Shown here piece by piece: positions 1-64,000 of a stretch of 64,000 nt of DNA. Position numbers and translations under genes: made by a program. Each line of letters begins with the position of its first letter. Positions within the stretch are counted from its first letter, which is position 1. This stretch comes from a virus. Under the pieces are notes generated by a model. The model was not told the origin of the DNA and made no database searches. It saw only the letters and a program-made list of their open reading frames with translations. The stretch covers positions 6,156 through 70,155 of the IMG/VR virus record IMGVR_UViG_3300030012_001430, one strand, 5' to 3'.

Positions 1-98
1 GCATTAAATACAGTTCTGATATCCTCCTGCCAATTCTCATCTTTTATTTCCAATCCTTCTATCGTTCCATTTTCATATTCTGTTTCATCTGTTTTCAT
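1..98 (-). CDS. 5' part of a gene running off the window (MKTDETEYENGTIEGLEIKDENWQEDIRTVFN...)
   Basis: ATG at 98 directly after the stop of 101..343; frame open to the window edge. Confidence 0.6.
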   Translation of the reverse strand, partial: MKTDETEYENGTIEGLEIKDENWQEDIRTVFN

Positions 99-100
99 TT

Positions 101-343
101 TTATATTCCTCCCATTTGTTCTACTCTCAGGTCTTGCTCGTTCTCAAACTCATGGTATGCTCTGTGTCCTGCTATGAACCCACCAGCATGTCTCTTTGTT
201 CCTAAGAACTCCTCACCACAAACAGGACAAACAACCTTCACAATCATTGCCTGTTTGTAGTATCCATCTGTTGATATTATTGTCAACATATGTCCTATGT
301 CGTCTTCGCTTATGTCGTCTATATTTGCATCTTCCTTTGTCAT
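101..343 (-). CDS. small zinc-finger protein
   Basis: CPVC...H-x3-H pattern; overlapping start/stop in the minus-strand operon. Confidence 0.7.
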   Translation of the reverse strand: MTKEDANIDDISEDDIGHMLTIISTDGYYKQAMIVKVVCPVCGEEFLGTKRHAGGFIAGHRAYHEFENEQDLRVEQMGGI

Positions 344-639
344 GCTTTCACCTTCATATAATGTCGAAGTGATTTGATTGGTCTCGGTGGAGACAATCGA
401 GGTTCTTCGACAACAACCTCTATTTTCTTCTTCAACTTCTCTGCTAGTTTGTCTTTCTCTTTTACACTAACACCATGCTTCTTGATGTAAGGTAGCAATG
501 TGTTTCTTCTGTACTCTTCCTTCCACATCACCTGTATGCAGTCATGGCACAATCTACCGTTCTTCGCCTGTTCCTCAGAAGGCTCTTGATACTCAGCACC
601 ACATAGGGTCTTGTCTAGGATTTGAAAATGTATAATCAC
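340..639 (-). CDS. hypothetical protein, possibly Zn-binding
   Basis: GTG at 639 overlaps the upstream stop; H...LCG...CHDC motif. Confidence 0.6.
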   Translation of the reverse strand: MIIHFQILDKTLCGAEYQEPSEEQAKNGRLCHDCIQVMWKEEYRRNTLLPYIKKHGVSVKEKDKLAEKLKKKIEVVVEEPRLSPPRPIKSLRHYMKVKA

Positions 640-815
640 TCTTCCTCCTCCTTTGGTGGTATCCAACTTTTATCAGTTAGAACTTTCAATCTTAGTTGGT
701 TTGTGGTAAGACCATACTTGAGTTGATTATGTATCCACTCACTTCTATTGGTTAGATTCTCCCACTTTTCCATGTCTTCTGCTCTTACATACACATTGAA
801 TCTCTTACCCCTCAT
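636..815 (-). CDS. small ribbon-helix-helix-like DNA-binding protein (59 aa, not in ORF track)
   Basis: MRGKRFNVYVRAEDMEKWENLTNRSEWIH...: beta strand then two helices; ATGA-type overlaps at both ends. Confidence 0.55.
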   Translation of the reverse strand: MRGKRFNVYVRAEDMEKWENLTNRSEWIHNQLKYGLTTNQLRLKVLTDKSWIPPKEEEE

Positions 816-1042
816 TCTTCCTTCTCCCTGTACGCTGGATGTGTCTTCGGCAACCTGTGCAGTCTTCTTACAATCATGTTGTTCACTAGATTGGATACTG
901 AGTCAGCACCATCTGCAAATCTCTTAGTTGCAACATCATCCCCTGAAGGACACATCCTCTCTTCTAATTCTGTTAAGTCTATTTTATCCATTATATATCT
1001 CAATACTTCATATTCAACGTGTATCTTTGAACTCGCTCTCAT
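812..1042 (-). CDS. hypothetical protein
   Basis: coupled start/stop with neighbours; upstream GGTGA. Confidence 0.65.
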   Translation of the reverse strand: MRASSKIHVEYEVLRYIMDKIDLTELEERMCPSGDDVATKRFADGADSVSNLVNNMIVRRLHRLPKTHPAYREKEE

Positions 1043-1206
1043 TTATCTTCACCTCTACATTTTTTACATGATAGATTCTGCATACATCTACCACAAATCA
1101 AAGTTGCTTCCTTAAGTGGAAGAGGTACTCCTGCACTACTCGCTTCACCTAGAAAGGTCTCAAGTGGATAGTGACAGGAACACTCTTCACAATCACATTC
1201 TTTCAT
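1039..1206 (-). CDS. Cys-rich zinc-binding microprotein (55 aa)
   Basis: MKECDCEECSCH...CGRC...CKKC; ATG at 1206 overlaps the ThiF stop. Confidence 0.6.
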   Translation of the reverse strand: MKECDCEECSCHYPLETFLGEASSAGVPLPLKEATLICGRCMQNLSCKKCRGEDK

Positions 1207-1805
1207 ATGTTCAACACCATCATGTCTTTGACATCGTTGTTGTCGTTGAACCACTTCTGTATCCATTGTGCTGCTGTTGCAGCAATTACAATATTCATGC
1301 AATCAATATCTCTAGCAGTGCCATCCCAAGATTGTGCCTGACATGAAAATGACCCTTCAGCACCTTCTCCAAGACTTTTCATCGAGGGGTCAGCGAGATA
1401 AGAAAGCAATAGGGCATTTCGACCCTGCGCCCGTAAATCTAGCCACTTCAACTTAGCATCTGCACCAAACCCCTGCTGATACAATAAACGCCTCACAGCA
1501 AGGTTATCTGCACAGCAAACCACCAAGTTGTAGCCCTGTAACTGCTTTGCTGTTAGAACCTTGAAAGGCTCATCGTTAACTGTGCCACGAAAGGATGTGT
1601 CCCATATCCTGTCTGCTAGAACACCTGCTTTGTTCTCTCCTATATCACTAACAGTGAAGTTCTGATATCCGATGTTCTTCCTCTCAACACCATCATCATC
1701 AAACACTGTTATTCTATATCCTAGTCTTTGGAGGAATTGTGTTAGGAAACTACCAATTCCACCTGCTCCAATTATCATTATTCTTCTATTCATCATTTTT
1801 ATCAC
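1203..1805 (-). CDS. ThiF/MoeB/E1-family adenylating enzyme
   Basis: IIGAGGIGS nucleotide-binding loop, DDDGVERKNIGYQ, GENKA and CADN motifs. Confidence 0.9.
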   Translation of the reverse strand: MIKMMNRRIMIIGAGGIGSFLTQFLQRLGYRITVFDDDGVERKNIGYQNFTVSDIGENKAGVLADRIWDTSFRGTVNDEPFKVLTAKQLQGYNLVVCCADNLAVRRLLYQQGFGADAKLKWLDLRAQGRNALLLSYLADPSMKSLGEGAEGSFSCQAQSWDGTARDIDCMNIVIAATAAQWIQKWFNDNNDVKDMMVLNI

Positions 1806-2028
1806 CTATATCTATTACATTGTTGTCTATCTGTTGTTGTTGATAGTGATGCCATGCATCTACTATCTCGTTTGTTATTCCATCCATTGTCGCACCGACA
1901 ACGCTGATTGCGTCTTCTAACACAGTTCTTCTGACAACGTTCTTCAACTGTGGTAGATTCTCATACTCTTCAATGAACTTACTGAAGTGGTATTGCATTC
2001 TCTTTAATGTCTCAATCAGTTCTTCCAT
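1786..2028 (-). CDS. hypothetical helical protein
   Basis: ATG at 2028 just after the TFIIB stop (MEELIETLK...). Confidence 0.6.
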   Translation of the reverse strand: MEELIETLKRMQYHFSKFIEEYENLPQLKNVVRRTVLEDAISVVGATMDGITNEIVDAWHHYQQQQIDNNVIDIGDKNDE

Positions 2029-2029
2029 C

Positions 2030-2932
2030 TTAATACGCTCCTGATGTGAAATCAGACACAGATAGGCTGTATAGGTCTTCTTTCGATAGACCAAACATAT
2101 TCTGCATCTCTCTCACCTGTTCTCTCAACCCCATTGCTGATGTTGTGTTACCCGAAGCCTTCACTAGACTTTCTTGAGTTACTCTGTATTTTCTCTGCAT
2201 TCTTCCTGCAACCCACAATCCAGCAACAACCTTGTTCGGTGAGAATCTCAAATGCTGCTCTTGATAGAAAGTCTCCAAGAACTGAATCATGCTCATCGCT
2301 TCCATTCGATATCCTGTGGGCATCTCATCCAACCTATCCAAGATGGATGATGCCATAGTCATCGCATTCTCCTGTGTGAAGACATACGACTTTCTGAAAT
2401 GCCTCGCTACTCTCTTACCCCAACGTGAGATATACTTCCTCTCAACCATCGAGTATCTACTATGCTCTCTTATGTTCATAGGCACTTTACTTTCCTTCAA
2501 TATGAAGAAGGTCAAGGCTGCTGCTCTATGTTCGACAGAAGCACCTCTGAACACATGCTCGTTATTGAGCGAACGAAGATACTCCTCTACCTTCTTCTTG
2601 ATAGAGGAACTAACTTGATAGTTAGATAGAATCATCTGAGACAAAACAATAGTTCTGTTATCTGCCTCAGATAATGCAGAGGCATACATGTTGTGCTTCT
2701 TCATCCTAACCATCTGATTGTGATTGTAGTTGGATTTGGTCTCCATGATTAGAGAACCCAACCTGTTTGTCGGTTCGTGTGTATGATTACCATCCTTTAG
2801 TATTGATGTGGTTTCCTCAAACGGTCTGATGACCTGAACCAAACCACAACTGTTGCATACGTTCTCACCCAATACATCATCGAAGAAACTATCATGTTCA
2901 CCACATTCGGGACAAGCCATGACTATCTCCAT
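2030..2932 (-). CDS. tfb: transcription initiation factor IIB (TFB) homolog
   Basis: N-terminal zinc ribbon CPEC...GENVCNSCGLV followed by two cyclin-like helical repeats; about 300 aa. Confidence 0.85.
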   Translation of the reverse strand: MEIVMACPECGEHDSFFDDVLGENVCNSCGLVQVIRPFEETTSILKDGNHTHEPTNRLGSLIMETKSNYNHNQMVRMKKHNMYASALSEADNRTIVLSQMILSNYQVSSSIKKKVEEYLRSLNNEHVFRGASVEHRAAALTFFILKESKVPMNIREHSRYSMVERKYISRWGKRVARHFRKSYVFTQENAMTMASSILDRLDEMPTGYRMEAMSMIQFLETFYQEQHLRFSPNKVVAGLWVAGRMQRKYRVTQESLVKASGNTTSAMGLREQVREMQNMFGLSKEDLYSLSVSDFTSGAY

Positions 2933-4161
2933 GTTATGTCCTCCGTAAACCTAGCAGCACTTAACTTTGCAACGGGTATTCTGAAGTTCGTTTTCTTAAC
3001 ATCAGATAGAGTCCTGACAGCCTTCACAGCCACAGTATCATTGAAGACAAGTGTTGCTCTCGTTGATATTTGGTCTCCAACCACATTCTTTCCATTGACA
3101 TCATCGACACAGAACGGTCCTTGAACATCAGTAAGAGAGTTGAAGAATACCAACTTACATCTCTGAGTTCCTGATTGGTTGTTATTAGGATAACACAACC
3201 AATCTCCTAACTGACCTTTGATATGCATAGCAAAATGGTACTTTTGTGATTTCCCTTCTAGTTTTAGATTGGAAAAAGGTGCTTTTCTCAAATCAACCAG
3301 TGTATATTGGGATTTCTTATCCATGTCTTGCAACAAGGTGAACGCTCTCTCTTCCACAATCCAATCAGTTCTGTTCTGCATCAACCATGCTTTCATCAAA
3401 CTCTCTTCAGATTCACTGGCATGAGTGCCAAACATATTGAACCACAGATTAGAAGGACTAATGTTAGCCCATTTCTTTGACCTGTTTGCCTTGTTCCTGT
3501 AACAATCAATGAATGTATTCGCTTCATCGATAGGTAGTGAACCCCAAATGTTCTTGGATATCTCAAATGCTACTTCATCCCTGCTGATTAGATTGGTGTT
3601 AATCTTAACATTGTATTGAGTGCCTTCAGAGAATAACCAATACGGCGACCTGTTCTGCAATGCATACAGTATGTTTGCTGAATAAGTAACGTTCCTATCG
3701 ATATATGCATCCATTGCCTCTGCACATCTAGTCATCGAACCATAGCCGATAATCTTAGCAAGAGCCATACAGACATCGACTTGATTCTTCTTTACACCAT
3801 TCATGAAGATGGTGCTACCAGTCTTTCTCAGTATGACTGAAGACTCACCATTTGGATATCGGAATGTTATCCATGTTCTCTCATCTGATTTGCTGTTAGG
3901 AGTAGTCCTAACGAATATATCATACATGTTCTTCGCAAATACATTCCAATAAGTGTTCTCATGGAACTTCTTCTTCGTTAAGTCTCTGCTAGTAAGTCTG
4001 ATGAATACTTCACCAAACCTGTTAGTTCCCCTGTTAGTGAGCAAGTGATGATACCTGTTCGTCTTACAAAGGAATGAACTGGTAGCGTTATCTCTTTCTC
4101 TATCGCTTCTTATTCTTGGTAGTTCCATTTTTATTTTCATTTTCATCACCATTTCTTTCAT
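2923..4161 (-). CDS. hypothetical 412 aa protein with a possible E2-like C-terminal domain
   Basis: long ORF in the operon; GPFCVDD resembles the UBC G-x-I-C-L-D motif (function speculative). Confidence 0.75.
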   Translation of the reverse strand: MKEMVMKMKIKMELPRIRSDRERDNATSSFLCKTNRYHHLLTNRGTNRFGEVFIRLTSRDLTKKKFHENTYWNVFAKNMYDIFVRTTPNSKSDERTWITFRYPNGESSVILRKTGSTIFMNGVKKNQVDVCMALAKIIGYGSMTRCAEAMDAYIDRNVTYSANILYALQNRSPYWLFSEGTQYNVKINTNLISRDEVAFEISKNIWGSLPIDEANTFIDCYRNKANRSKKWANISPSNLWFNMFGTHASESEESLMKAWLMQNRTDWIVEERAFTLLQDMDKKSQYTLVDLRKAPFSNLKLEGKSQKYHFAMHIKGQLGDWLCYPNNNQSGTQRCKLVFFNSLTDVQGPFCVDDVNGKNVVGDQISTRATLVFNDTVAVKAVRTLSDVKKTNFRIPVAKLSAARFTEDITWR

Positions 4162-4384
4162 AGTATAGTTTCTTATTATACAGGGTATCTAATTCTCCTG
4201 TCGATAAATCGGTGTAACCTAACCGAATGTAATATCTTATTCTGTTGAGAACTAGGGTTGATGGATATTTCCTTCCATCTTCCCTAGTCCTCTTGTATAG
4301 ATTAGATAGAGACTCCTTAGCACCAGCGTTTGTCATCCTATCGATGACCTCGCTTTCTATTGCTAGGACTTGTTCTCTATTCAT
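4100..4384 (-). CDS. hypothetical protein
   Basis: ATG overlaps the RNR stop. Confidence 0.55.
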   Translation of the reverse strand: MNREQVLAIESEVIDRMTNAGAKESLSNLYKRTREDGRKYPSTLVLNRIRYYIRLGYTDLSTGELDTLYNKKLYYERNGDENENKNGTTKNKKR

Positions 4385-6270
4385 ATCTCACAGACTCCAC
4401 CTGCACAAGCAAGTTCTCCTTGCAAGTCGGTGTTGTCCTCTAACTCAACAACTTCAGTCAAATCAATCTCAGTCAGAAGTTTGAGCATAGTTTCGTATTG
4501 CTTCTTGCTTATCGGTTCGTGTGGTGCTTGCTTGTAGACACCACCATCGAACGGTAGAACAGATAGACCATTGTAGAAGTCTCTGTTCTTCCACATCCAG
4601 TTTCTCACATCATCCCATTCATCCTCACGGATGTTGACAGTTGCAGAAACGTTGTGAGTGTTGACACCTCTGTTGTGTCCTGTTACAACCCAATCAACAG
4701 ATACTCTCTTCACTCTCTCCAACATCTCCAATGCTGATTCCTCTCTTGTTATTGAAGTTCCATCAGGAGTCTTCTGTGGTATTGAGATGATTGCCTGATT
4801 AGGATTGTGATAGTCATCCTCAACCAAGTCGGGGAACTTCGTTATCAGATAGTTGTAGATTGATTCCGTCTTCAACACTCTGATTCTCCTGATGTAGTAT
4901 TCAGACCACCAAGCGTGAATGCCTGATGATGTTCCCATAACTAGACTGGTTGTTCCAGCAGGTTTGACACAAGTGATTCTTGCTGCTGTGTTAATGCCCA
5001 ACGCATTAGCGAAGAACTCATTCGTGCTTCTTGCTTTGTTAGCAGCAGACTCCATATCTAAATCTAGAACTCTACCACTTGCTATTCCAGTCATTGATAC
5101 ACCGAGTAGTGCATCTTTCTCAGATGTCTTCTTCCATACTTCTCTGAGGTAATGGAAGTCAGTGTAGGATGCTTGCAGTGTTCCTAAGAACGTTGCATGT
5201 TCTACTCTCTTGTTAAGGTCAGACTGACTACTTACATCTGACACATTCACTTCTGTCAAGTTGCAGAACTGATATGGTCGAAGTGCTATCTCACAACAAG
5301 GGTTAGTTCCCCAATCCTTATCGTTGCTGAAATAGAATCCGGGTTCACCTGAACCTGAGTCTTGAACCCTCTTCCATAGATTGTTGAAGAAGTCCCTCTT
5401 GATTCTGTGTCGTAGTAGAACTACTGAGTTGTTTGCTCTTGCTCTCTGTGGGTTCTTCTCCCAAAAGTGTCCTGACTTCGATGTTATCATGTCATCGTCA
5501 TCAGCACTGAACAAACTGATTAGTGCTGCTCTGCGAATACCACCTGCTAACACTGCATCTGCGATGTAGCAAACGATATCGTGTGCTTCTAGTGTAGTTA
5601 GTTTGTCGCCGTTGTTCTTGTTAGCGAGAATACCCTCGACCTTCACTAGACATTCCTTCAGAGGTTGTGGGCCGGGTGCTTTTCCTCCACTGGTTTTCAG
5701 TGGGCTTCCCTTTGGCCTGACATCTGAATAGTCGAACCTGACTGTCGTTGCTCTCTTACCAATATAAGACTCAAACAGAACCTTGACTGCATCTGCCCAT
5801 CCTTCGATGGAATCAGCAACTAGATGTCTGTAAGTTCTCTTTGGATTAGGCAATCTAATCTCAGGCAACTGGTCTACATGATGTCTTTGCACCGAGTAGC
5901 CAACGCCTGTTCCTCCTAGTAATAGGAACATTGCCTCTGAAAACGACAGGTAATGGTCGATAGGCATGTATGCACAATTGTATACTCTGTTTGGTGAGAG
6001 TTCAATCGGCTTACCTGCAAACTGCATCGACCTCATCGAAGGTAGTATCTTCTTTGGGATAACATAGTTATCATAAGTGTCGTGAATCTTCTCGTAGATT
6101 GTTTGTTTTGTTTCTTCGGGTAGGTCTCTCTTTCTGATTGAGTCCAAATGCATCTGTCTGTTTCTCTGACAAATCTCTTCCCAAGTTTCCTTTCGCTGGT
6201 CTGCTTCTTTCCACTTTGCATACTTCATATGCACAGTGATATCTGATAGTATCTCTTGTTGTATTTCCAT
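4381..6270 (-). CDS. nrdJ: class II (adenosylcobalamin-dependent) ribonucleotide reductase
   Basis: YNCAY, GGIRRAALISL, TNPCCEI thiyl-radical motif, QFCNLTEVN, CVKPAGT, C-terminal CAGGVCEI. Confidence 0.95.
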   Translation of the reverse strand: MEIQQEILSDITVHMKYAKWKEADQRKETWEEICQRNRQMHLDSIRKRDLPEETKQTIYEKIHDTYDNYVIPKKILPSMRSMQFAGKPIELSPNRVYNCAYMPIDHYLSFSEAMFLLLGGTGVGYSVQRHHVDQLPEIRLPNPKRTYRHLVADSIEGWADAVKVLFESYIGKRATTVRFDYSDVRPKGSPLKTSGGKAPGPQPLKECLVKVEGILANKNNGDKLTTLEAHDIVCYIADAVLAGGIRRAALISLFSADDDDMITSKSGHFWEKNPQRARANNSVVLLRHRIKRDFFNNLWKRVQDSGSGEPGFYFSNDKDWGTNPCCEIALRPYQFCNLTEVNVSDVSSQSDLNKRVEHATFLGTLQASYTDFHYLREVWKKTSEKDALLGVSMTGIASGRVLDLDMESAANKARSTNEFFANALGINTAARITCVKPAGTTSLVMGTSSGIHAWWSEYYIRRIRVLKTESIYNYLITKFPDLVEDDYHNPNQAIISIPQKTPDGTSITREESALEMLERVKRVSVDWVVTGHNRGVNTHNVSATVNIREDEWDDVRNWMWKNRDFYNGLSVLPFDGGVYKQAPHEPISKKQYETMLKLLTEIDLTEVVELEDNTDLQGELACAGGVCEI

Positions 6271-6292
6271 AAATTCATCTCCTTATTGAGTT

Positions 6293-6318
6293 AAAAAAAG
6301 AAGGGCGTTGCACCCTTC
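6293..6318 (-). terminator. hairpin plus U-tract downstream of the Ubl gene
   Basis: minus strand GAAGGG-tgcaacg-CCCTTC-TTTTTTT. Confidence 0.65.
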
Positions 6319-6359
6319 CGGCAGTCAAACTACTACTGCTAAGACTATCTAAAACCGAT

Positions 6360-6566
6360 TTAACAGCCGCCTACGACTTGTTCCATCAGTTTAACTTCAT
6401 TGACTGAATCCCAGTCAACATCAGGTATTCTTTCCTCGCTGACCATTACATCGTCAACTACTACCCAATGTGTCGGATGGTCATTTATCTGCTCCATCAG
6501 ACCTGCTAGGTTCACTTCCATTTCCGTGTGTCCACTGTCATCTTGTATTATCAATTTCATTTTCAT
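6360..6566 (-). CDS. ubiquitin-like/ThiS-MoaD-SAMP beta-grasp protein ending VVGG-C
   Basis: 68 aa; N-terminal beta hairpin, helix, terminal strand EVKLMEQVVGG; upstream GGAGG. Confidence 0.7.
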   Translation of the reverse strand: MKMKLIIQDDSGHTEMEVNLAGLMEQINDHPTHWVVVDDVMVSEERIPDVDWDSVNEVKLMEQVVGGC

Positions 6567-6597
6567 TTTCCTCCATTTTGTTTTCTTTCGTTTTTAT

Positions 6598-6798
6598 TTA
6601 GTCGCCATTCAAAGCCCGGATTCTACCGGACAGAATAGCGATTGTCTTTTCATACTCCTTGGTGAGTGCAATGTGGTTGTTTGCCACCTGCATCACCTGT
6701 TGTAGTTGATTAGTGAGTTCTGCAATCCTTGCATCCTTCTCATCAACCACAGGCATTTCTTCTTCTTTCTTTTCTTTCTTTTCATTTTTCTTTGTCAT
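6598..6798 (-). CDS. small coiled-coil protein
   Basis: heptad-like IAELTNQLQQVMQVANNH; GGAGG upstream. Confidence 0.7.
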   Translation of the reverse strand: MTKKNEKKEKKEEEMPVVDEKDARIAELTNQLQQVMQVANNHIALTKEYEKTIAILSGRIRALNGD

Positions 6799-7955
6799 TT
6801 TATTACCTCCTTGTGTTCATCAATCAACTTAGAGACTTGCCCCTTTGTTAACTCCTCAGTATTACCTTCGTAGCCCAATGACCGCAGGTAATTCACCTGA
6901 CGTTCAGTTGGCTTATCATTGTAGCGACTGATTATGGTCTTCAACTTAGTAACTTGCCGTGGTGACAGGTCTCTTCGTCTGATTACTCGACTCTCCATGT
7001 CAGTCAAGAATCGCTTCTCCCACTGATTGATTCCCATTTCAGGATTAAACACTGGAATGTCAAAGTATTCACAGGCATCATGGAACTCATGCTCTTTCTT
7101 CTCACGAAGCACACTGTTCCTGATTGCTATCTGCTTTCGATATTCCTCGTTCTTCAACTGCTGAGTCTCGATAGCCTCATCCTCTGCTGCTACCGTAGCC
7201 CTGTGTCTATCAATCAACATGTGAAAGATGTCCATGTCAGTAATCAGTTTCTCATTGGGATAACCCCTAGTGTGAATCTGAGCCTTCGGATTATCAGGAT
7301 GATTCCATCGCCAAACGATAGAAGCCATCTCGTAGTCCATTGAACCCGGTCTTCCACTACCCTTCTTGCGTATCTTGGTCTCGTCTATCGTGACACCTAG
7401 AGATTGGTCATACACCTTCCTGCCTGACCTACGAACATTGACTCTCAAATCCAACTCCTTGATTTCGTTGAACGTTCTCTCAAAGTCCTCTCCATTGTGT
7501 CTCCACCAAGCATCCTTGATTAGTGCTGAGACTCTGACATCAATCCATTCCTGAATCATGTCTTCTGTAATTGCTTCAGGGTTGATACCTGTCTCTTCTA
7601 CGATTGCTCTCAGAATCATGTAGGAGTTAATGTGGTCTGAACCAACACACTCTCTAACATCAGTCTCAGTGTTGTGTATCTCGAAATGATATACGATGTG
7701 ATGCTCACACAGGCACTTGTTCGGGTGATTCTCTGCCCATGCAGGTCTTGGCGTTCCAATCCCTTGCCACCAAACTTCTCCTGTTGCAATCCACTCATGC
7801 TTCGCATCATCGTAGTTGTCAGCAACTGAAAGAGCAGTCATGTTCTCTCTCAGTTTCTTATCCCATCTACCATTTCCTAATTCTCTCTTTGCTGTAACGT
7901 AGTCTTGTTTTTCCATTGTTAATTCTATTGCTTCTCTTGGTATATCCATTTTCAT
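6795..7955 (-). CDS. hypothetical protein with Zn-binding motif and C-terminal helical modules
   Basis: CLCEHHI...CVGSDHI; C-terminal PTERQVNYLRSLG...LTKGQVSKLID. Confidence 0.8.
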   Translation of the reverse strand: MKMDIPREAIELTMEKQDYVTAKRELGNGRWDKKLRENMTALSVADNYDDAKHEWIATGEVWWQGIGTPRPAWAENHPNKCLCEHHIVYHFEIHNTETDVRECVGSDHINSYMILRAIVEETGINPEAITEDMIQEWIDVRVSALIKDAWWRHNGEDFERTFNEIKELDLRVNVRRSGRKVYDQSLGVTIDETKIRKKGSGRPGSMDYEMASIVWRWNHPDNPKAQIHTRGYPNEKLITDMDIFHMLIDRHRATVAAEDEAIETQQLKNEEYRKQIAIRNSVLREKKEHEFHDACEYFDIPVFNPEMGINQWEKRFLTDMESRVIRRRDLSPRQVTKLKTIISRYNDKPTERQVNYLRSLGYEGNTEELTKGQVSKLIDEHKEVIK

Positions 7956-8063
7956 TCACCTACATACTCTTTCATGGAACATGCTTTGCAGTAAACACCT
8001 CTTCCAGTGTAGGACTTCCATAATACTCCCATCCTCCTGCATTTTGCACATCTTCCAATCTCT

Positions 8064-8309
8064 TTACTCATGTTCATCAGTTCTATCCATTAATTCATAA
8101 CCTCTCTGTTCTACTAAGAAAGCAGAGAGTAGTTCGTTTATCTTGCCGAATAATGCTTCAGCACTTCCACCAATAGTCTTACGGTGTAGAGATAACCAAA
8201 TCCTATGTTCTGCATTCAGCACAACCTTCGGGAAATCATTCTCATCCATCGTTATGATTATCGGTGGCATTGTTGGGTCATTCACTAGTCTAAATTCTAC
8301 TATATCCAT
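8064..8309 (-). CDS. hypothetical protein
   Basis: upstream GGTGA; protein-like composition. Confidence 0.65.
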   Translation of the reverse strand: MDIVEFRLVNDPTMPPIIITMDENDFPKVVLNAEHRIWLSLHRKTIGGSAEALFGKINELLSAFLVEQRGYELMDRTDEHE

Positions 8310-8491
8310 CGTTCATCACCACTCATAGCCTTGTCTTTCAGTCTCTTCTAGCATTCGCAGAGACTTATCATGACCAGCCCTCAAATACACTCTTCGCCAG
8401 TGTGCGGGGTCTTTCATGATGTCCGGCTTCTTGCCGAACACTGCGTCTTTCACATCTTTCATTTTTATTTTTATTATTTCCATTACTTCTT

Positions 8492-8794
8492 TCATTTCTT
8501 ATACCTCCCATTGAATTCGTCTTTGGGAATCAACGCTTGAAACAAACCACCAATTGACTTGGCGATTGTCATCAAGATTCTTTCTACTTTCTTCTTCTTC
8601 AATATCTCTTCGTAGATACGTTCCTTTCTCAGAAGAAAGTTGATGCTTGGCGTTCCTGCCAAGTCTATGATACTCTCATATGTTTCACCATAATACATCC
8701 TAGTAACATCGAGAGTACAATTAGTCAAATCGTTATACTCATCTTCAAGGGCTTTCCGCCCCCATATTTTCATTATTATATTCATATTGTTCAC
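8492..8794 (-). CDS. hypothetical protein
   Basis: ORF in the minus-strand operon; start uncertain. Confidence 0.5.
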   Translation of the reverse strand: MNNMNIIMKIWGRKALEDEYNDLTNCTLDVTRMYYGETYESIIDLAGTPSINFLLRKERIYEEILKKKKVERILMTIAKSIGGLFQALIPKDEFNGRYKK

Positions 8795-9035
8795 CTTTGT
8801 TCTTATGCTTGAATCTCTTAATCATATCATTCAAGTTGTTCTTAGTTGTAGCAGTCATGAACTTCTGACCACCACGAAGGAATATCAGGATACTGAAGAA
8901 CTTCTCAATGTGTTCATGTTCTCTGTTCCTGAATCTGTCCATCAATGGGTCATCCTCATCCAACGGTCTCCAAGTGAATGCTTGCATCTCCTCGACAGAG
9001 ACAATACCATTGGTAAATCGGATATATCCTTTCAT
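8745..9035 (-). CDS. hypothetical protein
   Basis: ATG overlaps the upstream stop. Confidence 0.6.
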   Translation of the reverse strand: MKGYIRFTNGIVSVEEMQAFTWRPLDEDDPLMDRFRNREHEHIEKFFSILIFLRGGQKFMTATTKNNLNDMIKRFKHKNKGEQYEYNNENMGAESP

Positions 9036-9184
9036 TCTTCTTCAATTCCGTGTAATGCTAACCACTCACTGTAAGTCGGTTCGCACTGACACAGACAAGG
9101 GACAGGTTCTTTCTCCCCATCTGCGGTTTGTAAAACTGCCGTTCCAGTTCCATCACAAACACTGCAATCTTCCTTTCCTCTCAT
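9032..9184 (-). CDS. DnaJ-type zinc-finger microprotein (50 aa, not in ORF track)
   Basis: MRGKEDCSVCDGTG...VPCLCQC; GGTG immediately upstream of the start. Confidence 0.65.
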   Translation of the reverse strand: MRGKEDCSVCDGTGTAVLQTADGEKEPVPCLCQCEPTYSEWLALHGIEEE

Positions 9185-9198
9185 CACCTTAATTATTC

Positions 9199-9777
9199 TC
9201 ATATTAATCCCAACCTCGTTAGCAAGGCATTTGCCTCTTGTTCATGTTCAAAGGACTTGTTTAGGTAGTGGTCTCTCGGCCACCACTCCGGTTCTTCTCT
9301 CTTAGTCCAAGCAGCGAATCGCCACTTGTCATCGAGATAGTATTGACGATACTTCTCGATTGTCGTCATCTCATCAAATCCATCTGCTTTCCTACACTCC
9401 ATGTGAGGAGAGATAGCAATAGCGAATGGCGTAAGTCCAACATCAGGAAGAAGACTCTCTGCTTCATCCATCTGTTCTGAATACCTGTTCATCTGAACTT
9501 CGACTTGATGAATGCGACCATACCTGTGAGTATACTCCCTGCATAGTGCATAGGTATGCTCACGCAACCACTGGAAGTTCTGTCTTGTCTCTCTCGCCCA
9601 AATAGTAGATGGGTGATTCAACATCACAGGCTTCCAACCTGCTTCCAAACCAAGATGGTCTAGAATAGTAAACAGCATCTGCAAACTCTCAGTTGGCATC
9701 TTGACTACATGCTTGTCCAGCATCATCTTTGCACTCGTTGTTGGGCTTTCGTCTAAAGTAAATATATTCATTTTCAT
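9199..9777 (-). CDS. pyrimidine-dimer DNA glycosylase/T4 endonuclease V-like family protein
   Basis: MNIFTLD...DKHVVKMPTESLQML...NHPSTIW...NFQWL...EYTHRYGRIH signature. Confidence 0.8.
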   Translation of the reverse strand: MKMNIFTLDESPTTSAKMMLDKHVVKMPTESLQMLFTILDHLGLEAGWKPVMLNHPSTIWARETRQNFQWLREHTYALCREYTHRYGRIHQVEVQMNRYSEQMDEAESLLPDVGLTPFAIAISPHMECRKADGFDEMTTIEKYRQYYLDDKWRFAAWTKREEPEWWPRDHYLNKSFEHEQEANALLTRLGLI

Positions 9778-9790
9778 TTCCTCCTATTGT

Positions 9791-10209
9791 TAATCGAATG
9801 TGAAACAGAGAAAGACAGAGACCGCCACAGCCTCTACTACAATGCCAAGCACGTTTGTCTTTTTTATCTCGTAGTAAAACTCTGCTCACAGTTGCAGTAT
9901 ATCAGAAATACCAATTACGCACACGGCTGCAATGGAACGGGAAGATAAAGCCGATTTGCCGTGTTCTCCCGTCTGATATTGTGAGTGTGATATCGGATAA
10001 ATGCATGGAGGAGATGATTCCATCACTGCTTTAGATTTGCATTTTTTACCGCAGTAAACCGATGTTTGATTGTGAGAGGGGGGAAGAAGGTCTGTTCTGT
10101 GCCATTACCTACGGGTAGGGAACTGCATTGTGGTAGAACACATTGCCAATGTTGTTTATGTAACCGAATTAACCTGCTGTTATTTTTATACCGGACAGCC
10201 ATTCGATTG
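9791..10209 (-). ncRNA. candidate large structured RNA (about 420 nt)
   Basis: closing pair AATCGAATG 9792-9800 / CATTCGATT 10200-10208; many internal stems and crossing pairings; no credible ORF. Confidence 0.5.
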
Positions 10210-10377
10210 TTCCACGGTTTGGAATTTAACACACCGCTTCTCAATGAGTGCAGTGAACCAAACCTTATCGAACGAACTCGTTTTTCACGCCTACTAATAT
10301 TGTCGCTAGACTCCATGTTCGGTGCTTCTATTACAACCCTGTCATCTTTCCTTCTAATTATTTGGAAACCCCCAAGT

Positions 10378-10434
10378 CTCCACGTTCACCGAGCAACCGC
10401 TAAGATGCTCTTGGTTCTACGAACGTTTGTGGAG
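10378..10434 (-). other. long bulged hairpin just downstream of the 10440..10763 gene
   Basis: CTCCAC..GTTC..ACC GAGCA / TGCTC..GGT..GAAC..GTGGAG. Confidence 0.5.
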
Positions 10435-10439
10435 TGTGA

Positions 10440-10763
10440 TTACTCATCTCTTCTAGAGACAAGTAGTAGAGTCAGATATCCAATCAAGTCCTTGATGATA
10501 TCGTCATCTGATTCTAGTGAGTCATTACCGAGAACAAGCCTGTTCAACTTGTCATCGATTCTGACTTTGATTTGTTCTTCTTGGTCTGCATGAGAAAAGA
10601 ACCTAGTAGGATTCAACACTGAATCCCCATACTGCCTGTTCTTCTGAAGAAGCATAGTCTTCATCTCATCGCATAACTCAGCAATCCTTCGCTGAGAATC
10701 CGTCATCGCATCTTCTGTTTTGCTTGGTGTCTTCGCACCCCAATTGTTCTTTTCTTCTGTCAT
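10440..10763 (-). CDS. DUF1599/nucleotide-modification-associated domain 1-like protein
   Basis: LLQKNRQYGDS...RIDDKLNR...DLIGYLTLL signature. Confidence 0.75.
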   Translation of the reverse strand: MTEEKNNWGAKTPSKTEDAMTDSQRRIAELCDEMKTMLLQKNRQYGDSVLNPTRFFSHADQEEQIKVRIDDKLNRLVLGNDSLESDDDIIKDLIGYLTLLLVSRRDE

Positions 10764-10784
10764 GTTATTTCCAACCTGTTTGTC

Positions 10785-11160
10785 TTTTTATCATTTATTA
10801 TCATAAATTATCAGTAGATGATAAAATACAACTTTAGAGCAGTGTTGCACTTTTCGCCCATTTTATCATTTTATCAATTTTATCACGTTCTCCATAGGAG
10901 AGAGAGAGTAGTATATGTGACATATAGTAGTAGTATAGATGATGATAATAATGATAAAATGATAATATTCAATAAAATCAACTATTCTAGCAAGATTTCG
11001 CACATTTCTATTTTCTCACTTGATGATAAAATATGAGAATATATGAGAATATCAGAAATCCTGTAATTACACTACGATATGTGATATGAAAATATGTCAT
11101 TAGATATCCATATGATATATATGATATAATATACATATAGGGAATGTGATTTACATCCTT
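10785..11160. repeat. AT-rich iterated region at the strand switch; candidate replication origin
   Basis: many TTTTATCA/TGATAAAA copies in both orientations; tandem ATATGAGAAT; ATATG-rich run. Confidence 0.55.
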
Positions 11161-11280
11161 TCTCTGAACAGTAGTTTTTGGTAAGTATAAATAAAGACAA
11201 CTAGCGAATGTCTACTAAATGCGGTTATAGAAACTACTGCACAAATAAGAGTCAGCCAATGGAAACCCACAACTGAATCT

Positions 11281-11320
11281 GAGCAACCCTATTCCAATTC
11301 ATCGCCTTATAAAAGAAGTA
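11281..11320 (-). promoter_or_regulatory. leftward copy of the repeated promoter
   Basis: minus strand TTTTATAAGGCGATG-N8-TAGGGT. Confidence 0.65.
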
Positions 11321-11378
11321 CCACCCCACTAGCCTACCTAAATGCACTGCTGTTGTGCGTAAACTCAGAATATTATGC

Positions 11379-11444
11379 AACCATATGGTTAGACAACTTT
11401 GCTCGCTCTAACCTCATAAGGCGATGCAAATCCATAAGGTCATG
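11379..11444 (+). promoter_or_regulatory. repeated promoter cassette, copy 1
   Basis: AACCATATGGTT, stem GGTTAGA/TCTAACC, CTCATAAGGCGATG-N8-TAAGGT-CATG. Confidence 0.75.
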
Positions 11445-11567
11445 AAGATAGTAAGTTGGTCTATTGAAGCAATGTTAGAGAATGGTGAGACAATACAATT
11501 AGCAGACATGCCTGATGATGTCGCTAGTGTAGTTGATGAATGGTTATCAGAATTGGAGAGTGATTAA
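11442..11567 (+). CDS. acidic microprotein (41 aa, likely leaderless)
   Basis: MKIVSWSIEAMLENGETIQLADMPDDVASVVDEWLSELESD directly after promoter copy 1. Confidence 0.7.
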   Translation: MKIVSWSIEAMLENGETIQLADMPDDVASVVDEWLSELESD

Positions 11568-11690
11568 ATGTATTACGATATGGAATGTGAAGGATGTAAG
11601 AAAGAAGTGACAATCACAGGAGCATACTTGGGTCTGATTGAGGATGCATGGTGTGAAGACTGTGGATGGGAAGGTGAAAACCTTGGTTAA
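11568..11690 (+). CDS. zinc-finger microprotein (40 aa)
   Basis: MYYDMECEGC...WCEDCGW; abuts the previous stop. Confidence 0.65.
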   Translation: MYYDMECEGCKKEVTITGAYLGLIEDAWCEDCGWEGENLG

Positions 11691-11946
11691 GATAAAAGAC
11701 ATAGACGAGATAGAAGTATCATACAACTGTTGGATGACGTTCTCAATAGATGGGTTGGAGAATGCAGAGTTATTCAGGTCAGGACAGGTAGTAAGATTTT
11801 GGATTAAGTATTGCACACTACACATGGAGTTGAAGGACGGCACTATTGTAGAGGAACACTGCTATGATGAGATGCAGGAAGATACTAAGTGGCCTACGCA
11901 GACTATGGTTTGTGTAGATGGTGAATGGAGTGAATATAATGAGTGA
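11674..11946 (+). CDS. hypothetical acidic protein
   Basis: GTG/TTG start near 11674-11683 within ORF 11638..11946. Confidence 0.6.
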   Translation: MKTLVKIKDIDEIEVSYNCWMTFSIDGLENAELFRSGQVVRFWIKYCTLHMELKDGTIVEEHCYDEMQEDTKWPTQTMVCVDGEWSEYNE

Positions 11947-12241
11947 TGATTTTGACTACAAGGCAGAGAAAGACGCTGAGATGTTAGCAGACTACTATTC
12001 CGACTTAGCAACGGAACAGATTCAGGAGAACTGTCATCATGAAGACATTCACATTGATGATGTTAGAGTCAGAGTCAAACTACCAATAGGCGTGTTCACT
12101 TCAGGCCAAGTGGTTGAGGAGCATAATTTCGATGTCGAAGGATACTTCGTCTGCTACCAGTGCAATAAGTCAAGATGGGTATCCATTGATATTGACGAAT
12201 ACATCATGAACATAGATGACCCTCATGTTCTCGATGATTAA
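11939..12241 (+). CDS. acidic Zn-binding hypothetical protein
   Basis: MSDDFDY...; CHH and CYQC motifs. Confidence 0.65.
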   Translation: MSDDFDYKAEKDAEMLADYYSDLATEQIQENCHHEDIHIDDVRVRVKLPIGVFTSGQVVEEHNFDVEGYFVCYQCNKSRWVSIDIDEYIMNIDDPHVLDD

Positions 12242-12278
12242 ACTAACAGCCATCCTTCGGGGTGTGCCGTTTCACTTT

Positions 12279-12354
12279 ACAAAGTTCCCCACCATATGGT
12301 AGGCATACTTTCGTGAGCATACCTCATAAGGTGATGTGAAACCATAAGGTCATG
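12279..12354 (+). promoter_or_regulatory. repeated promoter cassette, copy 2
   Basis: ACAAAGT..ACCATATGGT..ACTTTCGT..ACCTCATAAGGTGATG-N8-TAAGGT-CATG. Confidence 0.75.
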
Positions 12355-12645
12355 AAGCAGAACGTAAGCGAATATGACTTTATTGATGGATTTATGAAAA
12401 TACGACCCGACAACTTCAGCAGGAACGGCCTACAATGCCTTTATGATTATCTTATTGAGTTAGAGGATGACATAGGCCAAGAACTAGAGTTTGACGTTAT
12501 CGCTATATGTTGCGACTTCTCAGAATACAAAGACCTTAAGGAGATAAACGAGGCATACGGGAGGGACTTTGAAGACATTGAAGAACTCAGAGACTACACC
12601 CAAGTTATTGAATGCAACAACTCGTTGATTATTCAAGACTATTAA
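12352..12645 (+). CDS. small acidic phage-type protein (likely leaderless)
   Basis: RPDNFS..GL..LYDYL..LE...ELEFDVIAICCDFSEY; starts at the cassette ATG. Confidence 0.75.
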   Translation: MKQNVSEYDFIDGFMKIRPDNFSRNGLQCLYDYLIELEDDIGQELEFDVIAICCDFSEYKDLKEINEAYGRDFEDIEELRDYTQVIECNNSLIIQDY

Positions 12646-12731
12646 ACTCAACAGGCTCAATTCTTGAGTATAATGGGCAGGTTAAGAACGGCAGATTTGA
12701 AAGAAGCCTCTCATTATTGAGTCATTTGAAT

Positions 12732-12761
12732 GAGGGGGCAGTCCTTCGGGGCTGTCCTCTC
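12732..12761 (+). terminator. stable cUUCGg hairpin between early transcription units
   Basis: GAGGGGGCAGTCC-TTCG-GGGCTGTCCTCTC, 13 bp stem including G-U pairs; a smaller CUUCGG hairpin at about 12251-12264. Confidence 0.55.
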
Positions 12762-12781
12762 TACCCCTTGAGGTGTCTTCG

Positions 12782-12856
12782 ACAAAGTTCACACCATATG
12801 GTAGTCAAACTTTCGTCAAAGACTACCTCATAAGGCGATGCACTAGTGTAGGGTTG
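12782..12856 (+). promoter_or_regulatory. repeated promoter cassette, copy 3
   Basis: ACAAAGT..ACCATATGGT, stem GGTAGTC/GACTACC, CTCATAAGGCGATG-N8-TAGGGT. Confidence 0.75.
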
Positions 12857-12898
12857 TAGTCGTAGAGGTGCGACACACTATAATGGAGATGAAAAAAT

Positions 12899-13372
12899 AT
12901 GGCAATGGAAAATTGGAATGAATTTAGCGAGAAAGTAATCAACTATGTTGATTCAGAGACTGCCCAATGCGACCCGTTCACTGCTGACATGGCAAGGAAC
13001 TTTATCGTAAAGGGAACTAACGACCCACGAAGTCAAGTTAGGTATTCAAAGACTATCAAGGATATCTTCTCTGATTTCGAGGACAGCCCACTAAGAGGAC
13101 GCTCAGGCGGAAGCAGAGCATCCGGCGTTCAGAGGCTATCCGCAGAACTGCAAGCAGTTTGGGCTGATTTAATATCAGTATCAACGGACGATGGCATCAC
13201 CACTATCACAATGGCGGAAGATGCTTATCAGTATCATACAACCTTCGCAGGAAGGAAAGACGAAGACGGCAACCCTATGACATCATGGGGAAGCAACGAA
13301 AACATGCTCAATGCAACACTATTGGGCAAACTTGAGAGCGGATTCGTATCCGCCCACAAGGAGGACAACTGA
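12899..13372 (+). CDS. hypothetical early protein
   Basis: 157 aa ORF with upstream GGAG. Confidence 0.75.
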   Translation: MAMENWNEFSEKVINYVDSETAQCDPFTADMARNFIVKGTNDPRSQVRYSKTIKDIFSDFEDSPLRGRSGGSRASGVQRLSAELQAVWADLISVSTDDGITTITMAEDAYQYHTTFAGRKDEDGNPMTSWGSNENMLNATLLGKLESGFVSAHKEDN

Positions 13373-13440
13373 TTAGGTAGTCCTTGCACCTCTACGCCTA
13401 CCCTTAGACCGATTCCATCGGTCTTTGAGGTAGTCCGAGG

Positions 13441-13530
13441 ACAAAGTATGACTACCATATGGTAAGGTAAACTTTCGTGAAGTCGCAGACGGCCTTACCT
13501 CATAAGGCGATGACGATTGGTAGGGTCATG
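13441..13530 (+). promoter_or_regulatory. repeated promoter cassette, copy 4
   Basis: ACAAAGT..TACCATATGGTA, stem GGTAAGG/CCTTACC, CTCATAAGGCGATG-N8-TAGGGT-CATG. Confidence 0.75.
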
Positions 13531-13704
13531 GAAGCACAACAACTGCCAATACTAACGCCAGCCTACGAAATAGAACTTGGTCATGCCAAATCAGGCTCTG
13601 ACCATGTTCTCATCATCAAGAGCATCAAAGTTCGTGGTGATGACCTATCTCTAGCGATAGCAGAACTCAAAGCAGGACTTGCTACTGTTCAGGAGTTGAT
13701 TTGA
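13528..13704 (+). CDS. small hypothetical protein (likely leaderless)
   Basis: MEAQQLP... begins at the cassette ATG. Confidence 0.65.
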   Translation: MEAQQLPILTPAYEIELGHAKSGSDHVLIIKSIKVRGDDLSLAIAELKAGLATVQELI

Positions 13705-14442
13705 ATGCAGTTGCACAAGAGAACAGTAGAGATATCATACCCGTTCGGGTTTGGTAGCATGGAGAAGGACTTGCTCAACCTTGAGTTATTCCGACACAAC
13801 ATAGTCAACGTGGATAAGTGGGATAGTGAATTACCATCCTTTGAGCCTCAGACTGTTGAAAGCACTGTTGATAAGTATACTGTCGTGATGTCTAACGCTG
13901 AGTTAGTATTCAACTATCGAAGCGATGCCCAATCAGTCATAAACCAACTAATAGCACAAGGGCTTGAAGTAAACGATGAGCCTACTCACACACAGGAGAC
14001 CACTTCTAAGGTTGTTAACCCACAGTGGCGTGGTGAGACAATCCTTTTCTTGGATGTCCCGCATCACTTTGGTTCTTACAGTGAGAAGTTTCACATCGTA
14101 TCAGAAAACGAAGTCGGTGAAGCAGTTGTCAAACTGTATGTGTCTTACAAGGCATACTCGTATACCAGCACATTGACATTCACTGCTGAATGGGCTACTG
14201 ACAGAGTTCAGAAGTCTGATGTCATCGAGAAACACTTGGTTGATTTACCTACACCGATGATGGGTAAGATACAGTCAATCTTTGAGAGCATCTTCTACTC
14301 AGAGTCATTTGATAAACCAACAGAAGAACCAATTATCTCTTGTAAGTTCGATGTAGTGTCAAAGCACTCATCTGAATGCAAGCCCTCAGTCATTGAGATG
14401 CTGAGAGAAGCAAGAGACAAAGCCTCTTCGGAAGAAGAGTGA
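13705..14442 (+). CDS. hypothetical early protein
   Basis: 245 aa ORF abutting the previous stop. Confidence 0.75.
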   Translation: MQLHKRTVEISYPFGFGSMEKDLLNLELFRHNIVNVDKWDSELPSFEPQTVESTVDKYTVVMSNAELVFNYRSDAQSVINQLIAQGLEVNDEPTHTQETTSKVVNPQWRGETILFLDVPHHFGSYSEKFHIVSENEVGEAVVKLYVSYKAYSYTSTLTFTAEWATDRVQKSDVIEKHLVDLPTPMMGKIQSIFESIFYSESFDKPTEEPIISCKFDVVSKHSSECKPSVIEMLREARDKASSEEE

Positions 14443-14444
14443 AC

Positions 14445-14780
14445 GTAAACTAGGCGAGGCTACACATGTGGGGTAGTCCAAACCATTATCCAAGCACCTG
14501 AAATATTGGAATGCGAGCCGTTGGAAAGCCTAGACCTACCACTCCACCCTTAAGGGGAAAGCAAGGTTTCACCAGCGAAGGTGATTCATGAGAATAGTTC
14601 GCAGTCTCAGCCTTGCTTGAACAATGGGGATGATGGACAAACAGTAAGTTCGACATGAGATTATGTGTAGCAGTGCAATTAGTCTTAGATGAAGCCGGAC
14701 TAGTCTAAGCAATGAGGCGGATATGAATCCTTAACCATGCAACTACTGTCCCTGTCCTGACTCCTCAGTTAATGAGGTAA
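14445..14780 (+). ncRNA. candidate multi-stem structured RNA
   Basis: ORF-free; stems CTAGGC/GCCTAG, AAGCAAGG/CCTTGCTT, CTTAGA/TCTAAG, CCTCA/TGAGG. Confidence 0.4.
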
Positions 14781-14794
14781 CAACGCTACGCTCT

Positions 14795-14890
14795 ACAAAG
14801 TCCGTGTTACCATATGGTAGCAGATTACAAGTATTCTGAAACTGAGGGTATTTAAAGTTCCGAATGTTTAACATTTCTACACCCTCAGTA
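14795..14890. promoter_or_regulatory. partial fifth cassette copy followed by a different inverted repeat
   Basis: ACAAAGT..TACCATATGGTA at 14808-14819; ACTGAGGGT 14841-14849 / ACCCTCAGT 14881-14889. Confidence 0.55.
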
Positions 14891-14983
14891 ATAATGTCCA
14901 ACCATATGCCAAAATTTTTTCCTGTTGTTTTTTAATCTCTAAAGTTAAGATTCATTTACTGAGGGGTTATCGGATTGTCTACT

Positions 14984-15205
14984 ATGGTCAATGATGAACA
15001 CCTAAAAGAAATGTTGGAAAAAGCGGGTAAGTTACAAAGAGAGATTGTAAAAGAGATAGATAACTTACAAAACTCAGGTACACTGCCAAAGGATTTACAC
15101 ATTAAAATGAACTCTATAAAATCGGGCGTTACAGAGTTAATCAAGGAGATTAACAAGAAGATATACAGACAAACAACGCTCTCTGACTATACAACTGATG
15201 AATGA
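14984..15205 (+). CDS. small coiled-coil protein with PIP-box-like tail
   Basis: helical body; C-terminal QTTLSDY. Confidence 0.6.
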   Translation: MVNDEHLKEMLEKAGKLQREIVKEIDNLQNSGTLPKDLHIKMNSIKSGVTELIKEINKKIYRQTTLSDYTTDE

Positions 15206-15306
15206 TAAAGTCTTATCTTGGGAATGGAAAGGAAAGGAGGAAAAAAGTTTTGCTAGTGCCAAAAAAATTCCAGCCCATTTTTTGAAAAAAGAAGGGGATA
15301 AACATA

Positions 15307-15780
15307 TTGCTACCTGTTAAAACCAACGATAAGGGTGAATGGTTCTCAGGTTTCATGAGGGAGAGTGAGATTCAGGCTCGTTGGGGAGATGGTTTCCTGA
15401 CTGCTTTGGAGAAGGGATATCCTGAGCATGTCTGTGAGCGATTGTTCGTTATTGGAAAGTTCGTGGAAGACGAAGTAGTGGCTCACACATCGTTTGCTGA
15501 TATGGGAACTTGGTATTTCATAGGCAACAACTACGTCAAACCGAAACACAGGAAGAGTGGGATTCTGAAGGAAATGGTTCAGCGTAGGAACAGCAGGTTG
15601 GCTCACTACCCTAAAATCGCAATACTAAGACCGATAGAAGAGACCAATTTGGTCCGGCTTACAGAGTTCATACAGACACTTGGTTATTCAGAAGTATTAT
15701 CGTATGCCGATGTGTCGGATGTCATGCTAGAGTCCGAGTATGAGTTAATCTCAGACGAGGAACTATGGAGATGCGACTGA
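15307..15780 (+). CDS. GNAT-like acetyltransferase
   Basis: NNYVKPKHRKSGIL resembles GNAT motif A. Confidence 0.6.
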   Translation: MLPVKTNDKGEWFSGFMRESEIQARWGDGFLTALEKGYPEHVCERLFVIGKFVEDEVVAHTSFADMGTWYFIGNNYVKPKHRKSGILKEMVQRRNSRLAHYPKIAILRPIEETNLVRLTEFIQTLGYSEVLSYADVSDVMLESEYELISDEELWRCD

Positions 15781-15841
15781 TGAACTACACTACTCGTATT
15801 GATTTCGAGTTGCTATACAATCAAGGAGAGGTGTATCGAAA

Positions 15842-16351
15842 ATGAGTTGGCAAGATATTCTGAAAGAGATGGATGCTGAAGAGGAACTTGAGAGAGATGC
15901 TCTAAGAAGAGATATTGAAGCGGAGCGATATTCAGAGTCTTATGAGAAACCTAGTTTCAAGAAGGTTGAAGAAAAGTTGAGGGAGTTAAGAGACATAACT
16001 ATTCCGCAGGATAGGCGAATGTTGGAATTTGTAACTCGTCAAGGATTCAAACATCCAACACTTACTATTGGAAAACTAAACTCTCTTCTAAGGAAGATTT
16101 ATCAGGCCGAGAGAGAACTTGAAAAGGTAAAGAAAGAGGCTAAGAAGTATGCTGATGAGAATCCAAACTACGGCCCTGATGACGTATTATTGAATGAGGT
16201 ATTTGAAGACTCAGATTCGGAATACGCTACTGATAGGGGCTTTCAGATGTTAATGAGCAATCAGATTGATGGTGAAAATCTTGGTTTTGGAATAAACATA
16301 GCAAGCAGTGTTAGAGAGTATCAACAGTTATTTTCGAGGCGCAAACTATGA
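15842..16351 (+). CDS. hypothetical protein with MSWQDILK N-terminus
   Basis: GAGGTG upstream; shared tag. Confidence 0.75.
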   Translation: MSWQDILKEMDAEEELERDALRRDIEAERYSESYEKPSFKKVEEKLRELRDITIPQDRRMLEFVTRQGFKHPTLTIGKLNSLLRKIYQAERELEKVKKEAKKYADENPNYGPDDVLLNEVFEDSDSEYATDRGFQMLMSNQIDGENLGFGINIASSVREYQQLFSRRKL

Positions 16352-16578
16352 GTTGGTTCGATGTTCTGAAACTCGACCCTTTGGAATACAACATGCGAAT
16401 GCGAGAGAGGATGGCAAGCAAAACTCCTGAAGTTCCTAAGACAGAGGCAGAAGCGGAGAAGGTGTGTGCCAAGTGTGGTTCTTCTAATTTCATGAGAGGG
16501 GATTCAGACCCTGAAGGAAGGGAGATTTGTGCTTTGTGCAAAAAGCGATTTTATTCTGATGCAGCAGCGACATCATAA
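16348..16578 (+). CDS. zinc-ribbon protein with MSWFDVLK N-terminus
   Basis: CAKC...CALC. Confidence 0.75.
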   Translation: MSWFDVLKLDPLEYNMRMRERMASKTPEVPKTEAEAEKVCAKCGSSNFMRGDSDPEGREICALCKKRFYSDAAATS

Positions 16579-16604
16579 TTAACTTGGGTGGTATGGGATT
16601 AACG

Positions 16605-17159
16605 ATGAGTGATTGGACAGAGGTTCTCAAGGTAGTGCCAACCTTTGGTGTAGAAGGGAATGAGGGAGCGATAAATGCTCAGATAGAGCAGTTCCAAGAG
16701 AAGCAGATAACTCCATTCGTTACGAACATAGTTGGCAATCTAAAAATGGGTCAACTTCCGGTGTTCAAGTTGAGGGTTGACAACAACGCTGCTAACAGTG
16801 GTGGTCAAGGAGACACGTTTGTTATTGGTCGAGACCAAATCAGAAGGTTAGGGGGAGACCCAAATAGAATCAAGGCAAAGTTGAAGCAGGTTTTCAACAA
16901 GGCAGGATATAAGGTAAAAGACGCTTTCTTGGGCAAGGACATGACTGTTCAGATTCCAAAAACTATGAAAAACAGGTTTAGCGGAAAAAGTATGACTGAC
17001 CCAAGACAGATGCAAGCCATGCAAGCCCAAAGAGGTTTCATGAACAGACTTAGGCGAACTAAAAGAGGTCTCAATCCAATGAACTTAGTTAGGGACAGAA
17101 GAGCAAGAAGATACATGGAAGATAACCCCAATGCTAGGTCATTACAGGGTTCATTCTAA
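16605..17159 (+). CDS. hypothetical protein (MSDWTEVLK...) with basic C-terminus
   Basis: internal ATG at 16605 gives the shared tag. Confidence 0.7.
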   Translation: MSDWTEVLKVVPTFGVEGNEGAINAQIEQFQEKQITPFVTNIVGNLKMGQLPVFKLRVDNNAANSGGQGDTFVIGRDQIRRLGGDPNRIKAKLKQVFNKAGYKVKDAFLGKDMTVQIPKTMKNRFSGKSMTDPRQMQAMQAQRGFMNRLRRTKRGLNPMNLVRDRRARRYMEDNPNARSLQGSF

Positions 17160-17224
17160 ACTCGTCAACAGAACGATTTTAGAACAATGTTTATTGTCCA
17201 CAGTATATTCAGGAGGTTCAGGTT

Positions 17225-17422
17225 GTGTCATCAGTATACGATTCATCTTGGTTTAATATTCTGCGAAGTGCTGGCGCAGTTACCACAACCTCCGGCGGTA
17301 CACAGGCACTATTCAATGTAAGATTCGGGGGAGGAAAGAAGCGTGGTAAAGGGAAAAAGAAACGTGAAAAAGAAACCCACGACAACCGAACTCGCACCCG
17401 GATTGGACGTAGAGTTTCTTGA
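17225..17422 (+). CDS. small basic protein (SWFNILRS tag)
   Basis: GGAGG upstream; Lys/Arg-rich tail; overlaps the next ORF. Confidence 0.55.
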   Translation: MSSVYDSSWFNILRSAGAVTTTSGGTQALFNVRFGGGKKRGKGKKKREKETHDNRTRTRIGRRVS

Positions 17423-18419
17423 AGAAGTTCCTAACTTTTCTGAGTTGTTAGCATCTTGGACTTCAGAGGCTGGCAAGAGCATTCCGAAAATGCCGCAGAC
17501 CATCTTGGAGTTCGTCAGGAACATGGGAGTCAAATCTAGGAAGAACTCGAAGGGTGAGACTCAAGATGTCAAAGCACCAGCACAGGAATACATCAATAGG
17601 GCAGCAAGTGCAGGTGCTGAAGAGTCCTATACTCCTGAACAAATCGCCGCAGTTAAGGCATTGCGTAATTATCTAGAAAGCAACAAGACTGATTCTTCAA
17701 AGTTAAACCCGCAGAATATCAAGTACAACAGCATTGCTGATTATGATAGGAGCGGTAAGGTTCTAGCACCATTGGATGTTTATGGTGATTACCGAACGAG
17801 GAAGTTCGTTAACTATCAGAAGAGATTCAAGGATAAAACATATGAGCAAGCACCTTCACATTGGATTGCAAAAGAACCCGGACAGGCGAAAGTTCCAGTT
17901 TGGCAAGCACTCTTCGGAGAAAGCCAAGATGATTTATTGGACTTCAAGCACCCTAGTCTCCTTATGATTTGCAATGATGTTCTAGAGGCATTTGAAAGTG
18001 GAAAGGCGAAGGCGAGGAACACTAGGCGAAACCCATTCAACTTGACTGTCAAGAATCCGAAGATGAGAGGAGAGGCAGCAAAGTGGGTCTATGAGAACAT
18101 TCCAACTTTCAAGACATGGTTTGACAGTAAAATCAACAACCCCTCCTACGTCTATCGCACAGGAAACATAAATGCTAAGAAATTGCAGAGGGAAATCCTG
18201 AACACTAAACTTCCATTGAACGATGATGAGTCTAAGAAAATACAGTCTTGGCTACAAACCGACCTCAAGGTGGACTTAGAGGAAGTTTACCTGAAGATTT
18301 CAGTAAGGCAACTTAACAACATGGCAGAAATCGCTGGTTTCAAGAATAAGAAAACAGAAGAGAAGGTAGAAAAGCAGGATTTTTCCGATTGGAGACAGAT
18401 AGTAAAGATGGTGCAGTAA
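17343..18419 (+). CDS. hypothetical protein with C-terminal DWRQIVK tag
   Basis: 358 aa ORF. Confidence 0.75.
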   Translation: MVKGKRNVKKKPTTTELAPGLDVEFLEEVPNFSELLASWTSEAGKSIPKMPQTILEFVRNMGVKSRKNSKGETQDVKAPAQEYINRAASAGAEESYTPEQIAAVKALRNYLESNKTDSSKLNPQNIKYNSIADYDRSGKVLAPLDVYGDYRTRKFVNYQKRFKDKTYEQAPSHWIAKEPGQAKVPVWQALFGESQDDLLDFKHPSLLMICNDVLEAFESGKAKARNTRRNPFNLTVKNPKMRGEAAKWVYENIPTFKTWFDSKINNPSYVYRTGNINAKKLQREILNTKLPLNDDESKKIQSWLQTDLKVDLEEVYLKISVRQLNNMAEIAGFKNKKTEEKVEKQDFSDWRQIVKMVQ

Positions 18420-18513
18420 ATGAGATGTAGAGGAATTGTAAAAGTTGGAGAAGATGATATGGCGATATCGAGTTGTTGCCCATATTGCTACACGAATTGT
18501 GAGAGATGAGTAA

Positions 18514-19170
18514 ATGATTACGAGAAAGCGTTGCCCTTTGTGTATGCATGAGGATAGACCCCAACTTGAGGCTGATTTGGAAGCCATGAGTTACTCGGCA
18601 GACGCTTTAGACCAGCAAATGAACTGGAAAAGTGGCACAACAGCAAAGCATCAGAGGAATCACATGGGCGGATATGTCGATTCTGCGAATCCAAGTTGCA
18701 ATATCTGCTCCAACCCGATGAGAGCAGAGATAGAAGCCCAACTTCATGCCGGGGAAATCACACCTTCTGCTGTTGGAGAGATGGTTGGATGCTCAGATGT
18801 CCAAGTTATGCGTCATATGGAGAAACATCTTCAGCCAATCGTCCAACAATCTGCTGCAAACATGATTGCGGCGAGAGAAGTTGATGAAATTGAGACTTTG
18901 AGCGTGAACGTTCAGAGATTGGAGCAAAAAATTGATACACTTTTTGCTGAAGACTCAACAGACCCGAAATATATCGACTCATTGACGAAATTAGCGAAGG
19001 AAGTTCGTGAGTCTCTGAAGTATTTGCTAGAATTCAAGGGCAAACTGGTGCATAAGAGGCAAGACACTATCATCGTTCATCAGATGCAGGTCATCAAGGA
19101 GGTTCTAGCACAGAACCATCCTGAAGTTTGGTTGGATGTGAGGGACAAGATGCAGGAGAGGATGCAATGA
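18514..19170 (+). CDS. putative terminase small subunit / DNA-binding protein with two Zn-HTH repeats
   Basis: CPLCMH...KHQRNH and CNICSN...RHMEKH repeats, then a coiled coil. Confidence 0.55.
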   Translation: MITRKRCPLCMHEDRPQLEADLEAMSYSADALDQQMNWKSGTTAKHQRNHMGGYVDSANPSCNICSNPMRAEIEAQLHAGEITPSAVGEMVGCSDVQVMRHMEKHLQPIVQQSAANMIAAREVDEIETLSVNVQRLEQKIDTLFAEDSTDPKYIDSLTKLAKEVRESLKYLLEFKGKLVHKRQDTIIVHQMQVIKEVLAQNHPEVWLDVRDKMQERMQ

Positions 19171-19607
19171 GTTGGAAGGACACACTAAACAAGTTCGATA
19201 TTAGGAAATCGAGCCAAATTAGATGGGAGATGAATCCAAGAGATGTTTCTGTATTTCTGAAGAATGCTCCTGATGGAAGAGATAGTGGTGAGACAGTAGG
19301 TAGATGTATCGTAGAAGGTGCGTTTCAGGCTGACGTTAGAACTTGGGGAGTAAAGGGCGTTGGCTCTTACGCTACTAGTGTTGAGTTAGACTTTGAATAC
19401 CTAGTCTATGAAAAGGACACTGGTGACGAACAGGAGATTGTTCCATACGAGATAGAGTTTGATGCCGAAAAGTTGAGCAATAATATGCCAACTTCTGAAT
19501 CAGCATTGAATCCCTCTGATGTCACAATCTACATCGACATGAAGAATCAGAGAGATAAAGAGCAGTTTGAGATTAGTGGAGACTTTGAGTGGCAGGGTTC
19601 GTATTAG
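19167..19607 (+). CDS. hypothetical protein (MSWKDTLNK...)
   Basis: ATG overlaps the previous stop; shared tag. Confidence 0.7.
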   Translation: MSWKDTLNKFDIRKSSQIRWEMNPRDVSVFLKNAPDGRDSGETVGRCIVEGAFQADVRTWGVKGVGSYATSVELDFEYLVYEKDTGDEQEIVPYEIEFDAEKLSNNMPTSESALNPSDVTIYIDMKNQRDKEQFEISGDFEWQGSY

Positions 19608-19616
19608 GTGATTAAA

Positions 19617-21482
19617 ATGAATTGGCAAGACGTTCTCAAGGAAAAGGAAACTGGCCCTAAACCAGTTGAGAAGCCAGTAATGGGAACGTGGGACAAGTCA
19701 GGCAAGAGAGCGAAGTTCCACAAAGACCGAAAGAGGAAGTTGGAGAGGCAGAGAGAATCTGCAAAGACGAAGGATGCAAACCTCTTCGATTTTGGGAAGC
19801 AGGAAGTCAAGGACTTTCCAGTGAAACCGAACACACCGACATTCAAGATTTGGCAAGCAGCCTCGAAAGAAGATAGTTGGGAAGAGTATACGAAAGATGG
19901 ATTGAGTTCCTCCCAAGTTCAAACCGCTCAGAAAGCAAGAAGACTCCTTCAAGGTGAAACTGTAAACATTAGAGGAACAGACTTCAAGTTGAGGGATACC
20001 GATATCTTTCCTAACATTGATGCTATCATCGAAAGACTGAGTAAAATAACACCGAAGAAAACCAGTGCAACTAACAAGAGAGGAAACTTAGACAGGGACA
20101 TCAAGAGTTTCATAGAGAACAAAAAATATGCAGAACTTCTAGAAGTCCTAGAAGGCAGAGGAAAAAATAAGTATGCTGGACAACTAGATGCTAGAAACAA
20201 AAGAGCGAGGAATTTCATACAGTCTAACAAGAGCCTTAGAAGAGCATTGTTATCTGACTCCGAGGATAAGTATCCTGAGATAGCGAAGATAAAGAAAATC
20301 CTGAAGATAGGTGGAGTTCCTCAAGTGGAGATTAGGACAAGCATAAGTGATAGCATAGTTATTGACTACATCAAGAAGATAATGAATGTCGCCAACGTAA
20401 ACAAGAAGTTGCCATTCATCTATGGAGACACTAACTCTAACCTCATTGGAACTGCAAAATACATATTTGCAACTAGGGCAATATCTCCTTCATTGGAGTT
20501 CATACTCAACAACGAAGCGATGAATCAGTCAGCAATACCAACGAGTTACAAGAAGCGTAATCTCGTAGAAGACAGAGGATTGAAGAAAATAATCAACGAA
20601 GTCGTCAGTGGTCCGAGCATCAGTGTAATCTATGACAAGTACAAAGAAGACATCGAGGCATTCTATGGTAGGAAGAACGAGACTCCTGAACAAAGGGAAG
20701 AGAGAATAAAAATCACATCTGACACATCCCCGAAGAAATGGCAGGACATCTCAAGGAAGGGGAACAGAGCAAAGCGGCAGATGTTTGCAGATATAAGAGC
20801 AGACGAAGATGCCAATGCGGAGTTCGAGGAAGCAATGTCCGATGACGAAGGAAACCCCATGACTGAAGAGATAAGGGATGAGTTAGTCGAAGCATTGGAT
20901 GATGAATCTGCAAGCAGGTTCATGAAGGCAATAAAGAAACTTGGAATAAACGATTCCTTCGAGTCGATAGATGATGTCGAGGAAGAGATAGGTGACATCG
21001 ATGATGTCATTGAGGCTCTTAACAATATGAGACTAAGGCGTTCAGACAATACAATGCAAGCACTATCAGCAGATAAGGCCAAACTCACATACTTTGAGAA
21101 TGAGAAGGTAGATGCTTGGTCTGTTCTTGAGGATGTCATTCGTGGAGATGTAGTAGACAACTCAATGACTCCTAACGAAAAGGATGGGACACTAACCCAC
21201 ATAGTAACCACATTGGATAAATTGGGTAAATTGTATGACGCAGGAGACATACAAGAAGACGAGTATGATTTAGCAGACGGAGAAATAACATCCGAGGAGT
21301 TCAAGGAAAGGGTGATTGAACAGTATCCCAAGATAAGGAAGGCTTTCCTCGATGGTGTGAAGGATAGAATGAAGGACATAAGTGCAGAGGGCAAGGCAAT
21401 GGGAATCAAGATACCTAGTCCTGAAGGCGGGTTTGTAGAACCTGCTATTTGGATTCAGATATCACAGGGGGTTAGAGAATGA
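19617..21482 (+). CDS. large charged protein (MNWQDVLK...), putative internal virion protein
   Basis: about 620 aa; basic N-half, acidic C-half; shared tag. Confidence 0.75.
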   Translation: MNWQDVLKEKETGPKPVEKPVMGTWDKSGKRAKFHKDRKRKLERQRESAKTKDANLFDFGKQEVKDFPVKPNTPTFKIWQAASKEDSWEEYTKDGLSSSQVQTAQKARRLLQGETVNIRGTDFKLRDTDIFPNIDAIIERLSKITPKKTSATNKRGNLDRDIKSFIENKKYAELLEVLEGRGKNKYAGQLDARNKRARNFIQSNKSLRRALLSDSEDKYPEIAKIKKILKIGGVPQVEIRTSISDSIVIDYIKKIMNVANVNKKLPFIYGDTNSNLIGTAKYIFATRAISPSLEFILNNEAMNQSAIPTSYKKRNLVEDRGLKKIINEVVSGPSISVIYDKYKEDIEAFYGRKNETPEQREERIKITSDTSPKKWQDISRKGNRAKRQMFADIRADEDANAEFEEAMSDDEGNPMTEEIRDELVEALDDESASRFMKAIKKLGINDSFESIDDVEEEIGDIDDVIEALNNMRLRRSDNTMQALSADKAKLTYFENEKVDAWSVLEDVIRGDVVDNSMTPNEKDGTLTHIVTTLDKLGKLYDAGDIQEDEYDLADGEITSEEFKERVIEQYPKIRKAFLDGVKDRMKDISAEGKAMGIKIPSPEGGFVEPAIWIQISQGVRE

Positions 21483-24439
21483 AACCACAAGTGGATTACA
21501 ATCGAGCCTTTGCCTCGCTGATGGAAGGAGGCGAAGAAGAACTCGATGCATACATGAATCGATTGAACGCTGAACACTTTTGGCCTAATGACAAACCAAA
21601 GGCATCGTTCAATGAAGATGGAACTCCAAAGAAGAAGGCAGGAATGACTAGGAAAGACCCTGAGCAAATGACAACTGAGCAACTGGTCAATGAGATGCAA
21701 GCAAGAGGGCTAGAAGAATACGAGGATAAGAAAGTCAAGGAGAAGAGACCTAAGAAGAATGCAGCAGGTTTCCCTGTTCCAGCACCAAAAGGCACACCTA
21801 AATCACAACAAACTGAGGATGGCTATCTAGCAGAAATAGTCGAAAGCACACAAAGAGTCCCGAAAAAATACTCAGACGAGGAAATGATAAGCCAAATCAA
21901 AGAGGACATGGATGCTGATGATGCTGCTAAACCTGCATCGAAGCAGAAGATTACCGAGAAACTAAAACTCAGGGACATGAAGAAGTTCCCCGATGATGCT
22001 CTCTATGTCTTCCTTCAGCAAAAATCAAACTCAAGAGAAGCAAGCGATATAGCCATCATGCGAGGAAAGTCCCTACAAGGAAGACTCTCTCTAAATGCAG
22101 ATGGAACAAGAAAGAAGACAGCAGCGATAGCAGCAGATGTTCAACAGGAGATACAGGATAAATTTGAGAACTTCAAGAATCTATTGAGAGCAAAGAAGAA
22201 GACTTCAATGCTTGAGGAGTTGATTGCAAGAAGCCTCGACATTGTAAGAGAGGGAACTGAAGCGGATAGAGTTAGGTTGAGTGGGTCTGAAATAGTGAAT
22301 GAGGTAAAGAAAGACCGACAACTATTGGACATACTAGGCATGTTCAAAATTAGAGGAGAGAATTTGGATGAGAGGATTGTCAAGTTCTACTTCGATAGAT
22401 ACCCACCAAAGAAGAAGGTCGGTAGAACAAATAGGGCGTGGAACAACTATGTTGAGAAGAACATATCATTAGGGTTCGATTCTGAGGTTAAGGCTGTTAC
22501 TGCGATACGAGTCCTAGATAATGAGATACCTGAATACCTGATTCCTGTCATGCTTCCATTCAAGAATATGTTGAAGCAGTTGGATGACAAGAAAGAGAGG
22601 GGAGAGGGTCAATATCGAATCTCTGAACTACGAGGCTCTCAGATAATAGGCAGGGTAGACACTAAGGATATCAAGAGGAGAAAGGAGATTTACGATTATT
22701 GGAGTGGTATCAATGACAAGTTCGATGAGTTCCAAAAATCACACGATGCGTTCAAGGATGCAATAGACAAATTGGATAGCAAAACAGAATATTCAAGCGA
22801 GTTGGAGAAACTCTTCGGAGAGTTGAAGGCTGTCAAAACTAATGACTTGAACTATATTAGCCTCTATGATAGAGTAGAGATTGAGGACATAGATAACATA
22901 GAAAGCAAATCAGTGATTCTATTCAAGAATTTCTTGAAGGACATCAATAGATACCCAAAGCAGAATTTCATTGTGCAAGAAGAAGAGTACAAGGATGATG
23001 TCAGTAGGTATGGCGAATTAGTTGAATCATTGGAGGCTCAAGACCAAGAAGAAGAGTTGAAGGATAAAATCAACAATCTCATGAATACCAAGGTAGACCC
23101 ACTTTACGCCTATGCGATAAAGACAGGAAAGGCAGATGAGTTACTCGCAGGAACGTTGGTGAAGAAGCAACTTAACGAAATAAAAAGAAGATTGAAAACT
23201 GGTTTCGTTCTAATAGAGCGAAGCGATTTGATACCTGCCCTAGATAGATACATGAAAGACCTTGAGAGGATGGAGGTCGGTTCTCTCGATAATTTGTATC
23301 TTCCATTGATGAAGGAGATAAAGGGTGGAGAAGAAGATGATAAAGTGCATGAGAGAATAGCCGAGTATCTGAAACTAGTTAACGAGTTCATTGAGTATGG
23401 GTCTGACTTTGAGAGGAGTTCCAAGGGCAGCAGTGTAGGTCTTGGTCAGAGGGAAAGAAAGGACGATGAGGGTAACACCATCAGAGAAGCACGTTCACCT
23501 AGAGTCACATTTGCTAGAGCAGGAGCAGGGAACACCCACCTTAGAGAATTGAAGACACTCGATATGAGTGATAAGTTTGAGAACCTAATAGACAGTATTG
23601 TTGACTTCTTCATTGACCCAAGCGGAAGCAAGTTCAAGCCTTCGGATGAGAAACTAGGTTATATCGTCAAAGTGGGAAGTCGGCCAATTGAAAACATAGC
23701 CCAAGAAACAACAAGGGAAGACAGTCCATTCATGCATGTTCTTAGAATGGAAAGCACAGACTTCAAACTGAGTCTATCACAAATCGAAGAGATACGAGAC
23801 TTCACAAGAGTATTGGTTGGATTGAATGTGGGGTCAAAGCAGAATGAGTTAATGAAGGTAACAAAAAACTTGGCTGACATGATAGATGACATATTTCAGG
23901 GTGAACTCACAGAGATGACAAACACTGAGTTTGGTAATTTCCTGCACAATATTTTCGATGATGCTAAATTAAAGCCGATGCAATTCGGCATTGGAGGCAC
24001 TAAGAAAATGACAAATGAGTGGTCTGAGGAATATGAATCACAGAAACTATACCCATTCGAGTCCATACTCAATCACCTAATAGTCAACAAACCCGAATAC
24101 AAAGACAAGGTGAAGGGGTCAGAAGCACTAATTGGAAACATACAACAGGCAGAGGTAGACCTGAAGATAACCAAGTCTGCTGAACAGTCACTTCTCCTGA
24201 AGGCACATGACGAAATTAGGAAGATGATGGGCAAGCCTGTCTATTACGGCATATCAAACATAGAAAACTACGATGCTGTGTCAGAGGCGATTGATGTTAT
24301 GAACGACAAGTACAAGGTGGATATGACTGCTATGGAAATAGAGAAAGTAGTGAAAGAGATTGACTCTATGCAAAGCATCGGCACGAAGTACGGTATTCCA
24401 CAAGAGGGGGTCTATTTCCTCAAAGCGAACTTTAGGTGA
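21479..24439 (+). CDS. 986 aa helical charged protein, putative internal virion protein
   Basis: long ORF; SAP/LEM-like QMTTEQLVNEMQARGL segment. Confidence 0.8.
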   Translation: MKPQVDYNRAFASLMEGGEEELDAYMNRLNAEHFWPNDKPKASFNEDGTPKKKAGMTRKDPEQMTTEQLVNEMQARGLEEYEDKKVKEKRPKKNAAGFPVPAPKGTPKSQQTEDGYLAEIVESTQRVPKKYSDEEMISQIKEDMDADDAAKPASKQKITEKLKLRDMKKFPDDALYVFLQQKSNSREASDIAIMRGKSLQGRLSLNADGTRKKTAAIAADVQQEIQDKFENFKNLLRAKKKTSMLEELIARSLDIVREGTEADRVRLSGSEIVNEVKKDRQLLDILGMFKIRGENLDERIVKFYFDRYPPKKKVGRTNRAWNNYVEKNISLGFDSEVKAVTAIRVLDNEIPEYLIPVMLPFKNMLKQLDDKKERGEGQYRISELRGSQIIGRVDTKDIKRRKEIYDYWSGINDKFDEFQKSHDAFKDAIDKLDSKTEYSSELEKLFGELKAVKTNDLNYISLYDRVEIEDIDNIESKSVILFKNFLKDINRYPKQNFIVQEEEYKDDVSRYGELVESLEAQDQEEELKDKINNLMNTKVDPLYAYAIKTGKADELLAGTLVKKQLNEIKRRLKTGFVLIERSDLIPALDRYMKDLERMEVGSLDNLYLPLMKEIKGGEEDDKVHERIAEYLKLVNEFIEYGSDFERSSKGSSVGLGQRERKDDEGNTIREARSPRVTFARAGAGNTHLRELKTLDMSDKFENLIDSIVDFFIDPSGSKFKPSDEKLGYIVKVGSRPIENIAQETTREDSPFMHVLRMESTDFKLSLSQIEEIRDFTRVLVGLNVGSKQNELMKVTKNLADMIDDIFQGELTEMTNTEFGNFLHNIFDDAKLKPMQFGIGGTKKMTNEWSEEYESQKLYPFESILNHLIVNKPEYKDKVKGSEALIGNIQQAEVDLKITKSAEQSLLLKAHDEIRKMMGKPVYYGISNIENYDAVSEAIDVMNDKYKVDMTAMEIEKVVKEIDSMQSIGTKYGIPQEGVYFLKANFR

Positions 24440-24443
24440 GGAA

Positions 24444-24929
24444 ATGGCAGATATACAAATCAAGGAAGTGTCGAAGGATGATGCCTTCTTCATGTGGAAC
24501 AGGGACAACCCTGATGACCCATTTGTGAGAAACGCTCCTTCTTGGTATGACTTGGATAATTGGGTTGTCAGAACAAACGATGGTGAGGTCGTTGGTGTTG
24601 CTGGTTATAGTGACAAAGGAGACTACGGAATCTTAGGTGGCCTGAAGGCGAGAGACAGAAATGCACCGAAAGGCGGTGGAAACTGGAAGGCACTCTTGCA
24701 ATATAGAATGGACAAGTTAGCAGGTAAGCCTAAGATTCTAGGGCTTCGGTCTACGAAGATACCACAGCAAACATGGGTTGGTTTGCATAGAAATCTAAAG
24801 TTTCAAACTGAGGACTTGATGGGAATACCCGAAGAGTTAGTCGATAAGTTTCGACAGAGATATGGAGATGATTGGGGAATCAAGAAGAACTTGGGTTGGA
24901 GATTCATTCTCGCTAGGGGGCTAATCTGA
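24444..24929 (+). CDS. GNAT-like protein
   Basis: MADIQIKEVS...GEVVGVAGY...ILGGLK...GNWKALL; AGGTGAGG upstream. Confidence 0.55.
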   Translation: MADIQIKEVSKDDAFFMWNRDNPDDPFVRNAPSWYDLDNWVVRTNDGEVVGVAGYSDKGDYGILGGLKARDRNAPKGGGNWKALLQYRMDKLAGKPKILGLRSTKIPQQTWVGLHRNLKFQTEDLMGIPEELVDKFRQRYGDDWGIKKNLGWRFILARGLI

Positions 24930-25685
24930 TTGAATTGGTTTCACATACTCAAACTAGGAGGAGAGGATTTAGGCGTACCTCCTGAGAAGGATGCGGAGTC
25001 CTATGACGATGCGATAAGAGAAAAGAAAGATTTCTTCCACAACTTGAGAAATGTCGCTACTACTAGACCACATTTTGAATACTCAGCAAAAAAGAAATTT
25101 CAAGGAAATAAAATAGAAGGAAACCTGAAAGGAATTGCACAGGCGATAGGAAATAAAGGGGCAGTTGGAAGATTACACATAGCATTCTCAGACCCATTCA
25201 ATTCAGATTATGTCGTATCGTTTAGAAGGCTTAAACCTGAAGACACCTATACTTCATCTATGCGTCCCTCAAAGTTCAATAGACCTGCAAAACCAAAAGA
25301 CTTGGGAAACACTGATTCAGTGATATTGTTTGATAGTGTTTATTCTACAAGCGATGTCGCTAGACTGAAGAGAGTATTCTCATCACCATTTCAAGCACTA
25401 CTGCCGATTTGGGGAGAGGATGACAAAAGGAGACTCCGTGAGGTCATGGCAGAAAAAAGCCAAACCAATGTAGCAGACGCACTCGAAGAGAGTAGAAAAC
25501 TAAACAGGGAACTAGAGAGTCTTTACAAGAAGAACAAGAACAGAAAAATTACCCCTCAACAAAAAGAGAAGAACTTTGACCGCATTGATGAGATAAAAAA
25601 TCGGTTGCAAAGGCTACGCAGACTTACACAGAGAGGTAAAGGCAGAAGAGACCGACCCACAAACATATTTGGAGGCTCGACATGA
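24930..25685 (+). CDS. hypothetical protein (MNWFHILK...)
   Basis: shared tag; basic coiled-coil tail. Confidence 0.7.
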   Translation: MNWFHILKLGGEDLGVPPEKDAESYDDAIREKKDFFHNLRNVATTRPHFEYSAKKKFQGNKIEGNLKGIAQAIGNKGAVGRLHIAFSDPFNSDYVVSFRRLKPEDTYTSSMRPSKFNRPAKPKDLGNTDSVILFDSVYSTSDVARLKRVFSSPFQALLPIWGEDDKRRLREVMAEKSQTNVADALEESRKLNRELESLYKKNKNRKITPQQKEKNFDRIDEIKNRLQRLRRLTQRGKGRRDRPTNIFGGST

Positions 25686-27118
25686 CTGACATGGAAAATC
25701 TAGATTTCATGTCTTCTATGGACATGGAGTTGTCTAAGACATCCTTTCCATATTTCTTCAAGAATGTACTAGGAATGATGTATCCCGAATACATGAAAGA
25801 GTGGCTAGAGTCTATGGAGAGGACAGACAGGACAGTTATTGTTTGTAGCAGAGACCACGGAAAGTCAGTCTTCATGCATTGTTGGGTTGTATGGAATCTA
25901 ATTTTCCAAGAGCCTCCCTTTCAGATGCTATACATATCATCGAACCAAAAGCAGACACTTGTTCACATGAGGGAAATTGATAGATACTTCAACCATCCAG
26001 CGTTGAAACAATTCAAGCCTAGTCGTGGATGGGCAATTGGGAATATTCAACTTACCAACGGCAATGCGATTCTAGAGCGTTCCGTTGGTTCTCAGATTCG
26101 TGGTCTTCACCCACAGGAGATTATCATTGACGACCCCTTGAAAGAGTTCAGTCTCGCTGGTATTCAGAGAGTAACAGATTGGTTCTTCGGTGACATGATT
26201 CCGACTCTGCATCATACTTCCAAACTCAGGATGATTGGAACGCCGTTTACCTACACTGATATCTTCGCACAATTGGAAGAGAATGAAGCATACACTGTGA
26301 CAAAGTATCCATGTCTCGATGCATTGAACGAACCTCTTTGGCCTGAGCGTTGGGACTATGACGCACTAATGCAAAGAAAGGCTGAGATAGGTTCTCTGAA
26401 GTTTACAAGAGAGTATCTGTGTGTTCCTATCTCCACAGGAACTGCTCTATTCAATCCTGAGTTCATAGAGAAGTGCAAGAACAAGGAGTATGTTCTGAAA
26501 CTTGGAAATAGAAAGGATAAGGGATACAAATACTATGTTGGTGTTGACCCTGCTATCTCGACTGATGGAGACTACAATGTTATCACAGTCCTAGAGGTAG
26601 ATGAGAATAAGAACAAGGCAATCGTCCATGTTGATAGAGCGAAGAACATAGAGTTCAGGGAGAACATCGAGAAGATACGATTGATTGGCAAGGTGTTTGA
26701 GCCGGAGGAGATTCTGTTTGAGACCAACACATTTGCAAAGGCATTTACACAGGAACTGAAGAACATGACAGATTTGAATGTCAGAGACTTCAACACAACG
26801 AGAAAGAAGAAACAGGAGATAATTCTAAATCTTCAAATGAATATTGAGAATCAGAAGATAATCATGCCCTATGGTGACAATGCAAGTAGGAGACTCACTG
26901 GTGCATTAATTGAGGAGTTATCCATGTTCTCGATAACAGCATCAGGGAAGTTTGAGGGAGTTGGCGCACATGACGATTTGGTTATGAGTTTGGCACTTGC
27001 CAATGCTGCTTCACAAGGAACGGGAGGACAGTTTGTTTTACTTGATGACTTGGACATCTTTGATGAACCTACTACTACTCGGCGTAGTGTATCCGGTGTC
27101 ATGGGTATCAACTTTTGA
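25682..27118 (+). CDS. terL: terminase large subunit
   Basis: SRDHGKS Walker A, IIIDD Walker B, IGTP motif III, VGVDPA nuclease motif, HDDLVMSLALA. Confidence 0.95.
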   Translation: MTDMENLDFMSSMDMELSKTSFPYFFKNVLGMMYPEYMKEWLESMERTDRTVIVCSRDHGKSVFMHCWVVWNLIFQEPPFQMLYISSNQKQTLVHMREIDRYFNHPALKQFKPSRGWAIGNIQLTNGNAILERSVGSQIRGLHPQEIIIDDPLKEFSLAGIQRVTDWFFGDMIPTLHHTSKLRMIGTPFTYTDIFAQLEENEAYTVTKYPCLDALNEPLWPERWDYDALMQRKAEIGSLKFTREYLCVPISTGTALFNPEFIEKCKNKEYVLKLGNRKDKGYKYYVGVDPAISTDGDYNVITVLEVDENKNKAIVHVDRAKNIEFRENIEKIRLIGKVFEPEEILFETNTFAKAFTQELKNMTDLNVRDFNTTRKKKQEIILNLQMNIENQKIIMPYGDNASRRLTGALIEELSMFSITASGKFEGVGAHDDLVMSLALANAASQGTGGQFVLLDDLDIFDEPTTTRRSVSGVMGINF

Positions 27119-27127
27119 GGTGAAAGA

Positions 27128-28465
27128 ATGGGAGAAAAAGGAGACAAACTCAGGGAAGCAGCAGAACTCGCTGACCAAGAAGAGGAACTCCAAGAGAGAC
27201 AGAAGGAACTCACAGAATCTCTCAAAAGCCAATGGTTGGACGAGCAGCCACTGACTAGTCACTTTGAAGTTATCAAGAGGTTTTCAGAAGAATACAACGT
27301 TGGTCTCTCAAAGGCAAGGAAGGAAATGAGAACCCATCTGAAAAAGTATGAGATAGAAGGTAAGGACATCCCTGATATGATAAAGGAACTCAGAACTTAT
27401 CGAAGAACGCTAAAGGGAGAACCGAAGATAGCCGTGACAAAATCAATAGACAATCTAATCAATGCATATTCATCACATCTAGATGAGAATGTCAACAAGA
27501 TATATTGGATTAAGAAATACAAACCTGCATTGAAGGACTTGACTCTTTCAGAAGAGAACATAATCAAACTGTCTCTCATTCACGATGAAGATACTCGTAG
27601 AGAGATAGTAGATACCCTATGCAAATATTGGGAGGCAAGACTAGACAGGGATGGTATGGCATATGGTGAAGAGTATGCTAGGTTGACTAAAGAAATGGCA
27701 AGCACCAAGAGAGAAGTCAACAGTAAAATCAAGAAGTATGTAATTAACATCGGGCCAAAGGAACTAATCAAGAGACACATAGTAAGACTGGTGAGCGAGG
27801 AACAAGGAATCTCAGCAAGACAAGTTCACGAAAGACTACCAACCAACTTGTTCAAGAAAACATCTCCTGCTATGATATCCAAGATGGCACGTTCTGCTAA
27901 TGTGACAGTCGTAGATGGTGCATTATACAAGATGAGTGATGAGATAAAGAAGGACATATATGCCTACACTGCTGCATTCATCGACTCGGATGGATACATA
28001 ACAATGGATAAGAATCACAATCCAAGAATAGGTTTGGTAGCAACCGGAGACAGAGGTAAGGCGTTCATGTTGGAGATGCATAAATCACTAGGTTGTGGTA
28101 GACTACACTTAGACCAAAAATCTCCACAAGACACAAAGCCAATCAATCGACTAAACTTCTATTCTAGAAAAGACGTAGGAGAGATACTGAGCAAGTGTAT
28201 GCCTTTCTTCAGGTTGAAGAAGAAGAATGCGGAGATACTGGTTGAACTACTGCGTATGAAAAAGAGCCATAAGAAGGCTACTTGGTATAACGCTCGTAAG
28301 GAAGAACTATTCAAATTAATGAAGTATGAGAACCACAAAGATGACAAGAACTACGATTTCGCAAAATATAACATAGACATCGATACTGTTGCTAAGTATT
28401 ATGAGAATGATAAGACAAGAGAGATGGATAAGTTAGAATCAGTGATAAAAAACGAGGTAGAATAA
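27128..28465 (+). CDS. free-standing LAGLIDADG endonuclease-domain protein with long helical N-terminus
   Basis: AYTAAFIDSDGYI motif followed by typical LAGLIDADG strands and FFRLKKKNAEIL. Confidence 0.85.
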   Translation: MGEKGDKLREAAELADQEEELQERQKELTESLKSQWLDEQPLTSHFEVIKRFSEEYNVGLSKARKEMRTHLKKYEIEGKDIPDMIKELRTYRRTLKGEPKIAVTKSIDNLINAYSSHLDENVNKIYWIKKYKPALKDLTLSEENIIKLSLIHDEDTRREIVDTLCKYWEARLDRDGMAYGEEYARLTKEMASTKREVNSKIKKYVINIGPKELIKRHIVRLVSEEQGISARQVHERLPTNLFKKTSPAMISKMARSANVTVVDGALYKMSDEIKKDIYAYTAAFIDSDGYITMDKNHNPRIGLVATGDRGKAFMLEMHKSLGCGRLHLDQKSPQDTKPINRLNFYSRKDVGEILSKCMPFFRLKKKNAEILVELLRMKKSHKKATWYNARKEELFKLMKYENHKDDKNYDFAKYNIDIDTVAKYYENDKTREMDKLESVIKNEVE

Positions 28466-28466
28466 A

Positions 28467-30098
28467 ATGGTAGAAGAAAAAAGACCCTCCTTGTTTCAGC
28501 GTTTAACACGCAGGACAACACCGAAGCCACAAGACAGAACGATATACAATCCGGGTATTCAGGAGAAAGACACATCCTATCTCATTACAGCCCCAATAAT
28601 CTATCATGTCACATACCAATCTGTGATTGCTAGAACTTGTATCACTCAACTAAAGAATGAGATATTCAGAAGAGGATACACTTGGGAAGAGAAGTTTACT
28701 GCTAGATGTGGTGACTGTGGAAGAGAACACAAGCAAGCCGTGACAGAGTGTGTAGATTGTAGTAGTCAGAATCTAATAAAGCCTGATAGAGACCAATTGA
28801 AATACATCAAGAAACTACTAGATGGCTATGTAAACAAAGGCGAGCAGATGTTCGTTGATGTTCTGAAGGAGATGGAAGACGACTTGAACATCATGGATGA
28901 TGCATACATGGTCATGGTCAAGGAATATTTCGTAGATGGAAACGGCGATATTCGTATGCATCGAATAAAGGAAGTCTATCGTGGCGACCCTGTTAGTATG
29001 CATATATATGCAGATGAGAACGGTACGAGAGGGAATGAAGGATTCACTTGTTTGAATCATCGTAACTTCGTCAGCAAGTCTATGACAGACTCCTGTGAGA
29101 TGTGCGGCTCTGAATTGCATCCAGTGCATTATGTCAATAGAGCAAACGGAAAAGAGCAGTATTTCATCGAGGGTGAGGTTCTACACTTCAGTAAGTATGC
29201 CCCTTCAAGATTGTATGGGCAATCACCAATCATGACTCTTTGGAATCACATCACTACCTTGATTGCTATGGAGAACTATGTGAACTCTTCATACACGAAG
29301 GCTAGGATGCCAAGAGGAATACTTGCAGTTCAAACTAGAAACATGGAATCAATGAAGTCCTTTTGGCGTGGTGTCAAGGAGAAGATGGAGCAAGACCCTC
29401 ACTTCATTCCAGTTATGGGAATAGAAGGCGAAGGGAAAACAGGTGCAGTTGAATGGGTCAAGTTCATGGACAGCCTCAAGGAAATGGACTACATACAAGT
29501 CAAGGAAGACTTGAGAGATAGAATCGCTGCCTTCTATGGAGTAAGTAAAATATTCATGGCAGACAACTCTGCCAGTGGTGGTCTCAACAACGAGGGTATG
29601 CAGATACTCGTAACCAACAGAGCAGTCGAGATGGCACAGACGATTTGGAATGAGTATGTGTTCCCATTCATGACAAAGGAGTTTGGAATCACAGATTGGC
29701 AGTTGAAACTACCGCCTTCTGAAGAAGAAGATGAGATTGCCAAACTACGAAAGAGGGAGATTGAAGTTAACGTAGCAGCGTCAATCAAGAACCTCGGCTT
29801 TGAGGTTGACATGGATGACGAAGGCAGATTCACTTTCAAGAAGCCTGACCCTAAACCCGAAGCACCACCGGAAGAAGCAGCAGAGGGGGAAGTAGAGACT
29901 GACCCATACGCAGGAACTGATATCGATGCAAGTCAATTAGGACAATTACAAGAACAGGCTTTGATGGGTGGTCAAGGCGGTGGAGAGACTAGAAACAAAC
30001 CATCTATGGAAACTGGCCCTGATAAGAGATTCACAGGATTACCTAGAGAAGCAGGTAATGAGAATGTTGATTCACGAACGGAGAGGAGAGTAGGTTGA
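28467..30098 (+). CDS. portal protein with Zn-ribbon insertions
   Basis: downstream of terL; LYGQSPI, PRGIL, IAAFYGVS portal-like motifs. Confidence 0.85.
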   Translation: MVEEKRPSLFQRLTRRTTPKPQDRTIYNPGIQEKDTSYLITAPIIYHVTYQSVIARTCITQLKNEIFRRGYTWEEKFTARCGDCGREHKQAVTECVDCSSQNLIKPDRDQLKYIKKLLDGYVNKGEQMFVDVLKEMEDDLNIMDDAYMVMVKEYFVDGNGDIRMHRIKEVYRGDPVSMHIYADENGTRGNEGFTCLNHRNFVSKSMTDSCEMCGSELHPVHYVNRANGKEQYFIEGEVLHFSKYAPSRLYGQSPIMTLWNHITTLIAMENYVNSSYTKARMPRGILAVQTRNMESMKSFWRGVKEKMEQDPHFIPVMGIEGEGKTGAVEWVKFMDSLKEMDYIQVKEDLRDRIAAFYGVSKIFMADNSASGGLNNEGMQILVTNRAVEMAQTIWNEYVFPFMTKEFGITDWQLKLPPSEEEDEIAKLRKREIEVNVAASIKNLGFEVDMDDEGRFTFKKPDPKPEAPPEEAAEGEVETDPYAGTDIDASQLGQLQEQALMGGQGGGETRNKPSMETGPDKRFTGLPREAGNENVDSRTERRVG

Positions 30099-30199
30099 GC
30101 GAACTCCTTGACATTGTTAAGAAGTGGAAAGAAGAAACAGAAAAGCGTAATGCAGAGACAGATGAAAGAATTAGGAAGTATTTGGAGGGCAAGAAATGA
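30095..30199 (+). CDS. 34 aa microprotein
   Basis: TTG overlaps the portal stop and its TGA overlaps the next ATG. Confidence 0.45.
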   Translation: MSELLDIVKKWKEETEKRNAETDERIRKYLEGKK

Positions 30200-31164
30200 C
30201 TCTTTGGTTTGAGGAATTGAAGAAAGAGAAAGACGCTTGCTACCGCAAGGTCAGAAGCAGATACAAGAAGTGGCCTTCTGCCTATGCTTCAGGTGCATTA
30301 GTACAATGCAGAAAAGTAGGTGCTGCTAATTGGGGTAACTCAGTTAAGAAAGCAGAATCGAAATACACACCTGAGAACCTATCAGATGAAAAGAGAAGAC
30401 TGTTCGAGTCAGAACCCTCTTTCGATGTAGATTTTCCTGACTATGAGCATCCTGAGAATGAGAAAGAACTTCCAAAGGTTCTAGCCATAATGAAGAAAAA
30501 AGAAATTGACGAGGATGAGATAGAAGACCTAGACCAAAACAACAACGAGATGATGTTGAAGATTGTTGGTGAGAGTAAAGAGGATAGAGAAGATTTGATT
30601 GAGGATATTGATATTCACACAATCAAACTCAAGGTGAAATATGGAAGACCAAGACCTTACGAGATATCCGATAAGATAGAATCTACAACAGATACGGATG
30701 ATAGTCCATCTTTTCCAAGTGGTCATGCGATAGAAGCATACGCCTTAGCCAAGATTCTAGGTAAGGAGTATCCCGACAAGCAAGAGGAGTTGGATAAGAT
30801 GGCTGCTAAGATATCATTGTCTAGAGTTCAGATGGGCAACCATTACCCAAGTGACATCGAAGTAGGAAAGAAGGCTGGCACACTAATTGGTGAGACATAT
30901 CTAGATGGTGACATGAAGAAATCATGGGAAGAGATGCTAGTCAAGGATTGGGTTAGTTGTGCATCATGTGAAGATGACAAACCCGGAACAGAGCCTTGTG
31001 GAAGAAAGGATGCATCCAAGGGAACAAAGAGAAGATGCAGACCAACCTGCTCTGCTTGTGAAGATTACAAGAGAAGAGGCGGGAAACCGAAGAAAAGAAA
31101 GGCAGGTACGTTTAGCAGAGAAGAAGACAAGGGACTTCGTGGTTGGTTTGAAAGGAGGGGTTAG
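30196..31164 (+). CDS. PAP2/vanadium-haloperoxidase-family phosphatase domain flanked by basic Cys-rich modules
   Basis: K-x6-RP (KVKYGRPRP), PSGH and SR-x5-H-x3-D (SRVQMGNHYPSD) all present. Confidence 0.85.
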   Translation: MTLWFEELKKEKDACYRKVRSRYKKWPSAYASGALVQCRKVGAANWGNSVKKAESKYTPENLSDEKRRLFESEPSFDVDFPDYEHPENEKELPKVLAIMKKKEIDEDEIEDLDQNNNEMMLKIVGESKEDREDLIEDIDIHTIKLKVKYGRPRPYEISDKIESTTDTDDSPSFPSGHAIEAYALAKILGKEYPDKQEELDKMAAKISLSRVQMGNHYPSDIEVGKKAGTLIGETYLDGDMKKSWEEMLVKDWVSCASCEDDKPGTEPCGRKDASKGTKRRCRPTCSACEDYKRRGGKPKKRKAGTFSREEDKGLRGWFERRG

Positions 31165-31452
31165 ATGAGTTGGTTTAGTATTGTCAAGAAGGACAAGAAA
31201 GATATGCGAGTTGGAACTGTATATCCTTCAGATAGAGAAGGAAAGAAAATCATGATGCTGACTCATGAAGGAAAGAAGATTCATGCTGGTGCTAAAGGCT
31301 ACGGTAACTACAAGAGAAAGGGTAAGAACCGTGGTGGAGGTACACATAGAAACCCCGCTAGGAGAAAGAATTTCAGAGCGAGGCATAACTGTGACCAATG
31401 TAAAGGTAGAATTACTACCCCCAAGTGCCTTGCATGTAAAAAATTGTGGTGA
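31165..31452 (+). CDS. small basic viral protein (MSWFSIVKK...)
   Basis: KKIHAGAKGY...RRKNFRARHNC pattern seen in small basic viral proteins. Confidence 0.7.
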   Translation: MSWFSIVKKDKKDMRVGTVYPSDREGKKIMMLTHEGKKIHAGAKGYGNYKRKGKNRGGGTHRNPARRKNFRARHNCDQCKGRITTPKCLACKKLW

Positions 31453-31457
31453 GAGAG

Positions 31458-31706
31458 ATGAATTGGTGGAATGTGATTAAACAAACTGACATGCCGATGC
31501 CTGATGCTGGTATGGAAATGGATGCAGAAGAAGGTGGAATAAAACCTGCTAAAGACATGCATGAGGCAAGGGAACATCCTGTTGACCCTGCTATTGCAGA
31601 AGAAATGGAAAAGACACTTTATGGTGGACAGAAGAAACTTGACAAAGACGGAGATGGAGACATCGATGGTAAGGATTTCAAACAACTAAGGGAGGAAAAG
31701 AAATGA
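31458..31706 (+). CDS. small EF-hand protein (MNWWNVIK...)
   Basis: LDKDGDGDIDGKDF canonical EF-hand loop. Confidence 0.75.
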   Translation: MNWWNVIKQTDMPMPDAGMEMDAEEGGIKPAKDMHEAREHPVDPAIAEEMEKTLYGGQKKLDKDGDGDIDGKDFKQLREEKK

Positions 31707-31933
31707 CAGAAGAAAAGAAAGGTGTAAGAGAATTAGAAAAAGAACTAGCGAACGCAAGGGCAGAGCAATATGCTCACCACAGTAGGAATGCCACCAAGAA
31801 CAGGGACTTCTCTGTGGGTGGTATCGACCCTAATGCCGTGAAGAAGGAGAGACCTGATACAGCAGATGTTCCTGATGCAATTCTACTACCTAAGAGAAAG
31901 AGAGCGAAAACACCAAACAATCCGTGGGGATGA
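31703..31933 (+). CDS. hypothetical protein
   Basis: coupled to neighbours; GGAGG upstream. Confidence 0.65.
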   Translation: MTEEKKGVRELEKELANARAEQYAHHSRNATKNRDFSVGGIDPNAVKKERPDTADVPDAILLPKRKRAKTPNNPWG

Positions 31934-33504
31934 TTATCTTGACGCAGGATTTCATGGATGTCTTGCGTATTAAGAAGGAAGATGATGATGATGAGGGTGC
32001 TGTTACAGAAGCACCTGAGTTTGTTGGCCCTGCTGGAAATGAAAGAAGAATAGACCCTTCGGAAAAAGAAGGCAAGACCGGAACAGAACTGATTGATGAA
32101 GAGAGAAGGAAGAAAGAACGTGAGGCCAAAGAAGGAGAGGAACTGGCAGAAGCAGACAAGAAACGCAAATTAGAATCTGCAACAACAATCTCAATGTGGA
32201 AAGAGATTCTAGAGAGATACAGCAAAACGAATGATGTGTCAGACCCCTCTATGAGAGGAACTATCAGAGAGTTCAGTAAGTCATATCTAATTCCTAGAAG
32301 TACAAGTAAGAATAAGATAGACAACTTCTATCAGAGTATAATCACCCAAGAAGCAGACCCTGAGTTGCTCAAGTTATTCTTTGATGATGCAAAAGACTTG
32401 GGGATAGAAATATCGGGCGATACAAGTGGGATATCACTAGACCTCTCGAAAGTAGAGAGAGAATACAACGGCAGACAATCTCTTGAGGTTCTAAGGTCAT
32501 TCTTTGAAGATGCTGCTGGTATCAAGAGAAGTGTGTTGACTGGACAGAAAATGTCAGACAGTGCATTTAGAAAAATAAAAGAGATGCTAAGGGATACTCA
32601 AAGCATAGATGTAGATGAACTAGGAGAAAACCCTAGCACACTATTATCTCAGTTCAGACAACTCGTTCTAACTCTAGATAGGCTCAAGGAAGAGCAGGAA
32701 AAGACACTCTCTAAATCAGCAGACCCTAGCCAACAACCTATCCCTGATTTCATACAAAGAAAAATCGAAGAAGAAGTAGATAAACAAACTAAGGATATCA
32801 AAGACAAAGAGGAAAGGGAAAAGGAAGAAGTAAAGGTTCGTCAGAAACTAAGCAGAGACTATCGTGATGGCAAGTTCCCCGAAGACACCCCTGAACGCAG
32901 AGAAGCAACAAGAAGAATATTTGAGAATGTAAGTAGTGCTGCTCAAAGAACAACTCAGAAGGTTAGAGAAGGTACACAGAAAAAAATACAGGAGTTGGAG
33001 GATAAAATCAATTCAGGTGAGTCATCACTTGAAGAACTAAAACAAAAGTTAAGCCAAACACCTATTAGTGAGCAAACTAAGATAAAGAGTAAGATACGAG
33101 AAACTGAAAAACAGATAAGAGATGCACAGATAACCTTAGAGCAGAAGTATAAAATTAAGAAACCCAAATCAGAAGATGAGACTACAATCGACACTAAAGA
33201 TACTACTTGGGAATACAAACCCCAAGACGATGAAGAAGATATTACGACAGGGTTCTCATATCTAGGAGAAAGTAGCGTGTTTGATAACTTTCAAAGTGTG
33301 GCAAAGACTGTCTCTCAGATAATCGATAAGATTGAGGAGATACTTCAACATGTTTTGGATTTGAGAAACATGGAAGAAGACTCAGACAAAGCAAATGTGT
33401 TTGACAACACTAGAAAGAAGATGATACAACTTGTTAAAGTAACAGTTGGAAACTTTGAATTTATTGTTGGAAAGGACAAATTAAGGGCAATTAAAATTAA
33501 CTGA
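31924..33504 (+). CDS. coiled-coil charged protein
   Basis: 526 aa, K/E-rich. Confidence 0.75.
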   Translation: MGMIILTQDFMDVLRIKKEDDDDEGAVTEAPEFVGPAGNERRIDPSEKEGKTGTELIDEERRKKEREAKEGEELAEADKKRKLESATTISMWKEILERYSKTNDVSDPSMRGTIREFSKSYLIPRSTSKNKIDNFYQSIITQEADPELLKLFFDDAKDLGIEISGDTSGISLDLSKVEREYNGRQSLEVLRSFFEDAAGIKRSVLTGQKMSDSAFRKIKEMLRDTQSIDVDELGENPSTLLSQFRQLVLTLDRLKEEQEKTLSKSADPSQQPIPDFIQRKIEEEVDKQTKDIKDKEEREKEEVKVRQKLSRDYRDGKFPEDTPERREATRRIFENVSSAAQRTTQKVREGTQKKIQELEDKINSGESSLEELKQKLSQTPISEQTKIKSKIRETEKQIRDAQITLEQKYKIKKPKSEDETTIDTKDTTWEYKPQDDEEDITTGFSYLGESSVFDNFQSVAKTVSQIIDKIEEILQHVLDLRNMEEDSDKANVFDNTRKKMIQLVKVTVGNFEFIVGKDKLRAIKIN

Positions 33505-33525
33505 GCATACACAGGAGGCAACCAC

Positions 33526-33855
33526 ATGACATGGCAGGAGATACTGAAAGCCTCCGAGTTTCTAGAGAAACTAGAGCCTAAGCAGAAGAAGAAGATAAAG
33601 AAACTTCTTCAGTCAACTCAGCCAACTGAGTACATGGGACAGGAGATGACGAAGTTAGAAGATGTCATCAAAGAGATGGAAGACCTCGACTTAGTGAAGA
33701 ACGACAAACTGCTTGCCAAGAAGATGAAGTCGTTCCGTGAGAAGAACCTAGACATACTTGCAAGTGCTGCCGAACTTCGCAAAGACTATCAAACGCTGTA
33801 TGACCAAATCAGAAGTGTAGCGTACCCAAAGGGAGAGAAGGAGGAGAAGAAATGA
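33526..33855 (+). CDS. helical protein (MTWQEILKAS...)
   Basis: AGGAGG upstream; shared tag. Confidence 0.75.
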   Translation: MTWQEILKASEFLEKLEPKQKKKIKKLLQSTQPTEYMGQEMTKLEDVIKEMEDLDLVKNDKLLAKKMKSFREKNLDILASAAELRKDYQTLYDQIRSVAYPKGEKEEKK

Positions 33856-33922
33856 AACTCAGAATCGTTGAGGATATAGAGTGGCATAAGGGTATGAGCC
33901 TTCCAATGTTAGGTGATTTAGA

Positions 33923-34105
33923 ATGAGTTGGTTTGAAACACTGAAGGGAGTTTGTGGCACAGAGAAGTCAGATGAGATGGCAAGAGTTACAACAACGGCC
34001 TCCACCGGACAAGATGAAGAAGCGGCCAAGAGGACTGAGGATAAAGAAGCAGAACTACTGGCTATGATACGAGAGAGAAACAGAAAAGCGAGGGAAAGTA
34101 GATGA
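33923..34105 (+). CDS. small protein (MSWFETLKG...)
   Basis: AGGTGA upstream; shared tag. Confidence 0.7.
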   Translation: MSWFETLKGVCGTEKSDEMARVTTTASTGQDEEAAKRTEDKEAELLAMIRERNRKARESR

Positions 34106-34326
34106 GTAAGAAAGAAGAAAAAAATGAAATGTTACTATTAATGAAAGAACTTGTAAACAAGGTTAACGCCTTGGAGCAAGCCGTATACAACAAGGACAAC
34201 ATACTGATGAAGTCAGGATTGGTTGTTCGTGAAACTCCAACACCAGTAATTGCGAATACGCAAGTACCTGATGGTGGTCAAATGTCTTGGGATGAGATTC
34301 GCAAGATGACGGAGAAAATGGGGTGA
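34102..34326 (+). CDS. small coiled-coil protein with C-terminal MSWDEIRKM
   Basis: tail resembles the scaffold C-terminus. Confidence 0.7.
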   Translation: MSKKEEKNEMLLLMKELVNKVNALEQAVYNKDNILMKSGLVVRETPTPVIANTQVPDGGQMSWDEIRKMTEKMG

Positions 34327-34331
34327 AACAA

Positions 34332-34817
34332 ATGCCTGAGAGAGTTACGAAAGAAGAGAAAATAGTTGAACTAGCAATACTAAAAGCAAAAGAGATTCTA
34401 CAAGAAGCAGAGCATCTTGGCACATTAGAACTTGATGAGGATGTCATGGGAGAGGAGATGAAAGTCAAGAAACCCAAGAAGAATCCTTCTGAGGAGAAGA
34501 TGCCTCAGTTAAGCAATATAGAAGGCAAGGAGGATAAAGTCAATGATGGAACTATGAAGAAATCCATCTTGGCTGCTGTTGATGACTTGCTGAAAGTCAT
34601 GGCGGAGCAACAAACAAGAGATGTAACAAGTGGTGCGATGAACGTATCAATGAACAGAATAACCGAACTTGCAGCCCAATTAAGAGAGGCTAGTGGAGAC
34701 AAGGCAACTAGAATTGGTAACGATTTGAAAAGAGAAGTCGATAAACTCAGTATGTTAACAACAAGTGGTCTTCCTTCTAAAGACATTGAGAGAAGCCCTG
34801 AATCACGAAGGTTTTGA
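34332..34817 (+). CDS. hypothetical head-associated protein
   Basis: MPERVTKEEKIVELAILKA...; GGTGA upstream. Confidence 0.7.
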   Translation: MPERVTKEEKIVELAILKAKEILQEAEHLGTLELDEDVMGEEMKVKKPKKNPSEEKMPQLSNIEGKEDKVNDGTMKKSILAAVDDLLKVMAEQQTRDVTSGAMNVSMNRITELAAQLREASGDKATRIGNDLKREVDKLSMLTTSGLPSKDIERSPESRRF

Positions 34818-34823
34818 TGGTGG

Positions 34824-37388
34824 ATGACAACATCAGGCGTATCCTTTGAGAAGGAAACTAAGGCTCTATCAAAAAGAGTTCTAGATTTCTTTGAGAGGGT
34901 GCGTTATGCATATCTATCTGCAAAGGAGAATCCGAAGGAATACGGTAAGAAGTGGAAGTCAACTGTGAAGTCTATTCGTGAGGAATATGATGGCTTAGGA
35001 GAGTTCGCCTCAGAACTGAAAGACAGTATCACAGAGAAGGAACTCTTCGATGACAAGATATTCGATGCTGAGAGCCTTCTTGCTAGAAGAGTCTATGAAG
35101 ATGTAAAGAGAATGAGATTCGAGTCGAAGGGAGCATCCGACCCATTCTCTGAGCAACTAGGAGACAAGGTTCTAGAGGTTCTTCTAGAAGACAAGGCAAC
35201 ATTTGCAGCATTCATCCATTATGCATTGCGAAGCCATTCAAACCCAATACCAAAGAAGGCATGGCAAGAGAATGGCCTAAAGCCCGATGAGATAACTCAA
35301 GGATACATGGGTCTAGACTTAGAAGACAAAGACATCCCCCTATACATAATAGAGCATTATGGTGACGACAAGGACTCTAGAAGAGTAAAGGGTAAGTTCA
35401 AGGAAGCAAGAGAGTTACTAGAGAAGGTATATGATGAGAGTTACTCAGAGGAAAAGTGGGACTCTCTAGTAGAGGTTGACATCGCAAAGTCAGAAGAGGA
35501 GAAAGAAGACATTGATTTCATAATACCGAACAAACCAATGTATCGAATATTTGAACTCGATGATATGAAGGACATCAAGGGATTGAGCGGTGAGTATGTT
35601 GTTCAAGAGAAGTATGACGGAATGAGAATACAGATTCACAAGATGGGAGATAACATCAAGATATACTCATACAACGAGAAGGATATCACTGATAAGTGTC
35701 CTGAAGTAGTCGAGAAGATGGGTAAGAAAGGGATAGGAGATTGCATACTGGATGGAGAACTACTTCTCTTTCAAGGAGATGAGGCATTACATAGAGCAAG
35801 TGTGATTACTCATGTGTTCAAGAAGAAGATACCCGATACTAAACTAAGGGCGCATGTGTTTGATGTGATGAAACACGAAGGAAAGGACTTGATGGATGAG
35901 CCTCTAAGAGAGAGAATCAACATAATGTTCTATCAATACTCACAGCATTCTTCTGAAGAACTTGCTTTCCCCTCAAAGAAAGATACTAGAATCGCTGACT
36001 CCATGAAGGAAGTCGGGGAGTATGCAGAGAAGATAATGGAGATGCCAACCTCAGAAGGAGTTGTAATCAAGGACATAGAATCAACTTACTACATGGGTAG
36101 GAAGAAGAACCCGAAGTGGATTAAGTGGAAGAAGTTCGTTGACCTAGATGTGATAGTTCTAGAAGACAAGAAAACGAAGAGTGGCCTACATTCCTATACA
36201 ATGGGTATTGGTCCTCTCACTGCTGAACAGACTAGGGAAATGAAAACAATGGAACTTGATGACAAGAACTACCTTCCTGTTGGTAAGGCATTGAATACCA
36301 AAGTCGAGGTTGATGTTGGAAGCATCATTCGTGTAAAGGTGGATGAAGTCACCAAGAAAGGAAAGGGATTCAGTCTCTATTCTGCTAAAGTGATAGAGTT
36401 ACCTGAAGTGGATGAGTCTGACAAACTAGAGACTTTAGAACAACTAGCGACTAAGACCAAGAAAGCATTAGTCCCTAAGCATCCTTTCGTAAAGCCATCT
36501 GATTTGGCTAATCCATTGACTGTGATAGCAGAGTTGCAGCAAGAGAAGAGAGACAAAAAGAGAATCAAGAAGTATATTGTGACTGATTATGTTCATGGAG
36601 AAGCAGAGATAATCTGCAAGCATGAGTTAGATGGTTTCACTGTTTATGGTTTCGATGGAGACCAATTGATGCAGAAGAATGCATTGCATAACATGGATGT
36701 ATGGAAGGAACAACTAGAGAAACTAATGAAGTCTAGGAAATCGAAACTAAGAGTAGCAATTAGGAAGATAATAGAGGACAATCAGAAAGCAATGGAGTTT
36801 GATGAACTAGAGGAGAAACTCAGAGTAACAGAAGAGGATGCCTATGATGAAATCTTTGAGGGCAAGCCAAAGAATCTACTATCTTGGATGAAGAATCAAG
36901 ATGCATTCGTGTTCCTTTCACCTAACAGGTTTGATGTATCTCCTGAGAATATAGAGAAGGACGAAGATGATGAACTAGCAGGAGAGTTTGAAGTTCGCCA
37001 ACGTGAAGACGGTAACTTGGATTTTGTCATCCAAACAGACAAAGACAGAATGGCTTGGTTGATAGACTTAGAAAAGCCTGAAGACATCTTTGACTTATTC
37101 GGTAAGTCCGGCAAGTATCCAGCGAAGGTATCTGAGAAGATAGACAGCACGAAGATAATAGACAGTGGAGAACTTATCTTCGGCGTTCAACGAGATGGGT
37201 ATCATGAATATAGAATGGAAGGAGACAAGTTCCAAACTAGAATACACTTCAGGGTTGTTCCTCTAGATGAGAAAAAGTCTTGGATTGTATTCACAGGCAA
37301 GAAACAAGACATGTTGGACGATAAATCTGATGAGGGAATCATCGATATCACAAAGGACAAGTATAGCAATTTAGAACTACCTGAATAA
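34824..37388 (+). CDS. lig: ATP-dependent DNA ligase, multidomain
   Basis: motif I QEKYDGMR, III ILDGEL, IIIa FDVM, IV EGVVIK, V WIKWKK, then an OB fold; extra N- and C-terminal domains. Confidence 0.9.
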   Translation: MTTSGVSFEKETKALSKRVLDFFERVRYAYLSAKENPKEYGKKWKSTVKSIREEYDGLGEFASELKDSITEKELFDDKIFDAESLLARRVYEDVKRMRFESKGASDPFSEQLGDKVLEVLLEDKATFAAFIHYALRSHSNPIPKKAWQENGLKPDEITQGYMGLDLEDKDIPLYIIEHYGDDKDSRRVKGKFKEARELLEKVYDESYSEEKWDSLVEVDIAKSEEEKEDIDFIIPNKPMYRIFELDDMKDIKGLSGEYVVQEKYDGMRIQIHKMGDNIKIYSYNEKDITDKCPEVVEKMGKKGIGDCILDGELLLFQGDEALHRASVITHVFKKKIPDTKLRAHVFDVMKHEGKDLMDEPLRERINIMFYQYSQHSSEELAFPSKKDTRIADSMKEVGEYAEKIMEMPTSEGVVIKDIESTYYMGRKKNPKWIKWKKFVDLDVIVLEDKKTKSGLHSYTMGIGPLTAEQTREMKTMELDDKNYLPVGKALNTKVEVDVGSIIRVKVDEVTKKGKGFSLYSAKVIELPEVDESDKLETLEQLATKTKKALVPKHPFVKPSDLANPLTVIAELQQEKRDKKRIKKYIVTDYVHGEAEIICKHELDGFTVYGFDGDQLMQKNALHNMDVWKEQLEKLMKSRKSKLRVAIRKIIEDNQKAMEFDELEEKLRVTEEDAYDEIFEGKPKNLLSWMKNQDAFVFLSPNRFDVSPENIEKDEDDELAGEFEVRQREDGNLDFVIQTDKDRMAWLIDLEKPEDIFDLFGKSGKYPAKVSEKIDSTKIIDSGELIFGVQRDGYHEYRMEGDKFQTRIHFRVVPLDEKKSWIVFTGKKQDMLDDKSDEGIIDITKDKYSNLELPE

Positions 37389-37426
37389 CCACCTACTTCA
37401 TATAGTAAGAAGTTTAGGTGCAGTGA

Positions 37427-38659
37427 GTGTTTGTTGAACAGGAGGTATTGATTAGACAGGAGAGTGCTAGTGATTTCACTATTCTCAAGTCAGATAATCT
37501 AGTAATCGGAGGATATGCATCCATCGAAATAGTAGATAAGCAAAATGACTTGATAACACTAGAAGCACTTGAAAAAGCCGTTAAAGATTTCATGAGTGAG
37601 AAGTCTTACAGAAACGTCATGTCAAATCATTCCAATGTTCAAGTAGGAGAGGTGATAGAGCAATACCGTGATTCCAATGGTACATTACACAAGACAGGTG
37701 TAGATGGTGTCGGATTCTATGTAGTTATCAAAATGAGAGATGACATAGAGAAGGCAAAGGAAATTAACAGAGGAATCAGAAAAGGCACACTACGTTCCTT
37801 CAGTATCGGTGGACAAGCGATATCAAAGAGAGAAAGGAAATCGGAGGAATACGGGGAATACAACGAGATTGACAACTTGGAGTTGCATGAAGTTACTATA
37901 TGTGAAAAAGGAATAAACCCTGAAGCGAAATTCGACATTTTAAAAGCGAAAGGAGGTAAAGAAATGACGGAAAAATTGACGAAAGCACTGGAAGAACTCA
38001 ATGGTCTGCTAACGCAGGTTCGTGAGGTCACTGGTGACTCAGTTACAAAAGAAGATGAATTGGAGACAATGGAAATGAAAGAAGAAGAAACGATGAAAGA
38101 AGAAGAAGTTGAGAGCATGGACATGGCAGATAAAATGTCGATGAAGGAAGACGAAGTTGAGAGCATGGACGATATGGACAAGGCTCTTGATGAGGACTCG
38201 ACAAGAGATTACGAGGCCGGAGAAGAAGTAGTAAGTGGCGGAAAGCCAAAGGCTGCTCCTGCTGCCCTCTCAGTCTCTAAGGGTCTAGAAGGGTCTGACT
38301 TTACTACTCTCGACTTGAGTGCCGAGAATGTGGAGAAGGCTTACGAGGCTTACAAAGCAGAGCAACTAGAGGCAATGGCTTACGATAACCTATCGAAGCA
38401 ATTCGCTGACAGATTCGCTGCTGAACTCGAAGTTAAGAAATCAGCCGCAGAGCGAGCAGAGTACGATGCTTCGTCAGAAGTAGCGGCTCTCAAAGAGGAG
38501 TTTGCAGAACTACGCAAGTCCCTTACCGCAAAAGACGATGAGATTAGGAAAGCAACAGAAGTCGCTTTCTCTCTACCTGAAGGATTCCCAACAACTGCTG
38601 ATGCGGTTGCTGAGATGTCATGGGGAGACATACACAACCTCGCAAGGAAGGTGAACTAA
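37427..38659 (+). CDS. prohead protease fused to scaffolding domain
   Basis: IGGYAS..VDKQND, NHSN, SFSIGG, EVTICEKGINPEA; acidic coiled-coil C-terminal half; immediately precedes the capsid gene. Confidence 0.9.
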   Translation: MFVEQEVLIRQESASDFTILKSDNLVIGGYASIEIVDKQNDLITLEALEKAVKDFMSEKSYRNVMSNHSNVQVGEVIEQYRDSNGTLHKTGVDGVGFYVVIKMRDDIEKAKEINRGIRKGTLRSFSIGGQAISKRERKSEEYGEYNEIDNLELHEVTICEKGINPEAKFDILKAKGGKEMTEKLTKALEELNGLLTQVREVTGDSVTKEDELETMEMKEEETMKEEEVESMDMADKMSMKEDEVESMDDMDKALDEDSTRDYEAGEEVVSGGKPKAAPAALSVSKGLEGSDFTTLDLSAENVEKAYEAYKAEQLEAMAYDNLSKQFADRFAAELEVKKSAAERAEYDASSEVAALKEEFAELRKSLTAKDDEIRKATEVAFSLPEGFPTTADAVAEMSWGDIHNLARKVN

Positions 38660-38660
38660 A

Positions 38661-40022
38661 ATGAGTGGATATATTAACACAGTAAAAGACCTAGAAGCAG
38701 CCACCTATGGCTACGCTGGCGCACAGGGCAATGCTCTGCTAAAGGCTGCTGGTGTTGTTGGTGGTTTCGGAACGCCCCACGATGCAGCAAGCAACCCGTT
38801 TTCGGCTGCTGCTGGATTGGGAGACCTATACAACGTTCTTTACGGACAGAAAGTATGGTCAATGCTAAACCAAGAGGTTAACCCTCTTGCTATGCTCGCA
38901 AAGAGGCCATACACATCTAGTGGATGGAGAGTTCTAAAGAGCAGAGCAATGGGTGGCTCAGGTTCTGCATTCGGAATCGGAAGCGGTGCTGAAGGTTCAG
39001 ACACACCAAGACCCGACAAAATCGGTGGTGTTGGTGAGAACGCAACTCTAGGAAGTGGAAATGATATCCCACCAATTGCACCTCAGTATGAGAAACTATA
39101 CGTCAGTCCAAAGACTGTGGCTCATCTATTCGAGTTCTCTGAACTTGGTATGGAACTTGCTGCAATCGATGACGGTGTTGGTGACATTCGTGCAATCGTT
39201 CGTGAGGACATGGGTAAACTACACGCAGAGACTCAGAGCAAGATGCTAGTCATGCCTCTTGAGAGATATGATGACGGTACTGCAACTCTCATTGAGAGAA
39301 ACTACACATCTCTCATGAAGATTGTTTCGTCTGCTGCTGAGATTGCTGCTATGTATAACGCAAACCTAGTGGATGCTAGTGCTAACAACAACAACAACAG
39401 TGCAGCCGCAGCAGACCTAGTACGCCTATTCGGAACTTCCCGAACTGTCAACGTATCAAACAACGCTGCAACTGGCGATGCTTCCTTCTTGGATGCAGAG
39501 GTTGACTTCGGTGCAGGATATGGTAGTGGCGATGCTAGAGTTCTAACACTAACCATGCTTAATGACATGATTAGGAGAATCAGGCAGAACGGCGGAAACC
39601 CGAAAGTTATCTTGACTGGCTATGACACTGTTCAGCACCTTGCTGACTTGCTACAAAGCCAAGAGAGATTCATGGACAGAAAGGAAATCGTACCTACCCA
39701 CAATGGAGTTCGTGGTGTTAAGGGTGCAGAGGTTGGATTCAGAGTTGCAACATACTACGACATCCCAATCATCCCAACCAAGGACATGCCATCTACTGGC
39801 GGTAACTCAACCAACGAACTGAGTGACATACTCATCCTAGACACAGACCATCTGTGGCTATCGGTGATGAAGCCTACTCAGTATTTCGAGGATGGTATCA
39901 CTAGTGGAAACCCATTCGGTGTTGGCAAACTTGGAAACCAAGGAATGTATCGAACTATGGGAGAGACCGGATGTTCGTTCTTCAAGGGACAAGGTAAGAT
40001 AACCAACATTAAGAGTGCTTGA
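38661..40022 (+). CDS. major capsid protein (HK97 fold)
   Basis: position after protease/scaffold; 453 aa; YYDIPII and TMGET C-terminal features. Confidence 0.85.
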   Translation: MSGYINTVKDLEAATYGYAGAQGNALLKAAGVVGGFGTPHDAASNPFSAAAGLGDLYNVLYGQKVWSMLNQEVNPLAMLAKRPYTSSGWRVLKSRAMGGSGSAFGIGSGAEGSDTPRPDKIGGVGENATLGSGNDIPPIAPQYEKLYVSPKTVAHLFEFSELGMELAAIDDGVGDIRAIVREDMGKLHAETQSKMLVMPLERYDDGTATLIERNYTSLMKIVSSAAEIAAMYNANLVDASANNNNNSAAAADLVRLFGTSRTVNVSNNAATGDASFLDAEVDFGAGYGSGDARVLTLTMLNDMIRRIRQNGGNPKVILTGYDTVQHLADLLQSQERFMDRKEIVPTHNGVRGVKGAEVGFRVATYYDIPIIPTKDMPSTGGNSTNELSDILILDTDHLWLSVMKPTQYFEDGITSGNPFGVGKLGNQGMYRTMGETGCSFFKGQGKITNIKSA

Positions 40023-40033
40023 GGTGATTAGAG

Positions 40034-40369
40034 TTGACACACGCTGTTACTCTAGTTGCTGACCATAAGGGCGTAACTGCCCCAAAGGTCGCAGGTGACG
40101 AGTATGTGGTTGATGCAATAGTCAACATAACTGCATACGTTCAGGGTGGAATAACCCTGACTGCTGCTGAGTTGGGTCTGTCTTCCCTACACTGCGTTCT
40201 AGTAACAGGTGTAGAGGAGATTGGACACAGTGCAAGAGCCGTCATCAGTGCCGCAGGAGCATACGAGTCAGGAACAAGTGCCAAACTTATCCTGTCTACT
40301 GGCTCTGCACAACAATCAGGTACAGGAGATGAAGGCATGGTAAGAGTCCGTGTCTATGGTAATCTCTGA
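40034..40369 (+). CDS. capsid decoration/minor head protein
   Basis: small beta-rich protein right after the capsid gene. Confidence 0.65.
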   Translation: MTHAVTLVADHKGVTAPKVAGDEYVVDAIVNITAYVQGGITLTAAELGLSSLHCVLVTGVEEIGHSARAVISAAGAYESGTSAKLILSTGSAQQSGTGDEGMVRVRVYGNL

Positions 40370-40397
40370 AATGACAATGATTAAGTGATAACGTAAA

Positions 40398-40437
40398 GTA
40401 GTGGCCTCTGCCCCTAATACGGGGCAGGGGTTACTAC
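40398..40437 (+). terminator. strong hairpin after the capsid genes
   Basis: GTAGTGGCCTCTGCCCC-taatac-GGGGCAGGGGTTACTAC. Confidence 0.65.
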
Positions 40438-40458
40438 CACAATAAAAAGGTGAATAAA

Positions 40459-40962
40459 ATGGCAAAAGTAAAGTTAGTAAGACACAGACCAAGTGGACCT
40501 CTTCTACTACGAAGAGGCGGTCAAACATATGCATTAACAGCACAAGAGGAAACTGTTGTTCCACTAGGAATTGCAGTTGGAATGCTAGGAGATTCAGGAC
40601 TCCTAGTAGAATTAGATGCTTCTGATTCCTCAGACATCCTGACATTGAATGAATACTTACTCAATCTACTCAAGAGAGAGTTTGGCTTAGAGGGAGATGC
40701 AAAGGCAGTTAGGGCTGCTTTGTTCCCTTCAAAAAAGAAGTCATTCATTCCTAACATAATCAAAGAGACTCCCGTAGAGGAGACTCCCGTAGAAGAACCA
40801 GCAGTAGAGGAAGAACCTGAAGAACCTGAAGAGGTTGTAGAGGAAACTGTTGACTATTCACAATACACAGTGAAACAACTCAAGGGGATGCTTGAGGAGA
40901 AGGGACTATCAACTGATGGAAAGAAAGCAGACTTGGTAGAGAGGATGTCGGGGGCTGAATAA
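40459..40962 (+). CDS. protein with C-terminal SAP domain
   Basis: YTVKQLKGMLEEKGLSTDGKKADLVERM after an acidic E/P linker. Confidence 0.8.
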   Translation: MAKVKLVRHRPSGPLLLRRGGQTYALTAQEETVVPLGIAVGMLGDSGLLVELDASDSSDILTLNEYLLNLLKREFGLEGDAKAVRAALFPSKKKSFIPNIIKETPVEETPVEEPAVEEEPEEPEEVVEETVDYSQYTVKQLKGMLEEKGLSTDGKKADLVERMSGAE

Positions 40963-41258
40963 TGGCATCCCCAACATGCAATTCCACAGGCGTACTTTCT
41001 ACTAGCACAGTAGCAGTAAAGCATCATGCTAAGATAATGAGCGTTCATGCCACATCAACGGCAAACGCTGTAATGACTGTCAAGATTTGGGACAGTGACA
41101 ATTCAACCACAACAGGCAAGAAGGAGGTTGCCCGATTAGTTCTACATGCAGGAGGAACTGCTCAAACCATCGAGCAAGACCTACATGGAGTTCTTGTAGC
41201 CAATGGAATCTTCGTTCAGATTACTGGCACAGGAACTGTTTCTGTAAACTTTGCTTGA
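40962..41258 (+). CDS. small beta-rich virion protein
   Basis: T/S/V-rich; coupled start. Confidence 0.65.
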   Translation: MASPTCNSTGVLSTSTVAVKHHAKIMSVHATSTANAVMTVKIWDSDNSTTTGKKEVARLVLHAGGTAQTIEQDLHGVLVANGIFVQITGTGTVSVNFA

Positions 41259-41268
41259 GGTGATTATC

Positions 41269-41694
41269 ATGCCAAGTATAGATACAGATACTAGACTAAT
41301 AATGACTGTTCTATTCGTTGGAGCAGTTAGCGGTGTCAATGTTTACTTCTTCTCGCAATACGGTTCTACCTTTGTGAGTGCCTATGGTCCTTATCCAGTG
41401 GCTATGATATTCGGGGTTCTAACCGTAGGAGGGATAGTGATACTGAAAGCACTATTCGATTTGATGATTAACGATTACATAGAGGACTTCTTACTTCAGC
41501 GACAAATCAATGCTTATTGGAACAGAAAGGCAAGAGATGAGGAAAACCGAAAGAGGGTAAGAGAATCCTTCAGAGGCTTCCAGCAGCAGTTTGGCACGAC
41601 AGCATACGGAGACCCAAATCTACCAGTGATGCAACCAACCGCTCAAGAAGTGCAAACGGTCAGTCCAACTTTCCTAACAGGTTTCAATGAGTGA
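41269..41694 (+). CDS. membrane protein (2 predicted TM segments plus charged helix)
   Basis: LIMTVLFVGAVSGVNVYFF and VAMIFGVLTVGGIVIL. Confidence 0.75.
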   Translation: MPSIDTDTRLIMTVLFVGAVSGVNVYFFSQYGSTFVSAYGPYPVAMIFGVLTVGGIVILKALFDLMINDYIEDFLLQRQINAYWNRKARDEENRKRVRESFRGFQQQFGTTAYGDPNLPVMQPTAQEVQTVSPTFLTGFNE

Positions 41695-41699
41695 TTTAG

Positions 41700-41921
41700 A
41701 TGGTAAGTGAAATCCTATTTGGGATGGATGAATCTACTCTAGCCTATGACCTTCAAAGGGCGCATTCTGCTGATGTATGGTTTCTTAGGGCTAGATTCTA
41801 CTTGTGGGGAGGAATCGCCTCAGTAACTAGTTTCTTTGTAGGACATGCTATTTCTCTTTGGGGAATCAACCTTTACGAAGTTGGTTGGCACATACTAAGT
41901 TCCCTTTGGGGCGGTCATTGA
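41700..41921 (+). CDS. small membrane protein
   Basis: hydrophobic FYLWGGIASVTSFFVGHAISLWGI. Confidence 0.7.
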   Translation: MVSEILFGMDESTLAYDLQRAHSADVWFLRARFYLWGGIASVTSFFVGHAISLWGINLYEVGWHILSSLWGGH

Positions 41922-41975
41922 CTTCTCAACCATTTTAATGCTCTCCGACATCCGACTCACTGAAGAGGTGATAGC

Positions 41976-42647
41976 GTGTCGGTGATGGCAGGTTTTGCAA
42001 TACTAATTGTAGAGGCTATGAATAAGTTGTATAACAGACTACATGCTATCAATTTCGGCATATATGGAGCAAGCAAGGCAGGAAAGACAACTCTACATCG
42101 ACAATTAATGACTAGAGGGGAAGTCCCTGATATACAGAAAAGAACTGTTGGCAGACATAGGGCTACTCGTAAATTCGTGAAACTAGACGGTGATGCACAT
42201 ACTGTAAAGACTGCCGATATTGGTGGTCAAACTGTATATTGGGAAGAATGGGTTAGAGACATGAGAGGAAGACATGTGAAGTATGTCATATTCCTGTTTG
42301 ATGATAGACATCTAGACAAGCACTATGATATAGAGCAACAACTGTCTTGGACATTTCTAGTTGATACTATATGCAATTCATATTGGACTATTGGAGGTCG
42401 AAAGAAGAAAAAGCAAGACCATGACTACCCTCTAGCAGTCGGTCTTTGGGCGAACAAGTATGACCTATGGAAAGACAAGTATCCACATAATGGAAAAATC
42501 GAAGACCATCCTATATTCGCTTCATTCAAACCCGGACTTCAGAAGTTAAACGAGACAGGCATACCATGTCACAAATACATAGTTAGTGCTAAATCTGATT
42601 CTGAAATGGTATATCGTGGAGTATTAACAATGATAAAAGACTACTGA
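41976..42647 (+). CDS. Ras-superfamily small GTPase, Arf/Sar-like
   Basis: G1 GASKAGKT, G2 RTVG, G3 DIGGQ, G4 ANKYD, G5 SAK; hydrophobic N-terminal helix. Confidence 0.9.
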   Translation: MSVMAGFAILIVEAMNKLYNRLHAINFGIYGASKAGKTTLHRQLMTRGEVPDIQKRTVGRHRATRKFVKLDGDAHTVKTADIGGQTVYWEEWVRDMRGRHVKYVIFLFDDRHLDKHYDIEQQLSWTFLVDTICNSYWTIGGRKKKKQDHDYPLAVGLWANKYDLWKDKYPHNGKIEDHPIFASFKPGLQKLNETGIPCHKYIVSAKSDSEMVYRGVLTMIKDY

Positions 42648-42706
42648 TACGTCAGACTACTCAGGTCTGACCGCAAGGAAGACCTAGATAGGTAGGAGAA
42701 AATAAA

Positions 42707-43387
42707 ATGTCAATGCAATTTAACCCCCCTAGTTTGATAGGAGCAACGAATGCAACAGTGAACGCTGGCCCTAATCCATTCATGGATAGATTGACTGCCG
42801 CAAGAGCAGCAGGGCCAATAATGCCTTATGAGTATAAGGCACTAAAACCAAAGAAACAGTTGAAAGAAATAGTAAAGGTATTGAAACCGGAAAAGAAAAC
42901 TTTTCTCAAGATACCTTACTCCTTCAAGTACAACTACAAAGATAGATGTGTCATATGTGGAACACAGAAATTTTGGACGGCAGACGATACTAGAAGACCT
43001 CCACTTCCACTGCACAAGGTTCGCAAGGGATATCCAATGAGAGGAACATACTGCGAGAAACATGCAGCAATACACATGCAGTATGAAATGCTAGAGCAAC
43101 AGATACTAGCCGAGGAACATGGTCTTTCCTTCAGTGCATACATCCCTTCTGCTAAGAGTTTGAATCCAGTTAACCTAGTAAAATCAGGACCAATAACTCA
43201 ATTAAAACAAGAGGACATAAACTCTCTAACATCTCTAGGATGGTCAATACAACCTCCTGTCACAGAGAACTCATCTAAGGAAGAACAACTCTATGCCTTG
43301 ATGATAGAGAACACGGCCATGTCTGCTAAGATTAAATCTTTATTGACCGAAGGCGTTAAGATTACCACACAGGAGGAGAGTAACTGA
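42707..43387 (+). CDS. Zn-binding hypothetical protein
   Basis: CVIC...YCEKH. Confidence 0.75.
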   Translation: MSMQFNPPSLIGATNATVNAGPNPFMDRLTAARAAGPIMPYEYKALKPKKQLKEIVKVLKPEKKTFLKIPYSFKYNYKDRCVICGTQKFWTADDTRRPPLPLHKVRKGYPMRGTYCEKHAAIHMQYEMLEQQILAEEHGLSFSAYIPSAKSLNPVNLVKSGPITQLKQEDINSLTSLGWSIQPPVTENSSKEEQLYALMIENTAMSAKIKSLLTEGVKITTQEESN

Positions 43388-44094
43388 TGGGTGTCTTCGG
43401 AACAAGCAACTCTGCCCTATCTTCACAGATAAACACAATGGGCCAAGCCAATTTTAAAATGACTAACAACCTCTTGACTTTGCAAGAGAATCATGTGGAA
43501 GAGTTCTTCCAATACCACGGAGAACAATTCCTAAGTGCATTTGAAAAGATGATGGAAGATGTGATGGCTAGAGTTGTCAGTCAGATGCTAGTCAAAATGA
43601 AATTCGTATCTAACACCAATGGAGATTTGGAGATACATCCTGACTCTCTAAGTGAGTTCACAAGTATCACACAAGAAAATATTGATTTGGATATTGTCAA
43701 CCTTCTTGCTAGTGCTGTTAACTCAGAAGTTATCATGCAGAGAAGAATGGCAAAGCAGCAGTATCTAGAATCACAGGGCTTTGCTTCTCCTGCACAAGAT
43801 ATGCCGCAACAAATGGGCGGTATGCCTCAAGGTGGAAACCCTCAAGGCATGAATCCTACAAACATACAAGGCGCACCTGCTATGGGTGGGATGAATCAGC
43901 AAATGATGCAACAGCAAATGGCTATGAACAATGGAAGTGGATATCCAATACCTCCGAGTGGGTATGACCAATTCAATAATCCATATTGGATTGACCCTGC
44001 TACTGGTCAACCATCATACACACCGCCTCAAAGCGGTCTTGGTCTAGCCTCTGCTCTAAGCAAAGGTGTTGCATGGGCAAAGTGGTTGGCATAG
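43387..44094 (+). CDS. protein with Q/M/G/P low-complexity region and amphipathic C-terminus
   Basis: MPQQMGGMPQGG...; ends GLGLASALSKGVAWAKWLA. Confidence 0.75.
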   Translation: MGVFGTSNSALSSQINTMGQANFKMTNNLLTLQENHVEEFFQYHGEQFLSAFEKMMEDVMARVVSQMLVKMKFVSNTNGDLEIHPDSLSEFTSITQENIDLDIVNLLASAVNSEVIMQRRMAKQQYLESQGFASPAQDMPQQMGGMPQGGNPQGMNPTNIQGAPAMGGMNQQMMQQQMAMNNGSGYPIPPSGYDQFNNPYWIDPATGQPSYTPPQSGLGLASALSKGVAWAKWLA

Positions 44095-44108
44095 GTGGAA
44101 TTTAATGT

Positions 44109-45482
44109 ATGAGTTTGACTATCGACAGCAGTAATGATAGCGACCTAGAAGATACATTTACTCTAACCGAAGCAGATGTCAAGGCTGCTACTGTTACCCC
44201 CACTACTGATGCTTCTGTTATTCTAAGGACATTAGTTCTAAAGATGCTTCAGAGTCAAATGAAAGACAGTAGGAGATTCACACAGCAAACAGTCAGGAGA
44301 GACTTTAGAATATTGATGTCTCTTACAAAAGAGGATTTCAAAACAGAGGAAGAGTTTGCACAGTATAAAAAATACATGGGGGAACTTGTGGAGAAAGCAC
44401 TATCCCTTCCTGTGGCTAAAACTGTTGATGAATTAGAGGATAACCTACCCGGAAAGAAAGGCTCTGCAATGTTTGAGTTGTTTGGTGGAGGTTCAATGAC
44501 TAGAGATGATTTCAAATCGGATGAGGCATATGAGGACTACAAGCAAAGCATAGAGAACAAACCTTCTCCTGTTGCTACTAATATAAGAGAGAAGGACGTT
44601 ACATTTCAGCAATTACTACTCCCTGCTTACTTGGGTCAGACATACGAAGGTAGTTCTAAAACAGGCAAACCATCTAAGGTAATGGAGACTGTTGATAAAG
44701 ATAAGAGTCTCTTCGATGAAAGTAAGATTGGGCAATACCTAGATAAAAACGATAGTGATTCATCAACGAAAGGCAAGATATTCTACACATGGGATTTGGA
44801 GGCATATCTGAAAGCACTATTGAAGGATGATGGGTTTGATGATTTCGACAGTGACCATTTGAGGTTAGTTCCTAACAAAGAGAAAGAAACCGCTACGCTA
44901 AATTCCACTAGAATGAATACCCTATTAGGCATAAACCCCCCTAAGATGGATATTACTATGAAATTCGATGGGGAAAGAAACAAAGTCATACCTTCTAAAT
45001 ACACACTTGGCGATAGAGAGTACGATGCCAAGGTAAAGACTGAAAGAGAGAAAGCCGCAAAGTATCTGCTTTCCTTCATAAAACTCACCAAAGAACAAGA
45101 AGATAAAATCGCTAAGGAAATCTTAGAGAGGTCAAACTTCATGAAAGCAAGAAGAACTAGAGACAGGGATAAGAAGATGAGAGGTGCAGGGCGTGAGCCA
45201 ACTGTTTCCGAACTCACTAGAAACTATCTAGACTTAGATGTGGGAAAGATGACCTTTGTTATATCTGTGAGTGGATATCAATCCATTCTAAAGGGAACTA
45301 TATCCGCAGAGGAGAAACAAGATGTTCTTGACTATGGTTTGATACTAGACAAGACAGGGGAATTAAGATTAGCAGAAGAAGGTGCTTTCGCTATCACTGA
45401 AAGAGATAAGGTGGAGGGCATATCTGATATAGTCAGGGGGGTTAAGACCTTCATGGCTAAGACCCGGAAATTCAGGAGTTGA
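44109..45482 (+). CDS. hypothetical protein
   Basis: 457 aa ORF. Confidence 0.75.
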   Translation: MSLTIDSSNDSDLEDTFTLTEADVKAATVTPTTDASVILRTLVLKMLQSQMKDSRRFTQQTVRRDFRILMSLTKEDFKTEEEFAQYKKYMGELVEKALSLPVAKTVDELEDNLPGKKGSAMFELFGGGSMTRDDFKSDEAYEDYKQSIENKPSPVATNIREKDVTFQQLLLPAYLGQTYEGSSKTGKPSKVMETVDKDKSLFDESKIGQYLDKNDSDSSTKGKIFYTWDLEAYLKALLKDDGFDDFDSDHLRLVPNKEKETATLNSTRMNTLLGINPPKMDITMKFDGERNKVIPSKYTLGDREYDAKVKTEREKAAKYLLSFIKLTKEQEDKIAKEILERSNFMKARRTRDRDKKMRGAGREPTVSELTRNYLDLDVGKMTFVISVSGYQSILKGTISAEEKQDVLDYGLILDKTGELRLAEEGAFAITERDKVEGISDIVRGVKTFMAKTRKFRS

Positions 45483-45486
45483 ATAA

Positions 45487-46563
45487 ATGTCAAAACTATC
45501 ATCCCCAAGTGACTTTACTAACATTAACCCAAACTACACATTAGGTAGAGGATTCTATACAACGCATTCTGATGTATCTCAACTATTGCAGATAAATGCC
45601 TTTACCTCATCCACTACACCTACTATTGCTGAAGTTGGTAATCTAATCAAGAGAGCAGAGGAGAGGGTTGATGATGTGGTTGGGCATTCTTATCGACCTG
45701 TTATTTATCACCATGAGTTTCATGGATTCGAGGCTTTCAGGATGGGTGCTTATCCAGTAAACAGATTCAAAGATTACATTGGCTTTGTTCAATTAGAGAG
45801 ACCTGATGTTCAGAAGATTGTAAGACTAGAGGTTTGGCAAGGAACTGAATATGTAGACTTGGCTTCTGCAACTGCGAAGATAAAAGTACCAAGTGGCCCT
45901 GAGAGTGGCTCTTGGAGAATTGTGTTGGGAGTTGGAGCATATACATTCCATCTAGATAAAGGAACAGAGTTCTTCGATAACTATGGACCTAAGACAACTG
46001 CTAGTCAGATAGCCGATGCAATCAACGAGGTCTTCCCACATAAGACTGCGAAGTTCACTGGTGAAACTACTGCTAAGACTGTGACCGCTCAAGGAGCAAC
46101 TACTGTCAATATCTCTGATTTCTTCTATGCTACAACAGACAGTGAAGCAGGGGATACTGTTGTAATCTCCTCTCTTCTGATGGGGGATGATGGCTCTGCT
46201 TGCACTATATCATCAACGGCTGGAACAGTAACTCAGTTCACAGACAACCAAGACCAAAGAAGACTAGGAGATTATTGGGTGATAGGAAAAGACGGTAAGA
46301 TTTTCTTCTTGAAGAATTATCCATTCCTTCATTCACACTCTGTTCGTGTAACATATGTCAGTGGGGAGAAGAGAGTTCCTGCTACCATACACGATGCTAC
46401 TACTAAACTAGTAGCGGCAGAGGTCATACGTCATGATGACAACTCAATACTCATTGCTGAAACAGGCTCTAACATAGACCTGAAAACTAAGCACGATATA
46501 CTTCTTGAGGAAGCCAATAAGATACTAAACGGCAAGAAAGATATCATACATTTTATTGATTAG
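45487..46563 (+). CDS. head-tail adaptor with inserted beta domain
   Basis: YTTHSDVSQLL...LIKRAEERVD and VRVTYVSG...VPATIHDATTKLVA adaptor-like ends. Confidence 0.7.
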   Translation: MSKLSSPSDFTNINPNYTLGRGFYTTHSDVSQLLQINAFTSSTTPTIAEVGNLIKRAEERVDDVVGHSYRPVIYHHEFHGFEAFRMGAYPVNRFKDYIGFVQLERPDVQKIVRLEVWQGTEYVDLASATAKIKVPSGPESGSWRIVLGVGAYTFHLDKGTEFFDNYGPKTTASQIADAINEVFPHKTAKFTGETTAKTVTAQGATTVNISDFFYATTDSEAGDTVVISSLLMGDDGSACTISSTAGTVTQFTDNQDQRRLGDYWVIGKDGKIFFLKNYPFLHSHSVRVTYVSGEKRVPATIHDATTKLVAAEVIRHDDNSILIAETGSNIDLKTKHDILLEEANKILNGKKDIIHFID

Positions 46564-46570
46564 TGATATT

Positions 46571-46765
46571 ATGAGTGCAGAGAAGAAGTATCTTGAGATT
46601 CTAAAAAAGGAACAAGAAAGAAATGAACTCTTGAAAGAACTAGAAGACATAATTGGATTTGATGTTAGTTTCTCCGATGAGATGGTTATGAGGAATGCTA
46701 GAGATGCGTTTGCTAAGGCGTATGACAAGGAACTTAAGGAGAAGTTGAAGATATGGATGAAGTGA
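46571..46765 (+). CDS. small helical protein
   Basis: MSAEKKYLE... Confidence 0.55.
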   Translation: MSAEKKYLEILKKEQERNELLKELEDIIGFDVSFSDEMVMRNARDAFAKAYDKELKEKLKIWMK

Positions 46766-47286
46766 CTCTAATCATCAGGCTTCTGCAAGATAACTGGTCT
46801 GCATCGGCGGCTGCTTTAGTTAGTGCAGGTGAAATAACGGCTAACCATAATGCCACACCTAAGTTTATCGACATACGTTCGATAGAACCGAAAGAAGGTA
46901 GAAGAGTAGACATAGATTCTGAATCTGTGATAATTGTCTTTGAAGATAGTTCCGCTACTTCCTATCCTACTATCGATTATGCTGCTAGAAGTGAGGACTT
47001 CTCTTTCACTCTTCATTTGAGGGTTTTACATAGAAGAGATATGACTAGTAACACGTTTTCTAGGGATAGGTTAGAGGCATTATACAAGATAGTCAGATAC
47101 ATCTTTGAAAACAATGCTTTTAGGCCAACTGTCTATGCAACACCCGCCGATAACACTTCGGCGGCTTTGGGAGATGCAGATTTAATACGATTAACGTCTA
47201 GAAATGAAGCCAATGATAGAGGGAAAAGACTATTGGGATACAAGATTGGAGTAGAGTTAAAGCGGTTTGCAAGAGCGACATTGTGA
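46753..47286 (+). CDS. tail terminator/neck protein
   Basis: size, position before the tail tube gene, alpha/beta pattern. Confidence 0.6.
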   Translation: MDEVTLIIRLLQDNWSASAAALVSAGEITANHNATPKFIDIRSIEPKEGRRVDIDSESVIIVFEDSSATSYPTIDYAARSEDFSFTLHLRVLHRRDMTSNTFSRDRLEALYKIVRYIFENNAFRPTVYATPADNTSAALGDADLIRLTSRNEANDRGKRLLGYKIGVELKRFARATL

Positions 47287-47295
47287 GGAAGAAAA

Positions 47296-48837
47296 ATGGT
47301 AAGTAATGAAGTATTTGTAGGAGCAAACGCACAAGTTGGATTATGCCCGGAATTAGACCTTTTCTTTGACCAAGCAGTATTGGGTGGTAGTGGTCTCACT
47401 GTGACACTAAGCAGTGGACAGCAATCAGTGACTAAACTCATTCCCAATCTCTATGTCGGTTGCACTGCTAAGATTACAACTCAATCAAATGTAGCGACAA
47501 CATACAGAACAGTCGTTTCCAATACTGCAACTGCTCTTACTCTAGATTCCGCACCAACTGACAGCAACGGTGCTGATGTTAGTTCAGGAACAATAGAGTG
47601 TTCAATCCTCTCATTTGGCGCACCTGCTTATGGCCCAATCAAGTCATCCACAGGAACTATACTCTCCGATAGTTGGGTCGGGCTAGTTAACACATTTACT
47701 CCTCCTAATGTAGAAGTTGAGATGAAACAGTTGAATCTCGCTGCTGCTGGTGGTAGGAACTTCGACTACCAATACAAAGGAGCAGAAACAGTATCGGGTG
47801 GTTCTCTAGACATCTCTCTGAACAACGGCTCTTGGCTATACTACGCATTGGGTAAGGTTGCTCTAGGCACAATGACTGGAAGCAGTTCTTCTACTGTTGA
47901 CAGTAACTCTCACAATGGGGTGGGCTTCAATGTTGGAACTGAGAGAATTGTGAGGATAGTAGATGCGAATAACTTCCCTGAAGTAGACAATAGTGGTTCA
48001 GACCTAGCAGCAACTCAGTTCAATCTGCTTGAAGGTAATGACATGTTCAACTATACTTTCTCTGAGGCCAACGATGATGTTCTACCATCATTCGCTCTTG
48101 ATGTAGTCTACCGCAAGGCAGGGCATTCCAACACTACTGCATTAGATGCATTGTCACCAAACGAGAACATGTATTCTCGAATCTTCACAGGATGCCAAGT
48201 GAATACCATGACTCTCAACTTTGAGGAGGGTCAAGAATTGAAGTGTTCCTTGGACTTAGTTACTAGAAGAGCCTTTGATGCTCCTAATGGATACTTACCT
48301 CTAGGTGGTAACTCATCTCTAACGGCTCTAAGCAACACAAGCGGTGGAAGAGGAATGGTGAATTACAGTTCCACACTAACAGACAACTATCCATTCCTAT
48401 TCTCTGATGGCACAATCACACTCTTTGGTCAGACACTGGCTAGAGTGAAAGGTGGCTCTCTAGTCATCAGCAACAACCTACTGCCACAGAGATACATTGG
48501 AAACTACAACAGGCAGATTACATCGGCACATCTACCCGGACAGAGGACATACGAACTAACCTTGACTATGCTCATAACAGATACGACACTATGGGATGAG
48601 TTGAGAAACGATAACGAATCAACTGGTGCTTTGAGATTGAAGTTCACCAAAGACTCAGGTGAGGAAATAGACATTCAACTTGCTGATTACCTAATCAACT
48701 CAGTGAACGTCCCGTTCCCTGAAGACAAAGGGCCAGTAGAGGTTGAGGCTTCAATAACAGCAAGGACTCTAACGACTGCCACCTACAAGGGTAAGTGGGC
48801 AATCATGACTCTTGGCGGTAGTGCAACAGGTAATTAG
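47296..48837 (+). CDS. major tail tube protein
   Basis: position before chaperone and tape measure; RIFTGCQVNTMTLNF-type strands. Confidence 0.75.
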   Translation: MVSNEVFVGANAQVGLCPELDLFFDQAVLGGSGLTVTLSSGQQSVTKLIPNLYVGCTAKITTQSNVATTYRTVVSNTATALTLDSAPTDSNGADVSSGTIECSILSFGAPAYGPIKSSTGTILSDSWVGLVNTFTPPNVEVEMKQLNLAAAGGRNFDYQYKGAETVSGGSLDISLNNGSWLYYALGKVALGTMTGSSSSTVDSNSHNGVGFNVGTERIVRIVDANNFPEVDNSGSDLAATQFNLLEGNDMFNYTFSEANDDVLPSFALDVVYRKAGHSNTTALDALSPNENMYSRIFTGCQVNTMTLNFEEGQELKCSLDLVTRRAFDAPNGYLPLGGNSSLTALSNTSGGRGMVNYSSTLTDNYPFLFSDGTITLFGQTLARVKGGSLVISNNLLPQRYIGNYNRQITSAHLPGQRTYELTLTMLITDTTLWDELRNDNESTGALRLKFTKDSGEEIDIQLADYLINSVNVPFPEDKGPVEVEASITARTLTTATYKGKWAIMTLGGSATGN

Positions 48838-48926
48838 GAGGCGTGACCAAGTTAGGGAACGCTATCCGATTTTTGATTCCACCAACACGTTTGTTTGTTG
48901 GTATGTATTGTAGGTGGAAAGAAAAA

Positions 48927-49294
48927 TGACAGAAAGAAAAATTGTAAGTGATAAGACTAGGCTGTTCGCAAGAGCAGCAACCGAATGCCATCAGGTTAGG
49001 GTAGCCCCTGACTCTGATGAATACCTCCAAGTTTGGATTAAAGAACCAACTTGGTTACAGGTAGAACAGGCGTTATCGTCTGTTATGGACATGGATGCTC
49101 AGGGTCAAACTATGGGCATCAATCTAAACAAGATGTATAGATACATGGTTGAGAACTTCGTAGAGAAGACCGAGCCTCAACTGTCTGCTACTGACTTAAT
49201 TAGACTCAATCCCTATATTGGTTCACAACTAAAAGAAATACTCCCCAATCCCTTCATGGATGTCATGGGGGATGATACGGGAAACGAAAACTAA
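48927..49294 (+). CDS. tail assembly chaperone (gpG-like)
   Basis: between tube and tape measure genes; slippery site at its 3' end. Confidence 0.75.
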
Positions 49295-49494
49295 TCCGAA
49301 GAGGTCTGAAAGGTGGAAGTGTAAGCAGTGAGGTGGCAATGAAGATTATGCTATACACTTACTGCACTACTTTCTCCATCAACCCTTTGGAGGCTTATGA
49401 TACACCAGTATCGGTAGTAAAGGAAATGTTAGAAATACATGGCGAAGTGAAGAGACTGGAATCGGAGGCGTTGAAAGAAGGAACAAAGAAGTGA
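49279..49494 (+). other. -1 programmed frameshift site and gpGT-like extension
   Basis: G GGA AAC at 49279-49285; -1 frame open to TGA at 49492-49494. Confidence 0.75.
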
Positions 49495-49500
49495 TTGGTA

Positions 49501-51483
49501 ATGGCAGTTGAGGATGATATCAAGGAACTCAGGTCAGAGTTTGAGGGTATTGACCGAGCCATTATCGATGGCGCAAAAAACATGAGAAACCTACAATCAA
49601 CGCTCAGTAAGACAAATGCAGTTTTAGGTTCAAAGAATTGGGAGATATTCTCTCGATTCATATCGGGAACAGGACTTTGGAGAGTTCAGAATCGAGTCAA
49701 GGCTACTGTTCAACTTCTCAATGAGATGGCTAGTTCCACAGAGAGAAGAAGACTAGAGGAAGTAAAACAACTCAAGGTGTATGCGGAAATTGCAAACCAA
49801 TCCAAAGAAATACAAGAAATACAGGCTAACATAGAAGCGGCTGAGAGTAGCACTGGAAAGGCTAGAGAAGCCGCAATAGAGAAATTGAAAGGACAATCAG
49901 TGATATTCAGTGGGCTTCTCTTTCAGTATCAAGACTCAAACAAGGCTCTCAAGGAAATGTCCCATCTGATGAGCAGACAGACTAAGGACATGGAGAAGTT
50001 AGAGAAGATTGCAACGAAAACAGCAAGAAGAAGAAAAGAAGGATTGATTGCCAATTCATTGACATTCAAGATGGTTAGTGGGTTAGAGCAGAAGATGAAG
50101 AGTGTCTTTGGTAGCACAAAGGGAATCGCCAATACTAAACTAAGCAATATCGCAGAGGCTGCTACGGATGCCAAGGAGGGTTTCTTTGGACTCAGCGAAG
50201 AGGAGATTGCTAAGAGATTCGAGGCAATAGGTCGCAGTGAGGATGACAAAGATAACGTGAGACACAAAGAAGGGAAGACAACCGGAAAGATAGGAAACAA
50301 GTTTGCTAGTGAAGAGCAGATAGAGGAGTTCAACGAACTAGTTAAGTTGGCAGAGGACAGCAGAAAGATGAGAAAGAAAGCCATGCGAAAGACTGCTGGT
50401 TTCTTCAAGTTCGCTGCTACACCAATCACAAACATAGCAAAACAAATGGTGAGACTATCAAAGGGAATACTCTCCATTGTCAGATACATGGCAATGGCAG
50501 CAGGGTATCTCCTAATCCTAATGTTAGGTCTCACTCTATTGAAGAGCGTATTTGATGAGACAAAGGACGAACTAGCAACAGGGTTTGCTGCAATGAAGGA
50601 AGTCTTTGCAATAGGTATGGCGATTGTATCACAAGGACTAGGTGATGCAAAGTCTGCGATACAAAATATAATGAAAGCGTTTAACGAAGGTGATATAATG
50701 GGTATCGTTGAAGGTGTAGGGCAGTTACTATTAGCAGGAATTACAATACTAGGTGGGTTGCTGGTTGCTACATTAGGAGCAGTTCTTGTTGGCATTGGGA
50801 CATACATCTCAGAACTTTACAAGCGATTTTACGATGTTGCCATTGAGAGATTCGGTAGTGTCAGAGCAGCAATAGTAGGAGCGTCATTGAAAGTAATAGG
50901 CATCATTGCAAAGATAGTGGCAGCAGTGGCTTTCCTCGCTGTGTTCTTTGGTGGTGGCTGGATTGCTCTATTAGTTGCTGGAATCGCTCTAGTAATAATG
51001 AAAGCAGCAGACATACTGTATGAATACTCTGACCAAATAGCAAATGTCCTGTTTGGAATAAAGGACTTCATCGTGGGTATTCCTGCTTTCATTATGGGAT
51101 TACCAGCAAAGATTGCTGAGTATATCGGTGATAAGTTCAAGGAAGCGTTGGATGTCAAAGGCAAGGTCAAAGATAAAGTCAAGGGTGCATTCAAGAGTGC
51201 TGGAAACCTTCTTGGTTTAGCAGAGGGCGGAAGGATAAGTCAAGGTGGTCTTGCTGTTGTTGGTGAACGTGGACCTGAACTAGTGCAACTACCAAGAGGG
51301 GCGCAAGTACATTCTAACAGTGCCTCCAAAGCAATTGCCTCTTCAGTTACTAACCACATAACAGTGCAAGTCACAGGAAGAGTCGGTGCTTCTGATGCCG
51401 AGATACGAGACATAGCAAACAAGGTAGCAAGGGAAATCAATACTAGAATGAATAGGACTTCGACATCGGTGGTGAAATTCTAA
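49501..51483 (+). CDS. tape measure protein
   Basis: helical with hydrophobic segments; LAEGG...VVGERGPELV motif. Confidence 0.85.
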   Translation: MAVEDDIKELRSEFEGIDRAIIDGAKNMRNLQSTLSKTNAVLGSKNWEIFSRFISGTGLWRVQNRVKATVQLLNEMASSTERRRLEEVKQLKVYAEIANQSKEIQEIQANIEAAESSTGKAREAAIEKLKGQSVIFSGLLFQYQDSNKALKEMSHLMSRQTKDMEKLEKIATKTARRRKEGLIANSLTFKMVSGLEQKMKSVFGSTKGIANTKLSNIAEAATDAKEGFFGLSEEEIAKRFEAIGRSEDDKDNVRHKEGKTTGKIGNKFASEEQIEEFNELVKLAEDSRKMRKKAMRKTAGFFKFAATPITNIAKQMVRLSKGILSIVRYMAMAAGYLLILMLGLTLLKSVFDETKDELATGFAAMKEVFAIGMAIVSQGLGDAKSAIQNIMKAFNEGDIMGIVEGVGQLLLAGITILGGLLVATLGAVLVGIGTYISELYKRFYDVAIERFGSVRAAIVGASLKVIGIIAKIVAAVAFLAVFFGGGWIALLVAGIALVIMKAADILYEYSDQIANVLFGIKDFIVGIPAFIMGLPAKIAEYIGDKFKEALDVKGKVKDKVKGAFKSAGNLLGLAEGGRISQGGLAVVGERGPELVQLPRGAQVHSNSASKAIASSVTNHITVQVTGRVGASDAEIRDIANKVAREINTRMNRTSTSVVKF

Positions 51484-52268
51484 TGACAACAAGCGAGGGA
51501 TATGCAGGAACAAACTTTCGAGTTTGGTTAGAACTACAAAGAAGGAACGAGATAGGTGGAGATAGGGCAGTCAATAGAATACCTCTCTTCGTGAACGAGA
51601 TTAGCATTGGAACACAGAAGACCGTTCCCACGATTCCAATTCCGTTCGGTTCGTTGGCAACGGGAAAATCTGAGACACTGGCTTTCGATATGGGTATAGC
51701 GAACAAGAACGTATCACTCAATGGCATACTATTGAATCAACGAATATCAAAGGATACGGGAGAGAACGCTGCCTCTGCAAAGGAGAAGATACTCACTCCA
51801 TTTGAGTTGGCTCAATTGATACACTCCTATGTAGATAGCAGTGCAGCACAAGATGACCAGTCAATAAACAAGATAATCATACTCATACCTAGCAGGATAG
51901 ATACTAACTTTAACTATCATAGTAGTCACAATCCTGCTAATCCAAACGCACCTGAAGGCTCTGAAACACTGGACATGGCTGAACTACCATTGATACCATT
52001 CACCTTCGATAATAGGAGATACGATGAGAGATTCAAGAGAGCCGCTAACGATTTCATCGAGAGTAATGTCGGTGTCGAAGGATTGTTAGATTCAACCCCA
52101 ACAAGTTCCTTTACTGATATTTCTGAGATGGATGAATTACCCGGAATGATGGGTTTTATTCGTTCCTTCAACACTACGTTTTCAGGGGAGCAACCCAATA
52201 GCGTCCAATTCACCTTAGAGTTTGAAGTTGCTAAGGTTCTCTCTGAGAACCCAATCAATAACATGTAG
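51483..52268 (+). CDS. distal tail protein-like
   Basis: directly after tape measure; beta-rich. Confidence 0.55.
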   Translation: MTTSEGYAGTNFRVWLELQRRNEIGGDRAVNRIPLFVNEISIGTQKTVPTIPIPFGSLATGKSETLAFDMGIANKNVSLNGILLNQRISKDTGENAASAKEKILTPFELAQLIHSYVDSSAAQDDQSINKIIILIPSRIDTNFNYHSSHNPANPNAPEGSETLDMAELPLIPFTFDNRRYDERFKRAANDFIESNVGVEGLLDSTPTSSFTDISEMDELPGMMGFIRSFNTTFSGEQPNSVQFTLEFEVAKVLSENPINNM

Positions 52269-52276
52269 GTGAAGAT

Positions 52277-54844
52277 ATGGCAACAACAGCACATGTAGGA
52301 GATACAAGAGCGTTGATATTTCCTGTTATGTGTGATGGACATCTGAAGATAGAGTATGATGACTACAACACTAACAACTCCAAAGATGAGTTGTGGGACT
52401 ATGGTGGGCCGTTCTCAATAGAAGCGATAGTAACCCCTTACGATGTGAATGGAGTGGGACACAGGATATCAGGAAAAGGAAGACTCGATAGTACCAAGAC
52501 CCCTCCTAGTCCAAACCTATCACTAGACGACCAAGCAGATGCTACATCCAACTATGAGAGTGTCAGTTACTTCGGAGCAGGTAGAGATACTCATAAGATG
52601 ATGATATTCTGCAATGACTATTTGAAATTCTATCTACAAAACACAACCTCATCCAATTTCAATCAACCAGCAGAATACAAGATAGTTGTCGAACTCACAG
52701 ATTCTATCGGCACTCCGATAAGCCACACAGTTAGTAGTGAACCAGTATTCGTATCTAAGAAATCATTGACTGGATACTATGACCCTGATGGTTTTTACAG
52801 TGGCATAACAACAGACAAGACGAAAATAACCAGTAGTGCGACTGGCTCTCTTCCCACTGCGACAACTTCGATAACAGGAAACTTGGCTAGTTTCACAAAC
52901 ACTGCTGAAGTACAGGGTACAGCCACATTCACTGTGAATGCTGTTCCGAGTTCTTCCCATCTAGACGTTGCTGCTTCGAGTGGTACTAATGCAACAGCGA
53001 AGATAACATTCTCAACAGGATGGAGTGCTACTCCAATAACACCGGGTACGACTGCTAGTACCAACAATGCCATCATTCTCAGAAACAGACAAACAGGTTC
53101 AGGTGCTAGTTCCAATAAAACATACAGATTCTTTATGACAGATGCTTCTTCTTCAAGTGCTTGGCCCAGTGAAATGCAGGGAAGTGGTGCTAGAATACAC
53201 ACATTTACTGATTTAGGGAGCAGTACAGGTGGGCCAATGTTGCAAGCACAATTGAATGACCTTGGCTATGGTTCAACTAATACTCAAGAGGATGTCTTCG
53301 TTCCTGAGACTGGTAGGGTTGTGATTGGTAGTAGCACCGTCATGGGTGCGAATTTTAGATTGATGTTATTCAAGGCTATCAATGACGTAAATGGTAGTGG
53401 GAGCAATCCAAGTTCGGGGTTGGATATAACGGCAATAACATCAAACACATCAGGAGTAGCAGGAGTGATTACCTTAACACAGGATGCCGTTGGAACAGCA
53501 GGAAACCACAGCACGACTCCTAATACTGGTCCTGTTATTGGCTCTAGCATTGCAAACAGTGGGAAACTAACTGCCACTGTCTTCGGGGATAACTCCTCTG
53601 ACTCAACCATTGTTGTCGGTACGAACGCTACGAGTGCTAGTAATGTGAACTACTACATGACAGTCAGATTGCGAAACTCAAATGGTGGTTTAACGGCTGC
53701 TAAATACTTCAAGTTCTTTAGTGGTACTTTCGCACATGGAGCATTGGATAATAACAGCACTACAAGCGTTAGTCCTGTTCATAAGGTTCGGATAGGAGGC
53801 AGTACGGGTGTCACTGCTACTTATTTAGCAGCAGCAATCAACAATGCATTCACAGGAACTGGCTTTGCGGGAAGTCAGGCAGAAGCCGTTGGAAGCGTAG
53901 TCACAGTAACTTCTCCAAGCGGAACAGTCCAATCAAATCAAACGTTAGCAAGAGTAAGTGGTTATTCTAGTATTATCACAGTAAGTAGCAGTCAGTTTTC
54001 CAACTACTCTGCTGCAATTACACCAACCGCATTCATCACTCTAGAGGATAGTGCTGGTCTAGTCAAGAAGTACAAACCAACTAAGGGAGAGAACAATGAG
54101 ACTAATGGTTCTACTGCAACAGAAGGAAGCAATGATGTTGTCTTCTTTACAAATGTAACTGGTACTAACAACAACCTGCAAACGACTGCTCAGAATCTAC
54201 GAGAAGCAATAAATGGAACTACGGGACACAATGGCTCTCTCACAGTGACTAGAAATGGTGCTGTGCTAACAATAGTAGCCGCATCAGCAGGAGACCAAGC
54301 AATTAGCAATACAGGAATAACTTCGGGATTGTCAATAGGAGCATTCACCACCAATGTCAATGACATCAATGTAGGGTCAGGTGAAGCAGATGAAATAGGT
54401 GCTGGTAATGATATATACAACAATGTCGGGACACTCATAGGAACTGTTTCTTCAGTAAACGGAAACACGATTACACTCGCATCTGCTCCTGCTACACCAG
54501 TCACAGGAACGATATACAGAGACCAACAGAAGGAGGCTTTGTATCTAGAGCAAGTAAGTAAAGTAGGAATGTCTTTTGACAGAAATACAATCACCTTGTA
54601 TCTAAATAATCGACCAGTGAAGAGAGCGAAGGTAAACATTGGTAAGTTCAGATTAGATACCAGTCCGGGTGATTGTTTCATTGGGCAGGATGCAAGTCTT
54701 TCTGCTACTGCGAGAAAGGCAACACAATTCATGGGTGAACTCTATGAGATTGCATTTCACAAGTCTGCTACTCCTTGCCCTACCATTACAACTCTAACTC
54801 CTAATTACAGTGATACTCTGTTCTACTACTCCTTTGGTGATTGA
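52277..54844 (+). CDS. tail protein with split LamG-like domain and T/S/G-rich insert
   Basis: FSIEAIVTP near the N-terminus; LYLNN...FIGQ...FMGELYEIAF at the C-terminus. Confidence 0.7.
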   Translation: MATTAHVGDTRALIFPVMCDGHLKIEYDDYNTNNSKDELWDYGGPFSIEAIVTPYDVNGVGHRISGKGRLDSTKTPPSPNLSLDDQADATSNYESVSYFGAGRDTHKMMIFCNDYLKFYLQNTTSSNFNQPAEYKIVVELTDSIGTPISHTVSSEPVFVSKKSLTGYYDPDGFYSGITTDKTKITSSATGSLPTATTSITGNLASFTNTAEVQGTATFTVNAVPSSSHLDVAASSGTNATAKITFSTGWSATPITPGTTASTNNAIILRNRQTGSGASSNKTYRFFMTDASSSSAWPSEMQGSGARIHTFTDLGSSTGGPMLQAQLNDLGYGSTNTQEDVFVPETGRVVIGSSTVMGANFRLMLFKAINDVNGSGSNPSSGLDITAITSNTSGVAGVITLTQDAVGTAGNHSTTPNTGPVIGSSIANSGKLTATVFGDNSSDSTIVVGTNATSASNVNYYMTVRLRNSNGGLTAAKYFKFFSGTFAHGALDNNSTTSVSPVHKVRIGGSTGVTATYLAAAINNAFTGTGFAGSQAEAVGSVVTVTSPSGTVQSNQTLARVSGYSSIITVSSSQFSNYSAAITPTAFITLEDSAGLVKKYKPTKGENNETNGSTATEGSNDVVFFTNVTGTNNNLQTTAQNLREAINGTTGHNGSLTVTRNGAVLTIVAASAGDQAISNTGITSGLSIGAFTTNVNDINVGSGEADEIGAGNDIYNNVGTLIGTVSSVNGNTITLASAPATPVTGTIYRDQQKEALYLEQVSKVGMSFDRNTITLYLNNRPVKRAKVNIGKFRLDTSPGDCFIGQDASLSATARKATQFMGELYEIAFHKSATPCPTITTLTPNYSDTLFYYSFGD

Positions 54845-54845
54845 G

Positions 54846-57800
54846 ATGGCAAAGACAAATGGAACTATTCTCTATCCCCTGAAATCAGGAGTCAATGAGT
54901 CTAATGCCACTGAAGCCTATGCTAGTATGACTACGGAGTTTTCTGATGGTTTTGCATTCAAGGATGTATCAGTCAATCCCGTATTGAAAGCGACATATGT
55001 GGAGTCTGAGACTACTGGAACTGGAACTGCCACATCCGATGTAGTTCCATCTGTGATATTCACTGAGATTAGAAAGGGGTCTCATGGTGGCTCTATATCA
55101 AATGACAAGCCTGACCAAATAGGAAACAGGCTTCTTCCTAGCAATAAGACCATCGCCAACTATGCTATAACCAAGGAAACAACACCTCCTTTCAAAGTAA
55201 AGGCATATGATACTAGTATCAGTACGGGTGAGACAAATAGAAAGTTCGTATATGCAGATACCTCATTGGGTGATTCTGTTATTGACCATCCTGCTACTGA
55301 TGTTGTGGCATTAGACATAGAGAGATATGATTATTTCATCATGTTGAATCCTGAGATATATGATTCATCAACACAGACGGATACCGCAAGACCGCATTTT
55401 GCTAAGATAACTAGAATATCTACATTCGATGAGTTTGGAGATGGCTTGGAGTTCAGCCCTAAGTATCCTACTTCTATACCAAAGGGAACTAACTTTGAGA
55501 TATTCAAAGGACCAGCAAAGACAGATACCGATGTCATGGCTGTGAGTTATGGGCTTCGTGGGGATAATCAGGCTTCGACAGACAACTATGATGTGCTAAA
55601 CAGAGTCGATAGACCAACTTTCTACTTCTACAATGACAGGTTGGAGCAGGATGACCAGTTGGACTACATGGAGAAATACACCGTCACTAGATTGAGATGG
55701 TATGACTATAATATTGCATTAGGTACAGGTGACAGTGGGAACGCTGTTGCTTTCACAAGCAGCAGTGCTGCTTATTCAGCGTTTGAGGAGGGCAGTTCAT
55801 CGAAGAAACTGTTTGTGAACACAGGCAGTTACCCACAATTTATGAATAGAGTATTCCAAGGTATGTCGCTGTTCAATGACTCGGATGATAGTTTTGTTGG
55901 TAACGTGAAAACAATCAACACCAGTGATAATTCTATTGAGTTGGATTTCGCTAGACAAGCATCAACTGCATGGAGAAGTCAGTCATCTTCTTTTGTTTTA
56001 ACCTACGGAAAGGGAATACAGAATATAGTATTCAGAACGGAATCAAAGTTGAAAGGAACAATAACCAATATTGGAAGGAGAAAACTAGATGCAACTCTTG
56101 TCGATAATCTAAGGACAACTGATGACGGTGATAGTAATTTCAATCCTATTCTATGGCATAAAGCGTTTCCAAACATGAAGAGACATACGGGGGATAGCAC
56201 ATCAACAACATCAGCGACTCTTGATGGTAATCGAACTGGTCCTTCAAGATACATAACATCCGACCCAAGACCTCGTAGGAATGACATCATTCCATTCACT
56301 ACGGATATAATTGTCAATAACCCTCAGAATAAAATGAGTAAGATATTCAAGACTAAATTACTAAACAACTCAGGAATGATGTCAGAAAAAATACGAGAGG
56401 GTCAGAAACTCAAGGCTATGAAAACAACATTCAGCGACAAGATGACTTTCAAGAAACTGCCATTCAAAGCGTCTAAGGTAGATGGTGCAAATGAGATTCG
56501 ATTTACAGAAATGTTAGATACACATGACTATGCATTATCCACTAAACTCGCTGCTAATTCTATAATCAAGGTAGATGGCTACTACTATGCGATAGATGCA
56601 GTGCAGAGTAAATCTTCAGGTACGCAAGATGTCACAGTGAAAGCGAATAAGACTCTCAAGGCAACAACATTCACTGTGACTCCAACTGTGCATGATTTTG
56701 ATAATGAGGATGTTGAGATTGCTGCTTGGACAGGAGTTCTAAACACAGAGGACTTTGATTCCGATACTCAAGTAGTCTATGCAGATGGAAACAGACTAAC
56801 TGTATCAGGAACAACCATTCCTAAAGAAGACTCCAAGTTCTATGATACTAAGGTGGTATTCTCTAATCTCAGCACTCATCAGAACCATGTGGATTACATA
56901 GACAAGGACATGGAGTATGTGAAGTTCCAAGATGCTAGTAGGAAGTTCTATCAGAATACAAACATACAGAGATTCTACTATTACACAGACACATACAGTT
57001 TGCAGGAAGAGGTCTTTGACGGCACAGTTGAATTGAGTGAGACCTCTGCTGAGAATGGCTTGTCAACATTGGTGATTGAAGGAAGAGATACCAACGCTGC
57101 TTTGCTTAACACTCTGATAGACAAGAACCTGTCTTTCTCTGAGGACATGGTGTATAGCACACTGAATCCGATTATACCAGCATTGAATGAGGCAACAATG
57201 GATGTAAGCAATGTTAGTGGTAAAGTAATTACTCATGCTGCAATAAGCAACTGGAATACCACCGCTTTAGCAAGAACCCTGTTGTTTACTAGAAGCACCA
57301 CTGAAGCAGACAACATGATTTTCATTGGAGAGGTAGCATCAGTAACAGGAAACAACCAATCTACAACTCTCACACATGAGCCGTTAGTCACACTATCCAC
57401 TACTGCGAATACTGATATCTACTATTATGACCCTCACTCTGAAGCAACATACCTCTCAGGCAAGAAAGCAATTGGCAGTAATCCATTGTTAACTAACTCT
57501 GCTGCTGACTTCTCAAGAGTCAGCGACAAGGGTTTGGTCTTCTCTGACTCGTTCTCATTCGATAGAACAGGCACTAGAACCAAATTGGAATCAACATCCA
57601 ACACTGCTTCATTTGACAATGACAGAACACTAGGATATGATATCGCTAGTCCAATCAGCATTAATTCATTGAACACTAGCACGTTGAATGCAGACTCGGC
57701 TTTTGCAATACAGTTATCAAAAGAAACGGGAGTATCAACAACCAAGATTAACAAGATGACATATGCTTCTGAGATGTTTGATATTGTAGAGACTATCTCA

Positions 57801-60800
57801 AAGGATGATGGTGGATTCAAGATGTCAATCGCACCGATTTGTCCTTTGGTTATGGCTAGACTAGAGAACAACACCAGTGACAACAGAAGCGGATATTCAT
57901 TCTACATGGTGAACAACAATGTAAACACTGGTGGTTTCATACATAGAATAGACCCACAAATAGGGGGAAAGGGAAACCAACAAAACACCTTCTATACACC
58001 CAAGGAAACATACAGATATTGGGATACGCAAATATTGCAAGCAGGAACGATTACTAAGTCTGATGCTGGAATATACGAGAGTCCGACTCAACCACAAGCA
58101 ATATCTGCATACTCAATCGCTTATCCGATAAAGGCAGACGGTATAGCACCTTCTTCACCTACTCTATCTGTCTCTTCTGCTCCTCTGTTGGGAAGTAATA
58201 TGAATGATTCTAACTACACATTAAGAAATGCATTAGGTAGTGCATTCGTGGATACTGGTGGTGTGACTAATGTAGTGCCACCAAATCATGTGATTAGTTC
58301 AACTGGGGCAATTAACACAAGAATATCTGACATAAACAATTTGCTACACCACGCACCTAAAGCACAGAACTATGAGATATTTGCCACAGGAGATTTATTC
58401 CCGTATTCAAACTTAAGATACAATAACATTGGAAGTCAGACACTTAACTTTGAAGACTTATCATGTCTGCTAGAAAGCACTGGAAAGAATTCTGTGACAT
58501 CAGTTTCCCATTCGTCTTACAGTGGAACAACAAAAATGATTGAGAAGACAGACACAAACTATGAGAGAGTATCAATAAAATCTGCTAGTACGACCACTAA
58601 CAACATCAAGAGATTTGGTATTGCTAGATTAGTAGAAGCAACCTTTGATTGGCATTTCAATCCTGTTGACCCTGATTCACTACCCGCTCCTGATGACGCA
58701 TTACTAGACATCGAGAGATATCAGATGTATGCATCAAGAGAAGGCATTGCTACATTAGCAGCCGTGAAAGATGGTAGTGGCAATAATACATTGACTTTCA
58801 CAGGTGGCGGTACTATATCACTGGCAGAGGGAGATGCTGTCTTCAGAGCAGATACAGGAGAGTTGGTATTCATTGTCAAGGGAACTATCACTAATATGAG
58901 CAGTGGTGCAAATCAAACTAACTTAGAAAATGTAACAGGAGATAACACTGCTCTAAACACTCCCGCATACCTAATCAAACAATACTCAAAGTTGTCCTTT
59001 GAGATATTCAAGTTTGAAGATGAAGGACTACAAACCCCGATAAGTAATGATGAAATCGGTGCATCGCAGACAAAGGTAGACTTCACAAGCGTATACTTAG
59101 CAAGACCTAACTACCATTCTGAAAATGGTGTATTCAAGTATGCTAAACTCCTTAACAATGGTGATAGTTTTTCACCACCTAGTATATTCCTCCCCTTCGT
59201 ATTCAAATCATCAACATCAGTTACAAATCGAAATGTCTCAGATTTAAGCCCCTACCATCCTGAGTACACATGGCATACTAACACAGGATTGAATAGCGGA
59301 ACTGACGTTTTCACAAATAGTTCAAGGGTTATTGCAGGTCTAGTACACAGAAGCAGTGGGACTGATGTAACTAGAAGTGAAAAGTATGGACTACATACTG
59401 ATGCTCATCCATATGAGAATTGTATTGCGGTGTTTAGGCATATTAGAAAAGTTAGCAGCGATGGACCGTCTGTACCATCTGACATGTTCCAAACAAGTGC
59501 TATACTAGGAAGCAGACAAGAAATAGCCAACCATACTGCATACATAACTGCCTTTAATGGAGGTACTGGTCATACTGTGAACGACCTCGACCAGCATACT
59601 GTAAATACGATGGTATTCCGAAACAGCCCAAACACATACTCAATATCAGGAACTCATACTAGGTCAGGTCGGGCTAACAATACAATCTCATCTCCTAGCA
59701 ATAAGCCTAGTTTTAGTGATTTAGGAGAGACATACTTCTTACAGTCTAGTGAAGGAGACCCCTTGACAACCACAACCCATGACCTGCATGATGACGTTGA
59801 CTTCGCCTCTAGTGATAATGGTGGACTATACAGAGCGCAGATGATGATAAAACCAGTATTAGACATAACTGATGATAACATAACTATTAGCCAAACTAAT
59901 ATTGCGAGAGACACAATTACCATCGATATTAGTAATGCTGATTCACAACACACTTGGCTTTCATTTGTGCCAAATCTAACAGGATATTATCTCCTTGCTG
60001 AGAAGGGGTTAGAAATAAACAATGACTTGTCTCTCGGCCTTGCTGCTAAAGGAACTATTGCGAATGCATTGCAAAAGGGAGAGTTATTCAAGTCAGGTCG
60101 AGGAGGAAACATTGGTTTCATGGCTAAGATTCTCAGCCATACACAAACACAAACAACTAACACTGCTACTTCATTCACCCATGTGATAAAATTAGATAGA
60201 AGCATAGAAGCCACAGCCAACACTTTTGGGCAAGAAGTAGCAAGAAGACTAAGATTCAGATTAATGCGATTGGCAGAGACAACATTTAGAGATACACCGA
60301 AAGAGATAATTTTGAACAGATTACATTCGACTGGTTTGGATTACAGTGAGACAACCTCTAGATACGACACAGGCGACAGGTCAGGAAACTCAAATCGACA
60401 TCTAGACGAAGGGGTATTCAGTGCCTATGTTTTGATGAATTTGGATAAAGCACCTGCAACAAGCAGTATTGAGTCGATAGTTCCTGAAGTGGCTAGTGAT
60501 TCTGTGTATAACATACCATTCTCAAATGGCGATGTTTTTGATTGTTTTATCACAGATGGTACAAATAGACAAAGAAAACTAATTACTTTTACTGATATAT
60601 CACCGTCACTAGTGACTGGTACTAGACAACGAGAGGCTAAATTAACCTTTGAGGGAACATTGACTGGAAATGGAGTAGTGTCATTTGGTGAGATAATAGA
60701 CTTAGAGTTAGATAGAAAGCCAAACCTGAATAACATATCAAAATGTCATATCGGAACTAGCATGATTATTGGTGAAGAGGTAGAGACAGAGATTGAGCGT

Positions 60801-61886
60801 ATAGCCAAGGAAGCAGGTCTAGATATTGATATGGTGCAGTCTCAAGCAGAGTTCACTGGAAACATAGTGAGTTCTGTCTCCAATAATGTCATCACTTGCA
60901 AAGCCACAGTAGAGAATATTGTAGCAGGAGATGTCATATTCACACATGAAGGATATCCAATAGGCTCTGTTTCCTCTATTAGTGGCACTACAATCACTGT
61001 TAACGATGTAGATGATGATGATGCAGATGTGGATTTGTGGTTTGTTCCTCTTCTAAATGATGAGATAATCAAGTTCAACAAGAAAACATTCGTTACTACC
61101 GATAATTTCATTCAAACATCTGCTTTCCAAGTATTGAACAAATTAGCAGGAAAGAAGAACTTGGATTTTAAAATCAATAAGAAAAAAGTGGTATTTCGTG
61201 ATTTAAATTCTGCTGCCTTATTGAGAAAACAGGCAATTTCTTATCGAAGCCATAGAATCTTCTCAGTAAAGAAAAATAGTTCGTTGTTTGCTAAGGCTAA
61301 CAAAGTGACTGTGATTGGTGATAGAATAAGAACAAGTGTGGCGAATGACGAGAGCGGTACACACATCAACTTCGTAGATGCGAATATCAGAACCATTACG
61401 GATGCGAAGGTAAAGGCAAATGAGTTGTTGGAACTACATTCATCAGATGCTAGGAAGATAACCTTGAATGTTGAGAAGAAAGGTCTTGAGACTCTTGAAG
61501 CGGGTGATATCATTTACTTGGACTTCCCTCAATATGATATTCCACCGAATGATTATGTCATCTTCGAGATAGAGAATGTACTAACACCAACTCTTACTAT
61601 GACAGTAGGCACGTTTGACAAGACGATAGCAGAGAGATTGTCAGAGATAGGAAGTAAACAAGATTCTAGCAGTTCTACATTGTTCAGCAGAAATTCACAA
61701 CAGATTTCAGTTGGTAAAGTCTTTAAGGATTCTATACCGTTAAAGACTACATTGGTTCAGTATACAATCACAGGAACGGGTGAGACAGCCAATATGGGCT
61801 TCGATGACCTGTTTGGATTTGGTGAGACATTAGGATTCGAGACAACAGCAGGACAGGTTATAGGATATTACACAAGTGAGGATTGA
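54846..61886 (+). CDS. very large tail tip/hub protein (about 2350 aa)
   Basis: C-terminal NKVTVIG...LEAGDIIYLD hub-like segment; position. Confidence 0.75.
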   Translation: MAKTNGTILYPLKSGVNESNATEAYASMTTEFSDGFAFKDVSVNPVLKATYVESETTGTGTATSDVVPSVIFTEIRKGSHGGSISNDKPDQIGNRLLPSNKTIANYAITKETTPPFKVKAYDTSISTGETNRKFVYADTSLGDSVIDHPATDVVALDIERYDYFIMLNPEIYDSSTQTDTARPHFAKITRISTFDEFGDGLEFSPKYPTSIPKGTNFEIFKGPAKTDTDVMAVSYGLRGDNQASTDNYDVLNRVDRPTFYFYNDRLEQDDQLDYMEKYTVTRLRWYDYNIALGTGDSGNAVAFTSSSAAYSAFEEGSSSKKLFVNTGSYPQFMNRVFQGMSLFNDSDDSFVGNVKTINTSDNSIELDFARQASTAWRSQSSSFVLTYGKGIQNIVFRTESKLKGTITNIGRRKLDATLVDNLRTTDDGDSNFNPILWHKAFPNMKRHTGDSTSTTSATLDGNRTGPSRYITSDPRPRRNDIIPFTTDIIVNNPQNKMSKIFKTKLLNNSGMMSEKIREGQKLKAMKTTFSDKMTFKKLPFKASKVDGANEIRFTEMLDTHDYALSTKLAANSIIKVDGYYYAIDAVQSKSSGTQDVTVKANKTLKATTFTVTPTVHDFDNEDVEIAAWTGVLNTEDFDSDTQVVYADGNRLTVSGTTIPKEDSKFYDTKVVFSNLSTHQNHVDYIDKDMEYVKFQDASRKFYQNTNIQRFYYYTDTYSLQEEVFDGTVELSETSAENGLSTLVIEGRDTNAALLNTLIDKNLSFSEDMVYSTLNPIIPALNEATMDVSNVSGKVITHAAISNWNTTALARTLLFTRSTTEADNMIFIGEVASVTGNNQSTTLTHEPLVTLSTTANTDIYYYDPHSEATYLSGKKAIGSNPLLTNSAADFSRVSDKGLVFSDSFSFDRTGTRTKLESTSNTASFDNDRTLGYDIASPISINSLNTSTLNADSAFAIQLSKETGVSTTKINKMTYASEMFDIVETISKDDGGFKMSIAPICPLVMARLENNTSDNRSGYSFYMVNNNVNTGGFIHRIDPQIGGKGNQQNTFYTPKETYRYWDTQILQAGTITKSDAGIYESPTQPQAISAYSIAYPIKADGIAPSSPTLSVSSAPLLGSNMNDSNYTLRNALGSAFVDTGGVTNVVPPNHVISSTGAINTRISDINNLLHHAPKAQNYEIFATGDLFPYSNLRYNNIGSQTLNFEDLSCLLESTGKNSVTSVSHSSYSGTTKMIEKTDTNYERVSIKSASTTTNNIKRFGIARLVEATFDWHFNPVDPDSLPAPDDALLDIERYQMYASREGIATLAAVKDGSGNNTLTFTGGGTISLAEGDAVFRADTGELVFIVKGTITNMSSGANQTNLENVTGDNTALNTPAYLIKQYSKLSFEIFKFEDEGLQTPISNDEIGASQTKVDFTSVYLARPNYHSENGVFKYAKLLNNGDSFSPPSIFLPFVFKSSTSVTNRNVSDLSPYHPEYTWHTNTGLNSGTDVFTNSSRVIAGLVHRSSGTDVTRSEKYGLHTDAHPYENCIAVFRHIRKVSSDGPSVPSDMFQTSAILGSRQEIANHTAYITAFNGGTGHTVNDLDQHTVNTMVFRNSPNTYSISGTHTRSGRANNTISSPSNKPSFSDLGETYFLQSSEGDPLTTTTHDLHDDVDFASSDNGGLYRAQMMIKPVLDITDDNITISQTNIARDTITIDISNADSQHTWLSFVPNLTGYYLLAEKGLEINNDLSLGLAAKGTIANALQKGELFKSGRGGNIGFMAKILSHTQTQTTNTATSFTHVIKLDRSIEATANTFGQEVARRLRFRLMRLAETTFRDTPKEIILNRLHSTGLDYSETTSRYDTGDRSGNSNRHLDEGVFSAYVLMNLDKAPATSSIESIVPEVASDSVYNIPFSNGDVFDCFITDGTNRQRKLITFTDISPSLVTGTRQREAKLTFEGTLTGNGVVSFGEIIDLELDRKPNLNNISKCHIGTSMIIGEEVETEIERIAKEAGLDIDMVQSQAEFTGNIVSSVSNNVITCKATVENIVAGDVIFTHEGYPIGSVSSISGTTITVNDVDDDDADVDLWFVPLLNDEIIKFNKKTFVTTDNFIQTSAFQVLNKLAGKKNLDFKINKKKVVFRDLNSAALLRKQAISYRSHRIFSVKKNSSLFAKANKVTVIGDRIRTSVANDESGTHINFVDANIRTITDAKVKANELLELHSSDARKITLNVEKKGLETLEAGDIIYLDFPQYDIPPNDYVIFEIENVLTPTLTMTVGTFDKTIAERLSEIGSKQDSSSSTLFSRNSQQISVGKVFKDSIPLKTTLVQYTITGTGETANMGFDDLFGFGETLGFETTAGQVIGYYTSED

Positions 61887-61888
61887 AG

Positions 61889-62248
61889 ATGACAGTAGTA
61901 AACGAAGGGGCAAGCAGAATAGCGACATTGATAGCAACAGATTTCAATATCATTGCGATAGGCGATGGCGGAGACAGCACATCAGCAAGCCAAACAGGGT
62001 TGAATAACTTCGTCTTTCAACATCCTTCAACTCAAACACCAACAGTGGTGGGTTCTACATTGATTTACAATGTTAGTTTCACAGGGTCACAGATACCCCC
62101 TTCAGGAGTTTCGGAATTAGGCATTTTCAAATCGGGTACTACAAACGGAAACGGCACGTTATTGAGCCGAGTCACCTTCACGAATACTGGTGTTGTAGCA
62201 AGTGGAGACACAGTTTCGTTTACAGTTAGAGTAGAGGTGGGTAATTAA
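61889..62248 (+). CDS. small baseplate/tail-fibre attachment protein
   Basis: IAIGDG...SELGIF...LLSRVTF pattern. Confidence 0.65.
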   Translation: MTVVNEGASRIATLIATDFNIIAIGDGGDSTSASQTGLNNFVFQHPSTQTPTVVGSTLIYNVSFTGSQIPPSGVSELGIFKSGTTNGNGTLLSRVTFTNTGVVASGDTVSFTVRVEVGN

Positions 62249-64000
62249 TGACGACAAATCCGGGTATTATTTCGACACTAGCAACCAATCCATCTAGTAC
62301 GCAACTCAAGGATGGAACAGACAATATACACTCAGGAATCATCAAGGCACTACACGCTGCCACTGGTGAGAACAGAGGGATAGATGGGTTCGCATTAACA
62401 CAGGTTGATGGTGGAACAACTACTTCGTTTCAAGTCGCAGCAGGTAAGGTTCTGAGAGATGGTAAGTTAGTAAGCGTATCAGGTGATACATTAACAACCA
62501 CTGCCGCTACTATTGCTCCTAACTCTAATGATTGGTATGGTGTGATTGTAGTAACCTCGTCTAATGCCTTGGCATGGAGGCATGGTGCTGTCACTGGAAA
62601 GGCGACCACTAGTGCAGCCACAGTTGCAGAACTGGCAACAGGAGACATACCATTGATTGTCATAAAGGTAGATACAGGAGATGCAAACGATGCTACGGAT
62701 AGACTACATCAGTTCCTATTCTACCCACAAGCGGTTCGACAGTTCTCTGCAATCAACAGTGGTTCTGAGACAATGCGAATCAACAATGATGGAACACTAA
62801 CCAAGGGTTCTGCTACTATTACACTTCCATCTAGTACAGGAACATTAGTCGTAGACAGTGAGATATCTAACTTAGGAGCAAGCAATTTAGCAGCCAATGC
62901 AGTAACTAATGCGAAGATAAACAACGGAGCAGTAACAGAAACGAAGTTAGGAACTGCTGCTGTTACAACTACTAAGATTGCAGATGGAAATGTTACGACT
63001 GCTAAGATTGCAAGTGATTCAGTGACCTACGATAAGATACAAGACATTAGCACAGCAAATCGAGTCTTAGGAAAGGCTTCCACTGGAACAGTCGAAGAGG
63101 TACAAGTCACATCAGCCATGATAGCAGATGGAACAATCGCAACAGCAGATGTGGCTAATGATGCAATCACATACGCCAAGATGCAGAACGTGTCTGCTAC
63201 GAATCGAATACTAGGAAGAGATTCTTCAGGTGCAGGAAACGTAGAGGAGATAACTCCTGCTAATCTAGTGACCATGCTTGGTATTGAAGCGGGTGCAGAT
63301 GTCACAGATACAGACAATGTAACGAATGCTTTGGACGGTGTAAGTCTAGGGGATTTCAGCCTTGGTGATACGAATGACAATATTAGTGTGGGTAATCTGA
63401 CTGTTGATGGTAATCTAACCATTTCAGGAAGCACAACAACAGTCAACTCAAACACTGTCAACATAGGAGATAGCATAATCACTCTAAACTCAGATGAGAC
63501 AGGCACACCATCACAAGACGCTGGTATAGAAGTAGAGAGAGGAAACCAAACCAACAAGACACTATTTTGGGATGAGAGTGCAGGAAGATGGACAGTTGGC
63601 TCTGAGACATTCGTTGCAGGTACGTTCATTGGAAATGTGACAGGAACTGTATCCTCTGCTACTGCTCTAGCAAACGCTAGGAACTTTGCACTATCAGGCG
63701 ATGTAACTGCTAGTGCGGTATCCTTCGATGGTACAGGAAATGTAACACTGTCAACTGCGATAGGAGGAAACACAATCAATACTGCCGAGTTAGTCAACTT
63801 GGGTGTCACAACAGCAAAGATAGCAAACGGTGCAATAACTGATACTAAATTAGCAACTGATTCTGTCACAACAGTCAAGATACTAGATAATGCTGTGGAC
63901 AGTGACAAGATAGCAGATGATGCTGTTAGAACTGCTCATATCGCAGATGACCAAATAACTGCTGCTCTATTAGATGACAATGCAGTAGGAACTGCTGCAA
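62248..64000 (+). CDS. tail fibre protein, truncated by the window end (not in ORF track)
   Basis: ATG overlaps the previous TAA; MTTNPGIISTL...; repeated (A/S)VTxxKIAD units. Confidence 0.8.
   Translation, partial: MTTNPGIISTLATNPSSTQLKDGTDNIHSGIIKALHAATGENRGIDGFALTQVDGGTTTSFQVAAGKVLRDGKLVSVSGDTLTTTAATIAPNSNDWYGVIVVTSSNALAWRHGAVTGKATTSAATVAELATGDIPLIVIKVDTGDANDATDRLHQFLFYPQAVRQFSAINSGSETMRINNDGTLTKGSATITLPSSTGTLVVDSEISNLGASNLAANAVTNAKINNGAVTETKLGTAAVTTTKIADGNVTTAKIASDSVTYDKIQDISTANRVLGKASTGTVEEVQVTSAMIADGTIATADVANDAITYAKMQNVSATNRILGRDSSGAGNVEEITPANLVTMLGIEAGADVTDTDNVTNALDGVSLGDFSLGDTNDNISVGNLTVDGNLTISGSTTTVNSNTVNIGDSIITLNSDETGTPSQDAGIEVERGNQTNKTLFWDESAGRWTVGSETFVAGTFIGNVTGTVSSATALANARNFALSGDVTASAVSFDGTGNVTLSTAIGGNTINTAELVNLGVTTAKIANGAITDTKLATDSVTTVKILDNAVDSDKIADDAVRTAHIADDQITAALLDDNAVGTAA

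Follow-up and report, generated by a model that had tools for sequence, protein, structure and literature searches.

A magrovirus-type tailed virus of archaea encodes what is very probably a real, conserved and membrane-associated GTPase cassette, and the reading favoured here is that of a GTP-switched membrane machine that acts late in infection and most likely serves egress, with vesiculation of the kind driven by the archaeal GTPase ArvA as the main rival. That the job of the cassette is egress or lysis is a more tentative proposal, which we rate somewhat below an even chance. The cassette occupies positions 41269-44094 on the plus strand of the window, by which we mean the whole stretch of 64,000 nucleotides of viral DNA that was analysed, and it consists of five tightly packed open reading frames, g1 to g5, of which g3 encodes the GTPase. 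The first-pass annotation of this DNA had assigned it to an archaeal virus, and this is borne out. Magroviruses are tailed, and their presumed hosts are the Marine Group II archaea, which are uncultured. They are of the HK97 type and show no sign of a membrane. An earlier study reports that they are abundant worldwide (PMC5434244).

The genes of the cassette are separated by gaps of 5-59 nt, the start of g5 overlaps the stop of g4, and all five are co-directional with the structural genes. Shine-Dalgarno-like sites are found upstream of g1, of the GTPase gene and of g4, among them a GAGGTGA 4 nt 5' of the g1 ATG and an AGGAG 5' of the g4 ATG. The same order and strand are kept in all 80 of 80 close viral loci, with misses only at contig ends; g2 and g4 are present in 80/80 loci each, g1 in 77 (three misses at locus ends) and g5 in 75 (five misses at locus ends). 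The ratio of non-synonymous to synonymous substitution (dN/dS) is 0.02-0.26 overall and thus well below 1, being lowest for the GTPase (0.02-0.09) and amounting to 0.06-0.12 for g1 and 0.02-0.26 for g2; the cassette is under strong purifying selection. The kept gene order, the low dN/dS and the Shine-Dalgarno-like sites together indicate more than a chance arrangement. Beside the cassette lies a hypervariable gene, g457, which is found in 20 of the 80 close loci.

The GTPase (g3, positions 41976-42647, +, 223 aa) starts with a GTG and is Arf/Sar/SR-beta-like and very divergent. It was described at the outset as a complete small GTPase with motifs G1 to G5, and all five motifs are indeed invariant in an alignment of 16 sequences: G1 as GxYGAxxxGKTT (residues 28-39), G2 as T57, G3 as DxGG (81-84), followed by the equally invariant W89 and W92, G4 as NKxD (160-163) and G5 as SAK (204-206). 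Over 47 sequences, G31, G36, K37, D81, G84, N160 and K161 remain invariant, while T38, T39, T57 and D163 are found in at least 90%; within the clade of the window, D81, G83 and G84 are invariant. The five motifs, together with a predicted six-stranded alpha/beta G-domain fold, place the protein in the Ras superfamily (TRAFAC). An AF2 model built on the 16 close sequences had a pLDDT of 62.6, and a run on 47 sequences was used instead. The N-terminal hydrophobic helix noted at first reading is also seen: a helix is predicted at residues 2-22, of which residues 1-12 are almost purely hydrophobic and residues 11-21 amphipathic (muH 0.63), and the N-terminal segment is hydrophobic in 47/47 aligned relatives. 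Its switch I loop is long, a beta-hairpin is inserted at residues 136-145, and residues ~141-147 form a polybasic loop. The residue that follows DxGG varies within the family between Q, E, H and A, so that a clock based on fast intrinsic hydrolysis is not assured.

The GTPase leans towards the Arf/Sar/SR-beta group, which is a lean and not proof. The top match among PDB sequences is the Asgard Arf-related protein GerdArfR1 (8oun_A, E 1.2e-11); Rab33B (7.7e-9) and KRas (about 1e-7) are nearly as good in the same search. In VIA-align, Arf6, SR-beta and Sar1 head the list, rows within 1 Z being tied. Foldseek, however, puts Rab GTPases first, and the G5 motif SAK is of the Ras/Rab type; 'Arf-like' is therefore used here as a leaning only. 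The profile of the Pfam family Arf (PF00025) gives the window GTPase 16.1 bits, below the threshold of 22.3 bits and less than the scores for Roc (21.4) and MMR_HSR1 (18.6); only two far relatives, P0184 (36.5 bits) and P0155 (27.2 bits), exceed the Arf cut-off of 22.3 bits. The only NCBIfam match is to the generic small_GTP domain, with 26 bits below its cut-off of 42.5 bits. The Arf/Sar-type character claimed initially stands as a lean, with the match to GerdArfR1 in its favour, whereas the sub-threshold Pfam score, the SAK motif and the variable residue after DxGG speak against a firm assignment.

A tblastn search of the INPHARED phage records gave no match, P0184 used as query retrieved only 6 metagenomic proteins, none of them named, and cluster look-ups for 10 far relatives returned no taxonomy. 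Of 41 genomes of the class to which the archaeal metagenome-assembled genome G005 belongs, 16 gave a match with the profile A7 at E <= 0.001. The match in G005 lies on a virus-like contig of its own (1.8e-65); the others (1.3e-4 to 8.8e-4, in frames of 195-451 aa) were considered as kin of the cassette GTPase and are read as generic P-loop GTPases. No close cellular homologue of the viral GTPase was thus found in the 41 genomes of this class.

The GTPase gene is preceded by two genes, both of which had been taken to encode membrane proteins. For g1 (41269-41694, +, 141 aa when read from the ATG, or 147 aa from a TTG at 41251) this stands: the integral membrane protein has strongly hydrophobic helices at residues 10-28 (Kyte-Doolittle 2.01) and 44-62 (2.33), and an alignment of 13 sequences shows two further conserved parts, a strongly charged helix after these two (YWxRKARxEENRKRVRES) and SPTFLT at the C-terminus. 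The small hydrophobic protein g2 (41700-41921, +, 73 aa) reaches a hydropathy maximum of 1.39 in a stretch at about residues 34-56, which is below the threshold of 1.6 set for transmembrane helices, and it is therefore only likely to be a membrane protein; its counterparts at the same position in other lineages exceed this threshold. The alignment of g2 displays a near-invariant N-terminal part of 33 residues, a variable hydrophobic stretch after R30 and R32 and a Trp-rich end, and by these features g2 is probably a single-pass membrane protein with its N-terminus inside. Neither g1 nor g2 matches a Pfam or PHROG family at E < 0.04, including holin, endolysin and spanin families, and g1, g2, g4 and g5 have no match in NCBIfam.

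Downstream of the GTPase gene lies g4 (42707-43387, +, 226 aa), which encodes a basic Cys/His protein with a net charge of +9. C81, C84, C116 and H123 are invariant and H119 is near-invariant in the alignment, giving the pattern CxxC-x31-CxxHxxxH, and a KKQLKEI...PEKK stretch and several Arg residues are conserved as well. The first-pass annotation had called g4 a Zn-binding protein; the Cys/His pattern holds, and metal binding is deduced from it. Judged by its sequence, g4 is probably a metal-binding partner or regulator of the GTPase. An ArfGAP zinc finger has the form CxxCx16-17CxxC with an Arg finger; g4 was considered as such a finger and rejected on its different spacing and the lack of a match to Pfam ArfGap. 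More generally, g4 has no match in Pfam (E <= 0.1), PHROG, NCBIfam or PDB sequences, where the profile search gave 0 hits. A predicted complex of the GTPase and g4 scored 0.00 in two runs, in which the controls were not folded and the fold of the partner was uncertain, so that the score speaks neither for nor against contact.

The last gene, g5 (43387-44094, +, 235 aa), encodes an acidic, Q/M/G-rich protein with amphipathic ends. Both the Q/M/G/P low-complexity region and the amphipathic C-terminus that had been pointed out before are present, the former being variable and the latter ending in an invariant Trp/Lys-containing ...AWAKWLA. The alignment further contains an invariant MGxFGTSN start, a conserved helical core (NNLLTLQENHVExFFQYHGE...) and a YWIDPxTGQ..Y.PP segment, and MG[LIVF]FG starts recur in other lineages. 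We took the MGLFG-type start as a hint at PspA/ESCRT-III; however, 0/20 members of the g5 family match Pfam PspA_IM30 or Snf7 at E <= 1. No family match was obtained for g5 in Pfam, PHROG or NCBIfam, and the PDB profile search gave four uninformative hits, the best of which (E 0.044) is a designed Kelch repeat. The ESM Atlas contains no model of g4 or of g5, and searches of it gave top scores at chance level for both (0.79 and 0.81, respectively).

Homologous cassettes are found in three further virus lineages, each time at another site of the genome. In clade 2, the cassette lies upstream of terminase and the layout is the same in 69-73 of 80 loci, 73 being the number of loci in which the GTPase frame could be placed. 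In hhalign comparisons between the window and clade 2, the GTPase matches with a probability of 100%, g4 matches the gene after the clade-2 GTPase (96.5%, E 8.9e-10) and g5 the second gene after it (91.5%, E 8.5e-7); g1 and g2 reach 4.6% and 1.7% and are thus not detectably homologous, so that only position, size and hydrophobicity are common to the two lineages. In a further lineage (L170), the cassette layout is found beside a thermosome-like gene, and a fourth lineage has the same layout on metagenome contigs. It had been noticed that the block interrupts the head-to-neck gene order of the window, and related viruses agree with this: they keep the run from the major capsid protein (MCP) through the homologues of g358 and g177 to the tube without the cassette, which is located ~23 kb away, before terminase. 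In the genome G001, for example, the cassette is found at ~15.8 kb, TerL at 24.2 kb and MCP at 39.1 kb, and the head-to-tail run there lacks the cassette. Since it occupies other sites in other lineages, the cassette is a portable unit. Taken together, it is a self-contained, portable, late-gene block of magroviruses, the late timing being read from gene position.

Two metatranscriptome runs of one sample contain parts of the stretch, with contigs that cover the MCP gene and its neighbours. In one RNA library, an identical contig of 163 nt lies within g4 (43029-43191), and a further 217 nt of cover fall within g457; contigs of these two runs leave most of the cassette uncovered. Such contigs show no expression levels, and DNA may be present in RNA libraries; they neither show nor deny transcription of the cassette.

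How might such a cassette work? We propose that the five proteins come together on the cytoplasmic side of the host membrane, where g1 and g2 would form the membrane-embedded part, g1 being holin-like in its size, its two transmembrane helices and its charged cytoplasmic tail. The GTPase would dock via its N-terminal helix and act as a GTP/GDP switch or timer, g4 would regulate this switch or read it out, and g5 might attach to the membrane by the helices at its ends. As infection ends, the machine would remodel or breach the host membrane and so release virions from a host that is expected to lack peptidoglycan. In line with the earlier statement that no endolysin is recognisable in the window, no lysozyme, amidase or other lytic-enzyme family was found among the 40 window frames, a subset of all frames, that were scanned against Pfam. 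By its helices at 10-28 and 44-62, its conserved Arg/Lys/Glu-rich tail and its co-direction with the structural genes, g1 resembles holins, a resemblance only; none of the five proteins has detectable homology to lysis proteins in Pfam or PHROGs. To our knowledge, no phage lysis system includes a GTPase. The fully specified version, in which the cassette is the egress machine of tailed archaeal viruses and an Arf-like GTPase times or triggers holin-like proteins with g4 as regulator and g5 as scaffold, is more doubtful than egress or lysis as such.

A rather unlikely alternative, yet the strongest of those considered, is that the GTPase bends the host membrane without lysis, giving rise to vesicles or an assembly platform that might serve as decoys, as a membrane-bound factory or for release without lysis. 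A study on Haloferax volcanii reports that the small GTPase ArvA drives the formation of extracellular vesicles, with ArvB and ArvC, a Zn-ribbon protein and proposed GAP, as its partners, and that ArvA has an N-terminal amphipathic helix and Arf as its top HMM match (PMC10927574). By analogy, an Arf-like GTPase with an N-terminal helix and a Cys/His protein encoded directly downstream would be common to both systems. OapB (ArvB) was not found in the 41 genomes of the class of G005, which carries a relative of the cassette GTPase, so that the virus could supply a function missing in that lineage; the placement of G005 in the host lineage, however, is itself presumptive. Moreover, g4 and g5 have no match in Pfam, the OapB family included, and are therefore neither DUF2072 (ArvC) nor DUF2073, PF09846 is absent from the virus record (0/1; the controls H. 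volcanii and Methanosarcina acetivorans matched), and magroviruses, being of the HK97 type, give no hint of a membrane.

The proposed membrane machine for egress also has to be weighed against three readings that we consider improbable. In some phages, among them P22 and T7, genes for membrane-active ejection proteins lie near the site between head and tail genes that the cassette takes up in the window lineage, and the membrane proteins of the cassette, perhaps with the GTPase, could be packaged as pilot proteins that form a conduit for DNA at entry. The three other lineages, however, have the cassette outside the head-to-tail run, a GTP switch requires cytoplasmic GTP, and no cassette protein matched a PHROG structural family; such a role is very unlikely. 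Equally little credence is given to a device for superinfection exclusion, defence or counter-defence at the membrane: small membrane proteins with a regulator do form a portable cassette here, next to the hypervariable g457, but exclusion and defence genes usually turn over, whereas the cassette shows extreme conservation of its GTPase and a set of five genes that does not change between lineages. Finally, a GTP-dependent factor that keeps the assembly of capsids or tails at the membrane without remodelling it would suit a cassette that shares the direction of the morphogenetic genes in every lineage seen and adjoins a chaperonin-like gene in one of them, but it is hardly probable given the changing position relative to structural genes, and we know of no precedent in tailed viruses.

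Within the literature searched, no description of the cassette was found, although supplementary gene tables of magrovirus papers and of PMC10927574 may list the GTPase; GTPase terms are absent from the available text of PMC5434244, PMC11706807 and PMC10160649. A 2024 review describes the lysis machinery that tailed archaeal viruses use as 'completely uncharacterized' (PMC10791045). The GTPase cassette is an undescribed candidate for how these viruses act on, or leave via, the host membrane, and it gives the study of their egress five defined proteins, centred on a virus-specific Arf-like switch, all of which can be expressed and assayed without the uncultured host. If the egress reading is true, it would be a GTP-gated lysis system without bacteriophage counterpart, in some of the most abundant archaeal viruses of the surface ocean. 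With the cassette, the range of Arf-like, membrane-associated GTPases further takes in viruses whose archaeal hosts are not Asgard, which bears on the debate over the prokaryotic roots of membrane trafficking.

Among known systems, the Arf family is nearest to the viral GTPase, with the Asgard ArfR protein GerdArfR1 (PDB 8OUN/8OUM, bioRxiv 10.1101/2024.02.28.582541), Arf6, Arl8, Arl3, Sar1 and SR-beta. The viral protein differs from these by being 40-50 residues longer, by its long switch I loop, hairpin insert and polybasic loop, and by a residue after DxGG that is not a fixed Gln. Its G5 is likewise not of the Arf type. The GTPase of Mimivirus, a giant virus of eukaryotes, can be recognised as a Rab (PDB 5XC5) and shows 13-17% identity to the GTPase of the cassette. 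It has, as far as we know, no comparable gene cassette. The viral cassette resembles the Arv system in its archaeal context, in an Arf-like GTPase whose N-terminal helix is a putative membrane anchor and in a co-operonic, Cys-rich, putatively metal-binding partner, and the known output of Arv is membrane deformation; in contrast to Arv, the viral cassette adds two membrane proteins and has no member of the OapB family, and ArvA is likened to the GTPase by description only. Unlike the holin-based cassettes of tailed phages, the viral cassette matches no holin, endolysin or spanin family and serves in a host expected to lack peptidoglycan, and no holin system known to us contains a GTPase. Holin-based cassettes likewise consist of small membrane proteins with charged cytoplasmic tails, encoded in a late operon at variable positions, and the S-R-Rz lysis cassette of phage lambda lies upstream of the terminase genes, as does the cassette of clade 2.

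The cassette comprises five plus-strand genes at 41269-44094: g1 (41269-41694, 141 amino acids), g2 (41700-41921, 73 amino acids), the GTPase gene (41976-42647, 223 amino acids, GTG start codon), g4 (42707-43387, 226 amino acids) and g5 (43387-44094, 235 amino acids). The intergenic gaps are 5 to 59 nt long, the start of g5 overlaps the stop codon of g4, and Shine-Dalgarno-like motifs (GGTGA or AGGAG) are found a few bases upstream of g1, the GTG codon of the GTPase gene and g4. The first-pass annotation had treated these genes as one module, and this is borne out by synteny: across 80 IMG/VR loci whose GTPase is 73-98% identical to that of the window, order and strand are the same, g2, the GTPase and g4 are each detected by tblastn in 80/80 loci, g1 in 77 and g5 in 75, and all misses fall at locus ends. 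For sequence pairs with unsaturated dS, dN/dS is 0.02-0.26 for the five genes and 0.023-0.086 for the GTPase; all five are under strong purifying selection. Within the cassette, RNA libraries contribute a single short, identical metatranscriptome contig, from one sample. Directly downstream, preceded by a GGTGG site, lies the hypervariable gene g457 (44109-45482, 457 amino acids), which tblastn detects in just 20 of the 80 close loci (25-97% identity) and which is flanked by conserved sequence on both sides; diversification may be concentrated there.

A similarly arranged cassette is found in a second, distant virus lineage (clade 2), represented by 80 loci whose GTPase is about 30-35% identical to that of the window. 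Hidden Markov models of the window clade detect the GTPase in all 80 of these loci, g4 weakly in 16 and no other cassette gene. The clade-2 order is a membrane protein of 143-201 amino acids, a membrane protein of 73-99 amino acids, the GTPase, a protein of 292-357 amino acids, a Q/M/G-rich protein of 190-235 amino acids often starting with MGLFG, and a further membrane protein, about 80 amino acids long; the GTPase ORF was placed in 73 loci, of which 69-73 show this layout. Profile-profile comparison between the clades gave probabilities of 100% for the GTPase (E 4.5e-40), 96.5% for g4 (E 8.9e-10) and 91.5% for g5 (E 8.5e-7), and non-significant values for g1 (4.6%) and g2 (1.7%). Thus, the GTPase, g4 and g5 are homologous across clades, and g1 and g2 are matched by place, size and hydrophobicity only. 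In a third lineage, located on a 9.7-kb contig of an archaeal MAG, a thermosome-like gene precedes the same set of five, and metagenome contigs of a fourth lineage encode all six clade-2 components (E 2.5e-70 to 2e-9 by HMM) plus one inserted gene. The inserted gene encodes a soluble protein of 256-260 amino acids and separates the small membrane gene from that of the GTPase (L177:7229-7999 and L186:7217-7999).

The GTPase was described in the first-pass annotation as a complete, Arf-like small GTPase. Completeness holds, as all five G motifs are invariant in a 16-sequence alignment, in which G1 (28-39), T57, DxGG (81-84), W89, W92, NKxD (160-163) and SAK (204-206) are conserved throughout. 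The Arf assignment holds in part: the best true PDB match of the family profile is 8oun_A (E 1.2e-11, profile positions 11-123), which, like 8oum_A, is the Asgard Arf-related GTPase GerdArfR1 according to a preprint (bioRxiv 10.1101/2024.02.28.582541), followed by Rab33B (7.7e-9), 8oum_A, Arl8/Arl10C (3e-8), Arl3 (6e-8) and KRas (about 1e-7). However, all Pfam scores are sub-threshold (Roc 21.4 bits, MMR_HSR1 18.6 bits, Arf 16.1 bits against a cut-off of 22.3), and the top Foldseek hits of the model are Rab GTPases in the GTP-bound state (mimivirus Rab, E 7.2e-10). The AlphaFold2 model searched reached a pLDDT of 90.8 and a pTM of 0.87 with 47 aligned sequences; with 16 close sequences, the pLDDT was 62.6. 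The protein is no textbook Arf, because it falls below the Pfam threshold, its G5 is SAK, the residue after DxGG varies, the switch I loop is long, a hairpin is inserted and one loop is polybasic, and because its first 12 residues are more hydrophobic than amphipathic. Of the 494 candidates from a word-indexed search, 349 are relatives; the top 120 share 60-95% identity with the window protein, often stem from Tara or other marine sources and lie on contigs of up to 99 kb, and three carry the JGI name 'GTPase SAR1 family protein'. When 1.84 billion cluster representatives were searched exhaustively with a profile, no more than 81 proteins reached E <= 0.001, and many of these are fragments. 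Full-length distant relatives are 20-35% identical and all keep the hydrophobic N-terminus; two of the farthest pass the Pfam Arf threshold (P0184, 36.5 bits; P0155, 27.2 bits), and P0155 also scores for SRPRB (22.5 bits). In our reading, the window GTPase represents a new family within the small-GTPase superfamily that is carried by viruses and leans towards the Arf/Sar/SR-beta group. One clade-2 copy (L132:6771-7502) has an in-frame stop codon and may be broken or misassembled.

The partner proteins g1, g2, g4 and g5 have no meaningful family match in Pfam, PHROGs or NCBIfam, and g4 and g5 have none among PDB sequences or in the ESM Atlas. g1 possesses two strong transmembrane helices; beyond these, a charged helix and a motif at the C-terminus are conserved. 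In g2, 33 nearly invariant N-terminal residues precede a variable hydrophobic stretch, which in the window copy falls below the transmembrane threshold applied, and a Trp-rich end. The basic protein g4 contains a CxxC...CxxHxxxH motif with invariant C81, C84, C116 and H123, a nearly invariant H119 and several invariant Arg residues. g5 invariably starts with MGxFGTSN and ends in an equally invariant amphipathic Trp/Lys segment; its core is conserved, whereas its Q/M/G/P tract varies.

The virus record (70,155 bp, rated 72% complete) encodes a terminase large subunit, portal, prohead protease, tail-tube protein, class II ribonucleotide reductase and an SU10/HK97-type major capsid protein, which matched 11 of 50,697 annotated phage records, exclusively archaeal tailed viruses (haloviruses and viruses of Methanomassiliicoccales and Methanofastidiosa). 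The capsid gene (38661-40100) is covered by metatranscriptome contigs of one marine sample at a word depth of 50-80, in two co-existing sequence variants. An 854-amino acid ATP-dependent DNA ligase (34824-37388, 2.1e-30) lies between portal and prohead protease, in agreement with the magrovirus report by Philosof et al. (PMC5434244), which describes a ligase embedded in the structural block, a ribonucleotide reductase and halovirus-like capsid genes, all shared with the window virus. No GTPase is mentioned in the main text of that report or in two later magrovirus papers, PMC11706807 and PMC10160649. Further genes encode a PAP2-family enzyme just downstream of the portal gene (30196-31164, 1.5e-12), a 170-amino acid head-block protein ending in a SAP DNA-binding domain (40450-40962, Pfam 2.3e-9), which is unusual for a capsid-proximal gene, and, on the minus strand, a ThiF/E1-like protein (1203-1805, 1.3e-17), a TFIIB-type zinc ribbon protein (2030-2932, 2.8e-6, slightly under the cut-off) and a pyrimidine-dimer DNA glycosylase (9199-9777, 3.4e-8). 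A 2358-amino acid ORF without Pfam match (54810-61886) and the DUF5907-repeat protein downstream of it (62248-63999, extending past the window end) are probably tail or fibre genes.

In G001, the complete 118-kb record of a related virus, the cassette is located at about 15.8 kb, away from TerL (24.2-25.6 kb), the capsid gene (39.1-40.3 kb) and the tube gene (45.5-47.2 kb). Both G001 and a further record, G002, keep a run of capsid gene, small ORFs, homologues of the window ORFs g358 (E about 1e-42) and g177, and tube gene with no cassette within it; the block is therefore a movable unit and, as proposed earlier, interrupts the head-to-tail order in the window lineage. On the host side, a GTPase relative is encoded at only three loci across 185,579 species genomes, one in a 'Methanobacteriota archaeon' MAG and two in a MAG titled Maricaulis, a bacterium. 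The latter are magrovirus-like contigs (L168 and L169, GTPases 70% and 60% identical to that of the window) and most likely reflect a binning artefact or carry-over rather than a host link. Among 41 genomes of the archaeal MAG's class, a close homologue was found only on that MAG's own virus-like contig, and the ArvB family (OapB, PF09846) was found in none.

The cassette, co-directional with the late genes, joins a conserved GTPase with GTP-binding motifs and a hydrophobic N-terminus to membrane proteins and two orphan proteins. The GTPase would serve as a GTP-binding switch whose N-terminus seeks the membrane, and the five proteins may act jointly on the cytoplasmic side of the host membrane. 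Egress is the favoured, if tentative, reading, because g1 resembles a holin, the genes lie in a late-operon setting, a scan of 40 window ORFs revealed no lytic enzyme, in line with the earlier remark that no endolysin is recognisable, and how tailed archaeal viruses leave their hosts is a gap acknowledged in PMC10791045. That the same membrane-associated set drives vesiculation or compartment formation is unlikely. Least probable, and about equally so, are roles of its products as ejection proteins, in exclusion or defence, or as an assembly tether. ArvA, ArvB and ArvC of Haloferax volcanii are the closest working precedent for the cassette. According to PMC10927574, the Arf-like GTPase ArvA has an N-terminal helix and brings about the formation of vesicles, its partners being a SepF-like protein and a Zn-ribbon protein, the latter proposed to be its GAP. 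The viral partner proteins lie outside the ArvB and ArvC families.
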